Source: Escherichia coli (GTDB taxonomy: Bacteria; Pseudomonadota; Gammaproteobacteria; Enterobacterales; Enterobacteriaceae). From it: a stretch of 64,000 nucleotides of DNA. Positions within the stretch are counted from its first letter, which is position 1; each line of letters begins with the position of its first letter. The stretch lies in the NCBI RefSeq assembly GCF_009931435.1, contig NZ_CP043414.1. One strand, written 5' to 3'. Below the pieces are notes generated by a model, which saw nothing but the letters and a program-made list of their open reading frames with translations, was not told where the DNA came from and did not search any database. This document shows, piece by piece, positions 1 to 64,000 of the stretch. Made by a program: the position numbers and the translations under genes.

Positions 1-1
1 T

Positions 2-1537
<1,536 letters not shown>

Positions 1538-1546
1538 GGAAGCTCG

Positions 1547-3631
1547 ATGGAAAGCAAACGTCTGGATAATGCCGCGCTGGCGGCGGGGATCAGCCCCAAT
1601 TACATCAATGCCCACGGTAAACCGCAGTCGATTAGCGCCGAAACCAAACGGCGTTTGCTTGACGCGATGCATCAACGTACCGCCACGAAAGTGGCGGTAA
1701 CGCCAGTCCCGAATGTCATGGTCTATACCAGCGGCAAAAAAATGCCGATGGCGGTGGAGGGCAGCGGCGAATATAGCTGGCTGCTGACCACCGAAGAAGG
1801 AACGCAATACAAAGGCCATGTAACGGGGGGCAAAGCGTTCAATTTACCGACGAAGTTGCCGGAAGGTTATCACACGTTGACACTCACCCAGGACGACCAG
1901 CGCGCGCATTGCCGGGTGATTGTCGCCCCGAAACGCTGTTACGAACCGCAGGCGTTGCTGAATAAACAAAAGCTGTGGGGCGCCTGCGTCCAGCTTTATA
2001 CGCTGCGATCGGAAAAAAACTGGGGTATTGGGGATTTTGGCGATCTCAAAGTGATGCTGGTGGATGTGGCAAAACGTGGCGGGGCTTTCATCGGTCTGAA
2101 CCCGATTCATGCGCTCTATCCGGCAAATCCGGAAAGTGCCAGTCCGTATAGCCCGTCTTCTCGTCGCTGGCTAAATGTGGTTTATATCGACGTTAACGCC
2201 GTCGAAGATTTCCATCTTAGCGAAGAGGCTCAGACCTGGTGGCAGTTACCGACCACGCAACAGACGCTGCAACAGGCACGGGATGCCGACTGGGTCGATT
2301 ACTCCACCGTCACTGCGCTGAAAATGACAGCATTGCGGATGGCGTGGAAAGGTTTTGCGCAACGTGATGATGAGCAGATGGCCGCGTTTCGCCAGTTTGT
2401 TGCAGAGCAGGGCGACAGCCTGTTCTGGCAGGCGGCGTTTGACGCGTTACATGCCCAGCAAGTGAAAGAAGACGAAATGCGCTGGGGCTGGCCTGCATGG
2501 CCAAAGATGTATCAGAACGTGGATTCACCAGAAGTGCGTCAGTTCTGCGAAGAACATCGTGATGACGTCGATTTTTATCTCTGGTTGCAGTGGCTGGCTT
2601 ACAGCCAGTTTGCCGCCTGCTGGGAGATAAGCCAGGGCCATGAAATGCCGATTGGCTTGTACCGTGATCTGGCGGTTGGCGTAGCAGAGGGTGGAGCAGA
2701 AACCTGGTGCGACCGGGAGTTGTATTGCCTGAAAGCGTCGGTGGGCGCGCCGCCGGATATCCTCGGCCCGTTGGGGCAGAACTGGGGATTGCCGCCGATG
2801 GATCCGCATATCATCACCGCGCGTGCCTATGAACCGTTTATCGAGCTGTTGCGTGCCAATATGCAAAACTGCGGCGCGTTGCGAATTGACCATGTGATGT
2901 CGATGCTGCGTTTGTGGTGGATACCGTATGGCGAGACGGCAGATCAGGGCGCGTATGTTCACTATCCGGTAGATGATCTGCTCTCGATTCTGGCACTCGA
3001 AAGTAAGCGCCATCGCTGCATGGTGATTGGTGAAGACCTCGGCACTGTACCGGTAGAGATTGTCGGTAAACTGCGCAGCAGCGGTGTGTACTCCTACAAA
3101 GTGCTCTATTTCGAAAGCGACCACGAGAAGACATTCCGCGCGCCGAAAGCGTATCCGGAGCAGTCGATGGCGGTTGCGGCGACACACGACCTGCCTACAC
3201 TGCGTGGCTACTGGGAGAGCGGGGATTTAACACTGGGCAAAACGCTGGGGCTGTACCCGGATGAAGTGGTATTGCGCGGTCTGTATCAGTATCGCGAACT
3301 GGCGAAGCAAGGGTTACTGGATGCACTGCATAAACATGGTTGCCTGCCAAAACGTGCGGGGCATAAGGCATCGTTAATGTCGATGACGCCGATGCTTAAT
3401 CGTGGTTTGCAACGTTATATCGCTGATAGTAACAGTGCTCTGTTAGGGCTTCAGCCAGAAGACTGGCTGGATATGGCCGAACCGGTAAATATTCCCGGAA
3501 CCAGTTACCAGTATAAAAACTGGCGACGTAAGCTTTCTGCAACGCTTGAGTCGATGTTTGCCGATGATGGCGTGAACAAGTTGCTGAAGGATTTGGACAG
3601 ACGGCGCAGAGCGGCTGCGAAGAAGCAGTAG
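1547..3631 (+). CDS. malQ: 4-alpha-glucanotransferase (amylomaltase)
   Basis: 694-aa ORF, recognised as MalQ; position directly after malP. Confidence 0.95.
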   Translation: MESKRLDNAALAAGISPNYINAHGKPQSISAETKRRLLDAMHQRTATKVAVTPVPNVMVYTSGKKMPMAVEGSGEYSWLLTTEEGTQYKGHVTGGKAFNLPTKLPEGYHTLTLTQDDQRAHCRVIVAPKRCYEPQALLNKQKLWGACVQLYTLRSEKNWGIGDFGDLKVMLVDVAKRGGAFIGLNPIHALYPANPESASPYSPSSRRWLNVVYIDVNAVEDFHLSEEAQTWWQLPTTQQTLQQARDADWVDYSTVTALKMTALRMAWKGFAQRDDEQMAAFRQFVAEQGDSLFWQAAFDALHAQQVKEDEMRWGWPAWPKMYQNVDSPEVRQFCEEHRDDVDFYLWLQWLAYSQFAACWEISQGHEMPIGLYRDLAVGVAEGGAETWCDRELYCLKASVGAPPDILGPLGQNWGLPPMDPHIITARAYEPFIELLRANMQNCGALRIDHVMSMLRLWWIPYGETADQGAYVHYPVDDLLSILALESKRHRCMVIGEDLGTVPVEIVGKLRSSGVYSYKVLYFESDHEKTFRAPKAYPEQSMAVAATHDLPTLRGYWESGDLTLGKTLGLYPDEVVLRGLYQYRELAKQGLLDALHKHGCLPKRAGHKASLMSMTPMLNRGLQRYIADSNSALLGLQPEDWLDMAEPVNIPGTSYQYKNWRRKLSATLESMFADDGVNKLLKDLDRRRRAAAKKQ

Positions 3632-3642
3632 AGAGCGGTTGA

Positions 3643-3665
3643 TGCCGGATGCGATGCATCCGGCA
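3643..3665. terminator. inverted repeat between convergent malQ and gntT
   Basis: Palindrome tgccggatgc/gcatccggca between two convergent stop codons; weak T-run. Confidence 0.3.
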
Positions 3666-3675
3666 GTCAGTATTA

Positions 3676-4992
3676 TCAAATCACCATATTCAGCAGCAGA
3701 CAGCCTACCAGACCGCACACCGAGATAATGGTTTCCAGCATCGACCAGGACTTGATGGTCTCGCCGATAGTCAGGTTAAAGTACTCTTTGAACAGCCAGA
3801 AGCCCGGATCGTTCACGTGAGAGAAAATCACACTACCGGAACCAACCGCAATAACCATCAGTTCCGGGCTAACACCCGTCGTTGCAATTAGTGGTGCCGC
3901 GATACCCCCCGCAGTGATTGCCGCAACGGTTGCGGAACCCAGCGCGATACGCAGTACGGCGGCAATCGACCAGGCCATCAGCAGCGGAGAAATGTTGGTT
4001 TCGTGCATCATGGAAGCAATGTATTTGTCCACGCCGCTGTCTACCAGCACCTGCTTGAACGCACCGCCACCACCGATGATCAACAGCATCATCGCGATGA
4101 TTTTGATGGAAGAAACCAGCGTGTCGTTAATCTGATCCATTGAACGACCACGGTTCAGACCAAAGGTGAACATCGCAATCAACACGGCAATCAGCGTTGC
4201 CATTACCGGGTCACCGAGGAACTCCGCCACTGGCAGGAAAGCGTGACCTTTCGGCAGGATCATTTCGGCAATTGCACGCATCGCCATCAGCACAACCGGC
4301 ACCAGAGAAGTCCAGACGCTGACGCCAAAGCTTGGCATCTCTTCTTCGCTGAAGGTTTTCGCGCTGTACAGACCTTCCGGGATTGGCTTATCGATACCTT
4401 TCAGCACGCGAGCGTAAACCGGACCCGCGAGAATAACGGTCGGGATTGCCAGAATAGTCCCGTACAGCAGGGTTTTACCCATATCGGCATTGAAAATGGT
4501 GGCAATCGCAGTTGGGCCCGGATGTGGCGGCAGGAAGCCGTGGGTCACAGACAGCGCAGCCGCCATTGGTACACCAACATACAGCAGCGGAATATTCGCG
4601 GAAGCCGCGATGGTAAACACCAGCGGCAGCATTAGCACGAAGCCCACTTCATAGAACAGGGCAAAACCGACAGTAAAACCGGTTAACACTACCGCCCATT
4701 GGATGTGTTTTTTACCAAATTTGGCAATCAGCGTGGTGGCGATACGTTGTGCACCACCGCAGTCTGCCAGCATTTTGCCCAGCATCGCGCCAAAACCCAT
4801 GATCAGGGCAAGGCTACCGAGCGTCCCGCCGACACCAGCTTTGATGGAGCCAATAACTTTATCCAGCGGCATTCCCTGCATTAATCCAACAGCAAGCGCC
4901 ACGAGGACGAGAGCGATGAATCCGTTCATTTTGAAGCGGATCATCAGGAGCAACAACAAGATTACACCGATAGCAACAATGACTAATGGCAT
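3676..4992 (-). CDS. gntT: high-affinity gluconate:H+ symporter
   Basis: 438-aa hydrophobic ORF recognised as GntT; GntR-type operators upstream. Confidence 0.93.
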   Translation of the reverse strand: MPLVIVAIGVILLLLLMIRFKMNGFIALVLVALAVGLMQGMPLDKVIGSIKAGVGGTLGSLALIMGFGAMLGKMLADCGGAQRIATTLIAKFGKKHIQWAVVLTGFTVGFALFYEVGFVLMLPLVFTIAASANIPLLYVGVPMAAALSVTHGFLPPHPGPTAIATIFNADMGKTLLYGTILAIPTVILAGPVYARVLKGIDKPIPEGLYSAKTFSEEEMPSFGVSVWTSLVPVVLMAMRAIAEMILPKGHAFLPVAEFLGDPVMATLIAVLIAMFTFGLNRGRSMDQINDTLVSSIKIIAMMLLIIGGGGAFKQVLVDSGVDKYIASMMHETNISPLLMAWSIAAVLRIALGSATVAAITAGGIAAPLIATTGVSPELMVIAVGSGSVIFSHVNDPGFWLFKEYFNLTIGETIKSWSMLETIISVCGLVGCLLLNMVI

Positions 4993-5011
4993 GATTTACC
5001 TGGCCTTTCAT

Positions 5012-5029
5012 TTGTTATGGGTAACGTCA
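5012..5029 (-). promoter_or_regulatory. putative GntR operator (gntT leader)
   Basis: Minus-strand sequence gacgTTACCCATAACAaa resembles the GntR operator half-site pattern. Confidence 0.4.
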
Positions 5030-5148
5030 ATTTTCTGACGACAAACTCTAATTATCCCAATCGGGAACAGAGATATTGCGGCACCACGACTGATACCCAC
5101 TAAAACTAATTATTGTAGTCAGATGTCAGGAGTATGTTTGGTACCCGC

Positions 5149-5168
5149 GTGAATGATACGGGTAACAT
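5149..5168 (-). promoter_or_regulatory. putative GntR operator (gntT promoter)
   Basis: Minus-strand ATGTTACCCGTATCATTCAC matches the gntT GntR operator as I recall it. Confidence 0.5.
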
Positions 5169-5289
5169 CTGGCGTTTGAGAATCACCAGAGCGGGGTAAA
5201 TTTAAATTATGAGAGGTTGGTCATATTATCGCGGGGAAACGTAGGGACTGGATTTGCCGAGGCAATGTAGCGCCAACGCCTGGCAGACG

Positions 5290-5322
5290 GCCCGATAAGA
5301 CGCTTTAGCGTCGCATCGGGCA
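5290..5322. repeat. REP-like extragenic palindrome
   Basis: gcccgataagacgctttagcgtcgcatcgggca; imperfect palindrome of the REP family between nfuA and gntT. Confidence 0.5.
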
Positions 5323-5343
5323 ATCTATAAAAGAGAGGATAAC

Positions 5344-5919
5344 TTAGTAGTAAGAGTGTTCGCCGCGCTGGTGTTCGGTGAGATCGCGTACACCTTTCAG
5401 CTCCGGGAATTCGTTCAGCAGCTGCTTTTCGATCCCTTCTTTCAGCGTCACATCGACCATTGAACAACCGTTACAACCGCCGCCAAATTGCAGAATGGCG
5501 TAACCGTCTTCGGTGATTTCCATCAGCGAAACGCGACCACCGTGACCGGCAAGCTGTGGGTTGATCTGCGACTGCAGCATATACTCCACGCGCTCCATCA
5601 GCGGCGCATCGTCAGCTACTTTGCGCATTTTGGCGTTTGGGGCTTTCAGCGTCAGCTGAGAACCCAACTGGTCGGTAACAAAGTCGATCTCTGCATCTTC
5701 CAGGTAAGGCGCGCTTAACTCATCAACATACGCGGTCAGCAGGTCAAATTTCAGGGCAGTGTCGGTGGCTTCCACAGCGTCCGGCGGACAATAAGAAACG
5801 CCACATTCAGCGTTAGGCGTGCCAGGGTTAATCACAAATACGCGGATTTGTGTCCCTTCTTCCTGATTTGCCAGCAGTTTGGCAAAGTGCGCTTGTGCAG
5901 CATCGGAAATACGGATCAT
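5344..5919 (-). CDS. nfuA: Fe-S cluster carrier protein NfuA
   Basis: 191-aa ORF; C-terminal Nfu CxxC motif ([10 protein letters not shown]); recognised as NfuA. Confidence 0.93.
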
Positions 5920-5977
5920 AGTAATGGCCTAATAGTTGACTATTTTAGTTGGTTATAATACGCCCATCATCGAGGCT

Positions 5978-6679
<702 letters not shown>

Positions 6680-6680
6680 A

Positions 6681-7469
<789 letters not shown>

Positions 7470-7497
7470 ACAGCTGTTGAAATGGCGAGACAGAACT

Positions 7498-8376
7498 TTA
7501 CTGGCTCGCCGCAGCCAACTCCTCTTCTGACACCCCGGTAAAACGCATGATGTCCGCAAGAGGGACTCCGGATTCAAGCATTATTTTTGCTATATGCAAG
7601 GCTTTGGATTGTTCCCCCTCTTGCCGCAATCTTTCCGCAATAGTCATTAAACTCTCCTTGTGTTTCGGTGAACGTTCGGCCACACCATCGATAAAATCAT
7701 TAAAACGTACTGCATCGCCAGTTTGCAGTATGTAATTAAACAGCCCTTTGATTTGTCTGTCATTAGCGTATCCACTACTTAATAAGCAGGCCATTTGCTC
7801 TACCAGTCCCATCAGATCGCGTTGACGAATATGTTTTTGAATTAACTCCAGCAGCGCCATGCGTCGGTGCTGCATGATTTCATCATCAGGCATGACGGTG
7901 ACATCAATCAGCGGAAATGCAGAGGCATAAAGCTGCCTTGCCAGTTTGGGATCGGCGAAACAATCAAGCCAACACAGCGAATAGGGATAGGGGCTTTCAA
8001 TACCATGGTAAAACAACAATGGCACCACCATCGGCAACGTTTTGTATCCGGCATCCAGGTGATTTTGCATTGCGGCAATGGCGTAACGCATCATGCGAAA
8101 TGCGATCAGTTTGTTTGAGGTGCTTTGATGTTCAATCAGACAATAGATATATCCCGGTCCTTGTTCCGTTTTCACCGACCACAGCACGTCGGAATAGCTT
8201 TCACGCAGATCGTCATCAATAAAGCTGCTCGACTCCAGCTTGAGGGTTTTCATATCACAGAGCGCGTGAATAGGTGCCGGTAAATGGAACGCAAGAAAAT
8301 CGCGCGCCGTCTCCGGTTGGCGTAAAAAGAGTTTGAACAGCGCATCGTGTGGGGTGGAACTCTGCTTTTTGCTCAT
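7498..8376 (-). CDS. rpnA: Rpn (transposase_31/PD-(D/E)xK) family recombination-promoting nuclease
   Basis: 292-aa ORF recognised as YhgA/RpnA; conserved core-genome position between bioH and feoC. Confidence 0.85.
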
Positions 8377-8577
8377 GGCGTTCCTTCACCTGTTGTTTGA
8401 ATGCCGCGACTCTACGCGCCACTCCACACCTGTGCATTAGCGAGTTTTCATCCCTGCGAGACGCTTTCAGAGGAATTTACGTCGCGCTGCAAGGGTTGCA
8501 TTTTTATGGAAAGCCGCACGCAAAAAAGCCCGGTTGCAAACGCATACCGGGCTTTCAAAACAGGTAGTAAAACAAGG

Positions 8578-8814
8578 TTAACGTAACGCCCACCACTCAC
8601 GCAGGCAGGCTTTGCCTTCCGGGCAGCTTTTACAACTGCCAGAGAGGCAGCCGTCAGGTTCTTCCTGAATTCGCACGGCTTTGCCCATACTTTCCAGCTG
8701 TTGCAGCATGGCGTTAATCATGGGTTGCGGAGTGTTCAATGTCTGGCTTATCTGGGCCGCTTCCATACGGCCCCGTAATGCCAGCAAATCGCGCACCTGA
8801 ATAAGTGAAGCCAT
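8578..8814 (-). CDS. feoC: ferrous iron transport protein FeoC
   Basis: 78-aa product with C-terminal Cys cluster; start overlaps feoB stop. Confidence 0.88.
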
Positions 8815-11135
8815 TAATGGCAATCACCGGTGGTGCTGGCTGCGCAGCAACTGCTTACCGATTTGCGTGTTGCCAGCAGTTCGATATCGACCCGGCTACG
8901 CGCGCGACGCAGCAAACCGATAACCACGATGTTAAACAGGATAACCGCCAGAATGCATACCAGGCTGTAGGTTGGATGCTGGCTGTAGCTGGCGACCTGG
9001 TAGAACAATGTTGCCAACGAGTAAGCGATATTTAGCCCCCACAGGATGGAGAAGCCCATCCAGCCACGGCTTGATTCACGGGCGATGGCTCCCATTACCG
9101 AGATACATGGTACATACAGCAGGACGAAAATCAGGTAGCTGTAAGCTGCTGCTGCGCTACCGAATTTCTGATCCATCACGCCCATCGCCCCGGTACCCAT
9201 TTCGCCGTCGCCTTTGCTCGCTTCAATGGGGTTCATCAGTACGCTAAGACTGAAGGTGTCTTTCAGGCTCTGCCAGGTTTCATCTACCGCGCTGAATAGC
9301 TCTTCACCGAGGTTAAATTCCGCCGGATTGAACTCTTCGTCCTGAATATTTTCTGCGGTGTAGAGGGTGTTGAGCGTACCCACCACCACTTCTTTCGCCA
9401 TTGCGCCTGTAAACAGGCCAACAGTTGCCTGCCAGTTATCTTCATGTACGCCAATCGGCTTGAAGACCGGGGTGATCACCCGGCTGACGGAAGCCAGCGC
9501 CGAGTCGTTGATGTTATCGACGATTTTCCCGCTCAGAGAGAAACTGTTGAAAGCGCTCAGGAAAATGCTGACGATGATAATCACTTTACCAGCACGCAGA
9601 ACGAAACCTTTCAGACGCTGCCAGGTCTGGATAATCAGGCTTTTAACGTGTGGTACATGGTAGACCGGTAGCTCCATGACAAACGGCGTCGCTTCACCGC
9701 GCATGATGGTGTACTTGAGCATCAGGCCAGTCAGCACCGCCATCACAATACCGAGCATATACAGCGAGAAGACCGCCAGCGCACCGTTCTGCCCGAAGAA
9801 GGCAGCCGCGAATACGGCGAAGATAGCCAGACGCGCGCCGCAGGACATAAACGGTGCCATCATGATGGTCATCAGACGTTCACGCGGTGCATCAAGCGTA
9901 CGTGCGCCCATTACCGACGGTACGTTACAACCGAAACCAACGATCAGCGGTACAAAGGATTTCCCGGGCAAGCCCAGCGCCTGCATCAGGCGGTCCATCA
10001 CAAACGCCGCACGCGCCATATACCCGGAGTCCTCAAGGAAGGAGAGGAACAGGTACATCATGCCGATCTGTGGCACCAGTGGCAGAACGGTGTTAATACC
10101 GCCACCCAAGCCCTGGGCGAGGAAGATAGTCAGCCAGTCCGGGAAGTGGAGCGTGTAGCCAATCCACTGAATACCATGCACAAATAGCGCCACGGAGCCG
10201 ACGTCAAACAGCGGCTGTAACGCCCCGCCGATGTTGATAGCCAGCAGGAACATCAGGTACATCACAAAGAGGAAAATCGGCAGACCGAGGAAACGGTTGA
10301 GCACGATTTTATCTACCGCAGTGGTGAAACGGCTGGGTTCTGCCGTCAGGGTGTTGCTTACCACATCACAGATGGCAGCAATGCACTGGTAACGCGCATC
10401 GGCAATGTGCAGCGCCGGATCGTCCATCTCATTACGCAGACGGGCGAGGGCGGCATCAAGATGCTGCGACGCTTCACCGGCGTAGGCGCGGCTGTAGATA
10501 TCGCCTTCCAGCATTTGCAGGCCCAGCCAGCGACGTTGTTTCAGCGGGATGTCGGAAGGCATCACTTTTGCCAGTGAATCTGCTTCGTTGAGCAGCGGCT
10601 GTGCGTAATGCACCAGTTCCACATTGTCGTTAGCTTTATAGCGGTCAATCGCCAGCTTGAGCGCTTCAATACCCCGACCACGGGTTGATACCAGCGGGAT
10701 CACCGGGCAGCCAAGACGTGCCGACAGCGCATCAATTTCAATGCGAATATTTTGCTTCTCGGCAATGTCGAGCATATTCAGCGCCACGATGCAGGGAATG
10801 CCGAGTTCCAGCAGTTGTAGCGTCAGGTACAGGTTACGCTCAAGGTTAGACGCATCCACCACGTTAATCAGCAGGTCAGCGTCGCCACTCAAAATGTAGT
10901 GACAGGCGATTTGCTCATCGAGCGAGGTCTGCGATGAGATGGTGGTCAGAGAATAGGTGCCGGGCAGGTCCACCAGCGTGACCTGATGATCGGTGGTGGA
11001 GAATTGCCCTTCTTTACGTTCGACGGTAACGCCAGCCCAGTTACCTACACGCTGACGTGCGCCAGTGAGCTGGTTAAATAAGGTTGTCTTGCCAGAATTT
11101 GGATTACCAATTAAGCCAATGGTTAATTTTTTCAT
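8814..11135 (-). CDS. feoB: ferrous iron transporter FeoB
   Basis: N-terminal G-domain ([12 protein letters not shown]) followed by polytopic membrane domain; 773 aa from the MKKLTIG start. Confidence 0.95.
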
Positions 11136-11151
11136 TGTTGTTATCACCGTA

Positions 11152-11379
11152 TTAACAGGAAACCGCTTCCACTTCTAATAAGGCCAGATCTTTTTTGCGT
11201 AATACCAGGCTCACTCGACGGGTTTCGATATGAATGGGGTCGCCAAGTGGAGCGACGCGCACCACATTAAAAGAGGAGCCAGGTAACATGCCAAGAGAAA
11301 GCAGTTTTTGGCGATATGCCGGGCTGATTTCACGGGAAAAGCCAGTGATTTTCCACGCAGTATCTGGAGTGTATTGCAT
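11152..11379 (-). CDS. feoA: ferrous iron transport protein FeoA
   Basis: 75-aa ORF immediately upstream of feoB; recognised as FeoA. Confidence 0.92.
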
Positions 11380-11492
11380 AGGTGCCTACTTGTTTCTCAT
11401 TAACTGGATAACTACCTCATGGGGCGTTTGACAGCGACATGAGACCAGATGATTTGCCAACGAAGGAGAGATTAAATAATCAACAACACAAT

Positions 11493-11511
11493 GATAATGA
11501 GAATGGTTTCT
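11493..11511. promoter_or_regulatory. putative Fur box upstream of feoABC
   Basis: gataatgagaatggtttc matches roughly 15 of 19 positions of the GATAATGATAATCATTATC consensus, about 115 bp upstream of the feoA start. Confidence 0.4.
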
Positions 11512-11762
11512 ATCAGCAATACTTAAAATGTGTGCGAATGTTGGTTTAGATAATAATCTGCGTGAATGTTGATGTGGCTCAAGGTTATATCGCAGCGAAA
11601 ATATAATTCGAATGGCGAATTATCAGGGCGGGTTAATGTTTAATTAAGGTTTCAGTTGTTAATGAAGTGATAAATATTGACGAAATATAGTGTGAGTTTG
11701 GTTGTGGAATAAAAATGCCGGAGATATTCTCCGGCATTTTTATGTCAGGCATGGCGTTTATT

Positions 11763-11796
11763 GCCAGATGCGGCGTGAACGCCTGATCTGGCCTAC
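11763..11796. repeat. REP element
   Basis: gccagatgcggcgtgaacgcctgatctggcctac, close to the canonical REP sequence; a near-identical copy lies at 41632. Confidence 0.7.
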
Positions 11797-11835
11797 GATC
11801 TTGTGCAAATTCGAACCGTAGGCCAATCAGGAGGT

Positions 11836-14157
11836 TTAACGTTTTTTGCCCATTGCCGCCGCCAGCGCATCCATCATCGCGCTGTTACCGGCAGGCTGCG
11901 CTTCACGACCGCGTGGTTTGGCTGCCGGGCGGTTGTTTTGCGGACGTTCATTACCGCCGCCGCGACGGGCGTTGGTTTCGCCAGGCTGCTCGTCCAGACG
12001 CATAGTCAGGGCGATACGTTTACGCTGAAGATCCACTTCCAGCACTTTCACCTTCACAATGTCGCCCGCTTTCACCACGGTATGCGGATCTTCCACAAAC
12101 TTGTTCGACAATGAAGAGATGTGAACCAGGCCGTCCTGATGCACGCCAATATCGACAAACGCGCCAAAGTTGGTGACGTTGGTCACCGCACCTTCGAGGA
12201 TCATACCCGGTTGCAGGTCGTTCATTGTCTCGACGCCATCGGCAAACTGAGCGGTTTTAAATTCCGGACGCGGATCGCGACCCGGTTTTTCCAGCTCTTT
12301 GATGATGTCAGTTACTGTCGGCACACCGAATTTCTCATCAGTAAAGTCAGACGCTTTCAGGTTACGCAGTTCGCTGCTGTTACCCATCAGATCTTTCAGT
12401 GCCTGCTGTGTTGCTGCCAGAATGCGTTCCACCACCGGATAGGCTTCCGGGTGAACAGTAGAGGCGTCCAGCGGGTTGTCACCGTGGTTAATGCGCAAGA
12501 AACCTGCGCACTGCTCGAAGGCTTTCGGCCCCACACGGCTCACTTTCAGCAGTTGCTGACGGTTCTGGAACTGACCGTTCTCATCGCGCCAGGCCACGAT
12601 GTTTTGCGCCATCATGCGCGTCAGGCCCGCCACGCGGGTTAACAGCGGAACGGAAGCGGTGTTGAGATCGACGCCAACGGCGTTTACGCAGTCTTCTACT
12701 ACTGCATCCAGTTTGCGGGCCAGTTGCGTCTGGCTGACATCATGCTGATACTGACCTACGCCGATAGATTTCGGATCGATTTTCACCAGCTCCGCCAGCG
12801 GATCCTGCAAACGGCGGGCGATAGACACTGCGCCACGCAGCGAAACATCGAGATCCGGGAACTCCTGCGCCGCCAGTTCGGAAGCCGAGTAAACCGACGC
12901 GCCTGCTTCGCTGACGATCACTTTCTGTGCGGTCACTTTCGGAAACTGCTTCTGAACGTCGAGATAGAAACGCTCGGTTTCGCGGGAAGCCGTACCGTTA
13001 CCGATTGCCACCAGTTCAACGTTATGTTTTTCACACAAGGCAGCAACGGTCATCGCTGCTTTTGCGGCTTGTCCGGTGTGCGGATAAATGGTGTCGGTGG
13101 CCACCAGTTTACCCGTCGCATCGACTACCGCCACTTTTACCCCAGTACGCAGACCCGGATCGAGGCCCATCGTTGCACGCAGTCCGGCAGGAGCCGCCAT
13201 CAGAAGATCGTGCAGGTTACGGGCAAAGACGTTGATTGCTTCATCTTCCGCGCGTTCGCGCACGGTACCCATCAGTTCGGTTTCCAGGTGCATCAGCACC
13301 TTGATGCGCCAGGTCCAGCTCACCACGCCTTTGCGCCAGCTATCCGCCGGGGCATTGTTCAGGCGCAGACCGAGGTGATCCATGATGATTTGCTCGCAAT
13401 AGCTCTCTTTTGGCGGTTCGTCGAACTGCGGATCGGCATTTAGCGAAAGCTGGAGTACGCCTTCGTTACGCCCACGGAACATCGCCAGCGCGCGGTGAGA
13501 AGGCACCGTTGACAGCGGTTCGTGATGATCGAAATAGTCGCGGAATTTCGCCCCTTCCTCTTCTTTACCGTTCACCACCGTAGAAACCAAATGCGCGTTC
13601 TTCCACAGATAATCACGCACTTTCGCCAGCAGCGCGGCATCTTCGGCAAACCGTTCCATCAGGATATAGCGCGCGCCGTCCAGCGCGGCTTTGGTATCTG
13701 CTACGCCTTTATCGGCATCAACATATTGTGCAGCGGCGACTTCTGGCGTGTGCGACGGATCGTTCCACAGCAGGTCGGCCAACGGCTCAAGCCCTGCTTC
13801 AATAGCAATTTGCCCGCGGGTGCGGCGTTTAGGTTTGTAGGGCAGGTAGAGGTCTTCGAGTTCGGTTTTACTTAAGGTGGCGTTGATAGCATTCGCCAGT
13901 TCGTCGGTGAGTTTACCTTGCTCGGAAATGGACTTGAGGATTGCCTGACGTCTCTCTTCCAGCTCGCGCAGATAGCTCAGACGCGTTTCCAGATTACGCA
14001 ACTGCGTGTCATCCAGACCGCCGGTGATTTCCTTACGATAACGTGCGATAAACGGCACGGTATTCCCTTCGTCAAGCAGGCGAACGGCAGCGTCAACCTG
14101 TTCCGGGCGCGCCTGAATTTCACCCGCAATAATGCGGCAGAACGAATCATTCATCAT
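11836..14157 (-). CDS. tex: Tex-like transcription accessory protein (S1 domain)
   Basis: 773-aa ORF recognised as YhgF/Tex; C-terminal S1 RNA-binding region. Confidence 0.93.
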
Positions 14158-14253
14158 GGTTTGAGTTCATCTTTTCGGATCAAAAATCAGGGGATAGTTA
14201 TACGGACTGGCTGGCAAAAATGCCAGCCATCGGCAGGAGGTTAAGACTCTTCC

Positions 14254-14730
14254 TTACGGTTTCACGTACTCGATAGCATTAACATACCAGCTCGCTTCCC
14301 CGGCAGGGGTATTGACCACCGCCAGATCGCCCACCTCTTTTTTCAGCAATGCGCGGGCCATTGGGGAATCGATAGAGATGTAATCTTTACGGCCAAAAAT
14401 TTCATCGTAGCCGACAATACGAAAACGGTGAGTCACGCCATCGTCGTTTTCAATCTCCACCCATGCGCCAAAAAAGACTTTGCCTTCCTGTTGCGGGGAG
14501 TAATCGACGATTTTGAGATTTTCCATGCATTTAGTGAGATAGCGCACGCGACGGTCGATTTCACGCAGACGCTTTTTATTATACTGATAGTCAGCATTTT
14601 CGCTGCGGTCGCCCAGACTTGCAGCCCAGGTCACTTTTTTTGTGACCTCCGGGCGCTCTTCACGCCAGAGATAATTTAGCTCTTGTTTGAGTTTTTCATA
14701 CCCTTCCCGGGTAACCAGGGGCGTTTTCAT
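14254..14730 (-). CDS. greB: transcription elongation factor GreB
   Basis: 158 aa from MKTPLVTREGYEKLKQEL; ORF track shows a 12-codon upstream extension. Confidence 0.93.
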   Translation of the reverse strand: MKTPLVTREGYEKLKQELNYLWREERPEVTKKVTWAASLGDRSENADYQYNKKRLREIDRRVRYLTKCMENLKIVDYSPQQEGKVFFGAWVEIENDDGVTHRFRIVGYDEIFGRKDYISIDSPMARALLKKEVGDLAVVNTPAGEASWYVNAIEYVKP

Positions 14731-14957
14731 CTCGTTGATTCCCTTTGTCTGTTTGATAATGCGCACATTGGGTATAACGTGATCATATCAACAGAATCAA
14801 TAATGTTTCGCCGAATAAATTGTATACTTAAGCTGCTGTTTAATATGCTTTGTAACAATTTAGGCTGAAATTCATACCAGATTTAGCTGGTGACGAACGT
14901 AAGCTTTTTTAAGAATACACGCTTACAAATTGTTGCGAACCTTTGGGAGTACAAAGA

Positions 14958-17026
<2,069 letters not shown>

Positions 17027-17034
17027 ATAAAACA

Positions 17035-17064
17035 GGAGGCGAAGGTGCCTCCCGTTTTATTTTG
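17035..17064 (+). terminator. rho-independent terminator after envZ
   Basis: Stem ggaggc/gcctcc followed by cgTTTTaTTTT. Confidence 0.7.
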
Positions 17065-17189
17065 TGCACTCAGTATCTACTGAATGAATACGGTTTCAGA
17101 CATCGGCACCATACGAAGTAAAGTGTACTGTAAGCTGATTGCAGGCTAGCGTATCCTGATTAGTAAAAGCACACTAAAGGAATAGCTTG

Positions 17190-18473
17190 ATGCAACTTAC
17201 CAACGAAGAACAAGTACAGATTGCTCGTATAAAAGAAAAAATCCCACGCATTGCCGCACTGGATCCTGAATGTAAGTTATTCGGTTCTGAAGGTTGGAAA
17301 TATCAATGGCCGAAGCCTGCCAGCGAGGCGGAAATAGCTTCCTGGGAGAAAAAACATAGCGTCACTTTGCCACGGGAATATCGAATTTTTCTTCGCTATA
17401 TCGCTAATGGCGGTCCGGCACATGCCTACGGTCTTGAATCTTTAGGCGGTACAGATATTTATGGCGATATAACAAAAGAAAGCCCTGTACCGCTTTATAT
17501 GACGCAGCAGGATGTTGATGTGTTGAATGCTGGCCGTACAGAAGATGATGAAGAATATAGTTTTTTTGACGGCGCATTGACCATTCTCACCCTGGGATGT
17601 ACTTATGATATTTGCCTGGTGGTGACGGGGCAGTATCGCGGAAGGTTAATGCTGACTGATGGTGATGAAGATTATCCGTTTGATTTTATATATGATAAAA
17701 ATTTCCTCAACTGGTATGAACGCTGGCTGGACGATTTTATTGCTGGCATGAGTATGAAGGGTTTCGATAGAAGTTTGCCAGGAACGCAAATTCAACTGCG
17801 TGAGTGGTTTTTAACTGAGAAAATCCCGGATTTACGTAGATCCATTTTATTCTCGCTATGCCGTTTTCCACAGATAGAACCCGAAACTTTTGCCCTTTGG
17901 GAACATGTTTGCCGCACAGAGAATGATAAAGAATTGTGTGAAGAGGCATTCATAAGATTACGCCAAAAAAAAGTTTCTTGTGCTGCAGATATTTTTCGAC
18001 TCTATTTTACAATGCCAGATGAATTACGTGATATTGCTATTAAAGATCTCCGTTTTGCCTGTAGAGATAGTGTGGTGAATATTGAGGATTATATTCATTC
18101 ACTGTTAATAATAATGCCTGAACTTGACGATGACACTCTATCCTCAGCTGTCTTTGCTATACGAGAAACAGAGTATAATAAATATGATACTTTTCTGCCG
18201 CTTCTCGAACGTATCACTGATGACCGTCAGCAAACATTATTGTGGGCGATGAGTAAGGTGCCTGATTTCAATGAAAGCCGAGGATTCGTTGAGTTGGTAT
18301 TACCGCTTTTTGCATCATCAAAGATGGAGAATGTAAGGAAGGCTATTTTGTTGCTCATTGAAGTTAAAGATAATCGTATTCCACCATTGGTTGATGAAGC
18401 TGCAACTCGTTTCCCTGAACTGACCATTTTACGAGAAAACTACTATCTCAGGACGTGGGGACATAAGCCATAA
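17190..18473 (+). CDS. SMI1/KNR4 (SUKH-1) domain protein with C-terminal helical-repeat extension; accessory cassette gene 1
   Basis: ATG at 17190 preceded by AGGA; N-terminal roughly 190 aa carries SUKH-1 hallmarks (WEKKHSVTLPREYRIFLRYIANGG ... FLNWYERWLDDFI); C-terminal roughly 230 aa is leucine-rich and helical; region visibly AT-rich. Confidence 0.7.
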   Translation: MQLTNEEQVQIARIKEKIPRIAALDPECKLFGSEGWKYQWPKPASEAEIASWEKKHSVTLPREYRIFLRYIANGGPAHAYGLESLGGTDIYGDITKESPVPLYMTQQDVDVLNAGRTEDDEEYSFFDGALTILTLGCTYDICLVVTGQYRGRLMLTDGDEDYPFDFIYDKNFLNWYERWLDDFIAGMSMKGFDRSLPGTQIQLREWFLTEKIPDLRRSILFSLCRFPQIEPETFALWEHVCRTENDKELCEEAFIRLRQKKVSCAADIFRLYFTMPDELRDIAIKDLRFACRDSVVNIEDYIHSLLIIMPELDDDTLSSAVFAIRETEYNKYDTFLPLLERITDDRQQTLLWAMSKVPDFNESRGFVELVLPLFASSKMENVRKAILLLIEVKDNRIPPLVDEAATRFPELTILRENYYLRTWGHKP

Positions 18474-18510
18474 ATTAATGGTTCAGAAATGATCTAACGC
18501 GGAGAAAAAT

Positions 18511-19041
18511 ATGATCAGGGAACATATTCAGCAAGCGATAAATAATAGGTTAGCATTTGATGGCCCATTCAATGTTGTTCCTGAACCTGCAAGCACTGCG
18601 TTTGATAGCCGGATCCCGACATTGAAAAACGGTGTCTGGCAGAAGGCCAGCCCTATGTTGCAGGCGCGTTTTGCACATTGTGGACGTTGGTTAAGCGCTA
18701 CACATGGAAGCTGGCTAAGTATAAGTGACATGGAAACGCTTTGGCAGGAACACATAGAAGATACGTTTCTTGATGAAATCAAAATGAATGCTGTAGCTTC
18801 AAGTGATAATTGGGATAACCATGCCTTGGGACTATTTCGTTCTCATCGCCTGTCACTTTTTGCCGGTAGTGATTACAGTTATGAGATGGTTTTTCTCCTT
18901 TGGCTAGATAGTACCGTTGAGCCAGAGGTCTGGGTTTATGACTGCAATGGGGAATCACGTTATAAAGATCTTAATGATTACCTGAATGCATATATTAATG
19001 ATGACGTAAGCGCCTGTGAGCGCTCCTGGCGAGTAGAATGA
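18511..19041 (+). CDS. hypothetical protein, possibly immunity-like; accessory cassette gene 2
   Basis: 176-aa ORF, ATG with GGAG RBS 7 bp upstream; 37 bp after gene 1; no TM segment seen; family not recognised. Confidence 0.55.
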   Translation: MIREHIQQAINNRLAFDGPFNVVPEPASTAFDSRIPTLKNGVWQKASPMLQARFAHCGRWLSATHGSWLSISDMETLWQEHIEDTFLDEIKMNAVASSDNWDNHALGLFRSHRLSLFAGSDYSYEMVFLLWLDSTVEPEVWVYDCNGESRYKDLNDYLNAYINDDVSACERSWRVE

Positions 19042-19664
19042 ATAGCCCCCCTTGCCCCTTTGATCCACAAACCGCACATTACCTCGGTACAGTGCAAATC
19101 CACTACACCTCAACCACCTTCAACGCTGCCGTTAAGCATTATACCTGTTACATTAAAAAGCGTTTTAAAGGGGTTAAATGGGGAATTGGTACCGCTGGCT
19201 TATTGGCTATATTGCCCATGATCCCACAATGGTTGAAACCTTCTCATGACTTTAAACTCAACGCAATCAGTACGTTAATTCTTCTATTAATGTTGCCACT
19301 CCTCTTATCAATGTTCCTGTTAATCAGCAGAAGAATTAACGATTTTAAGTCAAAAACAAAGCAAGTTACTTTTACGAAACCCGTGCGTTATGCGTTTTAT
19401 TTCGAGGGGATTGTTTTTTATGAATCTCATCAGCAGGGCATACTTCGCTGGGAAGATTTTTATAGCATTGAGTATGAAGAAGATTATTTGTGGCTTTTTC
19501 TGCATTTACCGAAGAGTTGGCCCAGAGAAGCGACGAAAGCGTTTTGCGATATTTTCATTCCCACCAGCGCGATAAAAGCGCAGCCTGAACTGGATACGTT
19601 TTTTCGTGAAACACGCCACTCGCTGGATTATCTGTTTGTCCCGTTTAATTCTGACAGAAAATAA
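19038..19664 (+). CDS. two-TM membrane protein with C-terminal soluble domain (YcxB/bacterial PH-like by eye); accessory cassette gene 3
   Basis: 208-aa ORF; start overlaps gene 2 stop by 4 bp (ATGA); two hydrophobic helices (WGIGTAGLLAILPMIPQWL; AISTLILLLMLPLLLSMFLLI) then about 100-aa soluble tail. Confidence 0.55.
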   Translation: MNSPPCPFDPQTAHYLGTVQIHYTSTTFNAAVKHYTCYIKKRFKGVKWGIGTAGLLAILPMIPQWLKPSHDFKLNAISTLILLLMLPLLLSMFLLISRRINDFKSKTKQVTFTKPVRYAFYFEGIVFYESHQQGILRWEDFYSIEYEEDYLWLFLHLPKSWPREATKAFCDIFIPTSAIKAQPELDTFFRETRHSLDYLFVPFNSDRK

Positions 19665-19700
19665 AAAATCCCCCGTATCTGGTGAAACGGGGGATTTCGT
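19662..19700 (-). terminator. rho-independent terminator of pck, also closing the cassette
   Basis: Stem tcccccgt/acggggga; on the minus strand it is followed by TTTTTTA; lies 3 bp after the gene 3 stop and 17 bp after the pck stop. Confidence 0.7.
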
Positions 19701-19716
19701 CGCTTAACTTATCGGA

Positions 19717-21339
19717 TTACAGTTTTGGACCAGCCGCTACCAGCGCGGCACCCGCAGGGGTGTCGGTGTATTTATCGAAGTTGTCGATAAACAGTTTCGC
19801 CAGCGTTTCAGCTTTTTCCTGCCACTGTTCCGGAGAAGCGTAGGTGTTACGCGGATCGAGGATCTTAGTGTCTACGCCCGGCAGTTCAGTCGGGATCGCC
19901 AGGTTAAACATCGGCAGAGTGAAGGTTTCTGCGTTATCCAGCGAACCGTTGAGGATAGCGTCGATAATGGCGCGGGTATCTTTAATGGAGATACGTTTGC
20001 CAGTACCGTTCCAGCCAGTGTTAACCAGATATGCCTGCGCACCCGCCGCTTGCATACGTTTCACCAGCACTTCTGCGTACTGAGTTGGGTGCAGCGACAG
20101 GAACGCCGCGCCGAAGCAAGCGGAGAAGGTTGGCGTCGGTTCGGTGATGCCACGTTCAGTACCGGCCAGTTTGGCGGTGAAGCCAGAGAGGAAGTGGTAC
20201 TGAGTTTGATCGGCAGTCAGGCGAGAAACCGGCGGCAGCACACCAAAGGCGTCTGCGGTCAGGAAGATAACTTTAGTTGCGTGGCCCGCTTTGGAAACCG
20301 GTTTAACGATGTTATCGATGTGATAGATCGGATAAGAAACGCGGGTGTTCTCGGTTTTTGAACCATCGTCAAAATCGATAGTGCCATCTTCACGTACGGT
20401 GACGTTTTCCAGCAGCGCATCGCGACGGATAGCGTTGTAGATTTCAGGTTCCGCTTCTTTCGACAGCTTGATGGTTTTCGCGTAGCAGCCGCCTTCGAAG
20501 TTAAACACGCCATCGTCATCCCAGCCGTGCTCGTCATCGCCAATCAGGCGACGTTTCGGGTCGGTGGAAAGGGTGGTTTTACCGGTGCCGGAAAGACCAA
20601 AGAACACCGCAACATCGCCTTTCTCGCCAACGTTGGCGGAGCAGTGCATAGAAGCGATGCCTTTCAGCGGCAGCAGGTAGTTCATCATTGAGAACATCCC
20701 TTTCTTCATTTCGCCGCCGTACCAGGTGCCACCAATCAGCTGCATGCGCTCGGTCAGGTTAAACGCCACGAAGTTTTCGGAGTTCAGACCCTGTTCTTTC
20801 CACTGCGGGTTAGTGCATTTTGCGCCGTTCATAACGATAAAGTCAGGTTTAAAACCAGCCAGCTCTTCATCGCTCGGGCGAATAAACATGTTTTTGACAA
20901 AATGCGCCTGCCAGGCCACTTCGGTGATGAAACGGACGGAAAGACGCGTGTCTGGGTTCGCACCACAGAAAGCGTCGACAACGAACAGACGTTTACCGGA
21001 AAGCTGTTTGGTCACCAGGCCCTTCAGATGCTGCCAGGTTTCCGGAGAGAGAGGTTTGTTGTCGTTCTTACCTTTGCCTTTATCAGCCCACCAGAAGGTA
21101 TCGCGAGTGGTATCGTCACGGACGATATATTTATCTTTTGGTGAGCGACCGGTGAATATACCGGTATCGACGGCAACGGCACCCAGATTAGTTAACACCC
21201 CGCGCTCATAACCTGTCAGGCTCGGATCGAGCTCTTCCTGATACAGCAGGTCGTAGCTTGGGTTGTAAACGATATCATGTACGTCACTGATACCATAAGC
21301 CTCGAGTTCTTGCGGGGTCAAACCATTGTTAACGCGCAT
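19717..21339 (-). CDS. pck: phosphoenolpyruvate carboxykinase (ATP)
   Basis: 540 aa from [12 protein letters not shown]; Walker-type GLSGTGKTT motif; ORF track extends 23 codons further upstream. Confidence 0.95.
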
Positions 21340-21717
21340 TTCACTGCTCCTTAGCCAATATGTATTGCCTGAATAGTAAAGTCTTTTTGGGGGTGTTAAC
21401 CGCGACAAGGCTCATAGATTTACGTATCTGGAGAAATTCATATTTGACAAAAAACTCCGTGATTCCTGTCACGAAACGGTTGCTATTATCGCAGAAATAG
21501 CATTTTAGGTGTGGAAAATGTTCTTAAAAGGTTAAATCTTGGTTTATATGGCGGGAATATTGTGAGTGGAATCGCATTCCTGAATGAAATTGATGCAAAT
21601 TCAATCAGTAAAGTATCGATTCACCACGCTAACTTTTTTTGATTATTTTCTGAAAAAAGCAAAATACTACGGCCCGGATGCGATAATTAATCCACCTTTT
21701 GATTCTGGATAACTAAC

Positions 21718-23442
21718 ATGGATAACGTTGAACTTTCACCCGCAACACGCTGGGGAATGATTGCTACCGGATTACTTCAGGGACTGGTTTGTTACCTGCT
21801 GATCGCCTGGCTTGCCGGAAAAAATCTCAGTTGGATTGTTTATGGCGTGCCTGCGACCGTCGCGTTTTCATCCGTTTTACTCTTCTCCGTGATCTCCTTT
21901 AAACAGAAGCGCCTTTGGGGATGGCTGGCGCTGGTGTTTATTGCCACGCTGGGAATGAGCGGCTGGCTGAAGTGGCAAACTGATGGCATGAACCCCTGGA
22001 TAGCTGAAAAGGCGCTTTGGGATTTTGGTTGCTATCTGCTGCTGATGGCAATGTTGTTGCTACCGTGGATACAACAAAGCCTTCGCATCCGCAATGACAG
22101 TAGCCGCTATCGCTATTTTTACCAGTCAGTATGGCATAACGTACTTATATTACTGGTGATTTTTCTCGCCAATGGCCTGACGTGGCTGGTACTTTTACTG
22201 TGGGGCGAGTTGTTTAAACTTGTTGGCATCACGTTTTTCAAAACGCTCTTTTTTTCAACCGACTGGTTTATTTATCTCACGTTAGGTCTGGTTACCGCAC
22301 TGGCGGTGATCCTCGCGCGTACACAGTCACGTTTAATCGACTCTATTCAAAAGTTGTTCACGTTAATCGCCACGGGGTTGCTGCCGTTAGTATCATTGCT
22401 AACCCTGATGTTTATCATCACCCTGCCGTTTACGGGCCTGAGCGCGATTTCTCGCCACATCTCCGCCGCCGGGTTGCTGTTGACGCTGGCCTTTTTGCAA
22501 TTGATTTTAATGGCTATTGTCCGCGATCCGCAAAAAGCGTCACTTCCCTGGACGGGGCCGTTGCGTTGCCTGATTAAAACCGCTCTGCTGGCTGCTCCGC
22601 TGTATGTGTTCGTCGCCGCCTGGGCGTTATGGCTGCGGGTCGCTCAGTACGGCTGGACTGTCGACCGCTTGCAGGGCGCGCTGGCGGTGCTGGTGTTACT
22701 GGTATGGTCGCTGGGGTATTTTGTCAGTATCGTCTGGCGTAAAGGGCAAACCCCTCTTGTTCTTCAGGGCAAAGTGAACCTTGCGGTTTCGTTATTGGTG
22801 TTGGTAATACTGGTGCTTCTTAATTCGCCGGTGCTGGATAGTATGCGCATTAGTGCGAACAGTCATATGGCACGTTATCAGAGCGGCAAGAACACGCCAG
22901 ATCAGGTAAGTCTCTACATGCTCGAACAGAACGGTCGCTATGGACGTGCGGCGCTTGAGTCGCTGAAAAGCGATGCCGAGTATATGAAAGACCCGAAACG
23001 CGCACGGGATCTGCTGATGACGTTAGATGGAGAGCAACATCTTCAGGAACAGGTATCGGAAAAAGTATTAGCCGAAAATGTGTTAATTGCCCCAGGCTCT
23101 GGCAAACCGGATACGGCATTCTGGTCGGCCTTAATCCAGGATCGCTATAACGTGATGACCTGTATTGAAAAACACGCCTGCGTACTGGTCGAGCAAGATC
23201 TGAATAGTGATGGTCAGGCGGAGCGGATCCTGTTTGCTTTTAATGATGACAGAGTCATTGTCTATGGCTTTGACCCGGCCAGAAAAGAATGGGACGCGCT
23301 TGATATGAGTATACTTCCGAACGAAATAACGAAAGAAAAATTACTCACAGCTGCGAAGGATGGAAAGCTGGGGACGAGGCCGAAAGCGTGGCGCGATCTG
23401 ACGGTAGATGGTGAAACGCTGGAAATAAACTTAAGCAAATGA
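21718..23442 (+). CDS. yhgE: inner membrane protein YhgE
   Basis: 574-aa polytopic membrane protein divergent from pck; recognised as YhgE. Confidence 0.85.
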
Positions 23443-23498
23443 CAATGCTTTTATCGGATACGACGCTTTATCTTACCAACAATAACTTGTGAATTATT

Positions 23499-23530
23499 GC
23501 GTAGGCCTGGTAAGCGCAGCGCATCAGGCC
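23499..23530. repeat. REP-like palindrome
   Basis: gcgtaggcctggtaagcgcagcgcatcaggcc. Confidence 0.55.
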
Positions 23531-23540
23531 ATTACGTCGT

Positions 23541-23568
23541 AAAATCCGGCAGAGCACTCTCTGCCGGA
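23541..23568 (-). terminator. putative terminator downstream of hslO
   Basis: Hairpin tccggcagag/ctctgccgga with T-run on the minus strand. Confidence 0.5.
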
Positions 23569-23576
23569 CATACTCA

Positions 23577-24455
23577 TTAATGAACTTGCGGATCTGCCGG
23601 AGACGCGTTGTTGCGGATTTCAGCAATATCCATCGCATTGAACAGATAGTGGTTACCGCAGTAATCACAATGCATGTCAATTTCGCCTTCTTCCGCCAGA
23701 ATGCTATCGACTTCTTCATCCGGCAGCGTTTTTAGCGCGTCGGCGCAACGTTCACGCGAACAGGTGCATTTGAACTCCACATCCTGCGGATCGTAAACCG
23801 TCACCTCTTCTTCGTGATACAAACGCCACAACACTTCGTTTGCCGGTAAGGTCAGCAGTTCTTCGGTTTTGATGGTTTCGGTTAGCGTTGCCAGGTGGTC
23901 AAAGTCGTCCTGCTGGGCATTTTGCGCAGGCATTACCTGCAACAACATACCGCCTGCAGCCGGTTTGCCGTCTACGTCGCCGGTGCGAATAAACAGGCGC
24001 GTCGGCAGCTGTTCAGAACGCATAAAGTAATCTTCCAGGCAGGCCGCCAGGGTATCACCTTCCAGACCAACCACGCCCTGATAGCGTTCACCTTCGCTCG
24101 GGGTGATGGTGATCACCACGTAACCATTGCCGACCAGCGTTTTCAGGTCGGCATTTTCCGGAATTTCGCCCTGTACGCGCGCGACGCCACGCATCTGCTG
24201 TTTGTTGTTTCCGTTGATGACCGCCAGACTCATCGGGCCGTCGCCTTGCAGTTGTACGGTGATATCACCATCAAACTTCAGCGTAGCGGTTAACAGGCTG
24301 GTCGCAACCAGCAGTTCTGCCAGCACGTTTTTAACGGGCTGCGGATAATCGTGATTCTCAAGGATCTGTTGCAGGGTTTCCGAAACGGTTACCAGTTCGC
24401 CGCGTACGGCAAAGTTTTCAAACAGATAGCGATGTAATTGGTCATGTTGCGGCAT
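23577..24455 (-). CDS. hslO: redox-regulated chaperone Hsp33
   Basis: 292 aa from [12 protein letters not shown]; C-terminal CxC...CxxC zinc centre (CTCSRERC ... CDYCGNHY). Confidence 0.94.
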
Positions 24456-24479
24456 AATCATCTCTCTTGCAGGTGACAG

Positions 24480-24881
24480 TTATTCACTGTCGCCGTGTTT
24501 AAATCGTAACAGGTCGCGGCGCTCTTTTTTGTCCGGGCGTCGGTCCGGGTGCGGCATGGTTAAGGCATTAAGTTTACGTGCCAGCGCCATTTTTTCGCGT
24601 TTCTCTACACTTTCTGCAGTCTCTTCATACAGCAAGACTGCCTCGCTGGCGGGGCGACGCTGTTCAGTAATCGCCTTTACAATCACCGTTCGTTCGTCAT
24701 TTCCCTGGCGCAGAGTGAGCGTGGCATTCAGCTCGACGATTTTGCTTGGCTTGCTGCGCTGCCCGTTGTAGTGCACCTTACCGCCTTCGATCATTTCGCG
24801 GGCCAGCGCGCGGGTTTTATAAAAACGGGCGGCCCATAGCCATTTATCCAGTCGAACCTCAACAGCAGGTTTTTCTTTCAT
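24480..24881 (-). CDS. hslR: ribosome-associated heat shock protein Hsp15 (S4 domain)
   Basis: 133-aa basic protein recognised as HslR. Confidence 0.92.
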   Translation of the reverse strand: MKEKPAVEVRLDKWLWAARFYKTRALAREMIEGGKVHYNGQRSKPSKIVELNATLTLRQGNDERTVIVKAITEQRRPASEAVLLYEETAESVEKREKMALARKLNALTMPHPDRRPDKKERRDLLRFKHGDSE

Positions 24882-24891
24882 GGCGTCTCCT

Positions 24892-25560
24892 TCACATTAG
24901 CGAGGGGATCAGGCGGCGGTAGTCATTCAGTGACGGATGGTGCTGATACTGTTTCTCGGCAATCCCGGAGTCAGGATTAGTCACGCCGAGGCAGTAACGA
25001 ATACCAAATTGTGCGGCAGCATCGAGAATCGCTTCGCTGTCATCAATAAACAGCGTTCTTTCAGCTTTCAGACCCGTAGCTTCGGCCACCGCATGCCATA
25101 ACCGCTGATCCTCTTTCGGATAACCAAATGTGTGGGTGGAAAGTAATAAATCAAGGTGTGCGTCCAGACCGGTATGCTCAAGTTTTACCGCCAGGTTATG
25201 CGGATGAGCATTGGTGAGCAAAATTCGTTGCTTACCACTGGCTTTCAGTGCCTCAAGAAACGGAATGGTATCTTCACGCAGTACGGCACGCGGTCCCATC
25301 TCGGTGGTCATCGCACAGATATCCAGACCCAGTTGCTCACTCCAGTAATCAAGACAGTACCAGTTTAGCGTATGCTGCACGTCGTGATATTGCTGGCGCA
25401 TATAGTCCATCGCTTCCTGTGGTGTGACCCCGTTTTTCGCCCCCCATGTTTCAGGCACCAGCTTTTGCCAGAAATAGTTATCGAAGGCGAGGTCGAGCAA
25501 CGTACCGTCCATATCCAGCAGAACGGTATCTACCTCCTGCCAGGCAATGTTGATATGCAT
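24892..25560 (-). CDS. yrfG: HAD-family GMP/IMP nucleotidase YrfG
   Basis: 222 aa from MHINIAWQEVDTVLLDMDGTLLD (HAD motif I); ORF track extends to an upstream start. Confidence 0.88.
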   Translation of the reverse strand: MHINIAWQEVDTVLLDMDGTLLDLAFDNYFWQKLVPETWGAKNGVTPQEAMDYMRQQYHDVQHTLNWYCLDYWSEQLGLDICAMTTEMGPRAVLREDTIPFLEALKASGKQRILLTNAHPHNLAVKLEHTGLDAHLDLLLSTHTFGYPKEDQRLWHAVAEATGLKAERTLFIDDSEAILDAAAQFGIRYCLGVTNPDSGIAEKQYQHHPSLNDYRRLIPSLM

Positions 25561-25624
25561 GAGAGAAATCTCCAGAGTGAAGCAATTTGCGCGACAGGGT
25601 AGCATAACCTGCCGCGCAAACGTG

Positions 25625-27760
25625 TTATTCGATAAGGCTTTCTGAAGGCGTGATCAGTTGCGGATTCAAGCAGCTTTCATAATAGGCCTGAATCTCTATC
25701 ATGCGAGTGCGATGACGCTGGTAACGACGCCATGCCTGTACGCCATTATAGATGGTGCTGCCCAGCATCGTCAGTAGCAAAAGTGTGGTGCTGAGATAGC
25801 GCCACAGGCCGGAACGATCCGGGATCGGATGAAGGCCTATATGCTGCGTACCATTGGCGTCGGTGAAGATTTTTGTGACGATGCCTTCGGCGTTAAACGG
25901 CGTATGCATTAACATTTGCGCCAGTTTCTGGAAAGCGTTCCACTGTTCTTGCGGCGGGTAGTCGTAAAGTGATGTTGAAGGCCAGGGTTGATCAACAAAA
26001 TCGCTGCCTTCGTCGCTGACAATCAGGAATCCGCCGGGGGCCGGACTGTTAAGTGACTGTGCCGCTCGGGCTGTTTCATGCGTGATGAACGGTGCGGTGG
26101 AGGTCGCCACCAGGTTATCCAGCGATTCCGCACTCACTGGGCGTAATAACACATTCACGCCATCGAGTTTCCCGGCGTTAGCGCGTTTAACCAGCGCGTC
26201 CCAGTCTTTACTGTTGCCGAGATTGACCAGCGCATTTTTCAGTCGCACACAGTCATCTTTGGCAGAACAAAGATCCGCTGTCTTCAGTACGATATCGCCA
26301 AAATCATCAAGCAATACCATGCCGGATTTTTGAATTGCTGAACGTAATGAGGCGCTGACGCGAGATTCATCTTCCGGTTTAGGGTGCAGCTGGCGATTAA
26401 CTGCTTCGGTCAATGCCGTCGCTTTGTTGACCAGTTCAGATTCTGGTAATGGCAATGAGCGGGCGTCATTCCATATGATCTGCGAGCAGTCAAACGGTAA
26501 AAAAGGTGAATTGGTTTTCGCGCTCCAGGTACCGGAAGTGCGAATATTACACATCCCCGTACCGCTAATACGCAATGTATCGCCAACCCGCACGCCAGCG
26601 TCAGCCAGTTGTTTCACGCTGGTGGCTTCAATGGTTTGCGCGCCTTTCATCCACGAGAGGGTGAATTTCAGCGGCATATCCAGCGGGATCCAGAATAACA
26701 GCATAAACAGCACCAGTAGCGAGCCCGCAGCGATAATCGTACTGCGCAGCCAGTGCTGTAACGGAAAGTTTTTTACTTCATCATGCAGCGAAAGATATCG
26801 CCCCTGACGCACTACGTGGCGGTCGAGATAGATATCGATATCGGTTTGTTGGCCGAGATCCTGAGCAATGTAGGGCTGCCAGTGTGCGGGATAGACCAGG
26901 TCGATAATACCGAGTGAAATATTGTTGATCTGTTCCTGATCGTTTTCGCCAAACAATCCCCAACGACGGGGTGTACCGCGCAGACAATGAATTTCCCGCA
27001 GGGAGGATTTTGCCGGGGGCGCGAATAGCCCCCACAGTCCTGCGCCCAGCAGCAGTAACGCGCCGCCTGCCAGCCACGGAACAAATACATCCGGGGTAAT
27101 CAGGCAGAAAAAGAACATCAGGAAGGAGGCGACAATCAGCAACGCTTCGCGCAGCCCGCGCGGACGACTTAGCGCATACTCTTCGTGCGTTTCTTTGCGA
27201 ATATTGAGTAGCTCGATTTGCTCACTCTCTTCCCCGCGAATAGACGCCTGTGTTGACGGAACAGGTTGCAAGGCATAGCCGCGAGTTTCCTGCATGTACT
27301 CCTGCAGCGTATGACCGTTGAGTGAAATAACCAGCGGCAGCGAATCGGTATGAATCAGTTCAACGCTATTCTCATCGTTGATGTACTGCTCCCAGAAAGG
27401 GGGCAGGTGGACTTCTACCGAATCGAGGTAGTAACGCCATTTATTCGGATCGTCGGTAGAGATGCCGTAACGCGTGATAGCGTGTGTCAGCATCATGACG
27501 TTGTTGCTTTCGGCATTCAGCGCCAGAGAGATCGGTGCCGCGCTGGCTCCCGTTGGGCCCGGCACCTGTAATACCTGCGTCAGGCTCTCAAGATAATTTT
27601 CAACGGCGCTACGTTCTTCAGGTGTGAGTTTACGCGTTTGCGCATCCGCGAAGGCGTTGGTCCAGGGCAGCTGACGCCGTCTGGATCGCACTTTTATCAG
27701 CCATCCCGCAAGTAGTGAGCAGGCCAGCAAAGCAGCTAAAAAAATCACAATGGTGCTCAT
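25625..27760 (-). CDS. igaA: Rcs phosphorelay attenuator IgaA
   Basis: 711-aa membrane protein recognised as IgaA/YrfF. Confidence 0.9.
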   Translation of the reverse strand: MSTIVIFLAALLACSLLAGWLIKVRSRRRQLPWTNAFADAQTRKLTPEERSAVENYLESLTQVLQVPGPTGASAAPISLALNAESNNVMMLTHAITRYGISTDDPNKWRYYLDSVEVHLPPFWEQYINDENSVELIHTDSLPLVISLNGHTLQEYMQETRGYALQPVPSTQASIRGEESEQIELLNIRKETHEEYALSRPRGLREALLIVASFLMFFFCLITPDVFVPWLAGGALLLLGAGLWGLFAPPAKSSLREIHCLRGTPRRWGLFGENDQEQINNISLGIIDLVYPAHWQPYIAQDLGQQTDIDIYLDRHVVRQGRYLSLHDEVKNFPLQHWLRSTIIAAGSLLVLFMLLFWIPLDMPLKFTLSWMKGAQTIEATSVKQLADAGVRVGDTLRISGTGMCNIRTSGTWSAKTNSPFLPFDCSQIIWNDARSLPLPESELVNKATALTEAVNRQLHPKPEDESRVSASLRSAIQKSGMVLLDDFGDIVLKTADLCSAKDDCVRLKNALVNLGNSKDWDALVKRANAGKLDGVNVLLRPVSAESLDNLVATSTAPFITHETARAAQSLNSPAPGGFLIVSDEGSDFVDQPWPSTSLYDYPPQEQWNAFQKLAQMLMHTPFNAEGIVTKIFTDANGTQHIGLHPIPDRSGLWRYLSTTLLLLTMLGSTIYNGVQAWRRYQRHRTRMIEIQAYYESCLNPQLITPSESLIE

Positions 27761-28079
27761 GCTTTCCCCATCTTACTTAGTCTGTCAGGCGTGGTCAGTC
27801 GCACCGGACACAATACATGATTCTGCGGTTGGCTATCGGCAAGCGTGGAGTTTAACTTGAGCATCATTAAGCACATCACAGTAACCGCTGATCATAGCAA
27901 ACCCTCTGAAGGCGGAATATCAGCAAATTCCTGGAGTTATTTCAACCTATTGACTTTTAATTTGATTTGAGGATGATTATTTAATAAGTTACATAAATGT
28001 AAATAACATGCAATTCACATTGCCGAAAGCGTGTCCGATATCGCACAATAACCGCTGATTTCACAGCATAGATCCCACG

Positions 28080-28640
28080 ATGAGCAAATCATTACAAAAA
28101 CCCACCATTCTGAATGTTGAAACTGTAGCCCGTTCACGACTGTTTACCGTCGAAAGCGTGGATCTGGAGTTCAGCAATGGCGTGCGGCGTGTTTATGAAC
28201 GAATGCGTCCAACCAACCGGGAAGCGGTGATGATTGTGCCGATTGTGGACGATCACCTGATCCTGATCCGCGAATACGCAGTGGGAACGGAATCCTACGA
28301 ATTAGGTTTTTCGAAAGGATTAATTGATCCGGGTGAAAGCGTCTACGAAGCCGCTAACCGCGAGCTAAAAGAAGAGGTTGGATTTGGTGCGAACGATCTG
28401 ACTTTTTTGAAGAAGCTCAGCATGGCACCGTCTTACTTTTCCAGCAAAATGAATATCGTAGTAGCGCAAGATCTCTACCCGGAATCGCTGGAAGGCGATG
28501 AGCCAGAGCCGCTACCACAGGTGCGCTGGCCGCTGGCGCATATGATGGATTTGCTGGAAGATCCTGACTTCAACGAAGCACGTAATGTCAGCGCACTGTT
28601 CCTCGTGCGCGAGTGGTTGAAGGAGCAGGGGCGAGTGTAA
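28080..28640 (+). CDS. nudE: ADP compounds hydrolase NudE (Nudix)
   Basis: 186 aa; Nudix box (GLIDPGESVYEAANRELKEEVG). Confidence 0.93.
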   Translation: MSKSLQKPTILNVETVARSRLFTVESVDLEFSNGVRRVYERMRPTNREAVMIVPIVDDHLILIREYAVGTESYELGFSKGLIDPGESVYEAANRELKEEVGFGANDLTFLKKLSMAPSYFSSKMNIVVAQDLYPESLEGDEPEPLPQVRWPLAHMMDLLEDPDFNEARNVSALFLVREWLKEQGRV

Positions 28641-28653
28641 ATGCGTGAAGTTT

Positions 28654-28683
28654 GCCTGATGCACAATGCTTATCAGGCCTGCG
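28654..28683. repeat. REP-like palindrome
   Basis: gcctgatgcacaatgcttatcaggcctgc. Confidence 0.5.
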
Positions 28684-28721
28684 CGGCTCCTGCAATATAT
28701 TGATTTTTATCGATATTTTCA

Positions 28722-28751
28722 GACGGATAACGTGTTCACGCCGTATCCGGT
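28722..28751. repeat. REP-like palindrome
   Basis: gacggataacgtgttcacgccgtatccggt, resembling the inverse orientation of canonical REP. Confidence 0.5.
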
Positions 28752-28781
28752 ATAAATAAAGTGACACTTTGTCAGCAAACA

Positions 28782-28807
28782 GAAAAAGGCGCCGAAGCGC
28801 CTTTTTA
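28782..28807. terminator. bidirectional terminator between nudE and mrcA
   Basis: aaaaaggcgc cgaa gcgccttttt; perfect stem with A-run and T-run on both sides. Confidence 0.75.
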
Positions 28808-28808
28808 A

Positions 28809-31361
28809 TCAGAACAATTCCTGTGCCTCGCCATTATCGATAATGGTCGTTCCCACCTCGTGCACCGCCTGTTGTGTCGGCTGTGTACCTTCGATGAAAT
28901 ACTCTTCGCGGCTGTTGCCACCATTAGCTAACTGCCCGGTGCTGCGATCGATATTCACCGTCACAATACCCGGCGGCGGCGTCAGCGGCTGTTCCGGCAC
29001 GCCTTCAAGAACGGCTTTCATATAAGCGTCCCATGCAGGCTGGGCACTCTTGGCACCGCCTTCGTAACCTGAGATCTGATCTTTAATCGCTCCGGAAGCC
29101 GTTGTATGACCGAGATTACGGCGGTGATCATCAAAGCCAATCCAAACCGAGGTCACAACGCCCGGACCGTAACCCGAGAACCACGCATCTTTCGAACTGT
29201 TAGTGGTACCCGTTTTTCCGCCGATATCATGCCGTTGTAAATCACGACCTGCTCGCCAGCCGGTACCCTGCCAGCCTGGCTCACCAAAAATATTGGTGTT
29301 CAGGGCGCTCTTAATCAGGAATGCCAGCGGAGTGTTGATGACGTGCGGTGCGTACTCCTGCGCGCCAGTCTTCGCGACTAACGCCTGATTCGCCTGCTCC
29401 AGCTGCGGCATTGGTACAGAAGCATTCTGCTGCTCGCGGGAGATAGCGACATCTTCAACATCGTTATTTTCCAGCACGTTCGATTTCTGCGTATCACCGT
29501 AAATCACCGGAATATCGCATTCCGGGCAGGCTACTTTCGGTTTCGCTTCGAAAATCACGCCGCCCTGATCGTTTTCAATTTTGCTGATAAACCACGGGTC
29601 CACCAGGAAGCCGCCGTTCGCCATTACCGCGTAGCCGCGCGCCACCTGCATTGGGGTGAAGGACGCTGAACCCAGCGCCAGCGATTCGGTGTGGACAATG
29701 TTTTGCGCCGGGAAGCCGAAGCGTTGCAGATATTCTGCAGCGTAGTCGACGCCCATCGCCCGCATTGCGCGTACCATCACCACGTTTTTCGACTGGCCCA
29801 GTCCCTGACGTAAGCGAATTGGACCGGCATACTGTGGTGGTGAGTTCTTCGGCTGCCAGTCAGAACCGGCACCTGCATCCCAGCGGGAAATTGGCACATC
29901 GTTCAACATACTTGCCAGCGTCAGACCTTTATCCATCGCCGCGGTGTAGAGGAACGGTTTGATGTTGGAACCTACCTGACGCAGTGCCTGGGTGGCGCGG
30001 TTAAACTTGCTCTGATTGAAATCAAAGCCACCGACCAGCGCCATAACGGCACCGTTTTGCGGATTGATCGACACCAGCGCCGAGTTCACTTCCGGCACTT
30101 GTGCCAGCCACCATGTATCGCCAACCTGACGAACCCAGATTTGCTGACCCGTTTGCAGAACATCGGTCACTTTACGCGGCGTCGGTCCCTGCTGAGTATC
30201 CGAACGGTAAGGACGCGCCCAGCGAACGCCTTCCATACTCAATGCGACGGTCGACCCGTCCGCCAGCATCGCCGTCGCTTCCTGAGGATTGGCGCTGGTG
30301 ACTGCGGCAGGCAGCAGCGGACCATAGGTCGGCAGCGCCTTCAGCGTATCGGTAATCTTGTTGTTATCCCACGCCGATTCGCCCACTTTCCACAGCACAT
30401 TTGCCGGGCCGCGATAGCCGTGGCGCATGTCGTAGTCCAGCACGTTATTACGTACTGCCTGCTGTGCGGCCTGCTGTACTTTGCGGGTGATGGTGGTGTA
30501 AATGCGATAACCGTCTTCATAGGCACTTTCGCCATAACGGTTATACATCTCCTGGCGCACCATTTCGCTCAGGTACGGCGCAGAGAAAGCAATCTCCGGC
30601 GCGTGATAGTTAGCGTTAATCGCCTCAGTGCGTGTCTGATCGAACTGTTGTTGGGTGATATACCCTTCATCCAGCATCCGCGACAGTACGACGTTACGCC
30701 GCGCGACGGCACGATCCATTGAGTAGAGCGGATTAAAGGTGGAAGGCGCTTTCGGCAGCCCGGCTATCACCGCCATTTCGTTCAGCGTCAGTTGGTCGAC
30801 CGTTTTACCGAAATAGACTTGTGCCGCAGCACCGACACCATAGGCGCGGTAACCGAGGTAAATCTTGTTCAGATAAAGCTCGAGGATCTCGTCTTTCGTC
30901 AGCAACTGTTCAATGCGAATCGCGAGGAAGACTTCCTTAATCTTACGCATCAGCGTGCGTTCTGGACTGAGGAAGAAGTTTCTCGCCAGCTGCTGGGTAA
31001 TGGTACTCGCCCCTTGTGACGCGTGGCCGGAGAACAGCGCCACACTTGCCGCACGGAAGATCCCCACCGGGTCAACGCCGTGATGCTCGTAGAAGCGGCT
31101 GTCTTCCGTCGCGATAAAGGCTTTCACCATCTCCGGCGGGATTTGATCCAACGTAACCGGAATACGACGTTTCTCACCGTATTGAGCAATCAGCTCGCCA
31201 TCGGCGCTGTAAATCTGCATCGGAATTTGCAGGCGAACATCTTTTAATGTCGCCACATCCGGCAGTTGTGGCTCGATGTAGCGGTATAGGCCATAAATCG
31301 AGCCTGCTCCCAGCAGAATGCAACAGACTGCAAGGATCAAAAAATACTTTACGAACTTCAC
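28809..31361 (-). CDS. mrcA: penicillin-binding protein 1A
   Basis: 850 aa from a GTG start (VKFVKYFLIL); ORF track shows an 8-codon upstream extension; glycosyltransferase and transpeptidase motifs. Confidence 0.93.
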   Translation of the reverse strand: MKFVKYFLILAVCCILLGAGSIYGLYRYIEPQLPDVATLKDVRLQIPMQIYSADGELIAQYGEKRRIPVTLDQIPPEMVKAFIATEDSRFYEHHGVDPVGIFRAASVALFSGHASQGASTITQQLARNFFLSPERTLMRKIKEVFLAIRIEQLLTKDEILELYLNKIYLGYRAYGVGAAAQVYFGKTVDQLTLNEMAVIAGLPKAPSTFNPLYSMDRAVARRNVVLSRMLDEGYITQQQFDQTRTEAINANYHAPEIAFSAPYLSEMVRQEMYNRYGESAYEDGYRIYTTITRKVQQAAQQAVRNNVLDYDMRHGYRGPANVLWKVGESAWDNNKITDTLKALPTYGPLLPAAVTSANPQEATAMLADGSTVALSMEGVRWARPYRSDTQQGPTPRKVTDVLQTGQQIWVRQVGDTWWLAQVPEVNSALVSINPQNGAVMALVGGFDFNQSKFNRATQALRQVGSNIKPFLYTAAMDKGLTLASMLNDVPISRWDAGAGSDWQPKNSPPQYAGPIRLRQGLGQSKNVVMVRAMRAMGVDYAAEYLQRFGFPAQNIVHTESLALGSASFTPMQVARGYAVMANGGFLVDPWFISKIENDQGGVIFEAKPKVACPECDIPVIYGDTQKSNVLENNDVEDVAISREQQNASVPMPQLEQANQALVAKTGAQEYAPHVINTPLAFLIKSALNTNIFGEPGWQGTGWRAGRDLQRHDIGGKTGTTNSSKDAWFSGYGPGVVTSVWIGFDDHRRNLGHTTASGAIKDQISGYEGGAKSAQPAWDAYMKAVLEGVPEQPLTPPPGIVTVNIDRSTGQLANGGNSREEYFIEGTQPTQQAVHEVGTTIIDNGEAQELF

Positions 31362-31480
31362 TGGAAATTTCCCATTTAGTTTCATTTGGGCAGTTTATAA
31401 ACAAACGCGCGGTAGTATAAAGGCAAGCCAGACGCATTGATATACCCGTCAGAGTGACGGGTGATAAGGAGATCATCACA

Positions 31481-32260
31481 ATGGCATTTAAGATCTGGCA
31501 AATTGGTTTGCATTTACAACAGCAAGAAGCGGTGGCGGTTGCGATCGTGCGGGGCGCAAAAGAATGCTTTTTGCAACGCTGGTGGCGGTTGCCGCTGGCG
31601 AACGACATAATCAAAGATGGGCGGATTGTCGATGCACAGCGGCTGGCTAAAACGTTGTTACCGTGGAGTCGCGAACTGCCGCAGCGTCATCACATTATGT
31701 TGGCGTTTCCCGCCAGTCGCACATTACAGCGGTCATTTCCGCGCCCGTCGATGTCCCTTGGTGAGCGGGAGCAAACGGCCTGGCTGTCCGGGACGATGGC
31801 CCGCGAGCTGGATATGGATCCGGACTCCCTGCGCTTCGATTACAGCGAAGACTCACTCAGTCCCGCCTATAACGTGACTGCCGCGCAAAGCAAAGAGCTG
31901 GCAACGCTGCTTACTTTGGCAGAAAGGTTGCGTGTTCATGTTAGTGCGATCACCCCGGATGCCAGTGCATTACAGCGATTCCTGCCTTTTTTACCTTCTC
32001 ATCAGCAATGTCTGGCCTGGCGTGATAACGAACAGTGGCTGTGGGCGACGCGCTATAGCTGGGGGCGCAAACTGGCGGTGGGGATGACTAGCGCGAAGGA
32101 GCTGGCGGCAGCGTTATCCGTTGATCCCGAAAGCGTCGCGCTATGTGGCGAAGGCGGATTTGACCCGTGGGAGGCGGTTTCTGTTCGTCAGCCGCCGCTA
32201 CCGCCGCCAGGTGGAGACTTTGCCATCGCGCTGGGGCTGGCGCTAGGGAAGGCGTACTGA
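31481..32260 (+). CDS. hofM: type IV pilus assembly protein HofM (PilM-like)
   Basis: 259 aa from MAFKIWQIG; first gene of the hofMNOPQ cluster divergent from mrcA. Confidence 0.88.
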   Translation: MAFKIWQIGLHLQQQEAVAVAIVRGAKECFLQRWWRLPLANDIIKDGRIVDAQRLAKTLLPWSRELPQRHHIMLAFPASRTLQRSFPRPSMSLGEREQTAWLSGTMARELDMDPDSLRFDYSEDSLSPAYNVTAAQSKELATLLTLAERLRVHVSAITPDASALQRFLPFLPSHQQCLAWRDNEQWLWATRYSWGRKLAVGMTSAKELAAALSVDPESVALCGEGGFDPWEAVSVRQPPLPPPGGDFAIALGLALGKAY

Positions 32261-32799
32261 TGAACCCGCCAATTAATTTTTTGCCCTGGCGACAGCAACG
32301 CCGGACCGCTTTTCTTCGTTTCTGGTTGCTGATGTTCGTTGCGCCTCTGCTGCTGACCGTCGGGATAACGCTAATATTGCGTCTGACAAGCAACGCCGAA
32401 GCTCGCGTAGATGCCGTTTTGCTTCAGGCGGAACAACAACTCGCCCACAGCTTACAAATAACGAAACCACGTTTGCTGGAGCGCCAACAAATTCGTGAGC
32501 AGCGTTTGCAAAGGCAGCGCCAGCGACAATTTACCCGTGACTGGCAATCTGCGCTGGAAGCACTGGCGGCGCTTTTACCCGAGCACGCCTGGCTGACAAC
32601 GATAAGCTGGCAGCAGGGAACGCTGGAGATCAAGGGGCTAACAACAAGCATTACCGCGTTAAACGCGCTGGAAACGTCACTCCGCCAGGATGCTTCTTTT
32701 CATCTCAATCAGCGGGGGGCCACGCAGCAGGATGCGCAGGGACGCTGGCAATTTGAGTATCAGTTAACAAGGAAGGTTAGCGATGGACATGCTCTTTGA
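32260..32799 (+). CDS. hofN: type IV pilus assembly protein HofN (PilN-like)
   Basis: 179 aa from MNPPINFLPWRQQRR; start overlaps hofM stop. Confidence 0.85.
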   Translation: MNPPINFLPWRQQRRTAFLRFWLLMFVAPLLLTVGITLILRLTSNAEARVDAVLLQAEQQLAHSLQITKPRLLERQQIREQRLQRQRQRQFTRDWQSALEALAALLPEHAWLTTISWQQGTLEIKGLTTSITALNALETSLRQDASFHLNQRGATQQDAQGRWQFEYQLTRKVSDGHAL

Positions 32800-33223
32800 C
32801 TGGTGGTTCGCCACATCACCCCGCCTCCGCCAGCTTTGCTGGGCATTCTGGTTGATGATGTTAGTTACGCTCATTTTTCTGTCATCGACACACCAGGAAG
32901 AGAGCGACGCATTAATTCGACTACGGGCAAGTCATTACCAGCAGTGGACCGCACTGTATCGCCAGGTAAACACCACTCCCTTCAGCGAGGAAAAAACGCA
33001 GCCCTTTTCGCCACTGGATTTTCAGTTATCCGGCGCGCAACTGGTTTACTGGCATCCATCCGCGCAGGGAGGTGAGTTGGCGTTGAAAACGCTGTGGGAA
33101 GCAGTGCCGTCGGCATTTACACGGCTGGCAGAGCGCAACGTCAGCGTGAGCCGTTTTTCGTTAAGCGTGGAAGGTGATGACCTTTTGTTCACGCTACAAC
33201 TGGAGACGCCGCATGAGGGTTAA
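32783..33223 (+). CDS. hofO: type IV pilus assembly protein HofO
   Basis: 146-aa ORF overlapping hofN. Confidence 0.85.
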   Translation: MDMLFDWWFATSPRLRQLCWAFWLMMLVTLIFLSSTHQEESDALIRLRASHYQQWTALYRQVNTTPFSEEKTQPFSPLDFQLSGAQLVYWHPSAQGGELALKTLWEAVPSAFTRLAERNVSVSRFSLSVEGDDLLFTLQLETPHEG

Positions 33224-33617
33224 ACGCTGGTTGTTAGCAGGCATTGCATTGTGCCTTTTAACCGGTATGCGTGACCCTTTTAAACCGCCGGAAGATCTAT
33301 GCCGGATTAGCGAACTTAGCCAGTGGCGCTATCAGGGGATGGTAGGGCGAGGCGAGCGCATCATCGGTGTAATAAAAGATGGGCAAAAAAAATGGCGACG
33401 GGTGCAGCAAAACGATGTGCTGGAAAACGGCTGGACGATCTTACAGCTAACGCCAGACGCACTAACGCTGGGAACCGGGACAAACTGCGAACCGCCACAA
33501 TGGTTGTGGCAACGGCAAGGAGATACAAATGAAGCAATGGATAGCCGCACTACTGTTGATGCTGATACCCGGCGTACAGGCGGCAAAGCCGCAAAAAGTG
33601 ACGCTGATGGTGGATGA
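33213..33617 (+). CDS. hofP: type IV pilus assembly lipoprotein HofP
   Basis: 134 aa from MRVKRWLLAGIALCLLTG (lipoprotein-like signal). Confidence 0.82.
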   Translation: MRVKRWLLAGIALCLLTGMRDPFKPPEDLCRISELSQWRYQGMVGRGERIIGVIKDGQKKWRRVQQNDVLENGWTILQLTPDALTLGTGTNCEPPQWLWQRQGDTNEAMDSRTTVDADTRRTGGKAAKSDADGG

Positions 33618-34767
33618 CGTTCCGGTAGCTCAGGTGTTGCAGGCGCTGGCTGAACAGGAGAAGTTGAACCTGGTGGTGTCGCCAGACGTCAGCGGTACGG
33701 TGTCGTTACATCTAACAGATGTTCCCTGGAAGCAAGTACTACAAACTGTAGTGAAAAGCGCCGGACTGATAACGCGTCAGGAGGGCAACATTCTCTCGGT
33801 GCATTCCGTTGCCTGGCAGAATGACAATATCGCCCGTCAGGAGGCGGAGCAGGCGCGGGCGCAGGCAAATCTGCCGCTGGAAAATCGCAGTATAACCCTG
33901 CAATACGCCGACGCGGGAGAACTGGCGAAAGCGGGGGAGAAGCTACTGAGTGCCAAAGGGAGTATGACCGTCGATAAACGCACCAATCGCCTTTTGCTGC
34001 GAGATAACAAAGCGGCGTTAAGCGCGCTTGAACAGTGGGTAGCGCAAATGGATCTGCCGGTCGGGCAGGTTGAGCTGTCGGCGCATATTGTCACCATTAA
34101 TGAAAAAAGTTTGCGTGAGTTAGGCGTGAAATGGACGTTGGCTGATGCGCAACAAACTGGTGGCGTTGGGCAAGTCACCACGCTTGGCAGCGACCTCTCC
34201 GTAGCGACGGCGACAACGCATGTCGGTTTTAACATTGGACGCATCAACGGACGTTTACTGGATCTTGAGCTTTCCGCGCTCGAACAAAAACAGCAGCTGG
34301 ATATTATCGCCAGCCCGCGTCTGCTGGCCTCACATCTTCAGCCTGCCAGCATTAAACAAGGGAGCGAAATTCCATATCAGGTTTCCAGCGGGGAAAGTGG
34401 CGCGACGTCGGTGGAATTTAAAGAGGCCGTCCTGGGGATGGAAGTTACGCCCACGGTGTTACAAAAAGGTCGCATCCGGCTGAAATTACACATCAGCCAG
34501 AACGTTCCGGGGCAGGTGCTACAGCAGGCCGATGGCGAAGTGCTGGCGATTGATAAGCAGGAGATCGAAACGCAGGTCGAGGTCAAAAGCGGAGAAACGT
34601 TGGCGCTGGGTGGCATTTTTACCCGTAAAAATAAATCGGGTCAGGATAGCGTACCGTTGCTTGGCGACATTCCCTGGTTCGGGCAATTATTTCGTCATGA
34701 CGGAAAAGAAGATGAACGACGCGAGTTAGTGGTGTTTATCACGCCACGACTGGTTTCCAGTGAGTAA
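33529..34767 (+). CDS. hofQ: secretin HofQ (PilQ/ComE-like)
   Basis: 412 aa; signal peptide; secretin C-terminus (GETLALGGIF ... VPLLGDIPWFGQLF). Confidence 0.92.
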   Translation: MKQWIAALLLMLIPGVQAAKPQKVTLMVDDVPVAQVLQALAEQEKLNLVVSPDVSGTVSLHLTDVPWKQVLQTVVKSAGLITRQEGNILSVHSVAWQNDNIARQEAEQARAQANLPLENRSITLQYADAGELAKAGEKLLSAKGSMTVDKRTNRLLLRDNKAALSALEQWVAQMDLPVGQVELSAHIVTINEKSLRELGVKWTLADAQQTGGVGQVTTLGSDLSVATATTHVGFNIGRINGRLLDLELSALEQKQQLDIIASPRLLASHLQPASIKQGSEIPYQVSSGESGATSVEFKEAVLGMEVTPTVLQKGRIRLKLHISQNVPGQVLQQADGEVLAIDKQEIETQVEVKSGETLALGGIFTRKNKSGQDSVPLLGDIPWFGQLFRHDGKEDERRELVVFITPRLVSSE

Positions 34768-35167
34768 ACAGCCGTAAAAGCGGTAATGTTTTTACGCTGA
34801 ACGTGTTTCATCTATTTGACGCGCGCAGGTATTTAGCATACAAGGAGTACCGATTTGAGAGTTGGTGCTCTTCGCTGCCTGCGTTCCATGATGATGATTT
34901 ATCATTCAGGCGGCATTTTGCTGTCTTTTTTACGCTAATCTTACCCGGTGATTTATCGCCAGAGCGGTGGTAGCAAGGCAGCGCGCTTGCAGCGACCAGA
35001 TATGCAGAGGGATGGGTGATTTATTCAGTTGCCAAACCCGCTGGAGTATTGAGATAATTTTCAGTCTGACTCTCGCAATATCTTATGAGGTTTCAGTTCA
35101 TGTCCTGCGGCGCTCTCTGAGCGAAGCGGGTTTATCATTAACGAATAGTCTTAGTAGTACCGAAAAA

Positions 35168-35689
35168 ATGGCAGAGAAACGCAATATCTTTCTGGTTGGG
35201 CCTATGGGTGCCGGAAAAAGCACTATTGGGCGCCAGTTAGCTCAACAACTCAATATGGAATTTTACGATTCCGATCAAGAGATTGAGAAACGAACCGGAG
35301 CTGATGTGGGCTGGGTTTTCGATTTAGAAGGCGAAGAAGGCTTCCGCGATCGCGAAGAAAAGGTCATCAATGAGTTGACCGAGAAACAGGGTATTGTGCT
35401 GGCTACTGGCGGCGGCTCTGTGAAATCCCGCGAAACGCGTAACCGTCTTTCCGCTCGTGGCGTTGTCGTTTATCTTGAAACGACCATCGAAAAGCAACTT
35501 GCACGCACGCAGCGTGATAAAAAACGCCCGTTGCTGCACGTTGAAACACCGCCGCGTGAAGTTCTGGAAGCGTTGGCCAATGAACGCAATCCGCTGTATG
35601 AAGAGATTGCCGACGTGACCATTCGTACTGATGATCAAAGCGCTAAAGTGGTCGCAAACCAGATTATTCACATGCTGGAAAGCAACTAA
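35168..35689 (+). CDS. aroK: shikimate kinase I
   Basis: 173 aa from [19 protein letters not shown] (Walker A); ORF track shows a long upstream in-frame extension that is not the gene. Confidence 0.95.
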
Positions 35690-35745
35690 TTCTGGCTTTA
35701 TATACACTCGTCTGCGGGTACAGTAATTAAGGTGGATGTCGCGTT

Positions 35746-36834
35746 ATGGAGAGGATTGTCGTTACTCTCGGGGAACGTAGTTACCCAATTACCATCGCAT
35801 CTGGTTTGTTTAATGAACCAGCTTCATTCTTACCGCTGAAATCGGGCGAGCAGGTTATGTTGGTCACCAACGAAACCCTGGCTCCTCTGTATCTCGATAA
35901 GGTCCGCGGCGTACTTGAACAGGCGGGTGTTAACGTCGATAGCGTTATCCTCCCTGACGGCGAGCAGTATAAAAGCCTGGCTGTACTCGATACCGTTTTT
36001 ACGGCGTTGTTACAAAAGCCGCATGGTCGCGATACTACGCTGGTGGCGCTTGGCGGCGGCGTAGTGGGCGATCTGACCGGCTTCGCGGCGGCGAGTTATC
36101 AGCGTGGTGTACGTTTCATTCAAGTCCCGACGACGTTACTGTCGCAGGTCGATTCCTCCGTTGGCGGCAAAACTGCGGTCAACCATCCCCTCGGTAAAAA
36201 CATGATTGGCGCGTTCTACCAGCCAGCTTCAGTGGTAGTGGATCTCGACTGTCTGAAAACGCTTCCCCCGCGTGAGTTAGCGTCGGGGCTGGCAGAAGTC
36301 ATCAAATACGGCATTATTCTTGACGGTGCGTTTTTTAACTGGCTGGAAGAGAATCTGGATGCGTTGTTGCGTCTGGACGGTCCGGCAATGGCGTACTGTA
36401 TTCGCCGTTGTTGTGAACTGAAGGCAGAAGTTGTCGCCGCCGACGAGCGCGAAACCGGGTTACGTGCTTTACTGAATCTGGGACACACCTTTGGTCATGC
36501 CATTGAAGCTGAAATGGGGTATGGCAATTGGTTACACGGTGAAGCGGTTGCTGCGGGTATGGTGATGGCGGCGCGGACGTCGGAACGTCTCGGGCAGTTT
36601 AGTTCTGCCGAAACGCAGCGTATTATAACCCTGCTCACGCGGGCTGGGTTACCGGTCAATGGGCCGCGCGAAATGTCCGCGCAGGCGTATTTACCGCATA
36701 TGCTGCGTGACAAGAAAGTCCTTGCGGGAGAGATGCGCTTAATTCTTCCGTTGGCAATTGGTAAGAGTGAAGTTCGCAGCGGCGTTTCGCACGAGCTTGT
36801 TCTTAATGCCATTGCCGATTGTCAATCAGCGTAA
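35746..36834 (+). CDS. aroB: 3-dehydroquinate synthase
   Basis: 362 aa recognised as AroB. Confidence 0.95.
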
Positions 36835-36925
36835 CAACAAGAAAGGTCAGGCCGCTTATCAAGCGGTCTATTAGCTTCAGGTTAATTGCAACGTGGTAAG
36901 CATTAACCTTTTAGTGGGGTGTTAA

Positions 36926-38212
36926 ATGGATGAATTCAAACCAGAAGACGAGCTGAAACCCGATCCCAGCGATCGTCGTACTGGTCGTTCTCGTCAATCT
37001 TCTGAACGTTCTGAGCGTACTGAACGTGGCGAACCGCAGATCAATTTTGATGATATTGAACTTGATGACACTGACGATCGCCGTCCGACTCGTGCGCAAA
37101 AAGAGCGCAATGAGGAACCGGAAATCGAAGAAGAAATTGACGAATCCGAAGATGAAACCGTGGATGAAGAGCGCGTAGAGCGTCGTCCGCGTAAGCGCAA
37201 AAAAGCAGCCAGTAAACCCGCTTCTCGTCAGTATATGATGATGGGCGTCGGCATTCTGGTTCTCCTGCTGTTGATCATCGGTATCGGTTCTGCGCTAAAA
37301 GCCCCCTCGACCTCTTCCAGCGATCAAACCGCGTCTGGCGAGAAGAGTATTGATCTTGCTGGCAATGCGACCGATCAGGCGAATGGCGTGCAGCCAGCGC
37401 CGGGAACCACGTCTGCGGAAAATACTCAGCAGGATGTTTCTCTGCCGCCGATCTCTTCTACGCCGACTCAAGGGCAAACCCCGGCGGCAACGGATGGTCA
37501 ACAACGTGTTGAAGTGCAGGGTGACCTGAACAATGCGCTGACCCAGCCACAAAATCAGCAACAGTTGAATAATGTGGCGGTCAATTCCACGTTGCCGACT
37601 GAACCCGCGACGGTCGCGCCTGTTCGCAATGGCAATGCATCGCGTGACACGGCGAAAACGCAAACCGCTGAACGTCCGGCCACTACGCGTCCAGCTCGCC
37701 AGCAGGCGGTGATTGAACCGAAAAAACCGCAAGCAACCGTGAAAACGGAACCGAAGCCGGTAGCACAGACGCCGAAGCGTACTGAACCAGCTGCTCCTGT
37801 GGCGAGCACGAAGGCACCGGCTGCGACCTCTACGTCAGCACCAAAAGAGACCGCAACTACGGCTCCAGTACAGACGGCATCCCCGGCGCAAACCACGGCA
37901 ACACCAGCCGCTGGAGGGAAGACCGCAGGTAATGTTGGTTCGTTGAAATCGGCACCGTCCAGCCATTACACTTTGCAGCTGAGCAGTTCCTCTAACTACG
38001 ACAACCTGAACGGTTGGGCGAAGAAAGAGAATCTGAAAAACTACGTTGTCTATGAAACGACGCGTAATGGTCAGCCGTGGTATGTCCTGGTTTCTGGCGT
38101 GTACGCTTCGAAAGAAGAGGCGAAAAAAGCGGTATCTACATTGCCAGCAGATGTCCAGGCCAAAAACCCGTGGGCGAAACCGCTGCGTCAGGTACAGGCC
38201 GATCTGAAGTAA
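36926..38212 (+). CDS. damX: cell division protein DamX (SPOR domain)
   Basis: 428 aa; acidic N-terminus, single TM, Pro/Thr/Ala/Gln-rich linker, C-terminal SPOR-like domain. Confidence 0.93.
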
Positions 38213-38318
38213 TCAAGGTTATCTCCCGCAATGGTTTATCATCGCGGGAGTTGCCTGAAGCGCTGGATGCTGTCGGAGCTTTCTCCACAGCCGGAGAAGG
38301 TGTAATTAGTTAGTCAGC

Positions 38319-39155
38319 ATGAAGAAAAATCGCGCTTTTTTGAAGTGGGCAGGGGGCAAGTATCCCCTGCTTGATGATATTAAACGGCATTTGCCCAAGG
38401 GCGAATGTCTGGTTGAGCCTTTTGTAGGTGCCGGGTCGGTGTTTCTCAACACCGACTTTTCTCGTTATATCCTTGCCGATATCAATAGCGACCTGATCAG
38501 TCTCTATAACATTGTGAAGATGCGTACTGATGAGTACGTACAGGCCGCACGCGAGCTGTTTGTTCCCGAAACAAATTGCGCCGAGGTTTACTATCAGTTC
38601 CGCGAAGAGTTCAACAAAAGCCAGGATCCGTTCCGTCGGGCGGTACTGTTTTTATATTTGAACCGCTACGGTTACAACGGCCTGTGTCGTTACAATCTGC
38701 GCGGTGAGTTTAACGTGCCGTTTGGCCGCTACAAAAAACCCTATTTCCCGGAAGCAGAGTTGTATCACTTCGCTGAAAAAGCGCAGAATGCCTTTTTCTA
38801 TTGTGAGTCTTACGCCGATAGCATGGCGCGCGCAGATGATGCATCCGTCGTCTATTGCGATCCGCCTTATGCGCCGCTGTCTGCGACCGCCAACTTTACG
38901 GCGTATCACACAAACAGTTTTACGCTTGAACAACAAGCGCATCTGGCGGAGATCGCCGAAGGTCTGGTTGAGCGCCATATTCCAGTGCTGATCTCCAATC
39001 ACGATACGATGTTAACGCGTGAGTGGTATCAGCGCGCAAAATTGCATGTCGTCAAAGTTCGACGCAGTATAAGCAGCAACGGCGGCACACGTAAAAAGGT
39101 GGACGAACTGCTGGCTTTGTACAAACCAGGAGTCGTTTCACCCGCGAAAAAATAA
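38319..39155 (+). CDS. dam: DNA adenine methyltransferase (GATC)
   Basis: 278 aa; DPPY catalytic motif (YCDPPYAPL). Confidence 0.96.
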
Positions 39156-39172
39156 TTCTCAAGGAGAAGCGG

Positions 39173-39850
39173 ATGAAACAGTATTTGATTGCCCCCTCAA
39201 TTCTGTCGGCTGATTTTGCCCGCCTGGGTGAAGATACCGCAAAAGCCCTGGCAGCTGGCGCTGATGTCGTGCATTTTGACGTCATGGATAACCACTATGT
39301 TCCCAATCTGACGATTGGGCCAATGGTGCTGAAATCTCTGCGTAATTATGGCATTACTGCCCCTATTGATGTGCATCTGATGGTGAAACCGGTCGATCGC
39401 ATTGTGCCAGATTTCGCTGCCGCTGGTGCCAGCATCATAACCTTTCATCCAGAAGCCTCCGAGCATGTTGACCGCACGCTGCAACTGATTAAAGAAAATG
39501 GCTGTAAAGCGGGGCTGGTATTTAACCCGGCGACACCGCTGAGCTATCTGGATTACGTGATGGATAAGCTGGATGTGATCCTGCTGATGTCCGTCAACCC
39601 TGGTTTCGGCGGTCAGTCTTTCATTCCTCAAACACTGGATAAACTGCGCGAAGTACGTCGTCGTATCGACGAGTCTGGCTTCGACATTCGACTGGAAGTG
39701 GACGGCGGCGTGAAGGTGAACAACATTGGCGAAATCGCTGCGGCAGGTGCCGATATGTTCGTCGCTGGTTCGGCCATTTTCGATCAGCCAGACTACAAAA
39801 AGGTCATTGATGAAATGCGCAGTGAACTGGCAAAGGTAAGTCATGAATAA
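39173..39850 (+). CDS. rpe: ribulose-phosphate 3-epimerase
   Basis: 225 aa recognised as Rpe. Confidence 0.95.
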
Positions 39851-40601
39851 GTTTGAAGATATTCGCGGCGTCGCTTTTGATCTCGATGGTACGCTGGTGG
39901 ACAGTGCTCCTGGTCTGGCTGCTGCGGTAGATATGGCGCTGTATGCGCTGGAGTTGCCCGTCGCAGGTGAAGAGCGTGTTATTACCTGGATTGGTAATGG
40001 CGCAGATGTTCTGATGGAGCGAGCATTGACCTGGGCGCGTCAGGAACGTGCGACTCTGCGTAAAACAATGGGTAAACCGCCCGTTGATGACGACATTCCG
40101 GCAGAAGAACAGGTACGTATTCTGCGTAAACTGTTCGATCGCTACTATGGCGAGGTTGCCGAAGAGGGGACGTTTTTGTTCCCGCACGTTGCCGATACGC
40201 TTGGCGCATTGCAGGCAAAAGGCCTGCCGCTAGGTCTGGTCACCAACAAACCGACGCCGTTCGTCGCGCCACTGCTCGAAGCCTTAGATATCGCAAAATA
40301 CTTTAGCGTGGTCATTGGCGGCGATGATGTGCAAAACAAAAAACCGCATCCGGACCCACTGTTACTGGTGGCTGAGCGGATGGGCATTGCCCCACAACAG
40401 ATGCTGTTTGTTGGCGACTCACGCAATGATATTCAGGCAGCAAAAGCAGCTGGTTGCCCTTCTGTTGGTTTAACCTATGGATATAACTACGGCGAGGCTA
40501 TCGATCTTAGCCAGCCTGATGTAATTTATCAGTCTATAAATGACCTTCTGCCCGCATTAGGGCTTCCGCATAGCGAAAATCAGGAATCGAAAAATGACTA
40601 A
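39843..40601 (+). CDS. gph: phosphoglycolate phosphatase
   Basis: 252 aa; HAD motif FDLDGTL; overlaps rpe and trpS. Confidence 0.94.
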
Positions 40602-41598
40602 GCCCATCGTTTTTAGTGGCGCACAGCCCTCAGGTGAATTGACCATTGGTAACTACATGGGTGCGCTGCGTCAGTGGGTAAACATGCAGGATGACTACCA
40701 TTGCATTTACTGTATCGTTGACCAACATGCGATCACCGTGCGCCAGGATGCACAGAAGCTGCGTAAAGCAACACTGGATACGCTGGCGTTGTATCTGGCT
40801 TGTGGTATCGATCCTGAGAAAAGCACCATTTTTGTTCAGTCCCACGTGCCGGAACATGCGCAGTTAGGCTGGGCACTGAACTGCTATACCTACTTCGGCG
40901 AACTGAGCCGTATGACCCAGTTTAAAGACAAATCTGCGCGTTATGCCGAGAATATCAATGCTGGTCTGTTTGATTATCCGGTGCTGATGGCGGCGGATAT
41001 TCTACTGTATCAAACCAATCTGGTGCCGGTGGGTGAAGACCAGAAACAGCACCTGGAACTGAGCCGCGATATCGCTCAGCGTTTTAACGCGCTGTACGGC
41101 GACATTTTTAAAGTGCCGGAACCGTTTATTCCGAAATCCGGCGCGCGCGTAATGTCGCTGCTGGAGCCGACCAAGAAGATGTCCAAGTCTGACGATAATC
41201 GCAATAACGTTATCGGCCTGCTGGAAGATCCGAAATCGGTCGTGAAGAAAATCAAACGCGCGGTCACTGACTCCGACGAGCCGCCGGTAGTTCGCTACGA
41301 TGTGCAGAATAAAGCGGGCGTTTCCAACCTGCTGGATATTCTTTCTGCGGTAACTGGCCAGAGTATCCCGGAACTGGAAAAACAGTTCGAAGGCAAGATG
41401 TATGGTCATCTGAAAGGCGAAGTGGCTGATGCCGTTTCTGGTATGCTGACTGAATTGCAGGAACGTTATCACCGTTTCCGCAACGATGAAGCCTTCCTGC
41501 AACAGGTGATGAAAGACGGCGCGGAAAAAGCCAGTGCACACGCTTCTCGTACGCTGAAAGCGGTGTACGAAGCGATTGGTTTTGTGGCGAAGCCGTAA
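40594..41598 (+). CDS. trpS: tryptophan--tRNA ligase
   Basis: 334 aa; class I motifs (HIGN-type TIGNYMG, KMSKS). Confidence 0.96.
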
Positions 41599-41631
41599 TT
41601 CACTATTGCTGGCAAATTGCGCTTTGTTCAT

Positions 41632-41729
41632 GCCAGATGCGGCGTGAACGCCTTATCTGGCCTACAAAGTAATGCACATTCAACATATTGCAAGGAAATG
41701 TAGGCCTGATAAGCGTAGCGCATCAGGTA
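41632..41729. repeat. BIME (two inverted REP units)
   Basis: gccagatgcggcgtgaacgccttatctggcctac ... gtaggcctgataagcgtagcgcatcaggta. Confidence 0.7.
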
Positions 41730-41894
41730 ATTTTGCTTTTATCATCACTCTGAAACCGGGGAAACTCGGTTTTTTATCCTCTTTTCGCAACAACCCGAAA
41801 AAATGTGAAGCGCCTCGCCATTTCCATATCTCATAGTTGCCACTTATCTTCAATTTAATGAAGATATAAATATTCACTTTATTGAAAATTTACT

Positions 41895-42800
41895 ATGCGT
41901 CGAACGTTTATCAAAAAAGAAGGCGTCGTCATCACGACTCTGGCTCGTTATCTGTTAGGTGAAAAGTGCGGTAATCGACTGAAAACCATAGATGAACTGG
42001 CAACTGAATGCCATTCATCGGTTGGTCTGACACAGGCCGCGTTGAAAACGCTGGAATCAAGCGGAGCGATACGGATAGAACGCCGTGGGCGTAATGGCAG
42101 TTATCTGGTGGAAATGGATAACAAAGCGCTGCTGAGTCATGTGGATATCAACAATGTGGTATGTGCGATGCCCTTGCCCTATACCCGTTTGTACGAAGGC
42201 CTGGCGAGCGGATTGAAAGCCCAATTTGATGGCATTCCTTTTTACTATGCGCATATGCGCGGCGCGGATATTCGCGTGGAGTGTTTACTTAACGGCGTGT
42301 ATGACATGGCGGTGGTTTCCCGACTGGCGGCGGAAAGTTATCTCACGCAAAAAGGCTTATGCCTCGCGCTGGAGTTGGGGCCGCATACCTACGTTGGTGA
42401 GCATCAGTTGATTTGCCGTAAAGGAGAGGCTGCAAAGGTGAAACGCGTGGGGTTGGATAACCGTTCGGCGGATCAGAAAATTATGACCGATGTCTTTTTT
42501 GGCAGTAGCGATGTAGAACGTGTCGATCTCTCTTATCACGAGAGTTTACAACGCATTGTTAAAGGCGATGTCGATGCGGTGATCTGGAACGTGGTAGCGG
42601 AGAGCGAACTGGCCATGCTGGGATTAGAAGCGATGCCGCTGACGAACGATCCGCGATTTTTACAGGCCACTGAAGCCGTGATACTCACGCGTGCCGATGA
42701 TTACCCAATGCAACAACTGCTACGTACGGTTGTAGATAAACACGTCCTGCTTGCTCATCAACAGCGAGTAGTCAGTGGGGAACAGGAACCCAGTTATTAA
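41895..42800 (+). CDS. yhfZ: putative transcriptional regulator YhfZ
   Basis: 301-aa ORF recognised as YhfZ; first gene of the yhfZ-yhfS cluster. Confidence 0.85.
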   Translation: MRRTFIKKEGVVITTLARYLLGEKCGNRLKTIDELATECHSSVGLTQAALKTLESSGAIRIERRGRNGSYLVEMDNKALLSHVDINNVVCAMPLPYTRLYEGLASGLKAQFDGIPFYYAHMRGADIRVECLLNGVYDMAVVSRLAAESYLTQKGLCLALELGPHTYVGEHQLICRKGEAAKVKRVGLDNRSADQKIMTDVFFGSSDVERVDLSYHESLQRIVKGDVDAVIWNVVAESELAMLGLEAMPLTNDPRFLQATEAVILTRADDYPMQQLLRTVVDKHVLLAHQQRVVSGEQEPSY

Positions 42801-42816
42801 ACGAAAGGCATCTGAA

Positions 42817-43179
42817 ATGGAAACCAGACTCAACCTGCTTTGTGAGGCAGGCGTTATTGATAAGGACATCTGCAAAGGCATGATGCAGGTCGTCAACGTA
42901 CTGGAAACAGAGTGCCATCTACCGGTGCGCAGCGAGCAAGGAATGATGGCGATGACACATATGGCGAGCGCACTGATGCGCAGTCGCCGTGGTGAAGAAA
43001 TAGAGCCGCTGGATAACGAATTGCTGGCAGAGCTGGCGCAATCCAGCCACTGGTCAGCCATTTTACAATTGCATCAGGTGTTGTTGAAGGAATTCGCACT
43101 GGAAGTTAACCCGTGTGAAGAAGGCTATTTGCTGGCCAACCTTTATGGATTATGGATGGCTGCTAACGAAGAGGTTTGA
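42817..43179 (+). CDS. yhfY: PRD-like domain protein YhfY
   Basis: 120 aa from ATG at 42817 (METRLNLL); ORF track allows an earlier start at 42775. Confidence 0.78.
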   Translation: METRLNLLCEAGVIDKDICKGMMQVVNVLETECHLPVRSEQGMMAMTHMASALMRSRRGEEIEPLDNELLAELAQSSHWSAILQLHQVLLKEFALEVNPCEEGYLLANLYGLWMAANEEV

Positions 43180-43262
43180 GGCTCCCGACAAATCCACGTC
43201 GCACAACCTAAATATTCAAAAAAATGAATGTTTAATTCAAGGAACAGAAACGAGGCAACAAG

Positions 43263-44426
43263 ATGTTTGTAGAAGCATTGAAACGCCAGAACCCGGCACT
43301 GATTTCCGCCGCACTAAGATTGTGGCAACAGGGCAAGATCGCCCCGGACAGTTGGGTAATCGACGTCGATCAGGTACTGGAAAACGGTAAGCGGCTGATT
43401 GAGACTGCACGGCTTTACGGTATTGAACTGTATCTGATGACCAAACAGTTCGGTCGTAATCCGTGGCTGGCAGAAAAACTGCTGGCGCTGGGTTACAGCG
43501 GCATTGTGGCGGTGGATTACAAAGAGGCACGAATCATGCGCCGCGCAGGTTTACCGGTGGCGCATCAGGGGCATCTGGTGCAAATCCCTTGTCATCAGGT
43601 GTATGACGCTGTTGAACAGGGCACCGACGTCATCACCGTGTTTACACTCGACAAAGCGCGGGAAGTTTCTGCGGCAGCGGTGACGGCCGGGCGGGTCCAG
43701 CCTGTGCTGCTCAAAGTTTATAGCGACGATGATTTTCTTTATCCGGGGCAGGAGAGCGGTTTTGCACAGCATTCGCTGCATGAGGTGGTTGCTGAAATCC
43801 AGAAACTACCGGGGTTACATTTAGCCGGATTAACCCATTTCCCTTGCCTGCTATGGGATGAGGCTGCCGGGAAAGTTTTGCCAACACCGAACCTCCAGAC
43901 GCTGGTCAATGCTCGTAACCAACTTCTGAAGTCTGGAGTTGTACTTGAGCAATTAAACGCGCCTTCAGCGACCAGCTGCACTTCGCTGCCATTACTGGCG
44001 GAATACGGTGTGACTCATGCCGAACCCGGCCATGCGCTGACGGGGACGATTCCGGCAAACCAGCAGGGCGACCAGCCTGAACGTATCGCCATGCTTTGGT
44101 TAAGTGAAATTTCCCATCACTTCCGTGGCGACAGTTATTGCTATGGCGGTGGCTATTACCGTCGTGGGCATGCGCATAACGCACTGGTATTTACGCCAGA
44201 AAATCAAAGCATTACTGAAACATATCTCAAAGCCGTAGATGACAGCAGTATCGACTACACCCTGCCGCTGGCAGGCGAGCATTCGGTAAGCAGTGCTGTG
44301 GTGCTCTGCTTTCGCACGCAGATTTTTGTCAGCCGTAGCGATGTGGTGCTGGTGTCCGGTATTCACCGTGGCGAACCGGAAATCGTTGGTCGTTATGACA
44401 GTCTTGGAAGCTCTCTGGAGGCGTAA
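43263..44426 (+). CDS. yhfX: alanine racemase-fold PLP enzyme YhfX
   Basis: 387-aa ORF recognised as YhfX. Confidence 0.85.
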
Positions 44427-45652
44427 TGGCGCGATTTGTGGTGTTAGTGATTGATAGCTTTGGCGTAGGGGCAATGAAAGATGTCACGTTGGTGCGTCCG
44501 CAGGATGCCGGGGCGAATACCTGTGGTCACATCCTGAGCCAGTTGCCGCATTTACAGCTACCAACGCTGGAGAAAATGGGGCTAATCAACGCATTAGGTT
44601 ATGCGCCTGGCGATATGCAGCCGTCAGACTCCGCAACCTGGGGCGTTGCAGAGTTGCAACATGAAGGTGGCGACACCTTTATGGGGCATCAGGAAATTTT
44701 AGGCACGCGCCCGTTACCGCCGCTGCGGATGCCCTTTCGCGATGTGATTGACCGTGTTGAGCAGGCATTAGTCACCGCTGGCTGGCGGGTTGAGCGCCGT
44801 GGCGAAGAGTTGCAATTTCTGTGGGTTAATCAGTCGGTTGCCATTGGCGATAACCTCGAGGCGGATTTAGGCCAGGTCTATAACATCACCGCCAATCTCT
44901 CTGCGATCTCTTTTGACGACGCAATCAAAATTGGTCGTATCGTGCGTGAGCAGGTACAGGCCGGTCGGGTCATTACATTTGGCGGCCTGTTAACTGACAG
45001 TCAGCGCATTCTCGATGCCGCAGAAAGCAAAGAAGGGCGCTTTATTGGCATCAATGCGCCGCGTTCTGGCGCTTATGACAACGGTTTCCAGGTCGTACAT
45101 ATGGGCTATGGCGTCGATGAAAAAGTGCAGGTGCCGCACCAACTGCATCAAGTGGGCGTGCCCACGGTGCTGGTGGGTAAGGTGGCAGATATCGTCAGCA
45201 ATCCTTATGGCGTGAGCTGGCAAAACCTGGTGGATAGCCAGCGGATTATGGATATCACCCTCGACGAATTTAACACGCATCCGACGGCGTTTATTTGCAC
45301 CAATATCCAGGAAACCGACCTCGCTGGTCACGCAGAAGACGTCGCACGTTATGCCGAACGTTTGCAGGTCGTTGACCGTAACCTTGTCCGGCTTGTTGAG
45401 GCGATGCAGCCAGATGATTGCCTGGTCGTGATGGCGGATCACGGTAACGATCCGACCATTGGTCACAGCCACCATACCCGTGAAGTAGTGCCAGTGCTGG
45501 TTTATCAGCAAGGGCTGGTCCACACGCAACTCGGTGTGCGCACCACGCTTTCTGATGTGGGGGCTACCGTGTGTGAATTTTTCCGTGCGCCACCGCCACA
45601 AAATGGTCGCTCTTTTCTTTCCTCCCTCCGGTTTGCAGGAGACACCCTATGA
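44426..45652 (+). CDS. yhfW: phosphopentomutase-like (alkaline phosphatase superfamily) YhfW
   Basis: 408-aa ORF recognised as YhfW; overlaps yhfX and php. Confidence 0.85.
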
Positions 45653-46527
45653 GTTTTGATCCGACGGGCTTCACCCTCGCCCATGAGCATCTGCATATTG
45701 ATCTCTCCGGCTTTAAAAACAACGTGGACTGCCGCTTTGATCAGTATGCGTTCATTTGCCAGGAGATGAACGACCTGATGGCACTGGGTGTGCGTAATGT
45801 GATTGAGATGACCAACCGTTACATGGGGCGCAATGCACAATTTATGCTCGATGTAATGCACGAGACGGGGATCAACGTGGTGGCCTGCACCGGTTATTAC
45901 CAGGACGCGTTTTTCCCGCAACATGTGGCGACCCGCAGCGTGCAGGAACTGGCGCAGGAGATGGTCGATGAAATTGAACAGGGTATCGATGGCACGGAGC
46001 TGAAAGCCGGGATCATCGCGGAGATCGGCTCCAGCGAAGGAAAGATTACGCCGCTGGAAGAGAAGGTGTTTATTGCCGCCGCGTTGGCGCATAACCAGAC
46101 CGGATGCCCCATCTCCACGCATACGTCGTTCAGCACGATGGGGCTGGAGCAACTGGCTCTGTTGCAAGCCCACGGAGTTGATCTTTCGCGCGTCACCGTC
46201 GGGCACTGCGATCTGAAAGACAACCTCGACAACATTTTGAAGATGATCGATCTCGGCGCGTATGTACAGTTCGACACCATCGGCAAGAACAGTTACTACC
46301 CGGACGAAAAGCGCATTGCGATGCTTCATGCGCTACGCGACCGTGGGTTGCTTAACCGCGTCATGCTGTCGATGGATATTACGCGGCGCTCTCATTTAAA
46401 AGCCAACGGTGGTTATGGCTATGACTTTTTATTAACCACCTTTATTCCGCAATTGCGCCAGTCAGGATTCAGTCAGGCCGATGTGGATGTGATGTTACGT
46501 GAAAATCCCTCTCAATTTTTCCAATAA
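45649..46527 (+). CDS. php: phosphotriesterase homology protein
   Basis: 292 aa; N-terminal HxH metal-binding motif ([11 protein letters not shown]). Confidence 0.9.
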
Positions 46528-46537
46528 GGACAGACTC

Positions 46538-46891
46538 ATGAAAAAGATTGGCGTTGCAGGCTTACAGCGTGAGCAGATTAAAAAAACCATTGAAGCGACG
46601 GCTCCTGGCTGTTTTGAAGTTTTCATTCATAACGACATGGAAGCGGCGATGAAGGTGAAATCCGGGCAACTGGATTACTACATCGGCGCGTGTAATACCG
46701 GTGCGGGCGCGGCATTGTCGATTGCCATCGCGGTGATTGGGTATAACAAAAGTTGCACTATTGCTAAGCCGGGTATTAAAGCGAAAGACGAGCATATCGC
46801 CAAAATGGTTGCCGAAGGGAAAGTGGCGTTTGGGCTTTCCGTTGAGCACGTCGAACATGCGATTCCGATGCTGATTAACCATCTGAAATAA
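46538..46891 (+). CDS. yhfU: DUF2620 protein YhfU
   Basis: 117 aa from MKKIGVAG with AAGGA RBS; ORF track shows a 13-codon upstream extension. Confidence 0.82.
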   Translation: MKKIGVAGLQREQIKKTIEATAPGCFEVFIHNDMEAAMKVKSGQLDYYIGACNTGAGAALSIAIAVIGYNKSCTIAKPGIKAKDEHIAKMVAEGKVAFGLSVEHVEHAIPMLINHLK

Positions 46892-46902
46892 AAGGCACGA
46901 CT

Positions 46903-48207
46903 ATGGATCTGTATATTCAGATTATCGTGGTGGCGTGCCTGACGGGTATGACATCGCTTCTGGCGCATCGCTCGGCGGCTGTTTTTCATGACGGTATCCG
47001 CCCGATCCTGCCGCAACTGATTGAAGGCTATATGAACCGTCGCGAGGCGGGGAGTATCGCTTTTGGTCTGAGCATTGGTTTTGTGGCCTCGGTGGGGATC
47101 TCTTTTACCCTGAAAACCGGGTTGCTCAACGCATGGTTACTCTTTCTTCCTACCGATATCCTCGGTGTCCTGGCGATAAACAGCCTGATGGCGTTTGGCC
47201 TTGGTGCACTCTGGGGCGTACTGATCCTCACCTGCCTGCTGCCGGTAAACCAGCTGCTGACCGCGCTACCGGTGGATGTATTAGGTAGTCTGGGGGAATT
47301 AAGCTCGCCAGTGGTTTCAGCTTTTGCACTGTTCCCGTTGGTGGCGATTTTCTACCAGTTTGGCTGGAAGCAAAGTCTGATCGCCGCCGTGGTAGTGTTG
47401 ATGACCCGTGTGGTGGTAGTGCGCTATTTCCCGCATCTCAATCCGGAATCCATCGAAATCTTTATTGGCATGGTGATGCTGCTGGGGATCGCGATAACTC
47501 ACGACCTGCGTCATCGTGATGAAAATGACATCGATGCCAGCGGTATGTCGGTGTTTGAAGAACGTACGTCGAGGATTATCAAAAATTTACCCTATATCGC
47601 CATCGTAGGGGCGCTGATTGCCGCCGTTGCCAGCATGAAGATTTTTGCTGGTAGTGAAGTGTCGATCTTCACCCTGGAGAAAGCATATTCCGCAGGTGTA
47701 ACGCCGGAACAATCACAAACGCTGATCAACCAGGCGGCGCTGGCGGAATTTATGCGCGGGCTGGGTTTTGTGCCGTTGATTGCCACCACCGCGTTAGCAA
47801 CAGGTGTGTATGCAGTTGCGGGCTTTACCTTTGTTTATGCGGTGGGCTATCTCTCGCCGAATCCGATGATTGCAGCGGTATTAGGCGCAGTGGTTATTTC
47901 GGCGGAAGTCCTGTTACTTCGTTCGATCGGCAAATGGCTGGGACGCTATCCATCGGTACGTAACGCGTCGGATAACATCCGTAACGCCATGAATATGCTG
48001 ATGGAAGTGGCGTTGCTGGTCGGTTCGATTTTCGCAGCAATTAAAATGGCGGGCTATACCGGATTCTCCATCGCGGTTGCCATTTACTTCCTCAACGAAT
48101 CCCTGGGCCGTCCGGTACAGAAAATGGCGGCACCGGTCGTGGCAGTAATGATCACCGGTATTCTGCTGAATGTTCTTTACTGGCTTGGCCTGTTCGTTCC
48201 GGCTTAA
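46903..48207 (+). CDS. yhfT: inner membrane transporter-like protein YhfT
   Basis: 434-aa polytopic membrane protein. Confidence 0.85.
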   Translation: MDLYIQIIVVACLTGMTSLLAHRSAAVFHDGIRPILPQLIEGYMNRREAGSIAFGLSIGFVASVGISFTLKTGLLNAWLLFLPTDILGVLAINSLMAFGLGALWGVLILTCLLPVNQLLTALPVDVLGSLGELSSPVVSAFALFPLVAIFYQFGWKQSLIAAVVVLMTRVVVVRYFPHLNPESIEIFIGMVMLLGIAITHDLRHRDENDIDASGMSVFEERTSRIIKNLPYIAIVGALIAAVASMKIFAGSEVSIFTLEKAYSAGVTPEQSQTLINQAALAEFMRGLGFVPLIATTALATGVYAVAGFTFVYAVGYLSPNPMIAAVLGAVVISAEVLLLRSIGKWLGRYPSVRNASDNIRNAMNMLMEVALLVGSIFAAIKMAGYTGFSIAVAIYFLNESLGRPVQKMAAPVVAVMITGILLNVLYWLGLFVPA

Positions 48208-48218
48208 GGAAGGCACCT

Positions 48219-49304
48219 ATGAAGACGTTTCCTCTGCAAAGCCTGACGCTTATTGAGGCGCAGCAAAAGCAGTTTGCGCTGGTGGATAGCATTTGCCGTC
48301 ACTTTCCCGGCGCGGAGTTTCTTACCCGCGGGGATTTAGGCTTAACGCCAGGGCTGAATCAACCGCGCATTACCCAGCGTGTGGAACAGGTGCTGGCTGA
48401 CGCGTTTCATGCGCCAGCGGCGGCGCTGGTACAGGGCGCGGGTACTGGAGCGATTCGTGCGGCGTTGGCGGCTTTGCTCAAACCGGGGCAGCGTCTTCTG
48501 GTGCATGACGCGCCGGTTTACCCGACGACTCAGGTCATTATTGAGCAGATGGGGCTGACGCTTATTACTGCTGATTTCAACGACCTGTCGGCGCTTAAAC
48601 AGGCCATTGAAGAGCAACAACCTGATGCCGCGCTGGTGCAGCATACGCGCCAACAGCCGCAGGACAGCTATGTGCTGGCAGATGTGCTGGCAACATTGCG
48701 TTCGGCTGGCGTTCCTGCGTTAACCGATGACAATTATGCGGTGATGAAGGTGGCGCGCATTGGCTGCGAATGCGGCGCGAATGTTTCGACATTCTCCTGT
48801 TTCAAGCTGTTTGGACCAGAGGGTGTTGGCGCAGTGGTAGGTGATGCCGATGTTATTAACCGGATCCGCGCCACGCTCTATTCCGGCGGCAGTCAGATCC
48901 AGGGCGCACAGGCGCTGGAAGTATTGCGTGGTCTGGTGTTTGCGCCAGTGATGCACGCGGTGCAGGCGGGGGTATCTGAACGGTTGCTGGCTTTACTTAA
49001 CGGTGGCGCAGTGGCGGAAGTGAAAAGCGCCGTTATTGCCAATGCGCAGTCGAAGGTGTTGATTGTGGAGTTTCATCAACCGATTGCCGCCAGAGTGCTT
49101 GAAGAGGCGCAAAAGCGCGGTGCCTTGCCTTACCCGGTGGGTGCAGAGTCGAAATATGAAATCCCGCCGCTCTTCTATCGACTTTCAGGAACGTTTCGTC
49201 AGGCGAATCCACAACTCGAACATTGCGCGATTCGCATTAACCCGAATCGCAGCGGTGAAGAGACGGTGCTGCGGATTTTGCGTGAGAGTATTGCCAGCGT
49301 TTAA
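48219..49304 (+). CDS. yhfS: PLP-dependent aminotransferase-like protein YhfS
   Basis: 361-aa ORF recognised as YhfS; last gene of the cluster. Confidence 0.85.
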   Translation: MKTFPLQSLTLIEAQQKQFALVDSICRHFPGAEFLTRGDLGLTPGLNQPRITQRVEQVLADAFHAPAAALVQGAGTGAIRAALAALLKPGQRLLVHDAPVYPTTQVIIEQMGLTLITADFNDLSALKQAIEEQQPDAALVQHTRQQPQDSYVLADVLATLRSAGVPALTDDNYAVMKVARIGCECGANVSTFSCFKLFGPEGVGAVVGDADVINRIRATLYSGGSQIQGAQALEVLRGLVFAPVMHAVQAGVSERLLALLNGGAVAEVKSAVIANAQSKVLIVEFHQPIAARVLEEAQKRGALPYPVGAESKYEIPPLFYRLSGTFRQANPQLEHCAIRINPNRSGEETVLRILRESIASV

Positions 49305-49343
49305 TTCTGGGACCGATGTTTTCGCAGAGTATGGAGAAAAATA

Positions 49344-49367
49344 CGCCCTCGGAAAATTCAGAGGGCG
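49344..49367. terminator. bidirectional terminator between yhfS and yhfL
   Basis: cgccctc ggaaaattca gagggcg between two convergent stop codons. Confidence 0.6.
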
Positions 49368-49408
49368 TTAGCTCATTAAATCGGTGTTAGCCGATTTCTG
49401 TCAGAGAC

Positions 49409-49576
49409 TTACTGTGCAGTAGGACCGCAACCGCCAATGATTTTAGAAATAGAAATTGCCGGGTGCAGCAGGTAGTCGTAAGAGCAGTTCTTATCACGGT
49501 TTTCAATATGACCAGTACATGCAGTTAACGTAGCCAGTACCGCACCAACCAGTGCAACTTTAATAAATTTGTTCAT
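49409..49576 (-). CDS. yhfL: small lipoprotein YhfL
   Basis: 55-aa ORF (below ORF-track cutoff) translated by hand: MNKFIKVALVGAVLATLTACTGHIENRDKNCSYDYLLHPAISISKIIGGCGPTAQ; lipobox LTAC. Confidence 0.85.
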   Translation of the reverse strand: MNKFIKVALVGAVLATLTACTGHIENRDKNCSYDYLLHPAISISKIIGGCGPTAQ

Positions 49577-49822
49577 TTACATTCCCTATGTATTATATAT
49601 TAATTAATATTCATTGATTATATGAATATAAGCAGACTGCTCATTAAGAACGATACAGGAATATTTAATTGGCGTCAGTGAGTGAATGACTTAATTTTGT
49701 AAGTCGCTGTAACGGTGAAAATAACCCATTAGCAAATGATATTTACTAAGAGGCTATGATTTATTTACTGAATATATAAAAAGAGTGATAAAGAGGGCCA
49801 GAATTCTCTGGCCCGGGTAAAA

Positions 49823-51196
49823 TTAATGGTTAGAGAACCAGTTCAATTTATCGCGCAGGCCAACGACCCGACCAATAATAATTAATGAGGGGCTGTTCAT
49901 TTGCTGCGCCAGCTCGCCCAGTTGCGTGAGCGTACCGTCAATCACGCGTTGCGTTACCGCCGTTCCGTTTTCGACAATTGCCACCGGCATTTCGCCAGGC
50001 ATACCGTGTTCAATCAGCTTTTGCTGAATAGTCGCGGCCTGATTCAACCCCATATAGAACACCAGCGTCTGTTTTTCTGCCGCCAGGTTTTCCCAGTCCA
50101 GTTCGCCACCGGTTTTTAAGTGTCCGGTAATTAAGCGTACGCTCTGGGCATAATCGCGATGCGTGAGCGGAATGCCCGAATAGGCAGAGCAACCAGACGC
50201 TGCGGTAATACCTGGAACCACCGAGAATGGAATGCCTGCATTGCACAGTGTTTCCAGCTCTTCGCCACCACGGCCAAAAATAAACGGATCGCCGCCTTTC
50301 AGCCGCACCACGCGTTTGCCTTTTTGCGCTTCCCGCAGCAGGATCTGGTTAATCTCTTCCTGCGGTACGCAGTGGTATCCCGCGCGTTTACCGACGAAGA
50401 CACGATCCGCATCGCGCCGTACCAGATTCATAATATCGTCTGAAACCAGACGGTCGTAGACCACCACATCTGCCTGCTGAATTTGTTGCAGACCTTTCAG
50501 CGTCAGCAGACCGGCATCGCCCGGACCTGCGCCAACCAGCACCACTTCACCGCGATGATCGAGCGGTTCATTGATTAACTGTTCGGTCGTTTCGGTAATG
50601 GCTTTCTGATCGTTGTTCGCCAGCGACTGCGCCAGGCGATCATTAACGAACAGTTTTTCCCAGAAACGGCGACGTTCACCCATCGTGGCGAACTGTCGTT
50701 TGACCCGACCGCGTAACTGCCCCGCATATTTTGCTACCTGGCCGAGATGCAGCGGCAGCAGTGATTCAAGTTTTTCGCGCAACAGTCGCGCCAGAACCGG
50801 AGAGGTGCCGCCAGAGGAGACCGCTACCATGAGCGGGGAGCGGTCAATAATCGACGGCATAATAAAGCTGGCGGCTTTCGGCGCATCGACCACGTTACAG
50901 AAGATACGACGAGATTCGGCGGCTTCGCTGACGCGCTGGTTAAGCGCGTCATCATTCGTCGCCGCAATTGCCAGCCAGCAGGTGTCGAGAAGGCTTTCAT
51001 CAAATGGCCCTTCGACGAGGGTTAACATGCCTGCATCTGCCCATGCGGTGAACTGTGGAATAAACGCTAATGCATTCACCGTTAAGCGAGCACCTGCGTC
51101 TAACAGCAACCTTGCTTTGCGTTCCGCGACATCACCACCGCCGACAATCAAACAGTCGCGGTCGCGTAATTGGCAAAATATAGGCAAATGATCCAC
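49823..51196 (-). CDS. cysG: siroheme synthase
   Basis: 457 aa recognised as CysG. Confidence 0.95.
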
Positions 51197-51214
51197 GTAA
51201 AAACCCCTTAATAA

Positions 51215-52021
51215 TTAACCGGCAGCCGTTTCAGTTTGATTAAATTTGTCCGCAACCGGACGATTAGCTTTCGGCGTAGCATACCAATAACCCAATCCCA
51301 TGAATACGGCACCCGATAAAGTATTACCCAGCGTCACCCACAGCAGGTTATGACCAATACCCGCCAGCGTGTAGGCTTCGCTGTGGTTGCCGAACCATGA
51401 GAGCGCGAACAGCGTCATGTTAGCGATGGAGTGCTCGTAACCGGACGCAATAAACGCCAGCAGACACCACCAGATTGCGATAAATTTCGCCGCGCCTTCA
51501 GTACGCAGTGCCATCCAGATTGCCAGACAAACCAGCCAGTTACACAATGCGCCTTTGAAGAACAGTACCATTGCCGGTGCGGTGGTTTTAGCCAGCGCGA
51601 CGGAGTGAACAATACTGGTATCTATTGGTAAAAGGCTACCACCGCCCCAGCTATAAAGCATGGCAACAAAGACGGAACCGACCAGGTTACCCAGCCAGGT
51701 TTGCGGCAGGATTGCCCACATTTGCCCGTGGCTAATGGTGCCCGCTTTCACCCCAAAGGTGAGGAACATGGTGTGTCCGGTGAACAGTTCAGAACCGGCG
51801 ATAATGACCAGCGTTAAAGCGATACCAAAGGTCGCGCCCATCACCAGAGGACGTACGGACGGATCGAGCAAATTACCGAGCGTGAAAATCAGGATGATCC
51901 CCAGCCCCACATACGCGCCCGCCATCGCGGAGCTTACCCAGAAGCCGAGCGGGTTATTTGCCGACAGGCGTGCAATGCGCGCAGCGTTAGCCGCACACTT
52001 ATTAATAGTGTCTGTAAACAT
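51215..52021 (-). CDS. nirC: nitrite transporter NirC (FNT family)
   Basis: 268-aa membrane protein recognised as NirC. Confidence 0.94.
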   Translation of the reverse strand: MFTDTINKCAANAARIARLSANNPLGFWVSSAMAGAYVGLGIILIFTLGNLLDPSVRPLVMGATFGIALTLVIIAGSELFTGHTMFLTFGVKAGTISHGQMWAILPQTWLGNLVGSVFVAMLYSWGGGSLLPIDTSIVHSVALAKTTAPAMVLFFKGALCNWLVCLAIWMALRTEGAAKFIAIWWCLLAFIASGYEHSIANMTLFALSWFGNHSEAYTLAGIGHNLLWVTLGNTLSGAVFMGLGYWYATPKANRPVADKFNQTETAAG

Positions 52022-52147
52022 TTGATTATCCTTTAAAAAATAAAAACAAAAAATAAAACAAAAAGTTTAAAAAATGTCCTGCAATATACTTAAGGTCATT
52101 ACAGGACAATGCAAAAAGGGGAGGCATTGCGCCTCCCGTTAAAACAA

Positions 52148-52474
52148 TTAACCGCGTAGCTGTACCACGCCGTCTTTCACTCGTGCCTCGTAATGCTTGA
52201 CGGAAAACTGTTCATCTTCCATGCATAAACCGTCGCTTAAGCGAAAACGCTGTTTTTTCAGCGGACTGGCGACCCACAGCTCGCCCTGGTGTTCCGCAAT
52301 CAGCCCGCGTGACAGCACGCTGGATTCGAAGAACGGATCGATGTTGCTGATCGCAAACACCTGGTCGCTGTGATACGGGCGGAAAATCGCTACCTGCTCG
52401 TCACCTAACAGCGCGCAGACGCCGGTTTCAGGCAGGATGTCATCAATTTTGCAGATGTCTTTCCACTGGCTCAT
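52148..52474 (-). CDS. nirD: nitrite reductase small subunit
   Basis: 108 aa; start overlaps nirB stop. Confidence 0.94.
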   Translation of the reverse strand: MSQWKDICKIDDILPETGVCALLGDEQVAIFRPYHSDQVFAISNIDPFFESSVLSRGLIAEHQGELWVASPLKKQRFRLSDGLCMEDEQFSVKHYEARVKDGVVQLRG

Positions 52475-55014
52475 GCGTTGTCCTCCACCAGAGTTACCGG
52501 GATACGTTCATACGGCGTTGCCGGACGGTGCTGTTCGCGCTCTGGCACCATCTGCACGTTCGGGTCACGCTTGTCGCTGTTGATGAAGTGTTTGAAGCGA
52601 ATCTGCGCGGACGGTGTATTGACCGTTTCAGTCCACTCACACACTACCGCTTCACGCAGGCGCGCCATCTCTTCTTCCAGATGTGCGTTCAGCCCCAGTT
52701 TGTCGTCAATGATCACCGCTTTCAGGTAATCAATGCCGCCTTCGAGGTTTTCTAACCACGGTGCGGTACGCGTCAGTTTGTCGGCAGTACGGATGTAGAA
52801 CATCATGAAGCGGTCAAGATATTTGATCAGTGTTTCGCGATCGATATCCGCTGCCAGCAGATCCGCATGACGCGGTTTCATGCCGCCGTTACCGCACACA
52901 TACAGGTTCCAGCCTTTTTCAGTGGCGATAATACCCACATCTTTACCTTGCGCTTCTGAACATTCACGGGTACAGCCGGAGACACCGAACTTCATTTTGT
53001 GCGGCGTACGGATGCCTTTGTAGCGGTTTTCCAGTTCCACGCCGAGGCCGACGCTGTCGCCAACGCCGTAGCGGCACCAGGTGCTACCCACGCAGGTTTT
53101 CGCCATACGCAGTGCTTTCGCATAGGCATGACCGGTTTCGAAACCTGCTTCAATCAGCTGACGCCAGATCTCCGGCAGATCGTCTTTCTGTGCGCCAAAC
53201 ATCGCCAGACGCTGGGAGCCGGTGATTTTGGTGTAGAGATTAAATTCACGCGCGATACGACCCACTGCCATCAGCCCTTCTGGGGTGATTTCACCACCTG
53301 GAGAACGCGGGATCACCGAGTAGGTGCCGTCTTTCTGGATGTTCGCGAGGAAGTTGTCGTTAGAATCCTGTAGCGGAGTATGTTCCGGCTTCAGAATGTA
53401 TTCGTTCCAGCAGGAGGCCAGCAGTGAACCGACGGTCGGTTTACAAACCTCACAACCGTAGCCTTTACCGTGTTTCGCCAGCAGTTCTTCGAAGGTTTTA
53501 ATGCCTTCAACGCGGATCAAATGGAACAGTTCCTGACGTGAATAAGCAAAGTGTTCGCACAGGTTATTGTTAACTTCGATACCCTGTTTTGCCAGTTCCG
53601 CGTTCAGTACCTGAGTGACCAGCGGGATACAGCCACCGCAGCCAGTACCCGCTTTGGTTTCGGCTTTCAGCGCCGCAACGGTGTGGCAGCCTTTGTTGAT
53701 GGCAGCAATCAGATCGCCTTTGGTGACGTCGAAGCAGGAGCAGATTTGCGCGCTGTCCGGCAGTTTATCAACACCAATAGACGGCTTGCCGCTACCTGAG
53801 TGCGCCGGCAGAATCAGAGAATCCGGGTTTTCCGGCAGCTCGATTGCGTTCAGCACCAGTTGCAGCAGGTTACCGTAGTCGCTGGTATCACCCACCAGTA
53901 CTGCACCGAGCAGGGTTTTGTTGTCTTCGCTGACAATCAGGCGTTTGTAGATCTCTTTACTTTCGTCGAGGTAAACGTAGCTACGTGCGCCAGGCGTGCG
54001 ACCGTGAGCATCACCAATACCGCCTACGTCTACGCCCAGCAATTTCAGCTTGGCGCTAAGGTCAGCACCTTCAAAGGCGTTTTCGCTACCGAGAATATGG
54101 TCAACGGCGACCTGCGCCATTTTGTAGCCAGGTGCTACCAGACCAAATACACGGTTGTTCCAGCTTGCGCATTCACCGATGGCGTAGATATCTGGATCGG
54201 AAGTCTGGCAGGAATCATTAATGACGATACCCCCACGCGGAGCAACTTCCAGACCACACTGGGTTGCCAGCTTATCGCGCGGACGGATACCGGTAGAGAA
54301 GACGATAAAGTCGACTTCCAGTTCGCTGCCGTCGGCAAAACGCATGGTTTTACGCGCTTCAACACCTTCCTGCACAATCTCAAGGGTGTTTTTGCTGGTG
54401 TGAACGCGCACGCCCATACTTTCGATTTTGCGACGCAGCTGCTCGCCGCCCATCTGATCAAGCTGTTCCGCCATCAGCATAGGGGCAAATTCGATAACGT
54501 GGGTTTCAATGCCTAAGTTTTTCAGCGCGCCAGCGGCTTCCAGACCTAACAGGCCGCCACCAACAACGGCACCGCGTTTGCTGCGACGGGCGCAGGATTC
54601 AATGGCGTTGAGGTCTTCAATGGTGCGATAGACAAAGCAGTCCTGAGTATCAGAACCTTTAATTGGCGGGATCCACGGGTAGGAACCGGTCGCCATGATC
54701 AGCTTGTCATAAAAAACGGTGCGCCCGGCGCTGGAGTGAATCACCTTCTCCTGACGGTTGATGGTGATAGCGCGTTCGCCGACCAGAACTTTAATACCGT
54801 GTTTTTCGTAAAAGCCTTCGCGCACCAGCGACAGCTCTTCGGCGGTGTGGTGAGAGAAGTAAGACGAGAGGTGTACGCGGTCATAAGCGATGCGCGGTTC
54901 TTCACAGAAAACGGTAATATCAAAGTTGGCCGCATCAGATTTATCAAGAAGATCTTCGATAAAGCGATGGCCGACCATACCGTTACCGATAATTGCGAGT
55001 CTGACTTTGCTCAT
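52471..55014 (-). CDS. nirB: NADH-dependent nitrite reductase large subunit
   Basis: 847 aa; N-terminal FAD/NAD fold (IIGNGMVG) and siroheme/Fe-S region. Confidence 0.96.
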   Translation of the reverse strand: MSKVRLAIIGNGMVGHRFIEDLLDKSDAANFDITVFCEEPRIAYDRVHLSSYFSHHTAEELSLVREGFYEKHGIKVLVGERAITINRQEKVIHSSAGRTVFYDKLIMATGSYPWIPPIKGSDTQDCFVYRTIEDLNAIESCARRSKRGAVVGGGLLGLEAAGALKNLGIETHVIEFAPMLMAEQLDQMGGEQLRRKIESMGVRVHTSKNTLEIVQEGVEARKTMRFADGSELEVDFIVFSTGIRPRDKLATQCGLEVAPRGGIVINDSCQTSDPDIYAIGECASWNNRVFGLVAPGYKMAQVAVDHILGSENAFEGADLSAKLKLLGVDVGGIGDAHGRTPGARSYVYLDESKEIYKRLIVSEDNKTLLGAVLVGDTSDYGNLLQLVLNAIELPENPDSLILPAHSGSGKPSIGVDKLPDSAQICSCFDVTKGDLIAAINKGCHTVAALKAETKAGTGCGGCIPLVTQVLNAELAKQGIEVNNNLCEHFAYSRQELFHLIRVEGIKTFEELLAKHGKGYGCEVCKPTVGSLLASCWNEYILKPEHTPLQDSNDNFLANIQKDGTYSVIPRSPGGEITPEGLMAVGRIAREFNLYTKITGSQRLAMFGAQKDDLPEIWRQLIEAGFETGHAYAKALRMAKTCVGSTWCRYGVGDSVGLGVELENRYKGIRTPHKMKFGVSGCTRECSEAQGKDVGIIATEKGWNLYVCGNGGMKPRHADLLAADIDRETLIKYLDRFMMFYIRTADKLTRTAPWLENLEGGIDYLKAVIIDDKLGLNAHLEEEMARLREAVVCEWTETVNTPSAQIRFKHFINSDKRDPNVQMVPEREQHRPATPYERIPVTLVEDNA

Positions 55015-55072
55015 TTTTGCCTCGATTTCTTTTCTATTACCGCCTACCTTAACGATTCAGCAACCCCGCTTA

Positions 55073-55086
55073 TTGATGTAAATCAA
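55073..55086. promoter_or_regulatory. FNR binding site of the nir promoter
   Basis: TTGATgtaaATCAA, perfect FNR consensus half-sites, about 60 bp upstream of the nirB start codon. Confidence 0.8.
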
Positions 55087-55275
55087 ATTCACCTTTATAT
55101 ACTCCTTAAGAGGTATATTGCTGATTTGTATAAATTTTCTTAAGTCACGGAATTGTCTGACATTTCATTCGTGTGCAAAAAATAGACAAAATGAAAGGGT
55201 TTATAGAAATAGACGTACGTAGCGGGGTAAGTGAGGAAAAGGCCGGACGACGATAGCGCCGCCCGGCATGAGCAA

Positions 55276-56457
55276 TTAATGAGAGGTCAGGGTGTTATGC
55301 TGACGGTGACGGCTGACGAAACCTAACAGGAAGCACATTACAAAGACGACAGCGTACAGACCGTTTGCCGTCAGCAGCGCCGCCTTTGGACCGCTATGTT
55401 CAACAATCGGGCCGGTAACGACAAAGGTCAGCATGGTACCGATGGTCCCGCAAGTCAGGACAAAGTTAACCAGTTTTGGTGACGGTACTTTGGTTTGCTG
55501 TGAACCCAGGGTGATGATGGTGGTATAGATCGCGCTGGAGAAGAAGCCCAGGGCGAGAATTGACCACGCCATATGTGCCGGTGTTCCGGTGTTAAAGACG
55601 TACATCAGAATCGCAGCCAGACCGGCCAGTACGGTCAGAATACGTTGCAAATCAAAGAAGCGAAGAATAAAGCTGAACGCCCACATGCCGACCATATAGG
55701 ACATCCAGAAGTTACTCACCAGCGTACCTGCGTCGTTCAGGCTCATGCCCAGGCCTTTGGCATACTCTGGTACCCAGGAGATAAAACCTAACTGACCGAG
55801 GATGTAGCACAGCGCTGCAATTGAGAGAAACAGTACGCCGATGCCCCATTTTTCTTTCGCTACTGGAGCATCCGTTTTTGGCGCATGTTTGCCCAGTGCC
55901 GGAAACTCACAGCCGAAGGTCAGAATAAAAATAGCGACGTAAACCAGCCCGATGCAGGCATAAACCCAGTACCACTCAATGCTGCGCGCCAGTAGAAACG
56001 CGGCGATCATTGGGAAAATCATCCCAGCCATACTGAAGAAGGAGTCGGTAAATAACAGGCGGGAACCGCGCTGACGCCCTTCATACATTTGTGTTATCAG
56101 GAATGTACCAATCGACATAGTAATGCCGCTGACCACCCCGAGAATGAACATCGCCGCCGAGAACAGCGCCAGGCTGTGGCTAAACATCAAACCAGCAACC
56201 GCTAGCACCATCAGGAGAAAGCCAAAACGTAACTGCGTTTTTAACGGGACGATTTCCATCAGCCAGGCATTGAGGAAGATAGAGATTAAAATGCCAGCAT
56301 TGAGGAAGGTGAAGGTGTTACTCATACTGGAAACAGGCAGATTGAAATAATCGGCGATATTTCCCATCACCATCCCGGTGACAATAACCAACGCACCCGT
56401 CAGTGCGTAGGAGAGAAAGCTAATCCATGTGAGCTTGATGCGATTGCTGTTAGTCAT
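55276..56457 (-). CDS. tsgA: MFS transporter TsgA
   Basis: 393-aa membrane protein recognised as TsgA. Confidence 0.9.
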
Positions 56458-56717
56458 GATTGGCCTGCGTTCAAAAATAAAATGGCATAGCGGGATATGC
56501 CGCGAGCGGGCGATTTTAGGTGATTTTGTGATCTGTTTAAATGTTTTATTGCAATCGGTTGCTAAATTGCATTTTAAGGGTGATTTTGATCACGGAATAA
56601 AAAGTGATCGTCAGGTTACATATATTTCAGATACGTAAAATTAGGTAAAGGGATGGCCTTGTTCTTGAAGGCTATTTAGAATCTCTTCACTTGCTTTTTT
56701 TCTGCTCTGTTTGTTAA

Positions 56718-57299
<582 letters not shown>

Positions 57300-57306
57300 T
57301 GATTTC

Positions 57307-57336
57307 TCGCGCGGGCAATCTTGCCCGCGCTTCTGC
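57307..57336 (+). terminator. putative terminator after ppiA
   Basis: cgcgcgggcaa tc ttgcccgcgc hairpin followed by a T-rich tract. Confidence 0.55.
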
Positions 57337-57403
57337 TCTCCCGGCGTAACCCGGATTTGCCGCTTATACTTGTGGCAAATGGACACGTTCAGGGAGGCAT
57401 CAA

Positions 57404-57571
57404 GTGAAGAAACTCACCGATAAGCAAAAGTCCCGTCTCTGGGAGCTTCAGCGTAATCGTAATTTCCAGGCCAGTCGCCGTCTTGAAGGCGTCGAGATGC
57501 CATTAGTCACTCTTACTGCCGCAGAGGCTTTAGTGCGCCTTGAAGAGCTGAGGAGGCACTATGAGCGATAA
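57404..57571 (+). CDS. yhfG: small protein YhfG (Fic partner, antitoxin-like)
   Basis: 55-aa ORF with GTG start after AGGGAGG RBS ([22 protein letters not shown]...); stop overlaps fic start. Confidence 0.8.
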
Positions 57572-58163
57572 ATTCGGCGAAGGGCGCGATCCGTATCTTT
57601 ATCCTGGCCTTGATATCATGCGTAACCGGCTGAACATCCGCCAGCAACAGCGGCTGGAACAGGCCGCTTACGAAATGACGGCGCTGCGTGCTGCGACCAT
57701 TGAGCTTGGTCCGCTGGTGCGCGGTTTACCGCATTTGCGCACTATCCATCGCCAGCTGTATCAGGATATTTTCGACTGGGCGGGGCAACTGCGTGAAGTT
57801 GATATTTATCAGGGCGATACGCCTTTCTGCCACTTTGCTTATATCGAAAAAGAGGGCAATGCCCTGATGCAGGATCTGGAGGAAGAAGGGTATCTGGTTG
57901 GCCTGGAGAAAACGAAGTTCGTCGAGCGGCTGGCACACTACTATTGTGAAATCAACGTCCTGCATCCCTTCCGGGCGGGAAGTGGTCTGGCACAGCGGAT
58001 CTTCTTCGAGCAACTGGCGATTCATGCTGGTTATCAACTGAGCTGGCAGGGTATCGAAAAAGAGGCCTGGAATCAGGCAAATCAGAGTGGGGCAATGGGT
58101 GATCTCACTGCGCTGCAGACGATATTTAGCAAAGTGGTAAGCGAAGCCGGGGAATCTGAGTAA
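57561..58163 (+). CDS. fic: Fic-domain AMP transferase
   Basis: 200 aa; Fic motif [12 protein letters not shown]. Confidence 0.94.
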
Positions 58164-58194
58164 AATAGCGCGGTTCTTTCGTACCGGAGCCGCC

Positions 58195-58758
58195 ATGATC
58201 CTGCTTATTGATAACTACGATTCTTTCACCTGGAACCTCTACCAGTATTTTTGTGAACTGGGGGCCGACGTGTTGGTTAAGCGCAACGATGCGTTAACGC
58301 TGGCGGATATCGACACACTCAAACCGCAGAAAATTGTTATCTCACCTGGACCCTGTACGCCGGACGACGCAGGGATCTCCCTGGACGTTATTCGCCACTA
58401 CGCCGGGAGTTTGCCGATTCTTGGCGTCTGCCTCGGTCATCAGGCAATGGCGCAGGCTTTTGGTGGCAAAGTTGTGCGCGCAGCAAAGGTCATGCACGGC
58501 AAAACCTCGCCGATCACACATAACGGTGAGGGCGTTTTTAAGGGGCTGGCAAATCCACTCACCGTGACACGCTACCATTCGCTGGTGGTGGAGCCTGACT
58601 CATTACCGGAGTGCTTTGAAGTGACGGCCTGGAGCGAAACCCGCGAGATTATGGGGATTCGTCATCGCCAGTGGGATCTGGAAGGTGTGCAGTTCCATCC
58701 AGAAAGTATTCTCAGCGAACAAGGGCATCAACTGCTGGCTAATTTCCTGGAACGCTGA
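58195..58758 (+). CDS. pabA: aminodeoxychorismate synthase glutamine amidotransferase subunit
   Basis: 187 aa; class I GATase (GVCLGHQ). Confidence 0.95.
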
Positions 58759-58828
58759 TTTCTGATTGCCATTCAGTGATTTTTTATGCATATTTTGTGA
58801 TTATAATTTCACATTGAGTTATGCGTAA

Positions 58829-60064
<1,236 letters not shown>

Positions 60065-60098
60065 ATAAGACACGTCAGCGTCGCATCAGGCAAAAGAT

Positions 60099-60128
60099 GT
60101 CGGATGCGGCGTGAACGCTGTATCCGAA
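60099..60128. repeat. REP-like palindrome
   Basis: gtcggatgcggcgtgaacgctgtatccga between argD and yhfK. Confidence 0.55.
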
Positions 60129-60139
60129 GGTAGCCTGTA

Positions 60140-62230
60140 TTACGCCTTCGAATCCCGCAACTTGCGACTCAGCCAAATCCCATGATGTGGTCGCTGACGC
60201 CATGCCATCGACGAAATGGTGTGCATGGTGTTCAGATGACCAATAACCCGCTGTAAATGCTGCTCCAGCGTACCTGCCGCGCCTTCGTGCGGCTGCATCT
60301 CCGGCGCATCCATGATATTGGCATCGCCAGAACTCCCCGGTTCGTCATATTCCAGTCGCTGCTGACAACGCTGAATGGCGATTTCACAAGACTGCAAATA
60401 TTCTTGCGCCAGTTCAGGTGGTAATGCCCGGTGTTCCCGTGCCAGCGTGGTCATGGCATTGATATGCTCAACAATAAACTGACTGTGCGTTACCCACAGT
60501 TTCATATCTGCCAGATAATGGCTGTTGAATGCCGGTTCCTGCATCGCCTGATTCAATGAGTTATACAGAGTGTTATGCGCCTGATTCACCCGCATTCGCT
60601 GCCAGGCCAGTGGCGTTGGTTGCGGATCTTCACTCAGAATCAAACGAATCGCTTCCTGATAGGCTTCTAAAGCGTCATGGGCGTTTTTACGCAATAACCC
60701 GCTCTGCCACTGCGGCCACAGCCAGACTGTTCCGCCGAAAGCAATCAAACAACCAATAATGGTGTCGATAAGACGCGGAAGGATGTACTGCTCACCGTTC
60801 AGCCACAACAGTTGCAGGGTATATACTGCGGTAATGGTAAAACCGACCGTCGCCCAGCCGTAGTTTTTGCGCAATATCAGGTAGCTGGCGAGGGTGGTAA
60901 TCAGCATCAAGGTCAGGGTGTAACCTTCGGGAATTTTAAAGTGCAGCGCCACGCCCGCAATGATTAACCCGACCACGGTTCCCACGGAGCGATTCACAAT
61001 CCTCAGACGGGTTGCGCCATAGCCATTTTGCGTTACCAGCAATACTGTCATCAGGATCCAGTACGACTTCGGCAGATGCAGCGCGGTGCCCATCAGGCTG
61101 GCAACGCTTAACATCACACTGAGTCGTCCAGCATTGCGTAGCGCTGGAGATTTCAGTGACAGATAACTTTTTAGCGCCGGCAGTAACGGCATTCGCCGCT
61201 GTTTATCGGCCAGTAAATCACGGGCATAGAGCGGTTTTTGGGTGCGTAGTACACGAGCGATGCGGCTGAAGTGCCAATAGCAGAATTGCCCAACAGGATT
61301 ATCCGGATGCTGGCGGGCGATTTTTTCCAGTGCGCCAATTTGTTTTTCCATCGTAAAGCGCGTCGGCAGGCGATGGTAAAGAATGTCATCAGCCAGCACG
61401 CGCAGGCGAGTGGCGACAGTTTGCGCATTCCAGCGGATAACTTCTTCTGCATGGCTACGCTCGACCAGCTTTTGCACCTCTTCCGGCTGATGCAAACTGA
61501 CCGAAATATGTTCCTGCAAATCCAGCGCCTCCTGGAAAATACGCAGCATCCGCTTGTAATCGGTATTATTTTGCGCGGAAAGCATATGCATTTGCTGATA
61601 GCACTGGGTAATTAAATCGACCGCTTTTTGCTGGCGCACCAGCAGCGGCGGCAGCGCTTTTTCAGGGTCGGTGTGCTGGGTAAGCAGGCTGTATTTAGCT
61701 TCGCAATAATCTGCCAGTTCACGGTACAGCAGACTTAGTGACTCGCGCAGCGGTTGTTCGCGCCAGATCCAGAACCAAAACCAGTTAAACAATCCGTACC
61801 AGAGAGTGCCCAACGCATAGATGAGCAACGGTTCCCAGACTGGCATGTATCCCGCCAGACTGAGGGTAAAAATGGCGGCGAGCAGCGATGCGGGAAGCAA
61901 TTTTGCGTGCAATGGCCCCAGCTCAGCAGTGACGCCAAGTACCAGCGTTAGTCCAGTCAGCAAAAAGGGCAAGGGAACATCTTTTGCCAGTAACAGCTGT
62001 GTCAGCAAGCTACAGGTGGCAAACAGCGACGCACCAATGATTAAGCGTTTGAAAAAACGTTTATGAGGCGTATCAAGGCCCGCAATATTGCAACAAGCAG
62101 GAACGAGGGAGAAGAGCAGACCGAATCGTAATTCGCCAAGCATTAACCCAACGGCCACGGGCAAACATAGCACTAGCGTTTGTCGTAGTGCATAGTTGAT
62201 ATCGGGGTGATAAATCAGTCTGCGCCACAT
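60140..62230 (-). CDS. yhfK: inner membrane protein YhfK (FUSC-like)
   Basis: Large membrane protein; ATG start at 62230 (MWRRLIYHP); ORF track begins 4 codons upstream at a TTG. Confidence 0.85.
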   Translation of the reverse strand: MWRRLIYHPDINYALRQTLVLCLPVAVGLMLGELRFGLLFSLVPACCNIAGLDTPHKRFFKRLIIGASLFATCSLLTQLLLAKDVPLPFLLTGLTLVLGVTAELGPLHAKLLPASLLAAIFTLSLAGYMPVWEPLLIYALGTLWYGLFNWFWFWIWREQPLRESLSLLYRELADYCEAKYSLLTQHTDPEKALPPLLVRQQKAVDLITQCYQQMHMLSAQNNTDYKRMLRIFQEALDLQEHISVSLHQPEEVQKLVERSHAEEVIRWNAQTVATRLRVLADDILYHRLPTRFTMEKQIGALEKIARQHPDNPVGQFCYWHFSRIARVLRTQKPLYARDLLADKQRRMPLLPALKSYLSLKSPALRNAGRLSVMLSVASLMGTALHLPKSYWILMTVLLVTQNGYGATRLRIVNRSVGTVVGLIIAGVALHFKIPEGYTLTLMLITTLASYLILRKNYGWATVGFTITAVYTLQLLWLNGEQYILPRLIDTIIGCLIAFGGTVWLWPQWQSGLLRKNAHDALEAYQEAIRLILSEDPQPTPLAWQRMRVNQAHNTLYNSLNQAMQEPAFNSHYLADMKLWVTHSQFIVEHINAMTTLAREHRALPPELAQEYLQSCEIAIQRCQQRLEYDEPGSSGDANIMDAPEMQPHEGAAGTLEQHLQRVIGHLNTMHTISSMAWRQRPHHGIWLSRKLRDSKA

Positions 62231-62280
62231 CGGGGGAAACAAAATGGCGCGCTACTCAGTAACGCGCCACTCCGACGGGA

Positions 62281-62913
62281 TTAACGAGTGCCGTAAACGA
62301 CGATGGTTTTACCGTGTGCGGAGATCAGGTTCTGATCTTCCAGCATCTTCAGAATGCGTCCCACGGTTTCACGAGAACAGCCGACAATCTGACCGATTTC
62401 CTGACGGGTAATTTTGATTTGCATACCGTCCGGGTGAGTCATGGCATCCGGTTGTTTTGCCAGGTTCAGCAGAGTCTGTGCAATGCGGCCCGTCACGTCG
62501 AGGAACGCCAGGTTGCCCACTTTCTCTGAAGTGACTTGCAGACGACGCGCCATCTGTGCAGACAGACGCATCAGAATGTCCGGGTTTACCTGAATCAATT
62601 GGCGAAATTTTTTGTACGAAATTTCAGCCACTTCACAGGCGGTTTTCGCACGTACCCATGCGCTACGTTCCTGGCCCTCTTCAAACAGGCCCAGTTCGCC
62701 AATAAAATCACCCTGATTCAGATAGGAGAGGATCATTTCTTTACCCTCTTCGTCTTTGATCAGCACTGCCACAGAGCCTTTAACGATGTAGTACAGCGTT
62801 TCCGCTTTTTCACCCTGGTGAATAAGCGTGCTCTTGGATGGGTACTTATGAATGTGGCAATGAGACAAGAACCATTCGAGAGTCGGGTCTGTTTGCGGTT
62901 TGCCAAGCACCAT
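62281..62913 (-). CDS. crp: cAMP receptor protein
   Basis: 210 aa; cNMP-binding domain and HTH ([20 protein letters not shown]). Confidence 0.97.
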
Positions 62914-63214
62914 GCGCGGTTATCCTCTGTTATAAGCTTTCTCCAGAGCCAGATAACGCCGCTGTCTCTGGATTGCCGAAATATGCTTCCCGCTACCTGG
63001 GAAGGGGCTATCAACTGTACTGCACGGTAATGTGACGTCCTTTGCATACATGCAGTACATCAATGTATTACTGTAGCATCCTGACTGTTTTAGCATAGCT
63101 TTCGCTTTGTGTCTCCTGGTGTCTCGCTTCAGCATGACCCAGGTCGCCTTCCGTTGCGCGATTTGGTTAGTACGCGTACTCTGTCAGGAAAATTGACGCA
63201 GTGGAGTAGCAAAA

Positions 63215-63619
63215 ATGCAAGCGCGAGTGAAGTGGGTCGAAGGGTTAACTTTTCTGGGCGAATCCGCCTCTGGTCACCAGATTTTAATGGACGGCAACTC
63301 AGGCGATAAAGCGCCAAGTCCGATGGAAATGGTGTTGATGGCGGCGGGGGGCTGTAGCGCCATCGATGTGGTTTCTATCCTGCAAAAGGGGCGTCAGGAT
63401 GTGGTCGATTGTGAAGTAAAATTGACCTCTGAACGCCGCGAAGAGGCACCACGCCTGTTTACGCACATTAATCTGCATTTTATCGTCACCGGTCGCGACC
63501 TGAAAGACGCAGCGGTTTCGCGTGCGGTAGATCTCTCTGCCGAGAAATATTGTTCAGTGGCGTTGATGCTGGAAAAAGCGGTGAATATTACTCACTCGTA
63601 TGAAGTGGTTGCCGCGTGA
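63215..63619 (+). CDS. yhfA: OsmC-family protein YhfA
   Basis: 134 aa divergent from crp. Confidence 0.9.
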   Translation: MQARVKWVEGLTFLGESASGHQILMDGNSGDKAPSPMEMVLMAAGGCSAIDVVSILQKGRQDVVDCEVKLTSERREEAPRLFTHINLHFIVTGRDLKDAAVSRAVDLSAEKYCSVALMLEKAVNITHSYEVVAA

Positions 63620-63637
63620 TTTGATGTCAGGAGTACG

Positions 63638-63663
63638 ATGCCGGATAATTGTTTATCCGGCAT
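63638..63663. terminator. bidirectional hairpin between yhfA and prkB
   Basis: atgccggata attgtt tatccggcat. Confidence 0.6.
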
Positions 63664-63673
63664 ATTAGCAGAG

Positions 63674-64000
63674 TTACTCGATTTTCTTTCCTTCCATCAA
63701 TCGTTGCACCAGTGGCAGCATAATTAACTCCATTGCCAGACCCATTTTACCGCCCGGCACCACTAATGTATTGATGTGGGAAATGAATGAGCCCTGCAAC
63801 ATCGCCAGCAGCCAGGGGAAATCGATCCCTTCCAGATTACGAAAATGGATCACCACAAAGCTTTCATCCAGCGACGGGATAGCTTTTGCCGCGAACGGGT
63901 TTGAGGTGTCAACGGTGGGGACGCGCTGGAAGTTAAGATGGGTGCGGGAAAACTGCGGTGTGATGTAGTTGATATAGTCTTCCATTGAGCGCACTACTGA
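63674..64000 (-). CDS. prkB: phosphoribulokinase-like protein, 3' part only (N-terminus beyond window)
   Basis: C-terminal about 108 codons readable; frame continues to window edge. Confidence 0.8.
   Translation of the reverse strand, partial: SVVRSMEDYINYITPQFSRTHLNFQRVPTVDTSNPFAAKAIPSLDESFVVIHFRNLEGIDFPWLLAMLQGSFISHINTLVVPGGKMGLAMELIMLPLVQRLMEGKKIE

Follow-up and report, generated by a model that had tools for sequence, protein, structure and literature searches.

GTG start codons of mrcA and yhfG in Escherichia coli, and an in-frame ATG upstream of mrcA that is most likely non-functional

Introduction

Where does translation of the cell-wall synthase PBP1a begin? In the window, by which is meant the whole 64,000-nucleotide stretch of Escherichia coli DNA that was analysed, the longest open reading frame for mrcA runs over 28809..31385 (minus strand) and comprises 858 amino acids, counted from an ATG at 31385..31383. 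The ORF is bounded upstream by a TAA in frame at 31397..31395, and has its first start codon in that ATG. Its 5′ codons are ATG AAA CTA AAT GGG AAA TTT CCA, and then come GTG AAG TTC GTA AAG TAT (the protein reading VKFVKYFLIL), so that the GTG at 31361..31359 lies exactly eight codons 3′ of the first in-frame ATG and gives a product of 850 amino acids. The features at issue are as follows.

28809..31361, minus strand: mrcA coding sequence, for PBP1a; 850 codons plus stop; a RefSeq CDS of 2553 nt in three genomes
31359..31361, minus strand: mrcA GTG initiation codon; conserved, the point at which codon periodicity begins, and aligned with the start of distant orthologues
31383..31385, minus strand: upstream in-frame ATG, start of the longest ORF (858 aa); found in 26 of 80 species; in-frame stops; no Shine-Dalgarno pairing

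An earlier note on this DNA took the GTG to be the mrcA start, and reported a second GTG start, that of yhfG, elsewhere in the window. We hold it very probable that both proposals are right, i.e., that mrcA is translated from GTG 31361..31359 to give 850 residues with the ATG unused, and that yhfG is translated from GTG 57404 to give 55 residues.

Identity and annotation of mrcA

The encoded protein has, in order and all far above cut-offs, the domains PF00912 Transgly (residues 55-229), PF17092 PCB_OB (316-425) and PF00905 Transpeptidase (429-633). Its N-terminus, MKFVKYFLILAVCCILLGAGSIYGLY, is, as read from the sequence and with orthologues alike, a short cytoplasmic tail that leads into a single hydrophobic anchor, right after the initiator. 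Though the window comes from a different strain of E. coli, 98.7% identical to K-12-type genomes across the 601 bases tested, K-12 mrcA (ponA, b3396; NP_417855.4; PBP1a, 850 aa) is identical in its start region (GCCCAAATGAAACTAAATGGGAAATTTCCA GTG AAGTTC...), has the same annotated GTG and an equal domain set, and shows no relevant difference. Over the 601 bases compared, the region is present in 5425 of 5426 complete E. coli genomes, and strain Z0117EC0005 is 100% identical to the window. RefSeq annotates the GTG as the start in MG1655, DH1 and Z0117EC0005 (2553-nt CDS, 850 aa), and the same ...CCCAAATGAAACTAAATGGGAAATTTCCA stands before it in all three. A length of 850 residues is also reported in the original ponA sequence paper and in UniProt P02918.

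The placing of the start at 31359..31361, eight codons past ATG 31385, was thus correct in its coordinates and agrees with RefSeq, and both GTG starts, of mrcA and of yhfG, are already in current reference annotation and are not new. Would a gene caller that favours the longest ORF go astray here, as had been claimed? For mrcA it does: the mechanical ORF list for the window gives 858 amino acids, an 858-aa E. coli sequence matching exactly (WP_202598143.1) stands in public databases beside the 850-aa form, and 858-aa MrcA forms have been deposited for Salmonella as well.

Conservation on either side of the GTG

For comparison, 80 Enterobacterales mrcA loci were assembled, one genome per species, from Escherichia to Yersinia, Serratia, Pantoea and Mixta. 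As a back-translated pattern that includes the initiator Met cannot match GTG, the loci were found by other patterns, and the set is therefore unbiased with regard to the start codon. The aligned first codon is GTG in 80 of the 80 species. To find a GTG in frame close to an ATG is in itself nothing out of the ordinary; the conservation of this one exceeds chance. At -24, where E. coli has its ATG, the codon is ATG in 26 species, GTG in 10 and TTG in 9; the other 35 include six with CTG, ATT, ATA or ATC and three with TGA. That 45 of the 80 have an NTG-type codon there is to be expected from shared ancestry, though minor initiation at this place may occur. Column entropy by codon phase is 0.23/0.13/0.78 on the 3′ side of the GTG, a clear coding signature, and 0.68/0.80/0.58, with no periodicity, in the eight codons upstream. 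The three bases of the upstream ATG are among the least conserved of the region (48%, 65% and 79%).

More distant orthologues (Vibrionaceae, Shewanella, Pseudoalteromonas, Pasteurellaceae and others) align with the GTG at their first residue and open with M-[K/R]-x-x-K and then a hydrophobic anchor, a few database entries carrying unrelated N-terminal extensions that come from gene callers. Where the DNA of distant loci was inspected the start codon is GTG in eight of nine, Haemophilus pittmaniae alone having ATG, in a set that is not an unbiased sample, the loci having been chosen among proteins already called from the GTG-aligned residue. The GTG start of mrcA is kept across much of the Gammaproteobacteria.

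Could the ATG at 31385 nevertheless be the true start, PBP1a then being a protein of 858 residues with an extra N-terminal MKLNGKFP? In its favour, no start codon of the ORF precedes it, ATG is a stronger codon than GTG, and forms of that length have been deposited for both E. coli and Salmonella. However, the ATG is missing in 54 of the 80 species, four species (L032, L044, L065 and L076) have in-frame stops within the eight upstream codons, one of them (L065) with a 1-nt insertion as well, the stretch lacks coding periodicity, the ATG lacks Shine-Dalgarno pairing, distant orthologues begin at the GTG-aligned residue, and RefSeq uses the GTG. By the comparative data the ATG as sole mrcA start is effectively excluded, and we find the 858-residue reading scarcely credible. 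The earlier note had proposed conservation of the eight upstream codons as the check on its own choice, and the outcome, with ATG in 26 of 80 species, stops in frame and no periodicity, favours the GTG. The ATG at 31385 is, on this comparison, most likely a non-functional start.

Ribosome-binding signals and the leader

Within those eight codons one stretch is well conserved.

31367..31375, minus strand: conserved block ATGGGAAAT, at -14..-6; 88-100% conserved per position, with a GGGA core at 31370..31373

Since the block falls within the eight codons, it gives rise in translation to an apparent ‘LNGK’. Its conservation is of a nucleotide-level, non-coding pattern, and is best read as that of a ribosome-binding region. 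Pairing with the 3′ end of 16S rRNA is worth -4.2 kcal/mol for the GTG; the last base of the GGGA core is 8 nt before the GTG, and pairing covers mRNA -11..-8, with its end 7 nt from the GTG. For the ATG at 31385 the corresponding value is +0.7 kcal/mol, i.e., none. The Shine-Dalgarno-like GGGA is weak but conserved, and distant GTG-start loci of Vibrionaceae, Shewanella and Pseudoalteromonas retain GGGA or AGGA as a core at about -13..-9.

The leader is A/U-rich and, with an MFE of -11.2 against a shuffled mean of -15.4, less structured than controls. Little structure is usual for initiation regions. No conserved RNA fold was found in it (alifold energy -0.02), and with that value, and an E. 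coli MFE weaker than that of shuffled controls, RNA structure was rejected as the cause of leader conservation.

Is it then possible that Escherichia, Salmonella and Citrobacter use both codons, a minor 858-residue form being initiated at the ATG independently of a Shine-Dalgarno and the 850-residue form being the major one? An A/U-rich, weakly structured leader (MFE -11.2 vs -15.4) favours initiation of that sort, the ATG is kept in 26 of 80 species, and co-expressed N-terminal proteoforms have been reported to be common in E. coli (PMC13245402). Against this, the extension is without a selection signature. Nor is a PBP1a doublet known, in contrast to that of PBP1b, and we count this against dual initiation too. 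The longer form is also not reported in the TRAINSPOTTER, INRI-seq, tetracycline profiling or Giess et al. datasets, or in the text of the Ribo-RET preprint. Overall, use of both codons seems very unlikely.

A relevant comparison is with another E. coli gene of the kind, mrcB. The two are alike in being class A PBP genes in which more than one codon close to the 5′ end is an in-frame candidate start, and mrcB (ponB) yields two PBP1b forms from alternative in-frame starts. For mrcA, in contrast, no sign was found of the second candidate, the ATG, being used, and that ATG is not conserved.

An overlapping five-codon ORF

The conserved block begins with an ATG of its own, in another frame.

31358..31375, minus strand: out-of-frame 5-codon mini-ORF, ATG GGA AAT TTC CAG TGA, whose TGA overlaps the mrcA GTG (GTGA)

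A different explanation of the conservation is then that this mini-ORF, MGNFQ*, is translated from the ATG at -14, and that PBP1a synthesis depends on coupling of termination to reinitiation rather than on the weak Shine-Dalgarno. In Enterobacterales its start is ATG in 79 of 80 species and GTG in the other, its TGA is present in 80 of 80, and the spacing is fixed. However, the Val-Lys codons of mrcA make the TGA obligatory, Shine-Dalgarno pairing is lacking at the mini-ORF ATG (+0.4 kcal/mol), and the conserved block reaches equally far on either side of the GGGA. Outside Enterobacterales the frame is broken in one distant locus (L085) by a 1-nt deletion, three others (L086, L088 and L091) have no start codon at that place, and in Vibrionaceae and Shewanella the ATG is ACG or absent while the GGGA/AGGA core stays. 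As the main cause of ATGGGAAAT conservation the mini-ORF was rejected, being lost in distant taxa where the GGGA core persists, and translational coupling through it we consider very unlikely.

The hofM-mrcA intergenic region

In the RefSeq annotation hofM lies 119 nt upstream of mrcA on the opposite strand, which is the E. coli hofM/pilM synteny. Of the nine distant loci, seven (L085-L088 and L091-L093) have a PilM_2 gene as the divergent neighbour of mrcA, the upstream gene in the remaining two (L089 and L090) being without a Pfam hit or not looked up.

31387..31445, minus strand: conserved non-coding block, -84..-26, between hofM and mrcA (TATATCAATGC..CTGGCTTGCCTTTATACTACCGCGCGTTTGTTTATAAACTGCCCA); most positions at least 97% identical in Enterobacterales

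This 59-nt block upstream of mrcA is more conserved than mrcA itself. It is probably promoter or regulatory DNA, and shows no conserved RNA fold. By eye there are candidate promoter elements, TATACT at -58..-53 and TTTATA-N16-TATAAA; a sigma-70 scan gave no convincing mrcA promoter. A match to the Rfam family asponA was a fragment of 14.7 bits, vs a gathering score of 113, and was treated as noise.

Two CRP-S sites were predicted by Cameron and Redfield for the divergent hofM (yrfD) promoter (PMC1635313). Codons 1-20 of mrcA show strong suppression of synonymous variation; they adjoin, and partly overlap, the stretch with the predicted CRP-S sites (PMC1635313). Might the start of mrcA be a conserved translational throttle, in which the GUG, the mini-ORF (AUG GGA AAU UUC CAG UGA) and the constraint on codons 1-20 together set PBP1a output through termination-reinitiation, and/or might the region have been shaped by a divergent Sxy/CRP-S hofM promoter reading antisense through the mrcA start? 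We judge such a composite to be very unlikely.

The experimental record for the MrcA N-terminus

MrcA is absent from the TRAINSPOTTER N-terminomics table, though nearby genes are listed (PMC13245402). This absence is plausibly due to its N-terminal tryptic peptides, which would be very short or fall within the membrane anchor. In the supplements of Cappable-seq and SMRT-Cappable-seq, and in those of INRI-seq, tetracycline ribosome profiling and Giess et al., neither mrcA nor any MG1655 coordinate with 35228 or 35208 as its first digits was found. The text of the Ribo-RET preprint does not mention mrcA, and a literature search on ponA, mrcA or PBP1a together with start codon or GTG yielded nothing relevant. 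PBP1a entries in the PDB are without the N-terminus, and hence uninformative on the start.

yhfG and fic

How does the second GTG compare?

57404..57571, plus strand: yhfG coding sequence, GTG start at 57404..57406; 55 codons plus stop; RefSeq start the same; Pfam YhfG
57391..57397, plus strand: yhfG Shine-Dalgarno AGGGAGG; duplex of -11.1 kcal/mol with the 16S 3′ end; 6-nt spacer
57561..58163, plus strand: fic, its ATG start overlapping the end of yhfG by 11 nt; in the ORF list, RefSeq and Pfam (Fic)

The RefSeq CDS is 168 nt from GTG 57404. PF10832 (YhfG) covers residues 2-55, corresponding to profile positions 1-54 of 54, so that the family begins right after the initiator. The inhibitory motif of antitoxin-like partners of Fic proteins is defined as (S/T)xxxE(G/N). 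YhfG carries S-R-R-L-E-G, within QASRRLEGV, and the only ATG in frame, codon 32, is downstream of it. The protein is a YhfG family member, an antitoxin-like partner of class I Fic proteins.

The known E. coli yhfG (b3362; P0ADX5; PDB 5JFF/5JFZ with Fic; EcFicA in PMC5033356) shares with that of the window its length of 55 residues, the same GTG, the fic overlap, the match to Pfam YhfG over its full length and S-R-R-L-E-G, and the two proteins, that of the window and the crystallised one from K-12, have two amino-acid differences near the C-terminus. The crystallised YhfG chains (PDB 5JFF, 5JFZ) begin, after the tag, at the GTG-encoded residue. In the TRAINSPOTTER table b3362 has an annotated GTG start with a GTG-initiated N-terminal peptide of 11 residues, and its start is flagged as backed by Ribo-RET and INRI-seq (PMC13245402).

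The proposal that yhfG starts at GTG 57404 after AGGGAGG was accordingly right in its coordinates, RefSeq has the same start, and an N-terminal peptide has been published (PMC13245402). What does not hold is its companion, that a longest-ORF caller would mis-set this start as well: no other start codon stands between the upstream stop, TAA 57347..57349, and the GTG, and only a caller restricted to ATG would fail.

Discussion

The preferred reading, that both genes are initiated at GTG, may be set out as follows. The mrcA GTG would be read as formyl-methionine, leading to an 850-residue PBP1a with a short cytoplasmic tail, M-K-F-V-K, ahead of the membrane anchor, and the upstream ATG would be within the untranslated leader, or even upstream of the transcript. 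The weak conserved GGGA, located 8 nt upstream within a leader that is A/U-rich and unstructured, is proposed to serve initiation at the GTG, which we infer to be the only or main mrcA start in vivo. For yhfG, initiation at GTG 57404 after a strong AGGGAGG would give the 55-residue antitoxin-like partner of Fic.

What follows from this? The true N-terminus of PBP1a is relevant to those who build fusions or deletions, as 858-aa versions still circulate in databases, and beyond such annotation hygiene the GTG starts of mrcA and yhfG matter little. As to the organism itself, a weak mrcA start may limit PBP1a output, and low translation of PBP1a may have been selected for, as is suggested by the deep retention of GTG together with a weak signal for ribosome binding.

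The start codon of mrcA and the codons that follow it

The gene mrcA encodes PBP1a and is read from the minus strand starting at the GTG at 31359..31361. Of the 89 gammaproteobacterial loci sampled, 88 have GTG as the first codon of mrcA; nine of the 89, the more distant ones, were picked from proteins whose called start was already aligned to the E. coli GTG. The sampling covered Enterobacterales, Vibrionaceae, Shewanella, Pseudoalteromonas and Haemophilus, and it is only in Haemophilus that ATG is found. Such retention suggests that selection favours a weak start codon.

31302..31361, minus strand: suppressed synonymous variation (wobble-position entropy), mrcA codons 1-20

Wobble-position entropy is 0.29 for codons 1-10 and 0.53 for codons 11-20, compared with approximately 1.2 across most of the following 120 codons, and nucleotides 1-16 do not vary among 81 sequences. 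As synonymous variation is so strongly suppressed, an overlapping function at the nucleotide level is suggested for codons 1-20, in translation initiation or in the promoter of the divergent neighbour, hofM (yrfD).

Is the short reading frame that overlaps this start of significance?

31358..31375, minus strand: out-of-frame mini-ORF, ATG GGA AAT TTC CAG TGA, its stop overlapping the mrcA GTG (GTGA)

Its ATG is retained in 79 of 80 Enterobacterales species, and in more distant taxa the mini-ORF is disrupted or missing; most likely the stretch is just the weak ribosome-binding region of mrcA.

The arrangement of yhfG and fic

The other gene with a GTG start, yhfG (57404, plus strand), runs into fic.

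57561..57571: yhfG-fic overlap of 11 nt, the fic ATG (57561) preceding the end of yhfG

A Shine-Dalgarno sequence, GAGGAGG (-12.1 kcal/mol), is located within yhfG, and it is in this coupled arrangement that the genes of toxin-antitoxin-like pairs are usually found.

The hofM-mrcA gap and the divergent promoter

31387..31445, minus strand: conserved non-coding block of 59 nt, -84..-26 relative to the mrcA GTG

In an alignment of 80 Enterobacterales species most positions of this block are at least 97% identical, and it is more conserved than mrcA coding sequence. Within it are TATACT, the inverted pair TTTATA-N16-TATAAA and a 10-bp palindrome, GTTTATAAAC; neither a conserved RNA fold nor an Rfam family was found for it, and its probable role is that of shared promoter or regulator DNA. 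Directly upstream is an inverted repeat, in a stretch whose sequence is variable among the other genera aligned.

31448..31466, minus strand: 8-bp inverted repeat, ACCCGTCA-CTC-TGACGGGT, in the hofM-mrcA intergenic region

A weak Rfam match within mrcA was treated as noise, its 14.7 bits being set against a gathering score of 113.

31207..31232, plus strand: match to asponA (anti-ponA RNA, RF02812), E = 0.063, 26 of 295 model positions covered

With a DNA fragment of the yrfD (hofM) promoter, Cameron and Redfield (PMC1635313) showed that CRP binds the two CRP-S sites predicted there.

31205..31330: the yrfD (hofM) fragment, mrcA +32..+157 (+1 being the first base of the GTG)

The whole fragment falls within the mrcA coding region, where weak TGCGA-N6-TCGCA-like matches, with three mismatches each, are present at +50..+65 and +131..+146. 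Given the location of the CRP-bound fragment, hofM transcription induced by Sxy may run across the start of mrcA in the antisense direction.

Follow-up and report, generated by a model that had tools for sequence, protein, structure and literature searches.

The hofMNOPQ locus of Escherichia coli raises the question of why two intact genes on the same strand, hofP and hofQ, should share 89 nt. The initial annotation held that so long an overlap implies either tight translational coupling or an internal hofQ start. We addressed this question in a 64,000-nt stretch of chromosome (NZ_CP043414.1), referred to below as the window. Taking the parts together, we consider it likely that the locus is hofMNOPQ, that the hofP/hofQ overlap is ancestral and passive, and that hofQ starts at position 33529 and initiates independently.

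The window carries an intact hofMNOPQ operon

Positions 31481-34767 on the + strand hold the chromosomal E. coli hofMNOPQ (yrfDCBA-hofQ) operon, which is already annotated. The genes form a single co-directional block in the order M-N-O-P-Q, with mrcA on one side and aroK on the other, and hofM, hofN, hofO, hofP and hofQ each have a stop codon and 0 internal stops in the ORF listing and translation. RefSeq annotation agrees, so the five genes were correctly named and called intact at the outset. The overlaps first reported, 1 nt for hofM/hofN, 17 nt for hofN/hofO, 11 nt for hofO/hofP and 89 nt for hofP/hofQ, are exact in the ORF coordinates, and the suggested comparison with annotated homologues returned the same layout: gene lengths and overlaps match those of the window both in RefSeq K-12 (b3391-b3395) and in a RefSeq strain that is 100% identical across the region. 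K-12 hofMNOPQ (yrfD-yrfC-yrfB-yrfA-hofQ; b3395-b3391) has the same genes in the same order, encoding 259, 179, 146, 134 and 412 aa, between the same mrcA and aroK flanks. Huber et al. 2023 tabulated the same four overlap values for E. coli K-12 (PMC10666635); the layout and the 89-nt overlap were thus already known from the reference annotation and this table.

The window differs from K-12 by allelic divergence only. Neither the mrcA-hofM intergenic region nor the 89-nt overlap shows any difference (100% identity), while nucleotide identity is 94.4% for hofN and 96.8% for hofO, with 12 amino acid changes in the window's HofO. The region was found in 5425 of 5426 complete E. coli genomes. Over the whole operon, an identity of 99% or more was reached by only 18 of 5426 records, with one best match counted per record. 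For the 161-nt hofP/hofQ junction the corresponding number of records was 4850 of 5426, and both hofP and hofQ were annotated across this junction in 30/30 sampled records. Pairwise dN/dS was 0.03-0.26 in all comparisons except that of hofO with K-12, for which it was 1.83. The genes hofM to hofQ are therefore real genes under purifying selection rather than chance ORFs.

These observations bear on the idea of an operon in decay in E. coli, with the overlap reflecting recent loss of a stop codon in a pseudogene. Operon transcription is poor or undetectable under laboratory conditions (PMC1635313), databases hold many truncated HofP variants, and hof genes are disrupted in E. albertii and C. 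koseri loci. However, the five genes are intact, dN/dS is low across Escherichia species, the region is kept in nearly every E. coli genome, Sxy-dependent transformation requires hofQ, being abolished by hofQ::kan (PMC3330819), and the overlap is ancestral rather than recent (see below). We regard decay as barely conceivable.

The Hof proteins resemble a PilMNOPQ platform and secretin

HofM (31481-32260, 259 aa) is preceded by the Shine-Dalgarno sequence AAGGAG (31466-31471, +). Its sequence-level matches fell under threshold in Pfam, NCBIfam and a further sequence search, so we turned to its AlphaFold2 model (pLDDT 91). The best Foldseek match was Pseudomonas aeruginosa PilM (E 8.5e-14), followed by GspL/EpsL cytoplasmic domains and FtsA, and the model superimposed on Thermus thermophilus PilM (2ych) with a TM score of 0.71. 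Judged by this model, HofM is a PilM-like cytoplasmic protein with an actin fold. HofN (32260-32799, 179 aa) is a bitopic protein of the PilN family (Pfam PF05137, 37.9 bits, cutoff 22.8), and HofO (32783-33223, 146 aa) carries the HofO domain (PF25319, 89 bits).

HofP (33213-33617, 134 aa; PF10748, 266 bits) begins with a sequence resembling a signal peptide, continues in a PilP-like beta-sandwich core (residues ~30-103), which ends in CEPxxWxWxR[Q/E]G, and finishes with a tail of 29 residues (106-134) that is predicted to be disordered. AlphaFold2 modelled the core with a pLDDT of ~90 and residues 110-134 with a pLDDT below 50, and the best Foldseek matches were the PilP structures 3jc8_Pa, 2ivw, 2lc4 and 2y4y and the GspC HR domain 3oss_C. 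Pfam, AlphaFold2 and Foldseek thus agree on a PilP-like HR-domain protein encoded directly 5' of a secretin gene. HofQ (33529-34767, 412 aa) is a PilQ-type outer-membrane secretin. It scored above cutoff with NCBIfam NF007851 HofQ (853 bits, cutoff 598) and TIGR02515 PilQ (447 bits, cutoff 284) and with the Pfam STN, Secretin_N and Secretin domains, giving the full secretin arrangement of N0/STN, Secretin_N and C-terminal secretin domain; its best match among solved structures was Vibrio cholerae PilQ (6w6m, E 5e-75).

The five-gene M-N-O-P-Q order is common to hof, to the type IVa PilMNOPQ systems of Pseudomonas, Myxococcus, Neisseria and Vibrio, and to Haemophilus comABCDE. The likeness to PilMNOPQ extends to the proteins, in that HofQ aligns to PilQ, the HofP core resembles PilP structures, HofM resembles PilM and HofN has a PilN domain. 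Two differences stand out: HofM is ~100 aa shorter than PilM, and HofQ (412 aa versus 571-901 aa) is without PilQ's long AMIN-containing N-terminus. The hofMNOPQ product is the PilMNOPQ-type inner-membrane platform and outer-membrane secretin of a cryptic, Sxy/CRP-induced type IV pilus/DNA-uptake machine.

The sequence places the hofQ start at 33529

Position 33529 is the earliest start codon in the hofQ ORF. The Shine-Dalgarno sequence AAGGAG (33517-33522, +) lies 6 nt 5' of this ATG, inside HofP codons R101-Q102-G103-D104, and the first codons would encode a signal peptide, MKQWIAALLLMLIPGVQA (33529-33582, +), with predicted cleavage before AKPQ (an inferred site). Both elements recur in other loci. 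A Shine-Dalgarno match, defined as at least 4 nt of AGGAGG at a spacing of 3-13, precedes the hofQ start in 72/81 loci; a lysine or arginine falls within residues 2-6 of the signal peptide in 79/81, and the hydrophobic core is present in 81/81. Alignments of HofQ to solved PilQ secretins begin at residue 21-23. HofQ is 409-415 aa long in most loci for which both ends were found (maximum 424), and this length is consistent across genera. The hofQ gene therefore carries no 5' extension that its orthologs lack, and the start codon has independent support.

If HofQ instead began at a downstream in-frame codon, the long overlap would be an annotation artefact of the class that Palleja et al. 2008 called 5'-extension of the downstream gene. 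In-frame ATGs do occur at HofQ codons 11 and 27, but initiation at Met11 or Met27 would strip away the basic N-terminus and leave little or none of the hydrophobic core in a signal peptide that an outer-membrane secretin requires. Neither methionine is conserved in position in other genera, whereas the upstream start keeps its signal peptide and, in most loci, its Shine-Dalgarno sequence, and HofQ length is uniform. A downstream start is thus most improbable. The internal hofQ start offered by the initial annotation as one of two explanations runs counter to the AAGGAG spacing, the signal peptide and their conservation, and we assign the start to 33529. We rejected every downstream start as a candidate, as none would retain the signal peptide.

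The long hofP/hofQ overlap is ancestral

The overlap spans 33529-33617 (+), so that hofQ codons 1-30 are also read in the hofP frame, which runs open for 29 codons beyond the hofQ start. Each hofP codon in the overlap combines position 3 of one hofQ codon with positions 1-2 of the next, and the hofP stop, TGA (33615-33617), is made from hofQ codons D29 (GAT) and D30 (GAC). The overlap is 89 nt in 37/78 and 59-140 nt in 70/78 Enterobacteriaceae loci, with a constant relative frame, and five distant loci have overlaps of 44-98 nt in this same frame. In total, a long overlap in the same frame is found in 75/78 Enterobacteriaceae and 5/5 distant loci (80/83), although the loci are phylogenetically related and the counts are not independent events. 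The frame is kept despite low identity, which is 30-45% for HofP among the Enterobacteriaceae loci and ~50% for HofQ in the distant loci. Three of the distant loci (L084, L087 and L088) also share the mrcA-hof-aroK-aroB synteny.

HofP is 124-138 aa long in most loci, so hofP has gained no 3' extension over its orthologs, and HofP and HofQ belong to separate Pfam families, so the pair is not one fragmented gene; both points are among the criteria of Palleja et al. 2008 for a genuine overlap. Comparison of these sequences indicates that the long hofP/hofQ overlap is real, ancestral and conserved across enteric bacteria.

That the overlap is unusually long, as first remarked, is borne out by the table of Huber et al. 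2023, in which it appears as -89; the axis of their E. coli overlap plot begins at -90 (PMC10666635). Canonical pilP-pilQ spacing across prokaryotes has a median of +13 nt (q1 -1, q3 +29, n=281; PMC10666635 Table S4), while genes of the HofP family overlap hofQ by ~44-140 nt. The longest genuine co-directional overlap reported by Palleja et al. 2008 was holD/rimI (32-56 bp); as in hofP/hofQ, both partners are bona fide genes of ortholog-consistent length on one strand, and their overlap is kept across enterobacteria. The hofP/hofQ overlap is longer than holD/rimI and exceeds the 60-bp limit beyond which those authors found no real co-directional overlap; the pair is missing from their supplementary lists. 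Unlike that of holD/rimI, the hofP/hofQ overlap specifies a signal peptide when read in one frame and a predicted disordered tail when read in the other.

HofP appears to read on passively over the hofQ signal-peptide codons

We asked how far the HofQ protein sequence by itself would set the overlap length by making 2000 synonymous recodings of hofQ per locus in 75 loci. The median simulated overlap for the window was 89 nt, and the observed overlap equalled the simulated median in 59% of the 75 loci. No locus among the 75 had P(simulated >= observed) below 0.05, and the recodings gave no sign of stop avoidance beyond what the HofQ sequence leads one to expect. On a by-eye reading of the sequence, only three positions in hofQ codons 1-30 are able to give a stop in the hofP frame.

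These data suggest how the overlap may have arisen. The W-x-R-Q/E-G residues that close the conserved part of HofP's PilP-like domain would share their bases with the hofQ Shine-Dalgarno sequence, with no stop after them. Beyond this point, a hofP-frame stop should be possible only where a T-ending hofQ codon is followed by one starting with AA, AG or GA. Because position 2 of hydrophobic signal-peptide codons is T or C, these codons would be unable to create such a stop, and the first likely one would therefore come where the HofQ N0 domain opens with its conserved V-D-D, whose adjoining GAT and GAC codons supply TGA. The 29-residue HofP tail would then be a disordered, unconstrained by-product. 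From the sequence comparisons, the 89-nt overlap looks like a passive side-effect of hofP reading on over the hofQ signal-peptide codons.

The open frame could instead be explained by a function of the tail, for example as a flexible linker or as a contact to HofQ or peptidoglycan. The tail is found in most genera, the Pfam HofP model reaches its end, and a few of its positions (G-x-K, terminal GG) are conserved. These few positions, however, lie over conserved HofQ residues of the other frame, and the mean top-residue frequency is 0.43 in the tail versus 0.58 in the core. In composition the predicted disordered tail is of low complexity, with G/A/R/D/S/K making up 69% and L/I/F/Y/W/C 2.7%. 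A by-eye count between the window and Escherichia whittamii (L004) found 5/29 tail and 10/105 core residues to differ, a rate ~2x faster in the tail. Furthermore, the tail is shortened in Phytobacter, with an overlap of 38 nt, gone in Leclercia, which has a 4-nt ATGA overlap instead, and short or missing in further genera. Third positions of hofQ are nearly as variable in the signal-peptide overlap (entropy 1.16) as outside the overlap (1.20-1.24); the value for codons 19-29 is lower, at 0.92, which is in part an effect of selecting the set by its 89-nt stop. A functional tail is accordingly quite improbable, and across the recoding, tail conservation, third positions and disorder prediction the two frames did not both show a selective constraint of their own within the overlap.

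Some features sit less easily with passive read-on. A single 1-nt indel would yield the common ATGA layout, yet ATGA is rare here. Moreover, the 2-3 codons that separate the Shine-Dalgarno sequence from the ATG are free of stops in every locus where both genes are intact. Together with the kept frame and overlap, these two features could mean selection rather than inertia, acting either to let ribosomes translate on past the hofQ start or to retain the HofP tail.

hofQ probably initiates on its own

The upstream junctions are short. The 1-nt hofM/hofN overlap (TGATG) has the stop near the start, as in termination-reinitiation, and is 1 or 4 nt in 61/80 loci; the 17-nt hofN/hofO overlap is found in 50/79 loci, and hofO/hofP overlap by 11 nt. 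These three junctions are of a type compatible with ordinary translational coupling. At hofP/hofQ, by contrast, the stop lies 89 nt 3' of the downstream start rather than within a few nt of it (typically -4 or -1). Since termination-reinitiation requires overlaps or gaps of a few nt (PMC10666635), tight coupling of hofP and hofQ by this mechanism, the other explanation first proposed, is implausible across 89 nt, and we consider it unlikely. The hofQ Shine-Dalgarno sequence and ATG are unpaired in the predicted minimum-free-energy RNA fold, whose z-score is only -1.7. Ribosomes would thus enter hofQ independently, at a strong ribosome-binding site of its own that is free of structure, and hofQ probably initiates on its own. 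The choice between coupling and an internal start is therefore unsupported; passive read-through combined with independent initiation fits better.

The overlap might still be kept by selection as a translational control, with ribosomes translating hofP crossing the hofQ ribosome-binding site and either coupling HofQ to HofP, through unfolding or local delivery, or throttling it by occlusion. Such control would be in keeping with the frame and long overlap kept in 80/83 loci and with the stop-free interval between the Shine-Dalgarno sequence and the ATG. HofP and HofQ are also expected partners in one complex, because the N0 domain of secretins is bound by the HR domains of PilP and GspC, an interaction that underlies the fold matches 3oss_C and 4av2. 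In addition, subunits of a shared complex are over-represented among overlapping gene pairs (PMC10666635). Yet the overlap is as long as the HofQ protein sequence alone predicts, and it varies over 38-140 nt, falling to 4 nt in Leclercia, with hofO, hofP and hofQ (and hofM and hofN where present) still ORFs of ortholog length. With no structure predicted at the hofQ ribosome-binding site, no unmasking would be required, and measured termination-reinitiation coupling collapses within ~20 nt (PMC10666635). We judge a selected control device unlikely, and favor independent initiation within a passive overlap.

Flanking elements and regulation

A candidate operon terminator, a hairpin followed by a T-run (34771-34794, +), was found by consensus scan 4 nt past the hofQ stop, although terminator-like sites in the region do not exceed the shuffled expectation in number, making this weak evidence. 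Upstream, the hofM (yrfD) regulatory fragment (31205-31330, +) lies within the 5' coding part of mrcA and is the published EMSA fragment (PMC1635313), to which the primers yrfDF (31205-31224) and yrfDR (31309-31330) match exactly. This fragment was reported to hold two weak CRP-S sites, one of them at -246 relative to the start codon (PMC1635313). TGCGA-N6-TCGCA with at most 2 mismatches was not found in it; by eye only, TGCAT-N6-TTGCA (31216-31231) reads as a candidate CRP-S site.

Expression of yrfD is induced 16-fold by Sxy in a CRP-dependent manner, and the Haemophilus com genes share this Sxy and CRP-S regulation (PMC1635313). PMC9273947, where it cites Palchevskiy and Finkel 2006, gives the requirement in DNA uptake and use. 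The initial description of the apparatus as poorly expressed and allowing DNA to serve as a nutrient agrees with this literature (PMC1635313, PMC3330819, PMC9273947).

Layout of the hofMNOPQ operon

The ORF list and direct translation place five intact genes on the plus strand between mrcA (minus strand, end 31361) and aroK: hofM (31481-32260, 259 aa), hofN (32260-32799, 179 aa), hofO (32783-33223, 146 aa), hofP (33213-33617, 134 aa) and hofQ (33529-34767, 412 aa). Successive genes overlap by 1, 17, 11 and 89 nt. RefSeq assigns these gene models, with all four overlaps, both to a strain with 100% identity across the region and to MG1655 (b3395-b3391), bearing out the initial annotation of an intact cluster with these overlaps. 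The layout, including the 89-nt overlap, is already known from RefSeq annotation and from the supplementary table of Huber et al. 2023, which lists the K-12 pairs as -1, -17, -11 and -89 (PMC10666635). With the operon and its function, as well as the overlap coordinates, already public in RefSeq and published tables, the finding carries little weight for biology at large. The hof region was found in 5425 of 5426 complete E. coli genomes; the 161-nt hofP/hofQ junction was at least 99% identical in 4850/5426 records, and both genes were annotated over it in all 30 records sampled down the ranking.

The hofQ start site is conserved

The initial annotation took the 89-nt overlap to imply either tight translational coupling or an internal hofQ start. 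Since position 33529 is the first start codon past an upstream in-frame stop, hofQ cannot start further upstream. The motif AAGGAG (33517-33522) lies 6 nt 5' of this ATG, and the HofQ N-terminus is a textbook signal peptide (MKQWIAALLLMLIPGVQA, followed by AKPQ after the inferred cleavage site). Comparison with homologues showed that these start signals are kept, with 4 nt or more matching the Shine-Dalgarno at a suitable distance before hofQ in 72 of 81 related loci, a Lys or Arg within HofQ residues 2-6 in 79/81, and a strongly hydrophobic 9-residue stretch within residues 2-26 in all 81. Met11 and Met27 were considered as alternative starts and rejected, because either would cost this outer-membrane protein its signal peptide and neither Met is positionally conserved. 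With an internal start rejected on these grounds, the 89-nt hofP/hofQ overlap is, judged from sequence, genuine at the level of reading frames.

The long overlap extends beyond E. coli

We fetched 80 loci from different Enterobacteriaceae species and located the five hof genes in each. The hofP/hofQ overlap was 89 nt in 37/78 loci and 59-140 nt in 70/78, and its length was 2 mod 3, i.e. one relative frame, except in loci with a 4-nt ATGA arrangement. The exceptions were Phytobacter (38 nt), a disrupted E. albertii locus, and the 4-nt ATGA overlaps, in a different frame, of Leclercia and one metagenome-assembled genome. In three loci (L042-L044; Phytobacter and one Kosakonia-labelled locus) HofP stops after only 38 nt, and in two (L048 and L050; Leclercia sp. 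and a 'Proteobacteria' metagenome-assembled genome) it ends at the hofQ start; these five are natural comparisons for whether the tail or the overlap matters. In E. albertii NBRC 107761 (L006), hofO and hofP are shortened to 69 aa and 33 aa, respectively, next to an intact hofQ (97% identity), while C. koseri NCTC10786 (L035) has a truncated hofM and its hofQ start was not found, possibly reflecting lineage-specific pseudogenisation of the operon. Several records with hof genes of the Enterobacteriaceae type bear odd organism labels. The HofQ of locus L064, by label 'Chryseobacterium sp. 18061', shares ~70% identity with E. coli HofQ; that of L033, labelled 'Escherichia sp. ESNIH1', shares only 74%; and the HofP database proteins P0057 and P0033 go under the names Acinetobacter baumannii (71% identity) and Providencia rettgeri (79%). 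These records are probably mislabelled or contaminated.

An exhaustive profile search recovered only 184 HofP-family cluster representatives, and a word-indexed protein search with HofP, in which all matches were close relatives or fragments, many of them truncated, said nothing about its deeper history. Five distant loci, whose HofQ is 50-58% identical to that of the window, hold the two genes in the same relative frame, with overlaps of 62, 44, 74, 98 and 86 nt, and mrcA ... aroK-aroB synteny is present in three of them. PilP/secretin pairs across prokaryotes are spaced by a median of +13 nt (q1 -1, q3 +29, n = 281; PMC10666635 Table S4). As read from these loci, the long overlap is ancestral to the HofP family and not a K-12 oddity; its conservation over the Enterobacteriaceae and the distant loci rules out a recent, E. 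coli-specific stop-codon loss.

Palleja et al. 2008 concluded that no co-directional overlap >60 bp is real and that the longest real one is holD/rimI (32-56 bp). At 89 nt, hofP/hofQ is longer than holD/rimI, and it was absent from the supplementary lists of that study under any identifier tried. The pair is a well-supported, deeply conserved >60-nt counter-example to a published rule that would flag it as an error, and annotators would best keep both gene models unchanged.

Overlap length is as expected from the HofQ protein sequence

The conserved part of HofP ends in C-E-P-x-x-W-x-W-x-R-[Q/E]-G, the last strand of its structural model spans residues 96-101, and the hofQ Shine-Dalgarno is formed by the HofP R-Q-G codons (cgg caa gga g). 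The hofP frame runs on past these codons. Within the overlap, a hofP codon combines position 3 of one hofQ codon with positions 1-2 of the next, and a hofP-frame stop would require a hofQ codon ending in T followed by one that begins with AA, AG or GA (Lys, Asn, Ser/Arg, Asp/Glu). Codons of the hydrophobic core yield no such stop because their position 2 is T or C. Reading the window sequence gave only three possible stop sites in hofQ codons 1-30, namely Ala19-Lys20, Val28-Asp29 and Asp29-Asp30. The hofP TGA (33615-33617) combines the T of GAT (Asp29) with the GA of GAC (Asp30) and lies within the conserved V-D-D where the HofQ N0 domain begins; in loci where Asp29 is GAC, the tail extends and the overlap reaches 122-140 nt.

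Synonymous recoding of hofQ (2000 recodings per locus in 75 loci, drawn from the codon usage of the locus itself, with the first hofP-frame stop scored) gave a median overlap of 89 nt for the window. The observed overlap equalled the simulated median in 59% of the 75 loci, and P(simulated >= observed) was <0.05 in none of them. Overlap length is thus as predicted from the HofQ protein sequence, with no sign of stop avoidance. Mean top-residue frequency was 0.43 in the HofP tail (residues 104-134) vs 0.58 in the core, and the few conserved tail positions sit over conserved HofQ residues. At hofQ third positions, each of them also a hofP first position, nucleotide entropy was 1.16 over the signal-peptide segment of the overlap vs 1.20-1.24 outside it (33 ungapped loci). 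The tail is 69% G/A/R/D/S/K and 2.7% L/I/F/Y/W/C, and pLDDT is <50 over residues 110-134 of the AlphaFold2 model. Taken together with the recoding results and the short-tail and no-tail lineages, these data indicate that the HofP tail is an unconstrained by-product.

The best explanation for the overlap is neutral read-through of hofP over the signal-peptide-coding part of hofQ. The two genes keep their relative frame in 80/83 loci, and where both are intact a stop never falls between the hofQ Shine-Dalgarno and ATG, which could reflect selection for ribosome passage over the hofQ start or for the HofP tail itself. We consider selection for ribosome passage unlikely and selection for the tail very unlikely. 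The persistence of a ~44-140 nt overlap in one frame, from Escherichia to relatives with HofQ only ~50% identical, could also suggest a selectively maintained device in which hofP ribosomes set the HofP:HofQ ratio or the tail is functional. We consider such a device improbable; if real, hofP/hofQ would exceed every other conserved same-strand overlap between bona fide cellular genes of enterobacteria and would clearly break the rule that real co-directional overlaps stay within 60 bp. Under neutral read-through, the frame may persist by inertia: the ribosome-binding site constrains the 7-10 nt spacer, one in two of the possible frameshifts would produce a HofP-HofQ fusion, and the loci are related by phylogeny. 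The common ATGA arrangement, seen in Leclercia, is one 1-nt indel away. Neutral read-through here illustrates a general mechanism: a signal-peptide-coding segment is stop-free in one of two alternative frames, so an abutting upstream gene can gain a long overlap and a junk tail without selection.

Translation of hofQ

A full AAGGAG is present within the operon only for hofQ and hofM. The predicted RNA fold of 33470-33630 showed no significant gain in stability over shuffles (z = -1.7), and the hofQ Shine-Dalgarno and ATG were unpaired in it; thus, a structure needing unmasking is unsupported. Termination-reinitiation needs overlaps or gaps of a few nucleotides (PMC10666635), and the hofP stop, 89 nt past the hofQ start, is outside this range. 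Tight hofP/hofQ coupling, the other implication drawn in the initial annotation, is therefore unlikely, and hofQ would be translated by independent initiation at its own ribosome-binding site. The upstream junctions are also kept across loci (1 nt in 32, with 4 nt in a further 29; 17 nt in 50; 11 nt in 66) and are ordinary short overlaps compatible with coupling.

Protein identities and a possible divergent hofN-hofO allele

HofQ scored 853 bits against the NCBIfam HofQ model (cutoff 598) and 447 bits against the PilQ model. It contains the Pfam domains STN, Secretin_N and Secretin, and its alignment to solved PilQ secretins begins at residue 21-23 (best, V. cholerae 6w6m, E 5e-75). Pfam PilN, HofO and HofP domains were found in HofN, HofO and HofP, respectively. 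Searches with the HofM sequence against Pfam, NCBIfam and solved structures gave sub-threshold matches only, none meaningful among the structures. The AlphaFold2 model of HofM (65 orthologues, pLDDT 91) matched P. aeruginosa PilM (E 8.5e-14), GspL/EpsL cytoplasmic domains and FtsA in fold, although HofM is ~100 residues shorter than PilM. The HofP model (79 orthologues) predicts a beta-sandwich core (pLDDT ~90 over residues 30-101) that is closest in structure to PilP proteins and the GspC HR domain.

Pairwise dN/dS for the five hof genes was 0.03-0.26 in all comparisons except hofO vs K-12 (1.83), which argues that the genes are functional and not decaying. The exception reflects 14 nucleotide differences, 12 of them non-synonymous, all confined to residues 2-89 in the N-terminal half; the C-terminal HofO domain shows no difference, and the window allele has A at 9 of the 14 sites. 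In comparisons with other Escherichia species, hofO dN/dS was 0.21-0.26. Identity to K-12 is only 94.4% in hofN, ~98% in mrcA, hofM and hofQ, and 100% in the mrcA-hofM intergenic region and the 89-nt overlap. Counting one best match per record, the whole operon (31386-34800) was at least 99% identical in only 18/5426 E. coli records and 95-99% identical in the rest. Going by these identities, the operon in the window is a mosaic or carries an unusually divergent hofN-hofO allele.

Function and regulatory surroundings

Sxy-dependent natural transformation is abolished by hofQ::kan (Sinha and Redfield 2012, PMC3330819), and a passage in PMC9273947 credits the DNA-as-nutrient role to Palchevskiy and Finkel 2006. 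Transcription of yrfD-hofQ (yrfD being hofM) is poor or undetectable (Cameron and Redfield 2006, PMC1635313). The use of DNA as a nutrient and the poor expression described in the initial annotation are sound on these sources.

An Rfam search of 28000-38000 with E up to 1 gave two sub-threshold matches (rsmX-like and asponA-like), both outside the operon, and a promoter/terminator scan gave no more matches than in shuffles. Within the 400-nt hofQ-aroK gap (34768-35167), this unenriched scan marked terminator-like hairpins at 34771-34784 and 34908-34926 and a 10/12 sigma-70-like promoter match at 35029-35058, upstream of aroK; the K-12 record annotates none of them.

Over-expression of Sxy induces yrfD 16-fold in a CRP-dependent manner, and its promoter has two weak CRP-S sites, one at -246 (PMC1635313). 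A scan for TGCGA-N6-TCGCA with up to 2 mismatches found no CRP-S site in the mrcA-hofM gap or in the published EMSA fragment; a candidate with 3 mismatches, TGCAT-N6-TTGCA at 31216-31231, was picked by reading the sequence. The EMSA primers of that study match the window exactly at 31205-31224 and 31309-31330, within the mrcA 5' end. The mrcA ORF (minus strand) reaches an ATG at 31385 (858 aa), and the RefSeq start is at 31361 (850 aa). The hofM CRP-S/EMSA fragment lies wholly within mrcA codons 1 to ~55, so the same sequence serves both to regulate hofM and to encode mrcA.

Follow-up and report, generated by a model that had tools for sequence, protein, structure and literature searches.

Modular build and probable regulation of the yhfZ–yhfS gene cluster of Escherichia coli

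The closest described systems and the locus

The nearest described counterpart of the cluster is b3383-b3376 of E. coli K-12, which comprises the same eight genes with the same order, lengths and overlaps at the same site beside trpS. Compared with it, the cluster in the window (the whole 64-kb stretch of E. coli DNA analysed here) shows a nucleotide identity of 89.5-96.7% and an uneven, mosaic divergence (dS 0.10-0.36), with 32 amino-acid differences in YhfX, 20 in YhfW and 15 in YhfS. In the window yhfS directly abuts yhfL-cysG, whereas in K-12 the frlABCDR fructoselysine operon lies in between. The RefSeq product names of the K-12 cluster are currently “putative” or “uncharacterized”, and yhfW was counted among uncharacterized genes in a January 2026 paper. 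No K-12 phenotype for the cluster was found in the searched papers and no publication assigning a pathway to yhfZ-yhfS in the open-access literature, which bears out the statement of the initial annotation that the substrate is not established.

Among described systems of similar make-up are PTS-linked catabolic operons under PRD control, such as bgl/lic, and the D-glucosaminate dga system, in which a PLP ammonia-lyase acts on a phospho-amino-sugar acid. They resemble the yhf cluster in a PRD module with a conserved phosphorylatable histidine, the lack of a kinase, probable phosphorylated intermediates, PLP chemistry on an amino-carbohydrate and PTS genes beside some clusters. They differ in that the yhf PRD is a 120-aa stand-alone protein without an RNA-binding or DNA-binding domain, the yhf regulator is a GntR-type protein, the E. 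coli cluster has no dedicated EII genes, YhfT is no EIIC and the sequence of YhfS is not SelA/DgaE-like.

The genes, named after matching E. coli records in RefSeq and with the help of Pfam and NCBIfam, are as follows.

41895-42800, + strand: yhfZ, 301 aa
42817-43179, + strand: yhfY, 120 aa from ATG (longer GTG ORF from 42775)
43263-44426, + strand: yhfX, 387 aa
44426-45652, + strand: yhfW, 408 aa
45649-46527, + strand: php, 292 aa
46538-46891, + strand: yhfU, 117 aa from ATG (longer GTG ORF from 46499)
46903-48207, + strand: yhfT, 434 aa
48219-49304, + strand: yhfS, 361 aa

The ORF coordinates confirm what had been described from the letters alone, namely eight co-oriented genes at 41895-49304 with overlaps of 1 nt (yhfX/yhfW) and 4 nt (yhfW/php); the remaining gaps are, in order, 16, 83, 10, 11 and 11 nt. 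The cluster was also rightly called intact, all eight ORFs having the length of their K-12 orthologues and no internal stop. It is an ordinary, well-known E. coli cluster, annotated in practically all genomes of the species, with the yhfZ-yhfS stretch covered to at least 80% in 5058 of the 5426 complete ones. All eight genes are under purifying selection (dN/dS 0.015-0.18), the constraint on YhfU and YhfT equalling that on the adjacent housekeeping genes.

Families of the enzymes and of the YhfU–YhfT pair

YhfW is a paralogue of phosphopentomutase within the alkaline-phosphatase superfamily (PRK12383, 729 bits), which reaches 141 bits on the deoB equivalog, whose cut-off is 341; deoB itself is present in E. 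coli as a separate gene. With DeoB (B. cereus PPM, 3M8W) it shares the alkaline-phosphatase-type core and the catalytic motifs, which we take to bear the Asp/His ligands of the metals and the nucleophilic Thr, whereas the cap (substrate) domain aligns weakly.

Php is a phosphotriesterase-homology hydrolase of the amidohydrolase superfamily with structures of its own (PDB 1BF6 and 4LEF). It shares the (beta/alpha)8 binuclear-metal fold of the cog1735 PTE-family lactonases and esterases, i.e. the Lmo2620-type phospho-furanose lactonases and the phosphotriesterase-like lactonases, and matches Pfam PTE (PF02126) over its full length (E 3.5e-145). As an equivalog it falls far short of both the OPH (104 bits, cut-off 500) and the phospho-furanose lactonase (101 bits, cut-off 630). 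Php is said to have been found without phosphotriesterase activity by Buchbinder et al. in 1998, and a substrate profile from the Raushel group (Biochemistry, 2018) reportedly includes the hydrolysis of phosphorylated glyceryl acetates; by that profile, weak in-vitro activities may be on record for one enzyme of the cluster.

The two PLP enzymes belong to different fold types. YhfX is of fold type III and forms its own family (Pfam Ala_racemase_N and YhfX-like_C), with an invariant Lys61, a match to PDB 4KBX, which was deposited as “uncharacterized”, and a family profile that reaches at best E 1e-3 against alanine racemase. YhfS is of fold type I (Pfam Aminotran_1_2 and YhfS-like_C) and matches PDB 4J8L, likewise deposited as “uncharacterized”.

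YhfU (DUF2620) is cytoplasmic and has the RpiB/LacAB sugar-phosphate-isomerase fold as its nearest fold, a significant sequence-family match being absent; its loop Cys52-x-Thr54 is invariant. It is about 30 residues shorter than RpiB and, unlike it, is always encoded just 5' of a membrane protein, YhfT. The residues that we take to be His99 and the C-terminal phosphate-binding arginines of RpiB lack a conserved equivalent in YhfU, and since these other catalytic and phosphate-binding residues are missing from the shorter protein, YhfU may not be an isomerase. YhfT (PF10797), a polytopic membrane protein with a confident structural model, has no relative among solved structures and resembles no characterised transporter; it is not EIIC-like. 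It is presumed to be a permease from its polytopic nature, a weak internal repeat and its context.

The folds proposed in the initial annotation (HTH regulator, weak PRD, alanine-racemase-N PLP enzyme, phosphopentomutase-like, PTE-family, membrane and fold-type-I PLP proteins) agree with Pfam, NCBIfam and the PDB; its list gave seven functions for the eight genes and left yhfU undescribed.

Modular conservation, regulators and cis elements

About 100 related loci were compared, comprising 80 species-level genome loci and metagenome loci. The comparison reveals how the cluster is built and, probably, how it is regulated, but not the compound that it breaks down. New here are the modules, the palindromes and CRP-like site, the YhfU fold with its invariant Cys, the absence of solved relatives of YhfT and its difference from EIIC, the PRD motif kept by YhfY and the full set of phosphopentomutase catalytic residues kept by YhfW. 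With each gene given by its last letter (P for php), the architectures in the 80 genomes are ZYXWPUTS (31), ZYPUTXW (20), ZYXPUT (7), Z(Y)PUT (5), ZYXWPUT (4) and UTXW (3), with median gaps of 11 nt from U to T and -1 nt from X to W. The cluster is thus modular, php-yhfU-yhfT and yhfX-yhfW being near-invariant blocks across Enterobacterales and Vibrionaceae. The yhfU-yhfT and yhfX-yhfW pairs are kept in distant metagenome loci, the families cluster even where YhfT is only 27-38% identical, and one metagenome locus has all eight.

Two members, yhfW and yhfS, are dispensable in some lineages. yhfW is missing from most Yersinia clusters, and yhfS, present in Enterobacteriaceae and two distant metagenome loci (L094 and L097), is missing from those of Vibrionaceae, Yersinia and Aeromonas. 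A solitary U-T pair occurs at locus L008. In Enterovibrio the set is split into a Z-Y-P-U-T and a U-T-X-W locus, each with its own yhfU-yhfT pair, which implies that Php and YhfX/YhfW need not share one linear pathway. The cluster does not amount to an indivisible eight-gene pathway. Broken-up tblastn matches were seen in C. koseri NCTC10786 and one Trabulsiella genome.

As for neighbours, no extra gene family, and hence no kinase, recurs beside the cluster across the 80 genome loci. Single loci have a NagB equivalog within the operon beside a sulfatase (Vibrio comitans), a Cof-type HAD phosphatase (L011), a cellobiose-type PTS IIC (L093), or SBP_bac_3 binding proteins with an amidase-like gene (L097), and IIB-IIC-IIA sets adjoin about 10 Vibrionaceae clusters.

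Two proteins of the cluster are regulatory in kind. YhfZ is a transcription regulator (dN/dS 0.067) that combines an HTH_41 domain with a ligand-binding YhfZ_C domain, the latter covered by PDB 2OZZ, and it scores 372 bits on NCBIfam YhfZ_full (cut-off 260). YhfY scores 18 bits on Pfam PRD, below the gathering score of 23, while homologues in L011, L093 and L094 have an unmarked precomputed PRD match; its invariant His48-x3-Ala52-x2-Arg55 retains the PRD phospho-histidine motif and suggests a link to the PTS. The cis elements around the genes are these.

41753..41775, + strand: terminator-like hairpin with T-run, 3' of trpS, read from the sequence
41804..41819, + strand: CRP-like site TGTGAAGCGCCTCGCC (TGTGA-N6-TCxCC), from the upstream alignment
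41838..41843, + strand: -35-like hexamer TTGCCA of a putative yhfZ promoter, TTG invariant in the alignment
41846..41865, + strand: operator-like palindrome O1 ATCTTCAATTTAATGAAGAT, kept in enterobacterial genera
41870..41889, + strand: operator-like palindrome O2 ATATTCACTTTATTGAAAAT, its end 5 nt from the yhfZ ATG
43212..43231, + strand: operator-like palindrome O3 ATATTCAAAAAAATGAATGT, within the 83 nt between yhfY and yhfX, its end ~31 nt from the yhfX ATG
49343..49368, no strand assigned: hairpin ACGCCCTC-N10-GAGGGCGT between convergent yhfS and yhfL, read from the sequence

The hairpin after trpS, which the upstream alignment shows to be kept in E. albertii and Citrobacter, parts the cluster from the rpe-gph-trpS unit. 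In the CRP-like site, TGTGA and the right-half TC are invariant in 10 enterobacterial genera while the flanks have diverged, a pattern that suggests binding of CRP. The putative yhfZ promoter, which was not called by a consensus promoter scan, is overlaid by O1 and O2, and O3 lies upstream of yhfX. The palindrome consensus ATxTTCA-N6-TGAAxAT has just these three matches in the window against 0.07 expected, and its presumed binder is YhfZ. In front of yhfZ and of yhfX the palindromes keep their positions from genus to genus and from order to order: O2 stands at the same 5 nt from yhfZ in most Enterobacteriaceae loci, 21 of 31 Vibrionaceae loci have the same consensus 10-19 nt before yhfZ, and O3 precedes yhfX by 30-40 nt in 38 of the 80 genome loci, which span Escherichia, Citrobacter, Klebsiella, Trabulsiella, Buttiauxella, Cedecea, Yersinia and Ewingella.

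Nearly all loci have a spacer of 80-230 nt before yhfX, which in Enterobacterales holds a conserved operator-like palindrome, and one published operon table groups only php, yhfS, yhfT, yhfU, yhfW and yhfX. Because of this spacer, O3 and the table, two regulated units, yhfZY and yhfXW-php-yhfUTS, appear at least as likely as one eight-gene unit. At the 3' end, the yhfS/yhfL hairpin has its T-run on the - strand only and would hence serve as a good terminator for yhfL but end the yhf transcript weakly; with a loop of 10 nt it was beyond the 8-nt limit of the scan, which missed it.

The probable compound and the competing readings

The conserved CRP-like site and the genomic contexts support the catabolic role suggested by the initial annotation. 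That the cluster is under carbon-catabolite control, CRP-activated, YhfZ-repressed and PTS-linked and degrades a phosphorylated compound, part carbohydrate and part amino acid, is a reading to which we give about an even chance. The compound would probably be phosphorylated, on import or earlier, and would probably have both a carbohydrate-like and an alpha-amino part; fitting candidates are derivatives, possibly acylated, of an amino sugar, an amino-sugar acid or a glycated amino acid. The link to phospho-sugars is drawn from the YhfW residues, the NagB and sulfatase genes, the Cof-type HAD phosphatase, the PTS genes and the absence of a kinase, that to an amino group from the two PLP enzymes and the SBP_bac_3 and amidase-like genes of L097, and that to the PTS from the YhfY motif. 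The NagB, sulfatase and Chb-type PTS neighbours are lineage-specific, and the amino-sugar hint could be coincidence.

In the scheme, all of whose substrates and reactions we infer, CRP-cAMP would switch on the yhfZ promoter, and YhfZ would shut its own promoter via O1 and O2 and the enzyme genes via O3 until an inducer at its C-terminal domain lifted the repression, while YhfY would signal the PTS phosphorylation state via His48. The compound would be taken up by YhfT with YhfU as an obligate cytoplasmic partner, whose Cys-Thr loop might capture or isomerise it; Php would then cut the phosphorylated intermediate at an ester or lactone, YhfW would move or take off the phosphate, and YhfX, plus YhfS where present, would process the amino-bearing carbon by PLP chemistry.

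Salvage of pentoses or nucleosides appears unlikely. YhfW would here be the mutase (1-P to 5-P) and YhfU the next, RpiB-type isomerase, acting on a modified ribose, for instance an S-ribosylhomocysteine-like ribosyl-amino-acid conjugate whose amino-acid part is cut by the PLP enzymes. The closest characterised relatives of YhfW are indeed phosphopentomutases (E about 1e-30, catalytic residues retained), the closest fold to YhfU is RpiB, the closest YhfS families are methionine gamma-lyase and O-succinylhomoserine sulfhydrylase, and one distant YhfT homologue (L096) adjoins an MTA/SAH nucleosidase. That neighbour is, however, a single case at a locus without YhfU, and no nucleoside phosphorylase, nucleosidase or kinase lies within any yhf-type cluster examined; YhfW is well under the deoB cut-off and absent from most Yersinia clusters, YhfS is absent from most lineages, and YhfU goes with the membrane protein and not with YhfW, as the solitary pair at L008 illustrates. 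Pure amino-acid catabolism, such as that of a D- or basic amino acid, with YhfT as permease, YhfX as racemase, YhfS as aminotransferase and the phospho-enzymes secondary, is more doubtful, for it leaves the near-invariant Php, YhfU and YhfW, the PRD protein and the PTS/NagB neighbours unexplained. It could draw on the two PLP enzymes, the SBP_bac_3 genes at L097, a Firmicute YhfT adjoining an Orn/Lys/Arg-decarboxylase-family gene, and the name “predicted amino acid racemase” given to YhfX in some sources; the weak NCBIfam match of YhfX is to ornithine racemase, but the protein is equally distant from racemases (E 1e-3) and the YggS family.

Php as a phosphotriesterase homologue and YhfW as an alkaline-phosphatase-superfamily member could also suggest detoxification of organophosphate, phosphonate or xenobiotic esters, or phosphorus scavenging, and periplasmic acid phosphatases do lie 3' of the cluster in two genomes. 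This reading is the least probable of all, given the shortfall of Php from the OPH cut-off and its reputed lack of phosphotriesterase activity, a promoter with a CRP-like site and no evident Pho box, and a PRD protein, PTS genes, NagB and an RpiB-like fold that point to carbohydrate catabolism; the weak matches of YhfW to phosphonate-related PhpG (E 5e-6) and of YhfS to 2-aminoethylphosphonate transaminase (E 0.007) are far under the cut-offs. That the cluster is a cryptic, decaying remnant, now functionless in E. coli, seems very improbable too, even though its amino-acid divergence exceeds that of the flanks (in YhfX, 32 of the 387 residues are not those of K-12), tblastn matches are fragmentary in the C. 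koseri and Trabulsiella genomes, yhfW is lost in Yersinia and phenotype reports are absent from the searched literature. Against decay stand the dN/dS values, the eight intact genes, the breadth of coverage among complete E. coli genomes and regulatory sites kept across genera.

The locus and its allele

The initial annotation had described eight co-oriented genes with overlapping or nearly abutting reading frames, and the ORF listing bears this out: all eight lie on the + strand at 41895-49304, yhfX and yhfW share 1 nt, yhfW and php overlap by 4 nt, and the intergenic gaps are at most 16 nt, the sole exception being the 83 nt before yhfX. The cluster is also intact, as had been stated, all eight genes having their K-12 MG1655 lengths with no internal stops, and the list of encoded folds agrees with Pfam and NCBIfam, with yhfU (DUF2620) alone left without a description.

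Layout of the locus in the window (gaps in nt)
~41626-41707, two REP/BIME-like elements in the trpS-yhfZ spacer
41753-41775, hairpin and T-run 3' of trpS
41895-49304, + strand, yhfZ, yhfY, yhfX, yhfW, php, yhfU, yhfT, yhfS
yhfZ to yhfY, gap of 16 nt
yhfY to yhfX, gap of 83 nt containing the operator-like palindrome O3
php to yhfU, gap of 10 nt
yhfU to yhfT, gap of 11 nt
yhfT to yhfS, gap of 11 nt
49343-49368, hairpin between convergent yhfS and yhfL, with a T-run on the yhfL side only
49409-49576, - strand, yhfL, convergent with yhfS and followed by cysG and nirC

The upstream neighbours are rpe-gph-trpS, and no strong intrinsic terminator is evident at the 3' end of the yhf transcript. The cluster has long been known, and the copy seen here is ordinary and intact: the same eight orthologues, in the same order and orientation, adjoin trpS in K-12 (NC_000913.3; 89.5-96.7% nucleotide identity), and megablast covered at least 80% of the cluster stretch in 5,058 of 5,426 complete E. 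coli genomes, where identical gene names are annotated. Being near-core in E. coli, it is one of the larger stretches of unexplained metabolism that are intact in the best-studied bacterium. What the present analysis adds are candidate operators, a CRP-like site, the module structure, the fold of YhfU and the finding that YhfT is structurally novel.

The flanks are up to 99.6% identical to sequenced E. coli, whereas the cluster shares only 90-95% identity with most E. coli, the best match reaching 97.4%. The latter values led us to consider a non-coli Escherichia as the source of the window, which was rejected because of the identity of the flanking genes. Strains matching the flanks (36000-41600) at 99.6% match the cluster at only ~96.5%. 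Per-gene dS is 0.10-0.36 in the cluster (highest, 0.31-0.36, in yhfZ, yhfX and yhfS) versus 0.17-0.22 in the flanks, which indicates a mosaic, recombining allele, presumably with more distant Escherichia lineages as partners. A decaying remnant would be an alternative account of so divergent a cluster; dN/dS is nevertheless 0.015-0.18 across all eight genes, which argues that they are maintained by selection, and for yhfU (0.015) and yhfT (0.024) the constraint equals that on trpS or cysG.

Protein families and separable modules

A full-text literature search found no pathway assignment. Structures exist for YhfZ-C (2OZZ), YhfX (4KBX), Php (1BF6 and 4LEF) and YhfS (4J8L), under names such as "hypothetical", "uncharacterized" or "homology protein", and the PDB has no entry for YhfY, YhfU or YhfT. 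RefSeq product names in K-12 are still "putative" or "uncharacterized", and a January 2026 screen still places yhfW among the uncharacterized genes.

YhfY of the window falls below the Pfam PRD gathering score (18 versus 23 bits), and its homologues in three related loci (L011, L093, L094) carry unmarked precomputed PRD hits. The PRD motif H-x3-A-x2-R is kept, with His48, Ala52 and Arg55 invariant in 13 diverse sequences, and from this alignment His48 is the putative phosphorylatable histidine; at the position of the second PRD histidine, Proteobacteria have Asn and two distant homologues His. YhfW matches the B. cereus phosphopentomutase 3M8W in five motifs (DS-x-G-x-G, GxDT-x-x-GH, D-x-x-GH, ADHGND and HTRE), which we take to hold the Asp/His ligands of the metals and the nucleophilic Thr. 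It differs from phosphopentomutase in a divergent cap domain, scores below the DeoB equivalog cut-offs (TIGR01696, 141 versus 341 bits; NF003766, 179 versus 256) and passes only its own model, PRK12383.

Php, an orphan enzyme with a structure solved since 1998, matches PF02126 over its full length (483.5 bits, residues 1-292) and is near-identical to 4LEF and 1BF6 (E 8e-192), but lies far below the equivalog cut-offs for organophosphate hydrolase (104 versus 500 bits) and phospho-furanose lactonase (100.9 versus 630). YhfX has the fold-type-III N-terminal PLP barrel (PF01168, 74.8 bits), with Lys61 invariant, and belongs to no characterised subfamily: its profile reached alanine racemase at 9e-4 and YggS at 1e-3 in the PDB and, more weakly, D-Thr aldolase at 0.04 and D-threo-3-hydroxyaspartate dehydratase at 1.9, and it could be assigned to none of the racemase, D-Thr aldolase, D-Ser dehydratase and YggS subfamilies. 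YhfX forms a separate family among fold-type-III PLP enzymes; a profile search for the contexts of its homologues returned close relatives only and nothing on function. YhfS belongs to fold type I, as a distinct PLP enzyme whose closest relatives are in the Cys/Met gamma-family.

The YhfT family is rare, accounting for 306 representative clusters in a set of 1.84 billion proteins, and YhfU is unusually conserved (the E. coli and Vibrio proteins are 62-80% identical). Scan patterns were taken from the YhfU alignment, the diverse YhfT alignment having no sufficiently conserved stretch. Across 100,044 species genomes they retrieved 80 loci, none of them outside Enterobacterales and Vibrionaceae, a confinement that follows from the strictness of the YhfU peptide patterns. 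Architectures were assigned by mapping all eight proteins onto these loci, and metagenome loci in which YhfT is only 27-38% identical show the same clustering pattern.

Variant architectures (Z, Y, X, W, U, T and S, yhfZ to yhfS; P, php; L-numbers, related loci in genomes or metagenome contigs)
Three of the 80 loci: U-T-X-W
Metagenome locus: PRD-U-T-P-X-W with a Cof-type phosphatase
Metagenome locus: PRD-P-U-T-X-W with a cellobiose-type PTS IIC
Metagenome locus: PRD-U-T-P-S-X
Metagenome locus: W-X-U-T
Metagenome locus: X-U-T with a GntR/UTRA regulator
Metagenome L097, 3565-15156: Z, probable Y, T, amidase-like gene, U, T, P, S, X, W; two SBP_bac_3 genes
Vibrio comitans L004/L073, 1953-11671: sulfatase, anaerobic sulfatase-maturase, putative outer-membrane protein, yhfY, yhfX, yhfW, nagB equivalog, yhfU, yhfT
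Vibrionaceae L065, 3504-7579: Lac/Chb-type PTS (IIB, IIC, IIA); also L059, L062, L064, L066, L082 and L084-L087

These recurring architectures define [yhfU-yhfT], [yhfX-yhfW], php and the regulators as the units, with yhfS and yhfW being optional members. In Enterovibrio, the Z-Y-P-U-T and U-T-X-W types coexist as separate loci in the same genomes, which implies that either of php and yhfX-yhfW can function with its own yhfU-yhfT pair; one genome has a lone pair amid housekeeping genes. YhfS as a purely enterobacterial add-on is ruled out by YhfS-like genes in distant clusters (L094, L097). The genome-context profiling that the initial annotation had proposed yields php-yhfU-yhfT and yhfX-yhfW as separable modules, a handle for experiments, and does not solve the function.

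Two yhfU-yhfT pairs per genome were seen in Enterovibrio (L056, L060 and L063 versus L083, L061 and L079) and in Photobacterium lipolyticum (L062/L064), YhfT of the Z-Y-P-U-T locus being only 47-51% identical to that of E. coli. The metagenome contig L097 contains all eight families and yhfT twice, with the amidase-like gene between both copies; its SBP_bac_3 genes encode amino-acid-type binding proteins.

Candidate regulatory sites and transcription units

Candidate regulatory sites were found by phylogenetic footprinting in place of a generic scan, which was uninformative (3 promoter-like sites versus 8.7 expected; 11 terminator-like versus 9.9). The yhfY-yhfX spacer, aligned across genera, has a single island of identity, TAAATATTCAAAAAAATGAATATTTAA. 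The palindrome AATATTCA-N6-TGAATATT, with up to 3 mismatches, has only two matches in the 64-kb window, directly upstream of yhfZ and yhfX, and the relaxed consensus ATHTTCA-N6-TGAADAT has three, versus 0.07 expected.

Candidate sites
41804-41819, CRP-like site upstream of yhfZ
41846-41865, O1, operator-like palindrome upstream of yhfZ, consensus match
41870-41889, O2, operator-like palindrome upstream of yhfZ, consensus match
43212-43231, O3, consensus match in the yhfY-yhfX spacer

Among the 80 loci, every palindrome match with up to 2 mismatches but one lies upstream of a yhf gene. From Escherichia to Yersinia most of them stand 5 nt upstream of yhfZ (in Yersinia the distance is 72-88 nt) or 30-40 nt upstream of yhfX, and ATCTTCA-N6-TGAAGAT stands 10-19 nt upstream of yhfZ in 21 of 31 Vibrionaceae loci. 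YhfZ, which passes the GntR-type equivalog model NF041241 (YhfZ_full, 372 versus 260 bits), is the only DNA-binding protein travelling with the palindromes. The region upstream of yhfZ, aligned over 10 genera, contains an invariant TGTGA-N6-TC, the CRP-like site, and the TTG of a -35-like TTGCCA is invariant too. With O1 and O2 overlapping the putative core promoter, these conserved sites would be explained most simply by activation through CRP, with repression and autoregulation by YhfZ. The candidate operator and CRP site offer a handle for reporter fusions and inducer screens, and deletion of yhfZ a possible way of switching the genes on.

The spacer holding O3 precedes yhfX in almost every lineage, and one published operon table leaves out yhfZ and yhfY, which suggests that yhfXW-php-yhfUTS may be a second regulated unit. 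Searches of Rfam at E up to 1 found no riboswitch or known RNA element in the yhfY-yhfX spacer and, in the trpS-yhfZ spacer, only sub-threshold REP-related matches (naRNA4, 35.5 bits versus a gathering score of 59.5, and ES036). In a survey of 2010, yhfZ is one of the genes with BIMEs upstream, and the role proposed there for these repeats is that of attenuators.

Proposed substrate class and the YhfT-YhfU pair

YhfU has the three-dimensional fold of RpiB/LacAB, which gives a structural hypothesis for DUF2620, a family blank until now; at the sequence level it has no match to Pfam LacAB_rpiB, and phmmer reaches RpiB at E 0.6. In contrast to the RpiB/LacAB isomerases, YhfU does not keep the full catalytic set (Cys and His, phosphate-binding Arg), only the Cys52-x-Thr54 loop being conserved and the residue opposite the RpiB His being variable in the YhfU alignment. 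YhfT resembles neither PTS EIIC nor any structurally characterised transporter in sequence or fold, and it was dropped as an EIIC-like permease on that ground. YhfU was likewise dropped as its EIIB, since the RpiB match is far better and the N-terminal loop, after strand 1, is without the Cys of EIIB.

Some neighbouring genes are lineage-specific. Around 10 Vibrionaceae clusters are flanked by Lac/Chb-type PTS IIB-IIC-IIA genes, and the V. comitans operon contains a true NagB equivalog, adjoining the sulfatase and its radical-SAM maturase. In the 80 genome loci no kinase recurs beside the cluster, and the metagenome loci examined contain none at all. The CRP-like site suggests carbon catabolism, and the PRD protein with the neighbouring PTS genes a link to PTS sugars. 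Phosphorylated carbohydrate-like intermediates are suggested by the phosphomutase, the RpiB-fold protein, the hydrolase (of the PTE family, which has phospho-sugar lactonases among its characterised members), the NagB insertion, the Cof phosphatase and the lack of a kinase, and an alpha-amino function by the two PLP enzymes, the amidase-like gene and the amino-acid-type binding proteins.

Taken together, these features suggest a phosphorylated and possibly acylated compound as the uniting class, namely an amino-sugar, an amino-sugar-acid or a sugar-amino-acid conjugate. Pentose or nucleoside-derived salvage would agree with the phosphopentomutase motifs of YhfW and the fold of YhfU, and is countered by the low DeoB scores of YhfW and by the lone yhfU-yhfT pair, which ties YhfU to the membrane protein. 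Organophosphate or phosphonate scavenging has the family of Php on its side and the distance of Php from the organophosphate hydrolase model on the other. The Raushel group (Biochemistry, 2018) reportedly found Php to act with modest efficiency on phosphorylated glyceryl acetates, which is not a physiological assignment; if so, the preferred substrate would be a phosphorylated small polyol or sugar bearing an acyl ester. Plain amino-acid catabolism would account for the PLP enzymes and binding proteins, and leaves aside the phosphomutase and PTS genes. To the conjugate model, a YhfZ/CRP-controlled, PTS-linked catabolic cluster with YhfT-YhfU as its uptake module, we give roughly even chances, and to any one specific substrate a far smaller one.

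We think it improbable that YhfT and YhfU form a new, PRD-supervised two-part uptake and trapping system outside canonical EIIB/EIIC. In such a system, membrane-bound YhfT, with a fold without solved relative, would act with an obligate cytoplasmic RpiB-fold YhfU bearing an invariant Cys; YhfU would isomerise or phosphorylate the substrate as it enters and so trap it, a group translocation of a kind, with the stand-alone PRD protein supervising both. If true, the importance of such a transport principle would reach beyond E. coli.

Among the PTS-flanked Vibrionaceae loci, 8 of 10 contain the DUF7916 protein (296 aa; no NCBIfam name), and L065 a porin-like gene. In V. comitans, php lies ~5 kb upstream of the variant operon, and the palindrome AATATTCAATATTTTGAATATA 130 nt before yhfU. 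Acid phosphatases adjoin the cluster in two genomes, and secreted CBM5/12 proteins are among the lineage-specific neighbours: a secreted family beside yhf clusters in Photobacterium, Aeromonas and Pluralibacter (L064, 1502-3697; L006, 8784-9776) has an N-terminal domain without Pfam match, and its long form ends in a chitin-binding CBM5/12 module.

Follow-up and report, generated by a model that had tools for sequence, protein, structure and literature searches.

The 104-bp spacer between the convergent genes yhfS and yhfL (positions 49305–49408) is the unoccupied counterpart of the site at which E. coli K-12 carries the fructoselysine operon frlABCDR. It is very probably an ancestral spacer that was never filled, with the frl genes having been inserted in K-12-type genomes and the empty allele having been kept in the lineage of the window, i.e. 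of the whole 64-kb stretch of DNA that was analysed. What is new here is this predicted polarity: the comparison with related loci argues for an insertion of frl into an ancestral spacer rather than for its loss from the frl-less strains.

The left neighbour of the spacer, yhfS (48219–49304, plus strand), is an open reading frame of 361 aa for a PLP-dependent aminotransferase-fold enzyme. It is the final gene of the yhfZ-yhfS cluster and ends with a TAA stop codon at 49302–49304. On the right side and on the minus strand, yhfL (49409–49576, stop codon at 49409–49411) encodes a DUF4223 protein of 55 aa (Pfam PF13978, E=5e-38). Past yhfL, the window continues with the siroheme synthase gene cysG (49823–51196, minus strand; NCBIfam equivalog NF007922, 630 bits), which was used as right-flank anchor, and then with nirC, nirD and nirB. 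Compared to the K-12-type proteins, the amino acid identity was 96% for YhfS, 100% for YhfL and 99% for CysG, and yhfS, yhfL and cysG are annotated at matching positions in the nearest public genomes. An earlier, sequence-only reading of this DNA had placed the yhfS stop at 49304 and the yhfL stop at 49409, about 100 bp apart, and these coordinates proved to be exact with regard to both the open reading frames and the sequence. The spacer itself was delimited by its sequence and by the alignment of its relatives. No Rfam match was obtained at E≤1 across 49000–49900, and a promoter scan of the spacer found none.

It had also been claimed that the frl genes are missing between yhfS and yhfL. This was borne out by the length of the junction and by a tblastn search in which the five K-12-type Frl proteins were compared with all 64 kb of the window and no frl was detected (best E=0.24). 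The K-12 order given in that reading, with frlABCDR between yhfL and yhfS, is correct: in the K-12-like locus used for comparison (L002), the annotated genes are yhfT, yhfS, frlR, frlD, frlC, frlB, frlA, yhfL, cysG and nirC, with the frl genes on the opposite strand, and the frl DNA of this locus is 100% identical to that of K-12 MG1655. When the junction was aligned with this K-12 arrangement by blastn, as the same reading had suggested, the homology ended at 49310 and restarted at 49331, corresponding to 3757 and 8993 in L002. Thus, 5,235 bp in the K-12-type locus stand against approx. 20 bp in the window at the same place. In K-12-type genomes, the 5,235-bp frl segment would have taken the place of the stretch 49311–49330 of the ancestral spacer, with an uncertainty of about 10 bp at the breakpoints.

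The frequency of both states was determined in 5,426 complete RefSeq E. coli genomes, and the empty state was counted when a contiguous match covered at least 80% of the junction query. An empty contiguous yhfS-yhfL junction was present in 2,107 genomes and frl coding DNA in 3,300 (∼61%), in 3,297 of which the match extended over ≥80% of the frl operon query. The frl DNA was chromosomal in every case and never on a plasmid, and it occurred at one place per genome, rarely at two. Since the two counts add up to 5,407 of the 5,426 genomes, the empty and the occupied state look mutually exclusive; the leftover genomes are variants, for example with IS insertions or partial deletions. According to these counts, frl-less junctions go together with frl-less genomes, and the remainder of this genome presumably lacks frl as well. 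The sequence-only reading was hence right in describing the locus as a presence/absence polymorphism. Being common and published, this polymorphism is already known: Fang et al. 2018 reported B2 strains without the frl operon and its transporter (PMC5996543), and a preprint of 2025 gives the missing degradation of fructoselysine and psicoselysine as a hallmark of B2 (10.1101/2025.09.14.675865). That an assembly collapse or a mis-join merely dropped frl from the window is next to inconceivable, as the junction was found in 2,107 complete genomes and in near-identical form in three independent complete or near-complete relatives, while no support for such an artefact was found.

The ancestral state was approached by a survey of outgroups, in which species-representative genomes were scanned with YhfS and the genes downstream were read. 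None of the representatives exceeded 95% aa identity, and the survey was not exhaustive in that it missed E. fergusonii and the expected E. coli type-strain genome. yhfL directly follows yhfS in E. albertii, E. whittamii, Escherichia sp. MOD1-EC7003 and E. coli SCPM-O-B-8794, and either yhfL or cysG follows it in several Citrobacter, an Enterobacter, Buttiauxella, Cedecea and Klebsiella spallanzanii. Among the loci surveyed, frl was located at the site only in the K-12-like locus and in the divergent strain E69. The empty spacers of other Escherichia have a length of 108–115 bp and can be aligned from end to end, and the spacer of the window is homologous and collinear with them (nine empty alleles from at least five species-level lineages). 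Approx. 20–30 bp beside the yhfS stop are common to the empty spacers and missing from the occupied allele. When 49311–49330 was sought inside the K-12 insert, the best score of 22 did not differ significantly from that of shuffled sequences (19.2 ± 2.1). Given that these 20–30 bp are missing from the occupied allele, the empty allele cannot be produced by deleting the occupied one. Together with the collinear spacers and the states of the outgroups, this indicates that the empty site is ancestral and frl an insertion.

The junction of E. coli ECL27829 (NZ_OZ462646.1, 2103–2208 of L084) serves as the 'before insertion' counterpart of the K-12-like allele. Its empty spacer is situated on a K-12-like left flank with 99.9–100% identity, and the yhfS genes of both alleles share 99.9% identity. 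The boundaries that were derived from this genome are TATTTAAT on one side and GAAACAAATACGCC on the other, which enclose the 5.24-kb frl segment in one allele and about 30 bp of spacer in the other.

A secondary loss, by which an frl-positive ancestor deleted the operon and left the 104-bp junction as a scar, is improbable in the light of these alignments. The position of frl at the same site in the deeply diverged E69 and K-12 would be in agreement with it, as would the identity of the E69 frl genes, which is about that of their flanks and hence speaks for an old occupied allele; furthermore, partial frl deletions and IS hits occur now and then in E. coli. However, the spacer is collinear and of similar length with those of E. 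albertii, E. whittamii and others, more distant genera likewise lack frl at the site, and the 20–30 bp which the occupied allele does not contain could only have been restored by a swap with an allele that was already empty. A deletion scar was also rejected on the basis of the sequence, as the filler of the spacer had no match above shuffled sequences in the K-12 insert and the two borders have no repeats of at least 8 bp in common.

In the favoured course of events, an ancestral spacer receiving frl, a segment of 5.24 kb with frlA-frlB-frlC-frlD-frlR would have replaced approx. 20–30 bp of spacer immediately past the end of the yhfL terminator. A REP-type repeat and another repeated element would have come in with the segment, and the sampled lineage, probably cryptic clade I, would have retained the empty allele. 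In the K-12-type locus, a REP-like palindrome is found together with a GGGGAGAGGGTTAGGGTGAGGGG-type element in the gap between frlR and yhfS (L002 3758–3905), and copies of either are present at a median of 8 places in each E. coli genome. Both are located within the inserted segment and are missing from the window.

The borders of the K-12 insert share no direct or inverted repeats of at least 8 bp and show no target duplication. There is no tRNA within 5 kb of the frl site, and the annotation of the K-12 frl segment lists the five frl genes only, without an integrase or IS. With 53.8%, its GC content is not anomalous compared to the flanks (52.6–53.7%). In the absence of repeats, a tRNA, an integrase or IS and a GC shift, the frl segment is not a classical mobile island, and a classical mobile genomic island was rejected as candidate because neither an integrase or transposase nor a tRNA target nor repeats were present. 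Pantoea plasmids, e.g. pPSP-057 of Pantoea sp. PSNIH1 (CP010325.1, L087 6001–8772), carry frlB followed by genes for a fructoselysine kinase and a regulator, and their FrlB shares 87–88% aa identity with FrlB from E. coli. Such plasmids are a possible reservoir or route for the horizontal spread of frl.

With respect to the age of the two alleles, E69 (CP089930.1, L003 5286–10158) is a complication. It is labelled E. coli and is a separate GTDB species representative, and it has frlR-A at the same site. Its identity to K-12 in this region is ∼93%, with 92–96% for frl, similar to the flanks. Since the frl genes of E69 are about as diverged as their flanks, the insertion is either old or was moved between lineages by recombination in the flanks, and the assumption of one gain inside E. 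coli sensu stricto is too tidy. Among E. coli strains, yhfS and yhfT (46903–49304 in the window) have an identity of 89–96% in 200-bp windows, and the K-12-like yhfS and that of S8 are 90.9% identical. For cysG next door, the identity among the same strains is mostly 95–100%. The divergence of yhfS and yhfT could stem either from old alleles in linkage with the frl indel or from the import of DNA.

Taken together, E69, ECL27829 and the deep divergence of yhfS and yhfT suggest a long-lived polymorphism that has been exchanged by homologous recombination. A very old trans-lineage polymorphism, with alleles that predate species-level splits or are repeatedly exchanged by recombination, can only be proposed tentatively from these comparisons. 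If it existed, the utilization of Amadori products (adducts of sugars and amino acids, e.g. fructoselysine) would seem to be under long-term balancing or niche-dependent selection, and the frl operon may originally derive from a plasmid-borne cluster like that of Pantoea. Such exchange also bears on the question of whether the lineage of the window once had frl and regained an empty allele through homologous recombination with a donor that lacked frl. The empty and occupied alleles on the nearly identical flanks of ECL27829 and the K-12-like genomes demonstrate that exchange happens, and the unusual divergence of yhfS and yhfT among E. coli suggests old or imported alleles. Nevertheless, a replacement of this kind is very unlikely for the window, as it shares one 104-bp spacer with 2020CK-00188, 2013C-4282 and R32_14_1F on gapless flanks with 96.5–97.4% identity, and with no frl-positive member among these four genomes, vertical retention of the empty allele is the simpler explanation.

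Further variation was noticed to the right of the site. In Citrobacter koseri (L063 11400–17700) and Superficieibacter electus (L017 11300–18700), a large BigA-type autotransporter (Pfam BigA_beta, Autotransporter and BigA_N) is encoded in the 6–7 kb between yhfL and cysG, and several other genera lack yhfL altogether. From these segments and absences, it can be concluded that the yhfS-cysG neighbourhood varies repeatedly between lineages.

The lineage of the window was assessed by its identity to other genomes over 12 kb from cysG to yhfK. The best genome in the collection was 2020CK-00188 with 99.3%, followed by about 17 other genomes with 97.6–98.9%. The next-ranked genomes among the matches listed had 96.6%, and all 5,427 matching records were in a range between 95% and 99.3%. 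2013C-4282, with 98.5% identity to the window over these 12 kb, was assigned to cryptic clade I of Escherichia by Okuno et al. 2023 (PMC10100065), who gave ANI values of >98.3% between clade members and of >95.9% between the clade and E. coli sensu stricto. The identity to 2020CK-00188 amounts to 99.0–99.3% outside the yhf cluster and 97–98% inside, and the window is collinear with this genome over 1–43600 at 99.0%. The 104-bp spacer aligned without gaps and with one or two differences to 2013C-4282, R32_14_1F and 2020CK-00188.

Judged by these identities, the window probably belongs to Escherichia cryptic clade I, and with this placement the empty site would be common to the clade members examined. 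In a preprint with a 20-gene tree, 2020CK-00188 is positioned near E. fergusonii; given the 96.6% identity to typical E. coli, clade I is considered more likely than E. fergusonii. An origin from a less common lineage, probably cryptic clade I, would also explain that the junction is only ∼90–93% identical to the alleles of frl-negative E. coli. The statement that the strain is not K-12-like therefore holds, with ∼96.6% identity to most E. coli over the 12 kb and the closest similarity to cryptic clade I. As a side observation, three extra genes are annotated between envZ and pckA in 2020CK-00188, one for an SMI1/KNR4 family protein and two for hypothetical proteins. They map to approx. 17200–19675 of the window (L086 23813–26287), which is the region that had previously been described as envZ-pck cassette.

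The spacer comprises two hairpins, at 49343–49368 and at 49378–49397, and folds better than shuffled sequences on both strands (z = -2.7 and -2.9). The first one is part of the predicted intrinsic terminator of yhfL (49331–49368, minus strand), which consists of the stem-loop at 49343–49368 (ACGCCCTC...GAGGGCGT) and the following tract ATTTTTCTCCAT at 49342–49331. The stem has 8 GC-rich base pairs and two inner pairs and is followed by AUUUUUCUCC on the minus strand; together with this tail, ATTTTTCTCC, the hairpin looks like an intrinsic terminator of yhfL. Stem and T-rich tract are conserved in 11 out of 11 aligned Escherichia alleles, including the frl-positive K-12-like locus and E69. The core of 8 pairs is nearly invariant in these alleles and hence uninformative on covariation, and one inner pair occurs as GC, AU and GU variants with three double (compensatory) changes. 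Based on fold and conservation, the main hairpin can be considered as the putative Rho-independent terminator of yhfL. As it is also present in frl-positive K-12, it is no junction scar, but the ordinary end of the yhfL gene. A consensus terminator scan listed neither hairpin, probably because the 1x1 mismatch and the long loop of the main stem are outside the rules of the scan.

The second hairpin (AAATCGGT/GCCGATTT, 49378–49397) is richer in AT, abuts the yhfL stop and, according to its fold, is followed by CTGTC on the plus strand. Its pairs are kept across Escherichia with one-sided changes and one two-sided change, and it is possibly a weak terminator for yhfS. What follows the main stem on the plus strand is TAGCTCATTAAAT, in which there is no T-run, and this tail, TAGCTCATT, is a poor one for a terminator. 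In Citrobacter, a true form with A-run, hairpin and T-run is found at the same position (AAAAAACCGGG...CCCGGTTTTTTT). The sequence-only reading had seen nothing but a bidirectional terminator hairpin in the spacer. A terminator hairpin is indeed predicted; however, there are two hairpins, and the main one is only weakly bidirectional, since the poor T-run on the yhfS side does not support termination in both directions well.

Concerning the phenotype, the strain should be unable to take up or degrade fructoselysine or psicoselysine via the Frl route. This prediction is based on the Frl pathway of K-12 (Wiame et al. 2002/2004, as they are cited in PMC5996543), the regulation of which has been described for frlABCDR in K-12 (10.1101/2020.01.13.904318). 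In metabolic models, the trait is among those that separate B2/ExPEC-type E. coli from other phylogroups (PMC5996543; 10.1101/2025.09.14.675865), and the practical value of the locus lies in its use as a marker and in phenotype prediction. The finding is a real but ordinary and previously published polymorphism. The proposed polarity and the empty state shared by probable cryptic clade I genomes are added here, and the current understanding is unchanged.

Three known arrangements can be compared with the junction of the window. The K-12 frlABCDR locus resembles it in the gene content of its flanks, yhfT-yhfS and yhfL-cysG-nirC, and keeps the yhfL terminator hairpin. It differs by 5,235 bp of extra DNA, which consist of the five frl genes and the repeated elements in the frlR-yhfS gap, while the window has 20 bp of putatively ancestral spacer where K-12 has the frl segment. 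The frl-negative E. coli strains (B2 and others) have the same flanking genes, a collinear spacer of ∼104–114 bp, the same yhfL terminator hairpin and no frl genes; still, the spacer of the window is a distinct allele with 104 bp compared to 106–107 bp in the alleles of frl-negative E. coli. The junction of the clade I strain 2013C-4282 is from a different strain; its 104-bp spacer differs at 1 position and is embedded in a gapless alignment of 9.5 kb with 97.1% identity.

Follow-up and report, generated by a model that had tools for sequence, protein, structure and literature searches.

Escherichia coli yhfG-fic, very probably a coupled chromosomal class I FIC module in which YhfG obstructs a diverged, non-AMPylating Fic protein

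The question raised by the yhfG-fic locus of Escherichia coli is whether two overlapping genes, one of which encodes a Fic protein and the other a much smaller partner, constitute a toxin-antitoxin-like unit in which the partner restrains an AMP transferase, or whether the resemblance to such a unit goes less deep than the gene arrangement suggests. In the window examined here, which is a stretch of 64,000 nucleotides of E. coli DNA, a first-pass annotation had read the pair as probably a regulated, self-contained module rather than two independent genes. The answer that emerges from the sequence, the conservation of the locus and the published structural work is very probably that the pair is the chromosomal class I module ficA(yhfG)-ficT(fic), that the expression of its two genes is coupled, and that YhfG obstructs a Fic protein which has diverged and does not AMPylate. 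Neither the pair nor the idea that its small member is an inhibitor is new. A prediction that Fic/Doc and YhfG make up a toxin-antitoxin pair dates from 2009 (PMC2701414), Fic was placed in class I in 2012, and the EcFicT/EcFicA complex was solved in 2016 (PMC5033356). Current annotations of E. coli genomes name the genes yhfG, fic and pabA, and the newest RefSeq entries describe the first of them as “ficA: FicA/YhfG family antitoxin”.

The first part of the question concerns the gene structure. All features given below lie on the + strand unless stated otherwise. The upstream gene, yhfG (ficA, ecficA), occupies 57404..57571 and encodes 55 amino acids between a GTG start at 57404 and a TAA stop at 57569..57571; the downstream gene, fic (ecficT), occupies 57561..58163 and encodes 200 amino acids between an ATG at 57561 and a TAA at 58161..58163. 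The two open reading frames are in different frames and share the 11 nt that run from the fic start to the yhfG stop (57561..57571, ATGAGCGATAA), so that the earlier description of a 55-residue, GTG-initiated frame which stops inside the start of fic is confirmed exactly, both in its coordinates and in its sequences. A Shine-Dalgarno sequence, GGGAGG, is found at 57392..57397, 6 nt upstream of the GTG of yhfG, and a second, GGAGG, lies at 57552..57556, within the 3' end of yhfG, where it serves fic.

The significance of this junction can be judged from an alignment of the locus in four genera (the window, Salmonella, Kosakonia and Lelliottia), which covers about 900 nt between the stop of ppiA and the start of pabA and in which 58.6% of positions are invariant overall. 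The longest invariant run in the locus is the 21-nt segment 57552..57572 (GGAGGCACTATGAGCGATAAA), which takes in the Shine-Dalgarno sequence and ATG of fic as well as the stop of yhfG; the sequence CAGGGAGGC at the yhfG Shine-Dalgarno site is likewise invariant, and the Kosakonia, Salmonella and Lelliottia contigs all have the identical 11-nt overlap. Since all four genera keep this junction unchanged over a longer stretch than any other in the locus, the overlap is not mere chance. In comparisons with Salmonella, Lelliottia and Kosakonia, yhfG has a dN/dS of 0.04-0.13 and fic one of 0.05-0.10, values which are approximate because dS is saturated. It follows from these low ratios and from the invariant junction that both genes are real, that their protein products are constrained by strong purifying selection, and that the coupling architecture of the pair is itself conserved across genera. 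The overlap implies translational coupling: with the fic Shine-Dalgarno sequence and ATG both embedded in the end of yhfG, the two proteins would be made in a ratio near 1:1.

The transcriptional boundaries of the unit are less sharply drawn. Directly 3' of the ppiA stop there is a G+C-rich hairpin (57309..57330) with a 9-bp stem and a dG of -20 kcal/mol (z = -3.2); only one of 200 shuffles folds equally well, and a hairpin can be read from the sequences at the matching place in Salmonella, Kosakonia and Lelliottia. This hairpin is likely to be the terminator of ppiA and the upstream boundary of the yhfG-fic unit. A simple terminator scan did not call it, on account of the weak T-run in its T-poor tail (TTCTGCTCT). 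Between the hairpin and yhfG, the hexamer TATACT at 57365..57370, 34 nt upstream of the yhfG start, is a candidate for the -10 element of the fic promoter; it occurs only once in 57300..57600, and in the four-genus alignment GCTTATA is invariant. A review table, citing Utsumi et al. 1993, gives TATACT as the -10 element of the fic promoter, which is sigma-S dependent and belongs to the stationary phase, and we infer that the copy at 57365..57370 is the probable -10 element of that published promoter. No sigma-70-like promoter was detected ahead of yhfG by a consensus scan, whose site counts did not exceed those in shuffles. Such a result would fit a promoter of the sigma-S type that lacks a -35 element, but it is uninformative when taken alone.

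At the downstream end, the spacer between fic and pabA (58164..58194) is 31 nt long and contains no terminator-like site, and pabA (58195..58758) follows in the same direction as fic; more broadly, the consensus scan found no + strand terminator between 57270 and 59715, with counts again not above those in shuffles. Tran and Nichols reportedly found in 1991 that pabA is transcribed from two promoters, one upstream of fic and the other within fic. The picture suggested by these signals is one in which yhfG and fic would be co-transcribed from the promoter just upstream of yhfG, and in which transcription from the TATACT promoter would read through into pabA. In the spacer itself, GCGGUUCU pairs with GGAGCCGC in a hairpin (58170..58192) that covers the pabA Shine-Dalgarno sequence, and the GCGG...CCGC arms of this hairpin recur in Salmonella, Kosakonia and Lelliottia. 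The spacer hairpin is no better than shuffles (z = -0.68), nor is the RNA fold at the yhfG/fic junction (z = -0.66), and no regulatory hairpin is claimed at either place. An Rfam scan of 54000..61000 with E<=1 gave no match overlapping yhfG-fic. Its one hit was a sub-threshold match to naRNA4 on the - strand (60058..60129; 36.4 bits, where the gathering score is 59.5, with E=9e-4), which straddles the end of argD, reaches towards yhfK and is most likely a REP-type extragenic repeat.

Whether the pair is also self-contained, as had been proposed, depends on its surroundings and its distribution. The gene order is tsgA (-), ppiA, yhfG, fic, pabA and argD (+), and yhfK (-), and the order ppiA-yhfG-fic-pabA-argD is kept in the Kosakonia, Salmonella and Lelliottia contigs. 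A 951-nt query across yhfG-fic was matched in 5425 of 5426 complete E. coli genomes, with a median of one place per genome. These matches fall at 5428 places, one of them on a plasmid record and a few in genomes with two copies, and a single genome of the 5426 has no match. Homologues of YhfG numbered 187, all of them in Enterobacteriaceae (Escherichia, Shigella, Salmonella, Citrobacter, Enterobacter, Leclercia, Lelliottia, Kosakonia and others), and the homologue search, taken together with PMC5033356, indicates that the YhfG family and the EcFicT-like Fic proteins have equally narrow taxonomic ranges. The mobility or patchy horizontal spread typical of type II toxin-antitoxin modules was not found: yhfG-fic is not mobile, since it is a single-copy core locus with the same flanking genes in Salmonella, Kosakonia and Lelliottia, and vertical transmission of the EcFicTA pair was also concluded by Stanger et al. 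2016 (PMC5033356). The pair is thus a vertically inherited housekeeping locus of the Enterobacteriaceae and not a mobile addiction cassette. In the matter of self-containment, then, the proposal survives in the sense that the two genes form a unit by coupled expression and physical interaction, but not in the sense of an isolated element, since the unit is core and syntenic and adjoins pabA with no terminator between them. Public databases already contain the exact YhfG and Fic proteins of the window, listed as Escherichia coli, and the YhfG sequence is common to E. coli H605 and other Escherichia entries. For the last 20 kb of the window (44000..64000), identity with complete RefSeq E. coli genomes does not exceed 98.7%, so the window probably derives from an Escherichia or Shigella lineage that is missing from the complete E. 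coli genomes searched.

The second part of the question is whether YhfG has the features of an inhibitor. Its membership of the YhfG family is established by full-length profile matches above curated cut-offs, to Pfam PF10832 (E=7.5e-24; 83.8 bits against a cut-off of 22.6; profile positions 1-54 of 54) and to the NCBIfam equivalog PRK10204 (4e-37; 126.1 bits against a cut-off of 77). Fic proteins are held in check by a motif of the form [S/T]xxxE[G/N], which the first-pass annotation had suggested seeking in YhfG or within Fic. There is one match in YhfG, the product of the small upstream gene in the same orientation as fic: the sequence SRRLEG at residues 24-29 (S24..G29), encoded at 57473..57490 and located where the first helix of YhfG ends. 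There are no matches anywhere in the 200-residue Fic. The presence of the inhibitory motif on a separate small protein, with none within Fic, is the arrangement of class I, rather than that of class II or III.

A match to so short a pattern must be separated from what would be expected by chance. In shuffled 55-residue proteins with the composition of YhfG, the pattern arises in 3.3% of cases, so the match taken alone is only suggestive. Within the YhfG family S24 and E28 are each conserved in 120 of 121 sequences and G29 in 116 of 121, and this conservation is supportive rather than decisive, because the 121 sequences are closely knit, with identities of at least 75%. What is decisive is the crystallographic contact of S24 and E28 with R146 of Fic. 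One natural E. coli contig (Logan SRR25548099 contig 30, with yhfG at 2001-2168 of L008) carries YhfG E28G, through a change of GAA to GGA at the codon which in the window lies at 57485..57487; the same substitution was engineered for PDB 5JFZ. This contig has the native tsgA-ppiA-yhfG-fic-pabA context and an intact fic of 200 codons, whose product differs from that of K-12 only by H27R. The variant, seen in two contigs and possibly a sequencing error, suggests that loss of the inhibitory glutamate is tolerated.

The crystal structures of the E. coli K-12 complex EcFicT/EcFicA (PDB 5JFF and 5JFZ; Stanger, Harms, Dehio and Schirmer 2016, PMC5033356) come from the same locus as the window pair and differ from it only in allele. 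Fic matches chain A of both entries with E=3e-132 and differs from the native sequence at four of 200 residues (H27R, A118T, V139A and M187T, relative to native 5JFZ chain A; the crystallised 5JFZ construct also has G at position 2). YhfG matches 5JFF chain B with E=1.4e-29 and 53 of 55 residues identical, the differences being A44V and S51R. Both proteins are therefore about 96-98% identical to the solved chains and retain E28 and R146. Window and K-12 have in common SRRLEG, the degenerate signature described below, G55, the DPY motif, the gene order, the 11-nt overlap and the pocket residues A36, T40, Y67 and F71. The K-12 proteins bind each other 1:1 in a stable complex, whose Tm is 63 C and whose interface measures 1641 A^2 and is largely hydrophobic; SRRLEG protrudes into the active site of Fic, where S24 and E28 bind R146, R25 of YhfG contacts T40 of Fic, and the E28G substitution lowers the Tm by 10 C (PMC5033356). 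By identity to the solved chains, the salt bridge between the antitoxin glutamate and the second signature arginine (R2), which is the mark of a direct complex, is predicted for the window pair as well, the contact itself being taken from PMC5033356.

These observations also bear on the simplest alternative, namely that yhfG and fic are two independent genes which happen to overlap by accident. In compact bacterial operons, genes often overlap by a few nucleotides. YhfG also lacks sequence similarity to the antitoxins of other solved FicTA systems: a phmmer search of the PDB with YhfG, carried to E=10, returned YhfG chains only and found none of VbhA, AntF and BiaA, so that the link between YhfG and the other FicA antitoxins exists only at the level of structure and motif. 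Against an accidental association stand the strict pairing of the genes and their identical junction in four genera, the conserved inhibition motif, the agreement between the range of the YhfG family and that of the EcFicT-like Fic proteins and, above all, the co-crystal structure of the complex, which effectively refutes it. Independence of the two genes is accordingly extremely improbable.

The third part of the question, and the one on which the interpretation turns, is what kind of enzyme Fic is. Fic is a class I FIC-domain protein and the founding member of the Fic family. It has the FIC domain fold, as judged by its match to Pfam PF02661 (E=7.6e-14, above the gathering score), and it matches the NCBIfam equivalog PRK10347 with 8.9e-129. 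It had been described as carrying the AMP-transferase motif, a description which does not hold. The signature, which comprises the 12 residues H135..R146 encoded at 57963..57998, fails a pattern match to HxFx[D/E]GNGRxxR, the sequence definition of an AMP transferase: the histidine, the phenylalanine, both glycines and the last arginine (R2) are kept, but alanine replaces the acidic residue, serine the asparagine and leucine the first arginine (R1). The aligned signatures are HPFREGNGRAQR in Fic-1 (8WT0) and HPFREGNGRTLR in VbhT. The three replaced positions are those that bind ATP and Mg, the acidic residue being the one that binds Mg. The degeneracy is common to the orthologues (Salmonella HPFRLGSGLAQR, Kosakonia HPFRLGNGIAQR, Lelliottia HPFRIGNGIAQR). 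With the catalytic histidine kept and the Mg-binding acid, the asparagine and R1 replaced, this Fic is most likely not an AMP transferase that uses ATP.

One signature position varies within the species. At codon 139 (57975..57977) the window has GCG, for alanine, where K-12 has valine, Salmonella and Kosakonia leucine, and Lelliottia isoleucine; the position is D or E in canonical enzymes, and in the 2016 structure it lines a hydrophobic groove (PMC5033356). Of 5426 complete E. coli genomes, only 12 contain the exact 59-mer around the codon, and A139 is therefore a rare allele. The codon for Gly55 (57723..57725), the site of the classical fic-1 filamentation allele G55R (PMC5033356), is wild type here.

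The biochemistry reported for the K-12 protein agrees with the signature. Neither auto- nor target-adenylylation was detected for EcFicT, even with the inhibition motif mutated (E28G), the structure suggests that ATP is not bound, and a conserved, extended hydrophobic pocket formed by A36, T40, Y67, F71 and V139 points to another substrate; the protein was called “toxin-like”, with no detectable activity, and fic knock-outs are viable (PMC5033356). The mechanism of E. coli Fic was still described as elusive in a 2026 paper (PMC13327609). The idea of a regulated AMPylase is in trouble for this reason, since inactivity of Fic regardless of YhfG is the outcome that the first-pass annotation had itself named as speaking against its proposal. 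Other accounts exist. Two reviews (PMC10886550 and PMC8097203), both citing Harms et al. 2015, describe EcFicT as growth-inhibitory or as AMPylating gyrase and topo IV, and one of them states that its ectopic expression is toxic. These claims of toxicity or AMPylation conflict with the findings of Stanger, Harms et al. 2016, and the primary statement is given more weight here because Harms is a co-author of it (PMC5033356).

The prototype class I FicTA module is VbhT/VbhA of Bartonella schoenbuchensis (PDB 3SHG, 3ZC7 and 3ZCB). Like the window pair, it consists of a Fic protein and a small antitoxin encoded upstream, with an inhibitory [S/T]xxxE[G/N] helix whose glutamate forms a salt bridge with R2; VbhT and EcFicT have the same FIC fold (RMSD 1.36 A over 187 C-alpha; PMC5033356) and a common N-terminal DPY segment. 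VbhT is canonical in its signature (HPFREGNGRTLR), AMPylates GyrB and ParE, is toxic and plasmid-borne, and carries a BID secretion domain, whereas the Fic of the window has a degenerate signature and is chromosomal, and AMPylation was not detected for EcFicT (PMC5033356). As to the antitoxins, the three helices of VbhA have their counterpart in two helices and a loop of YhfG (PMC5033356), and phmmer finds no sequence similarity between them.

The closest solved relative outside Escherichia is Fic-1/AntF of Pseudomonas bijieensis 2P24 (PDB 8WT0; PMC13327609). The window Fic aligns with Fic-1 over residues 1-196 (E=8.4e-49), the antitoxin gene is again immediately upstream, and S24 and E28 of the antitoxin contact R146 with the same numbering, but Fic-1 has the canonical signature HPFREGNGRAQR and AMPylates GyrB at Y111 (PMC13327609). 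A precedent for a FIC scaffold with an activity other than AMPylation is provided by Doc (PMC5033356). The Doc/Phd pair of phage P1 resembles the window pair in its FIC fold, its non-canonical signature and its small neutralising partner encoded upstream; it differs in that Doc is an EF-Tu kinase with a motif of its own and Phd is unrelated to YhfG, and Pfam groups Doc with the window Fic only at the level of the Fic/DOC family.

It can now be asked whether the pair is a canonical FicTA toxin-antitoxin system after all, with Fic as an active enzyme that transfers AMP, is toxic through AMPylation of GyrB and ParE in the manner of VbhT, YeFicT and Fic-1, and is curbed by YhfG. Such a system would have the class I architecture and the inhibition motif that are seen here, the fold and the complex are closely like those of VbhTA and Fic-1-AntF, EcFicT is given in two reviews as toxic or as an AMPylase of gyrase, and the database label for the window protein is “putative adenosine monophosphate-protein transferase”. 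An active AMP transferase is nevertheless hard to reconcile with a signature that has lost D/E, N and R1, with the failure to observe adenylylation even when the inhibitor carries E28G, or with a structure that suggests ATP is not bound (PMC5033356). The viability of fic knock-outs and the syntenic, vertically inherited character of the pair are unlike typical type II modules, and in the natural contig with YhfG E28G, a single observation, the altered antitoxin gene adjoins an intact fic. A canonical toxin is for these reasons unlikely.

A different possibility is that YhfG and Fic are the two subunits of one enzyme, so that the complex itself is active, for example in removing a modification, with a role tied to pabA or to the stationary phase. 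Together, Fic-1 and AntF form a deAMPylase, which removes AMP from GyrB by means of Glu28 of its small subunit (PMC13327609). E28 and S24 of YhfG are near-invariant, both genes are core and strongly constrained, the linkage to pabA is conserved, and coupling that favours a 1:1 ratio, together with a very stable complex, fits an obligate heterodimer. In deAMPylating Fic enzymes (FICD/EfFic), the asparagine, R1 and the acidic residue of the signature bind the AMP phosphate and the metal. Fic has lost all three of these, de-modification is not among the activities reported for EcFicTA, and the natural E28G variant suggests that the glutamate is dispensable in at least some strains. A two-subunit enzyme of this kind is very unlikely. 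Fic may also have a purely structural or regulatory role.

The preferred reading is thus that of a coupled class I module with a diverged Fic, and its mechanism may be set out as follows. Once made in similar amounts, YhfG would wrap around Fic through the large hydrophobic interface, and the end of the helix that carries SRRLEG would enter the active site, where Ser24 and Glu28 would lock R146, the last arginine of the FIC signature; the obstruction would be of the kind seen in VbhA/VbhT and AntF/Fic-1. Fic would be a diverged enzyme, as its conservation and its conserved pocket suggest, and would probably act on a substrate other than ATP in the enlarged hydrophobic pocket. Of the original proposal of a regulated module, the part that stands is that YhfG binds and obstructs Fic, as indicated by the motif, the solved complex and the conserved overlap; the part that does not is the regulation of an AMPylase.

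As a finding, the pair adds nothing new; the point that the locus brings out is that the signature of the founding Fic protein is degenerate and yet strongly conserved. The names “putative AMP-protein transferase” and “toxin” are labels assigned by homology, and Fic fails the sequence definition of the first. It is conceivable, if doubtful, that YhfG and Fic are no toxin and antitoxin but the obligate subunits of one enzyme, whose chemistry would be new and other than AMPylation; it would employ the conserved His135 and R146 of Fic, Glu28 of YhfG and the enlarged hydrophobic pocket, and its role would lie in the stationary phase or in the pabA/folate pathway. If this were true, the rare A139 allele of the window would represent natural variation in the substrate pocket.
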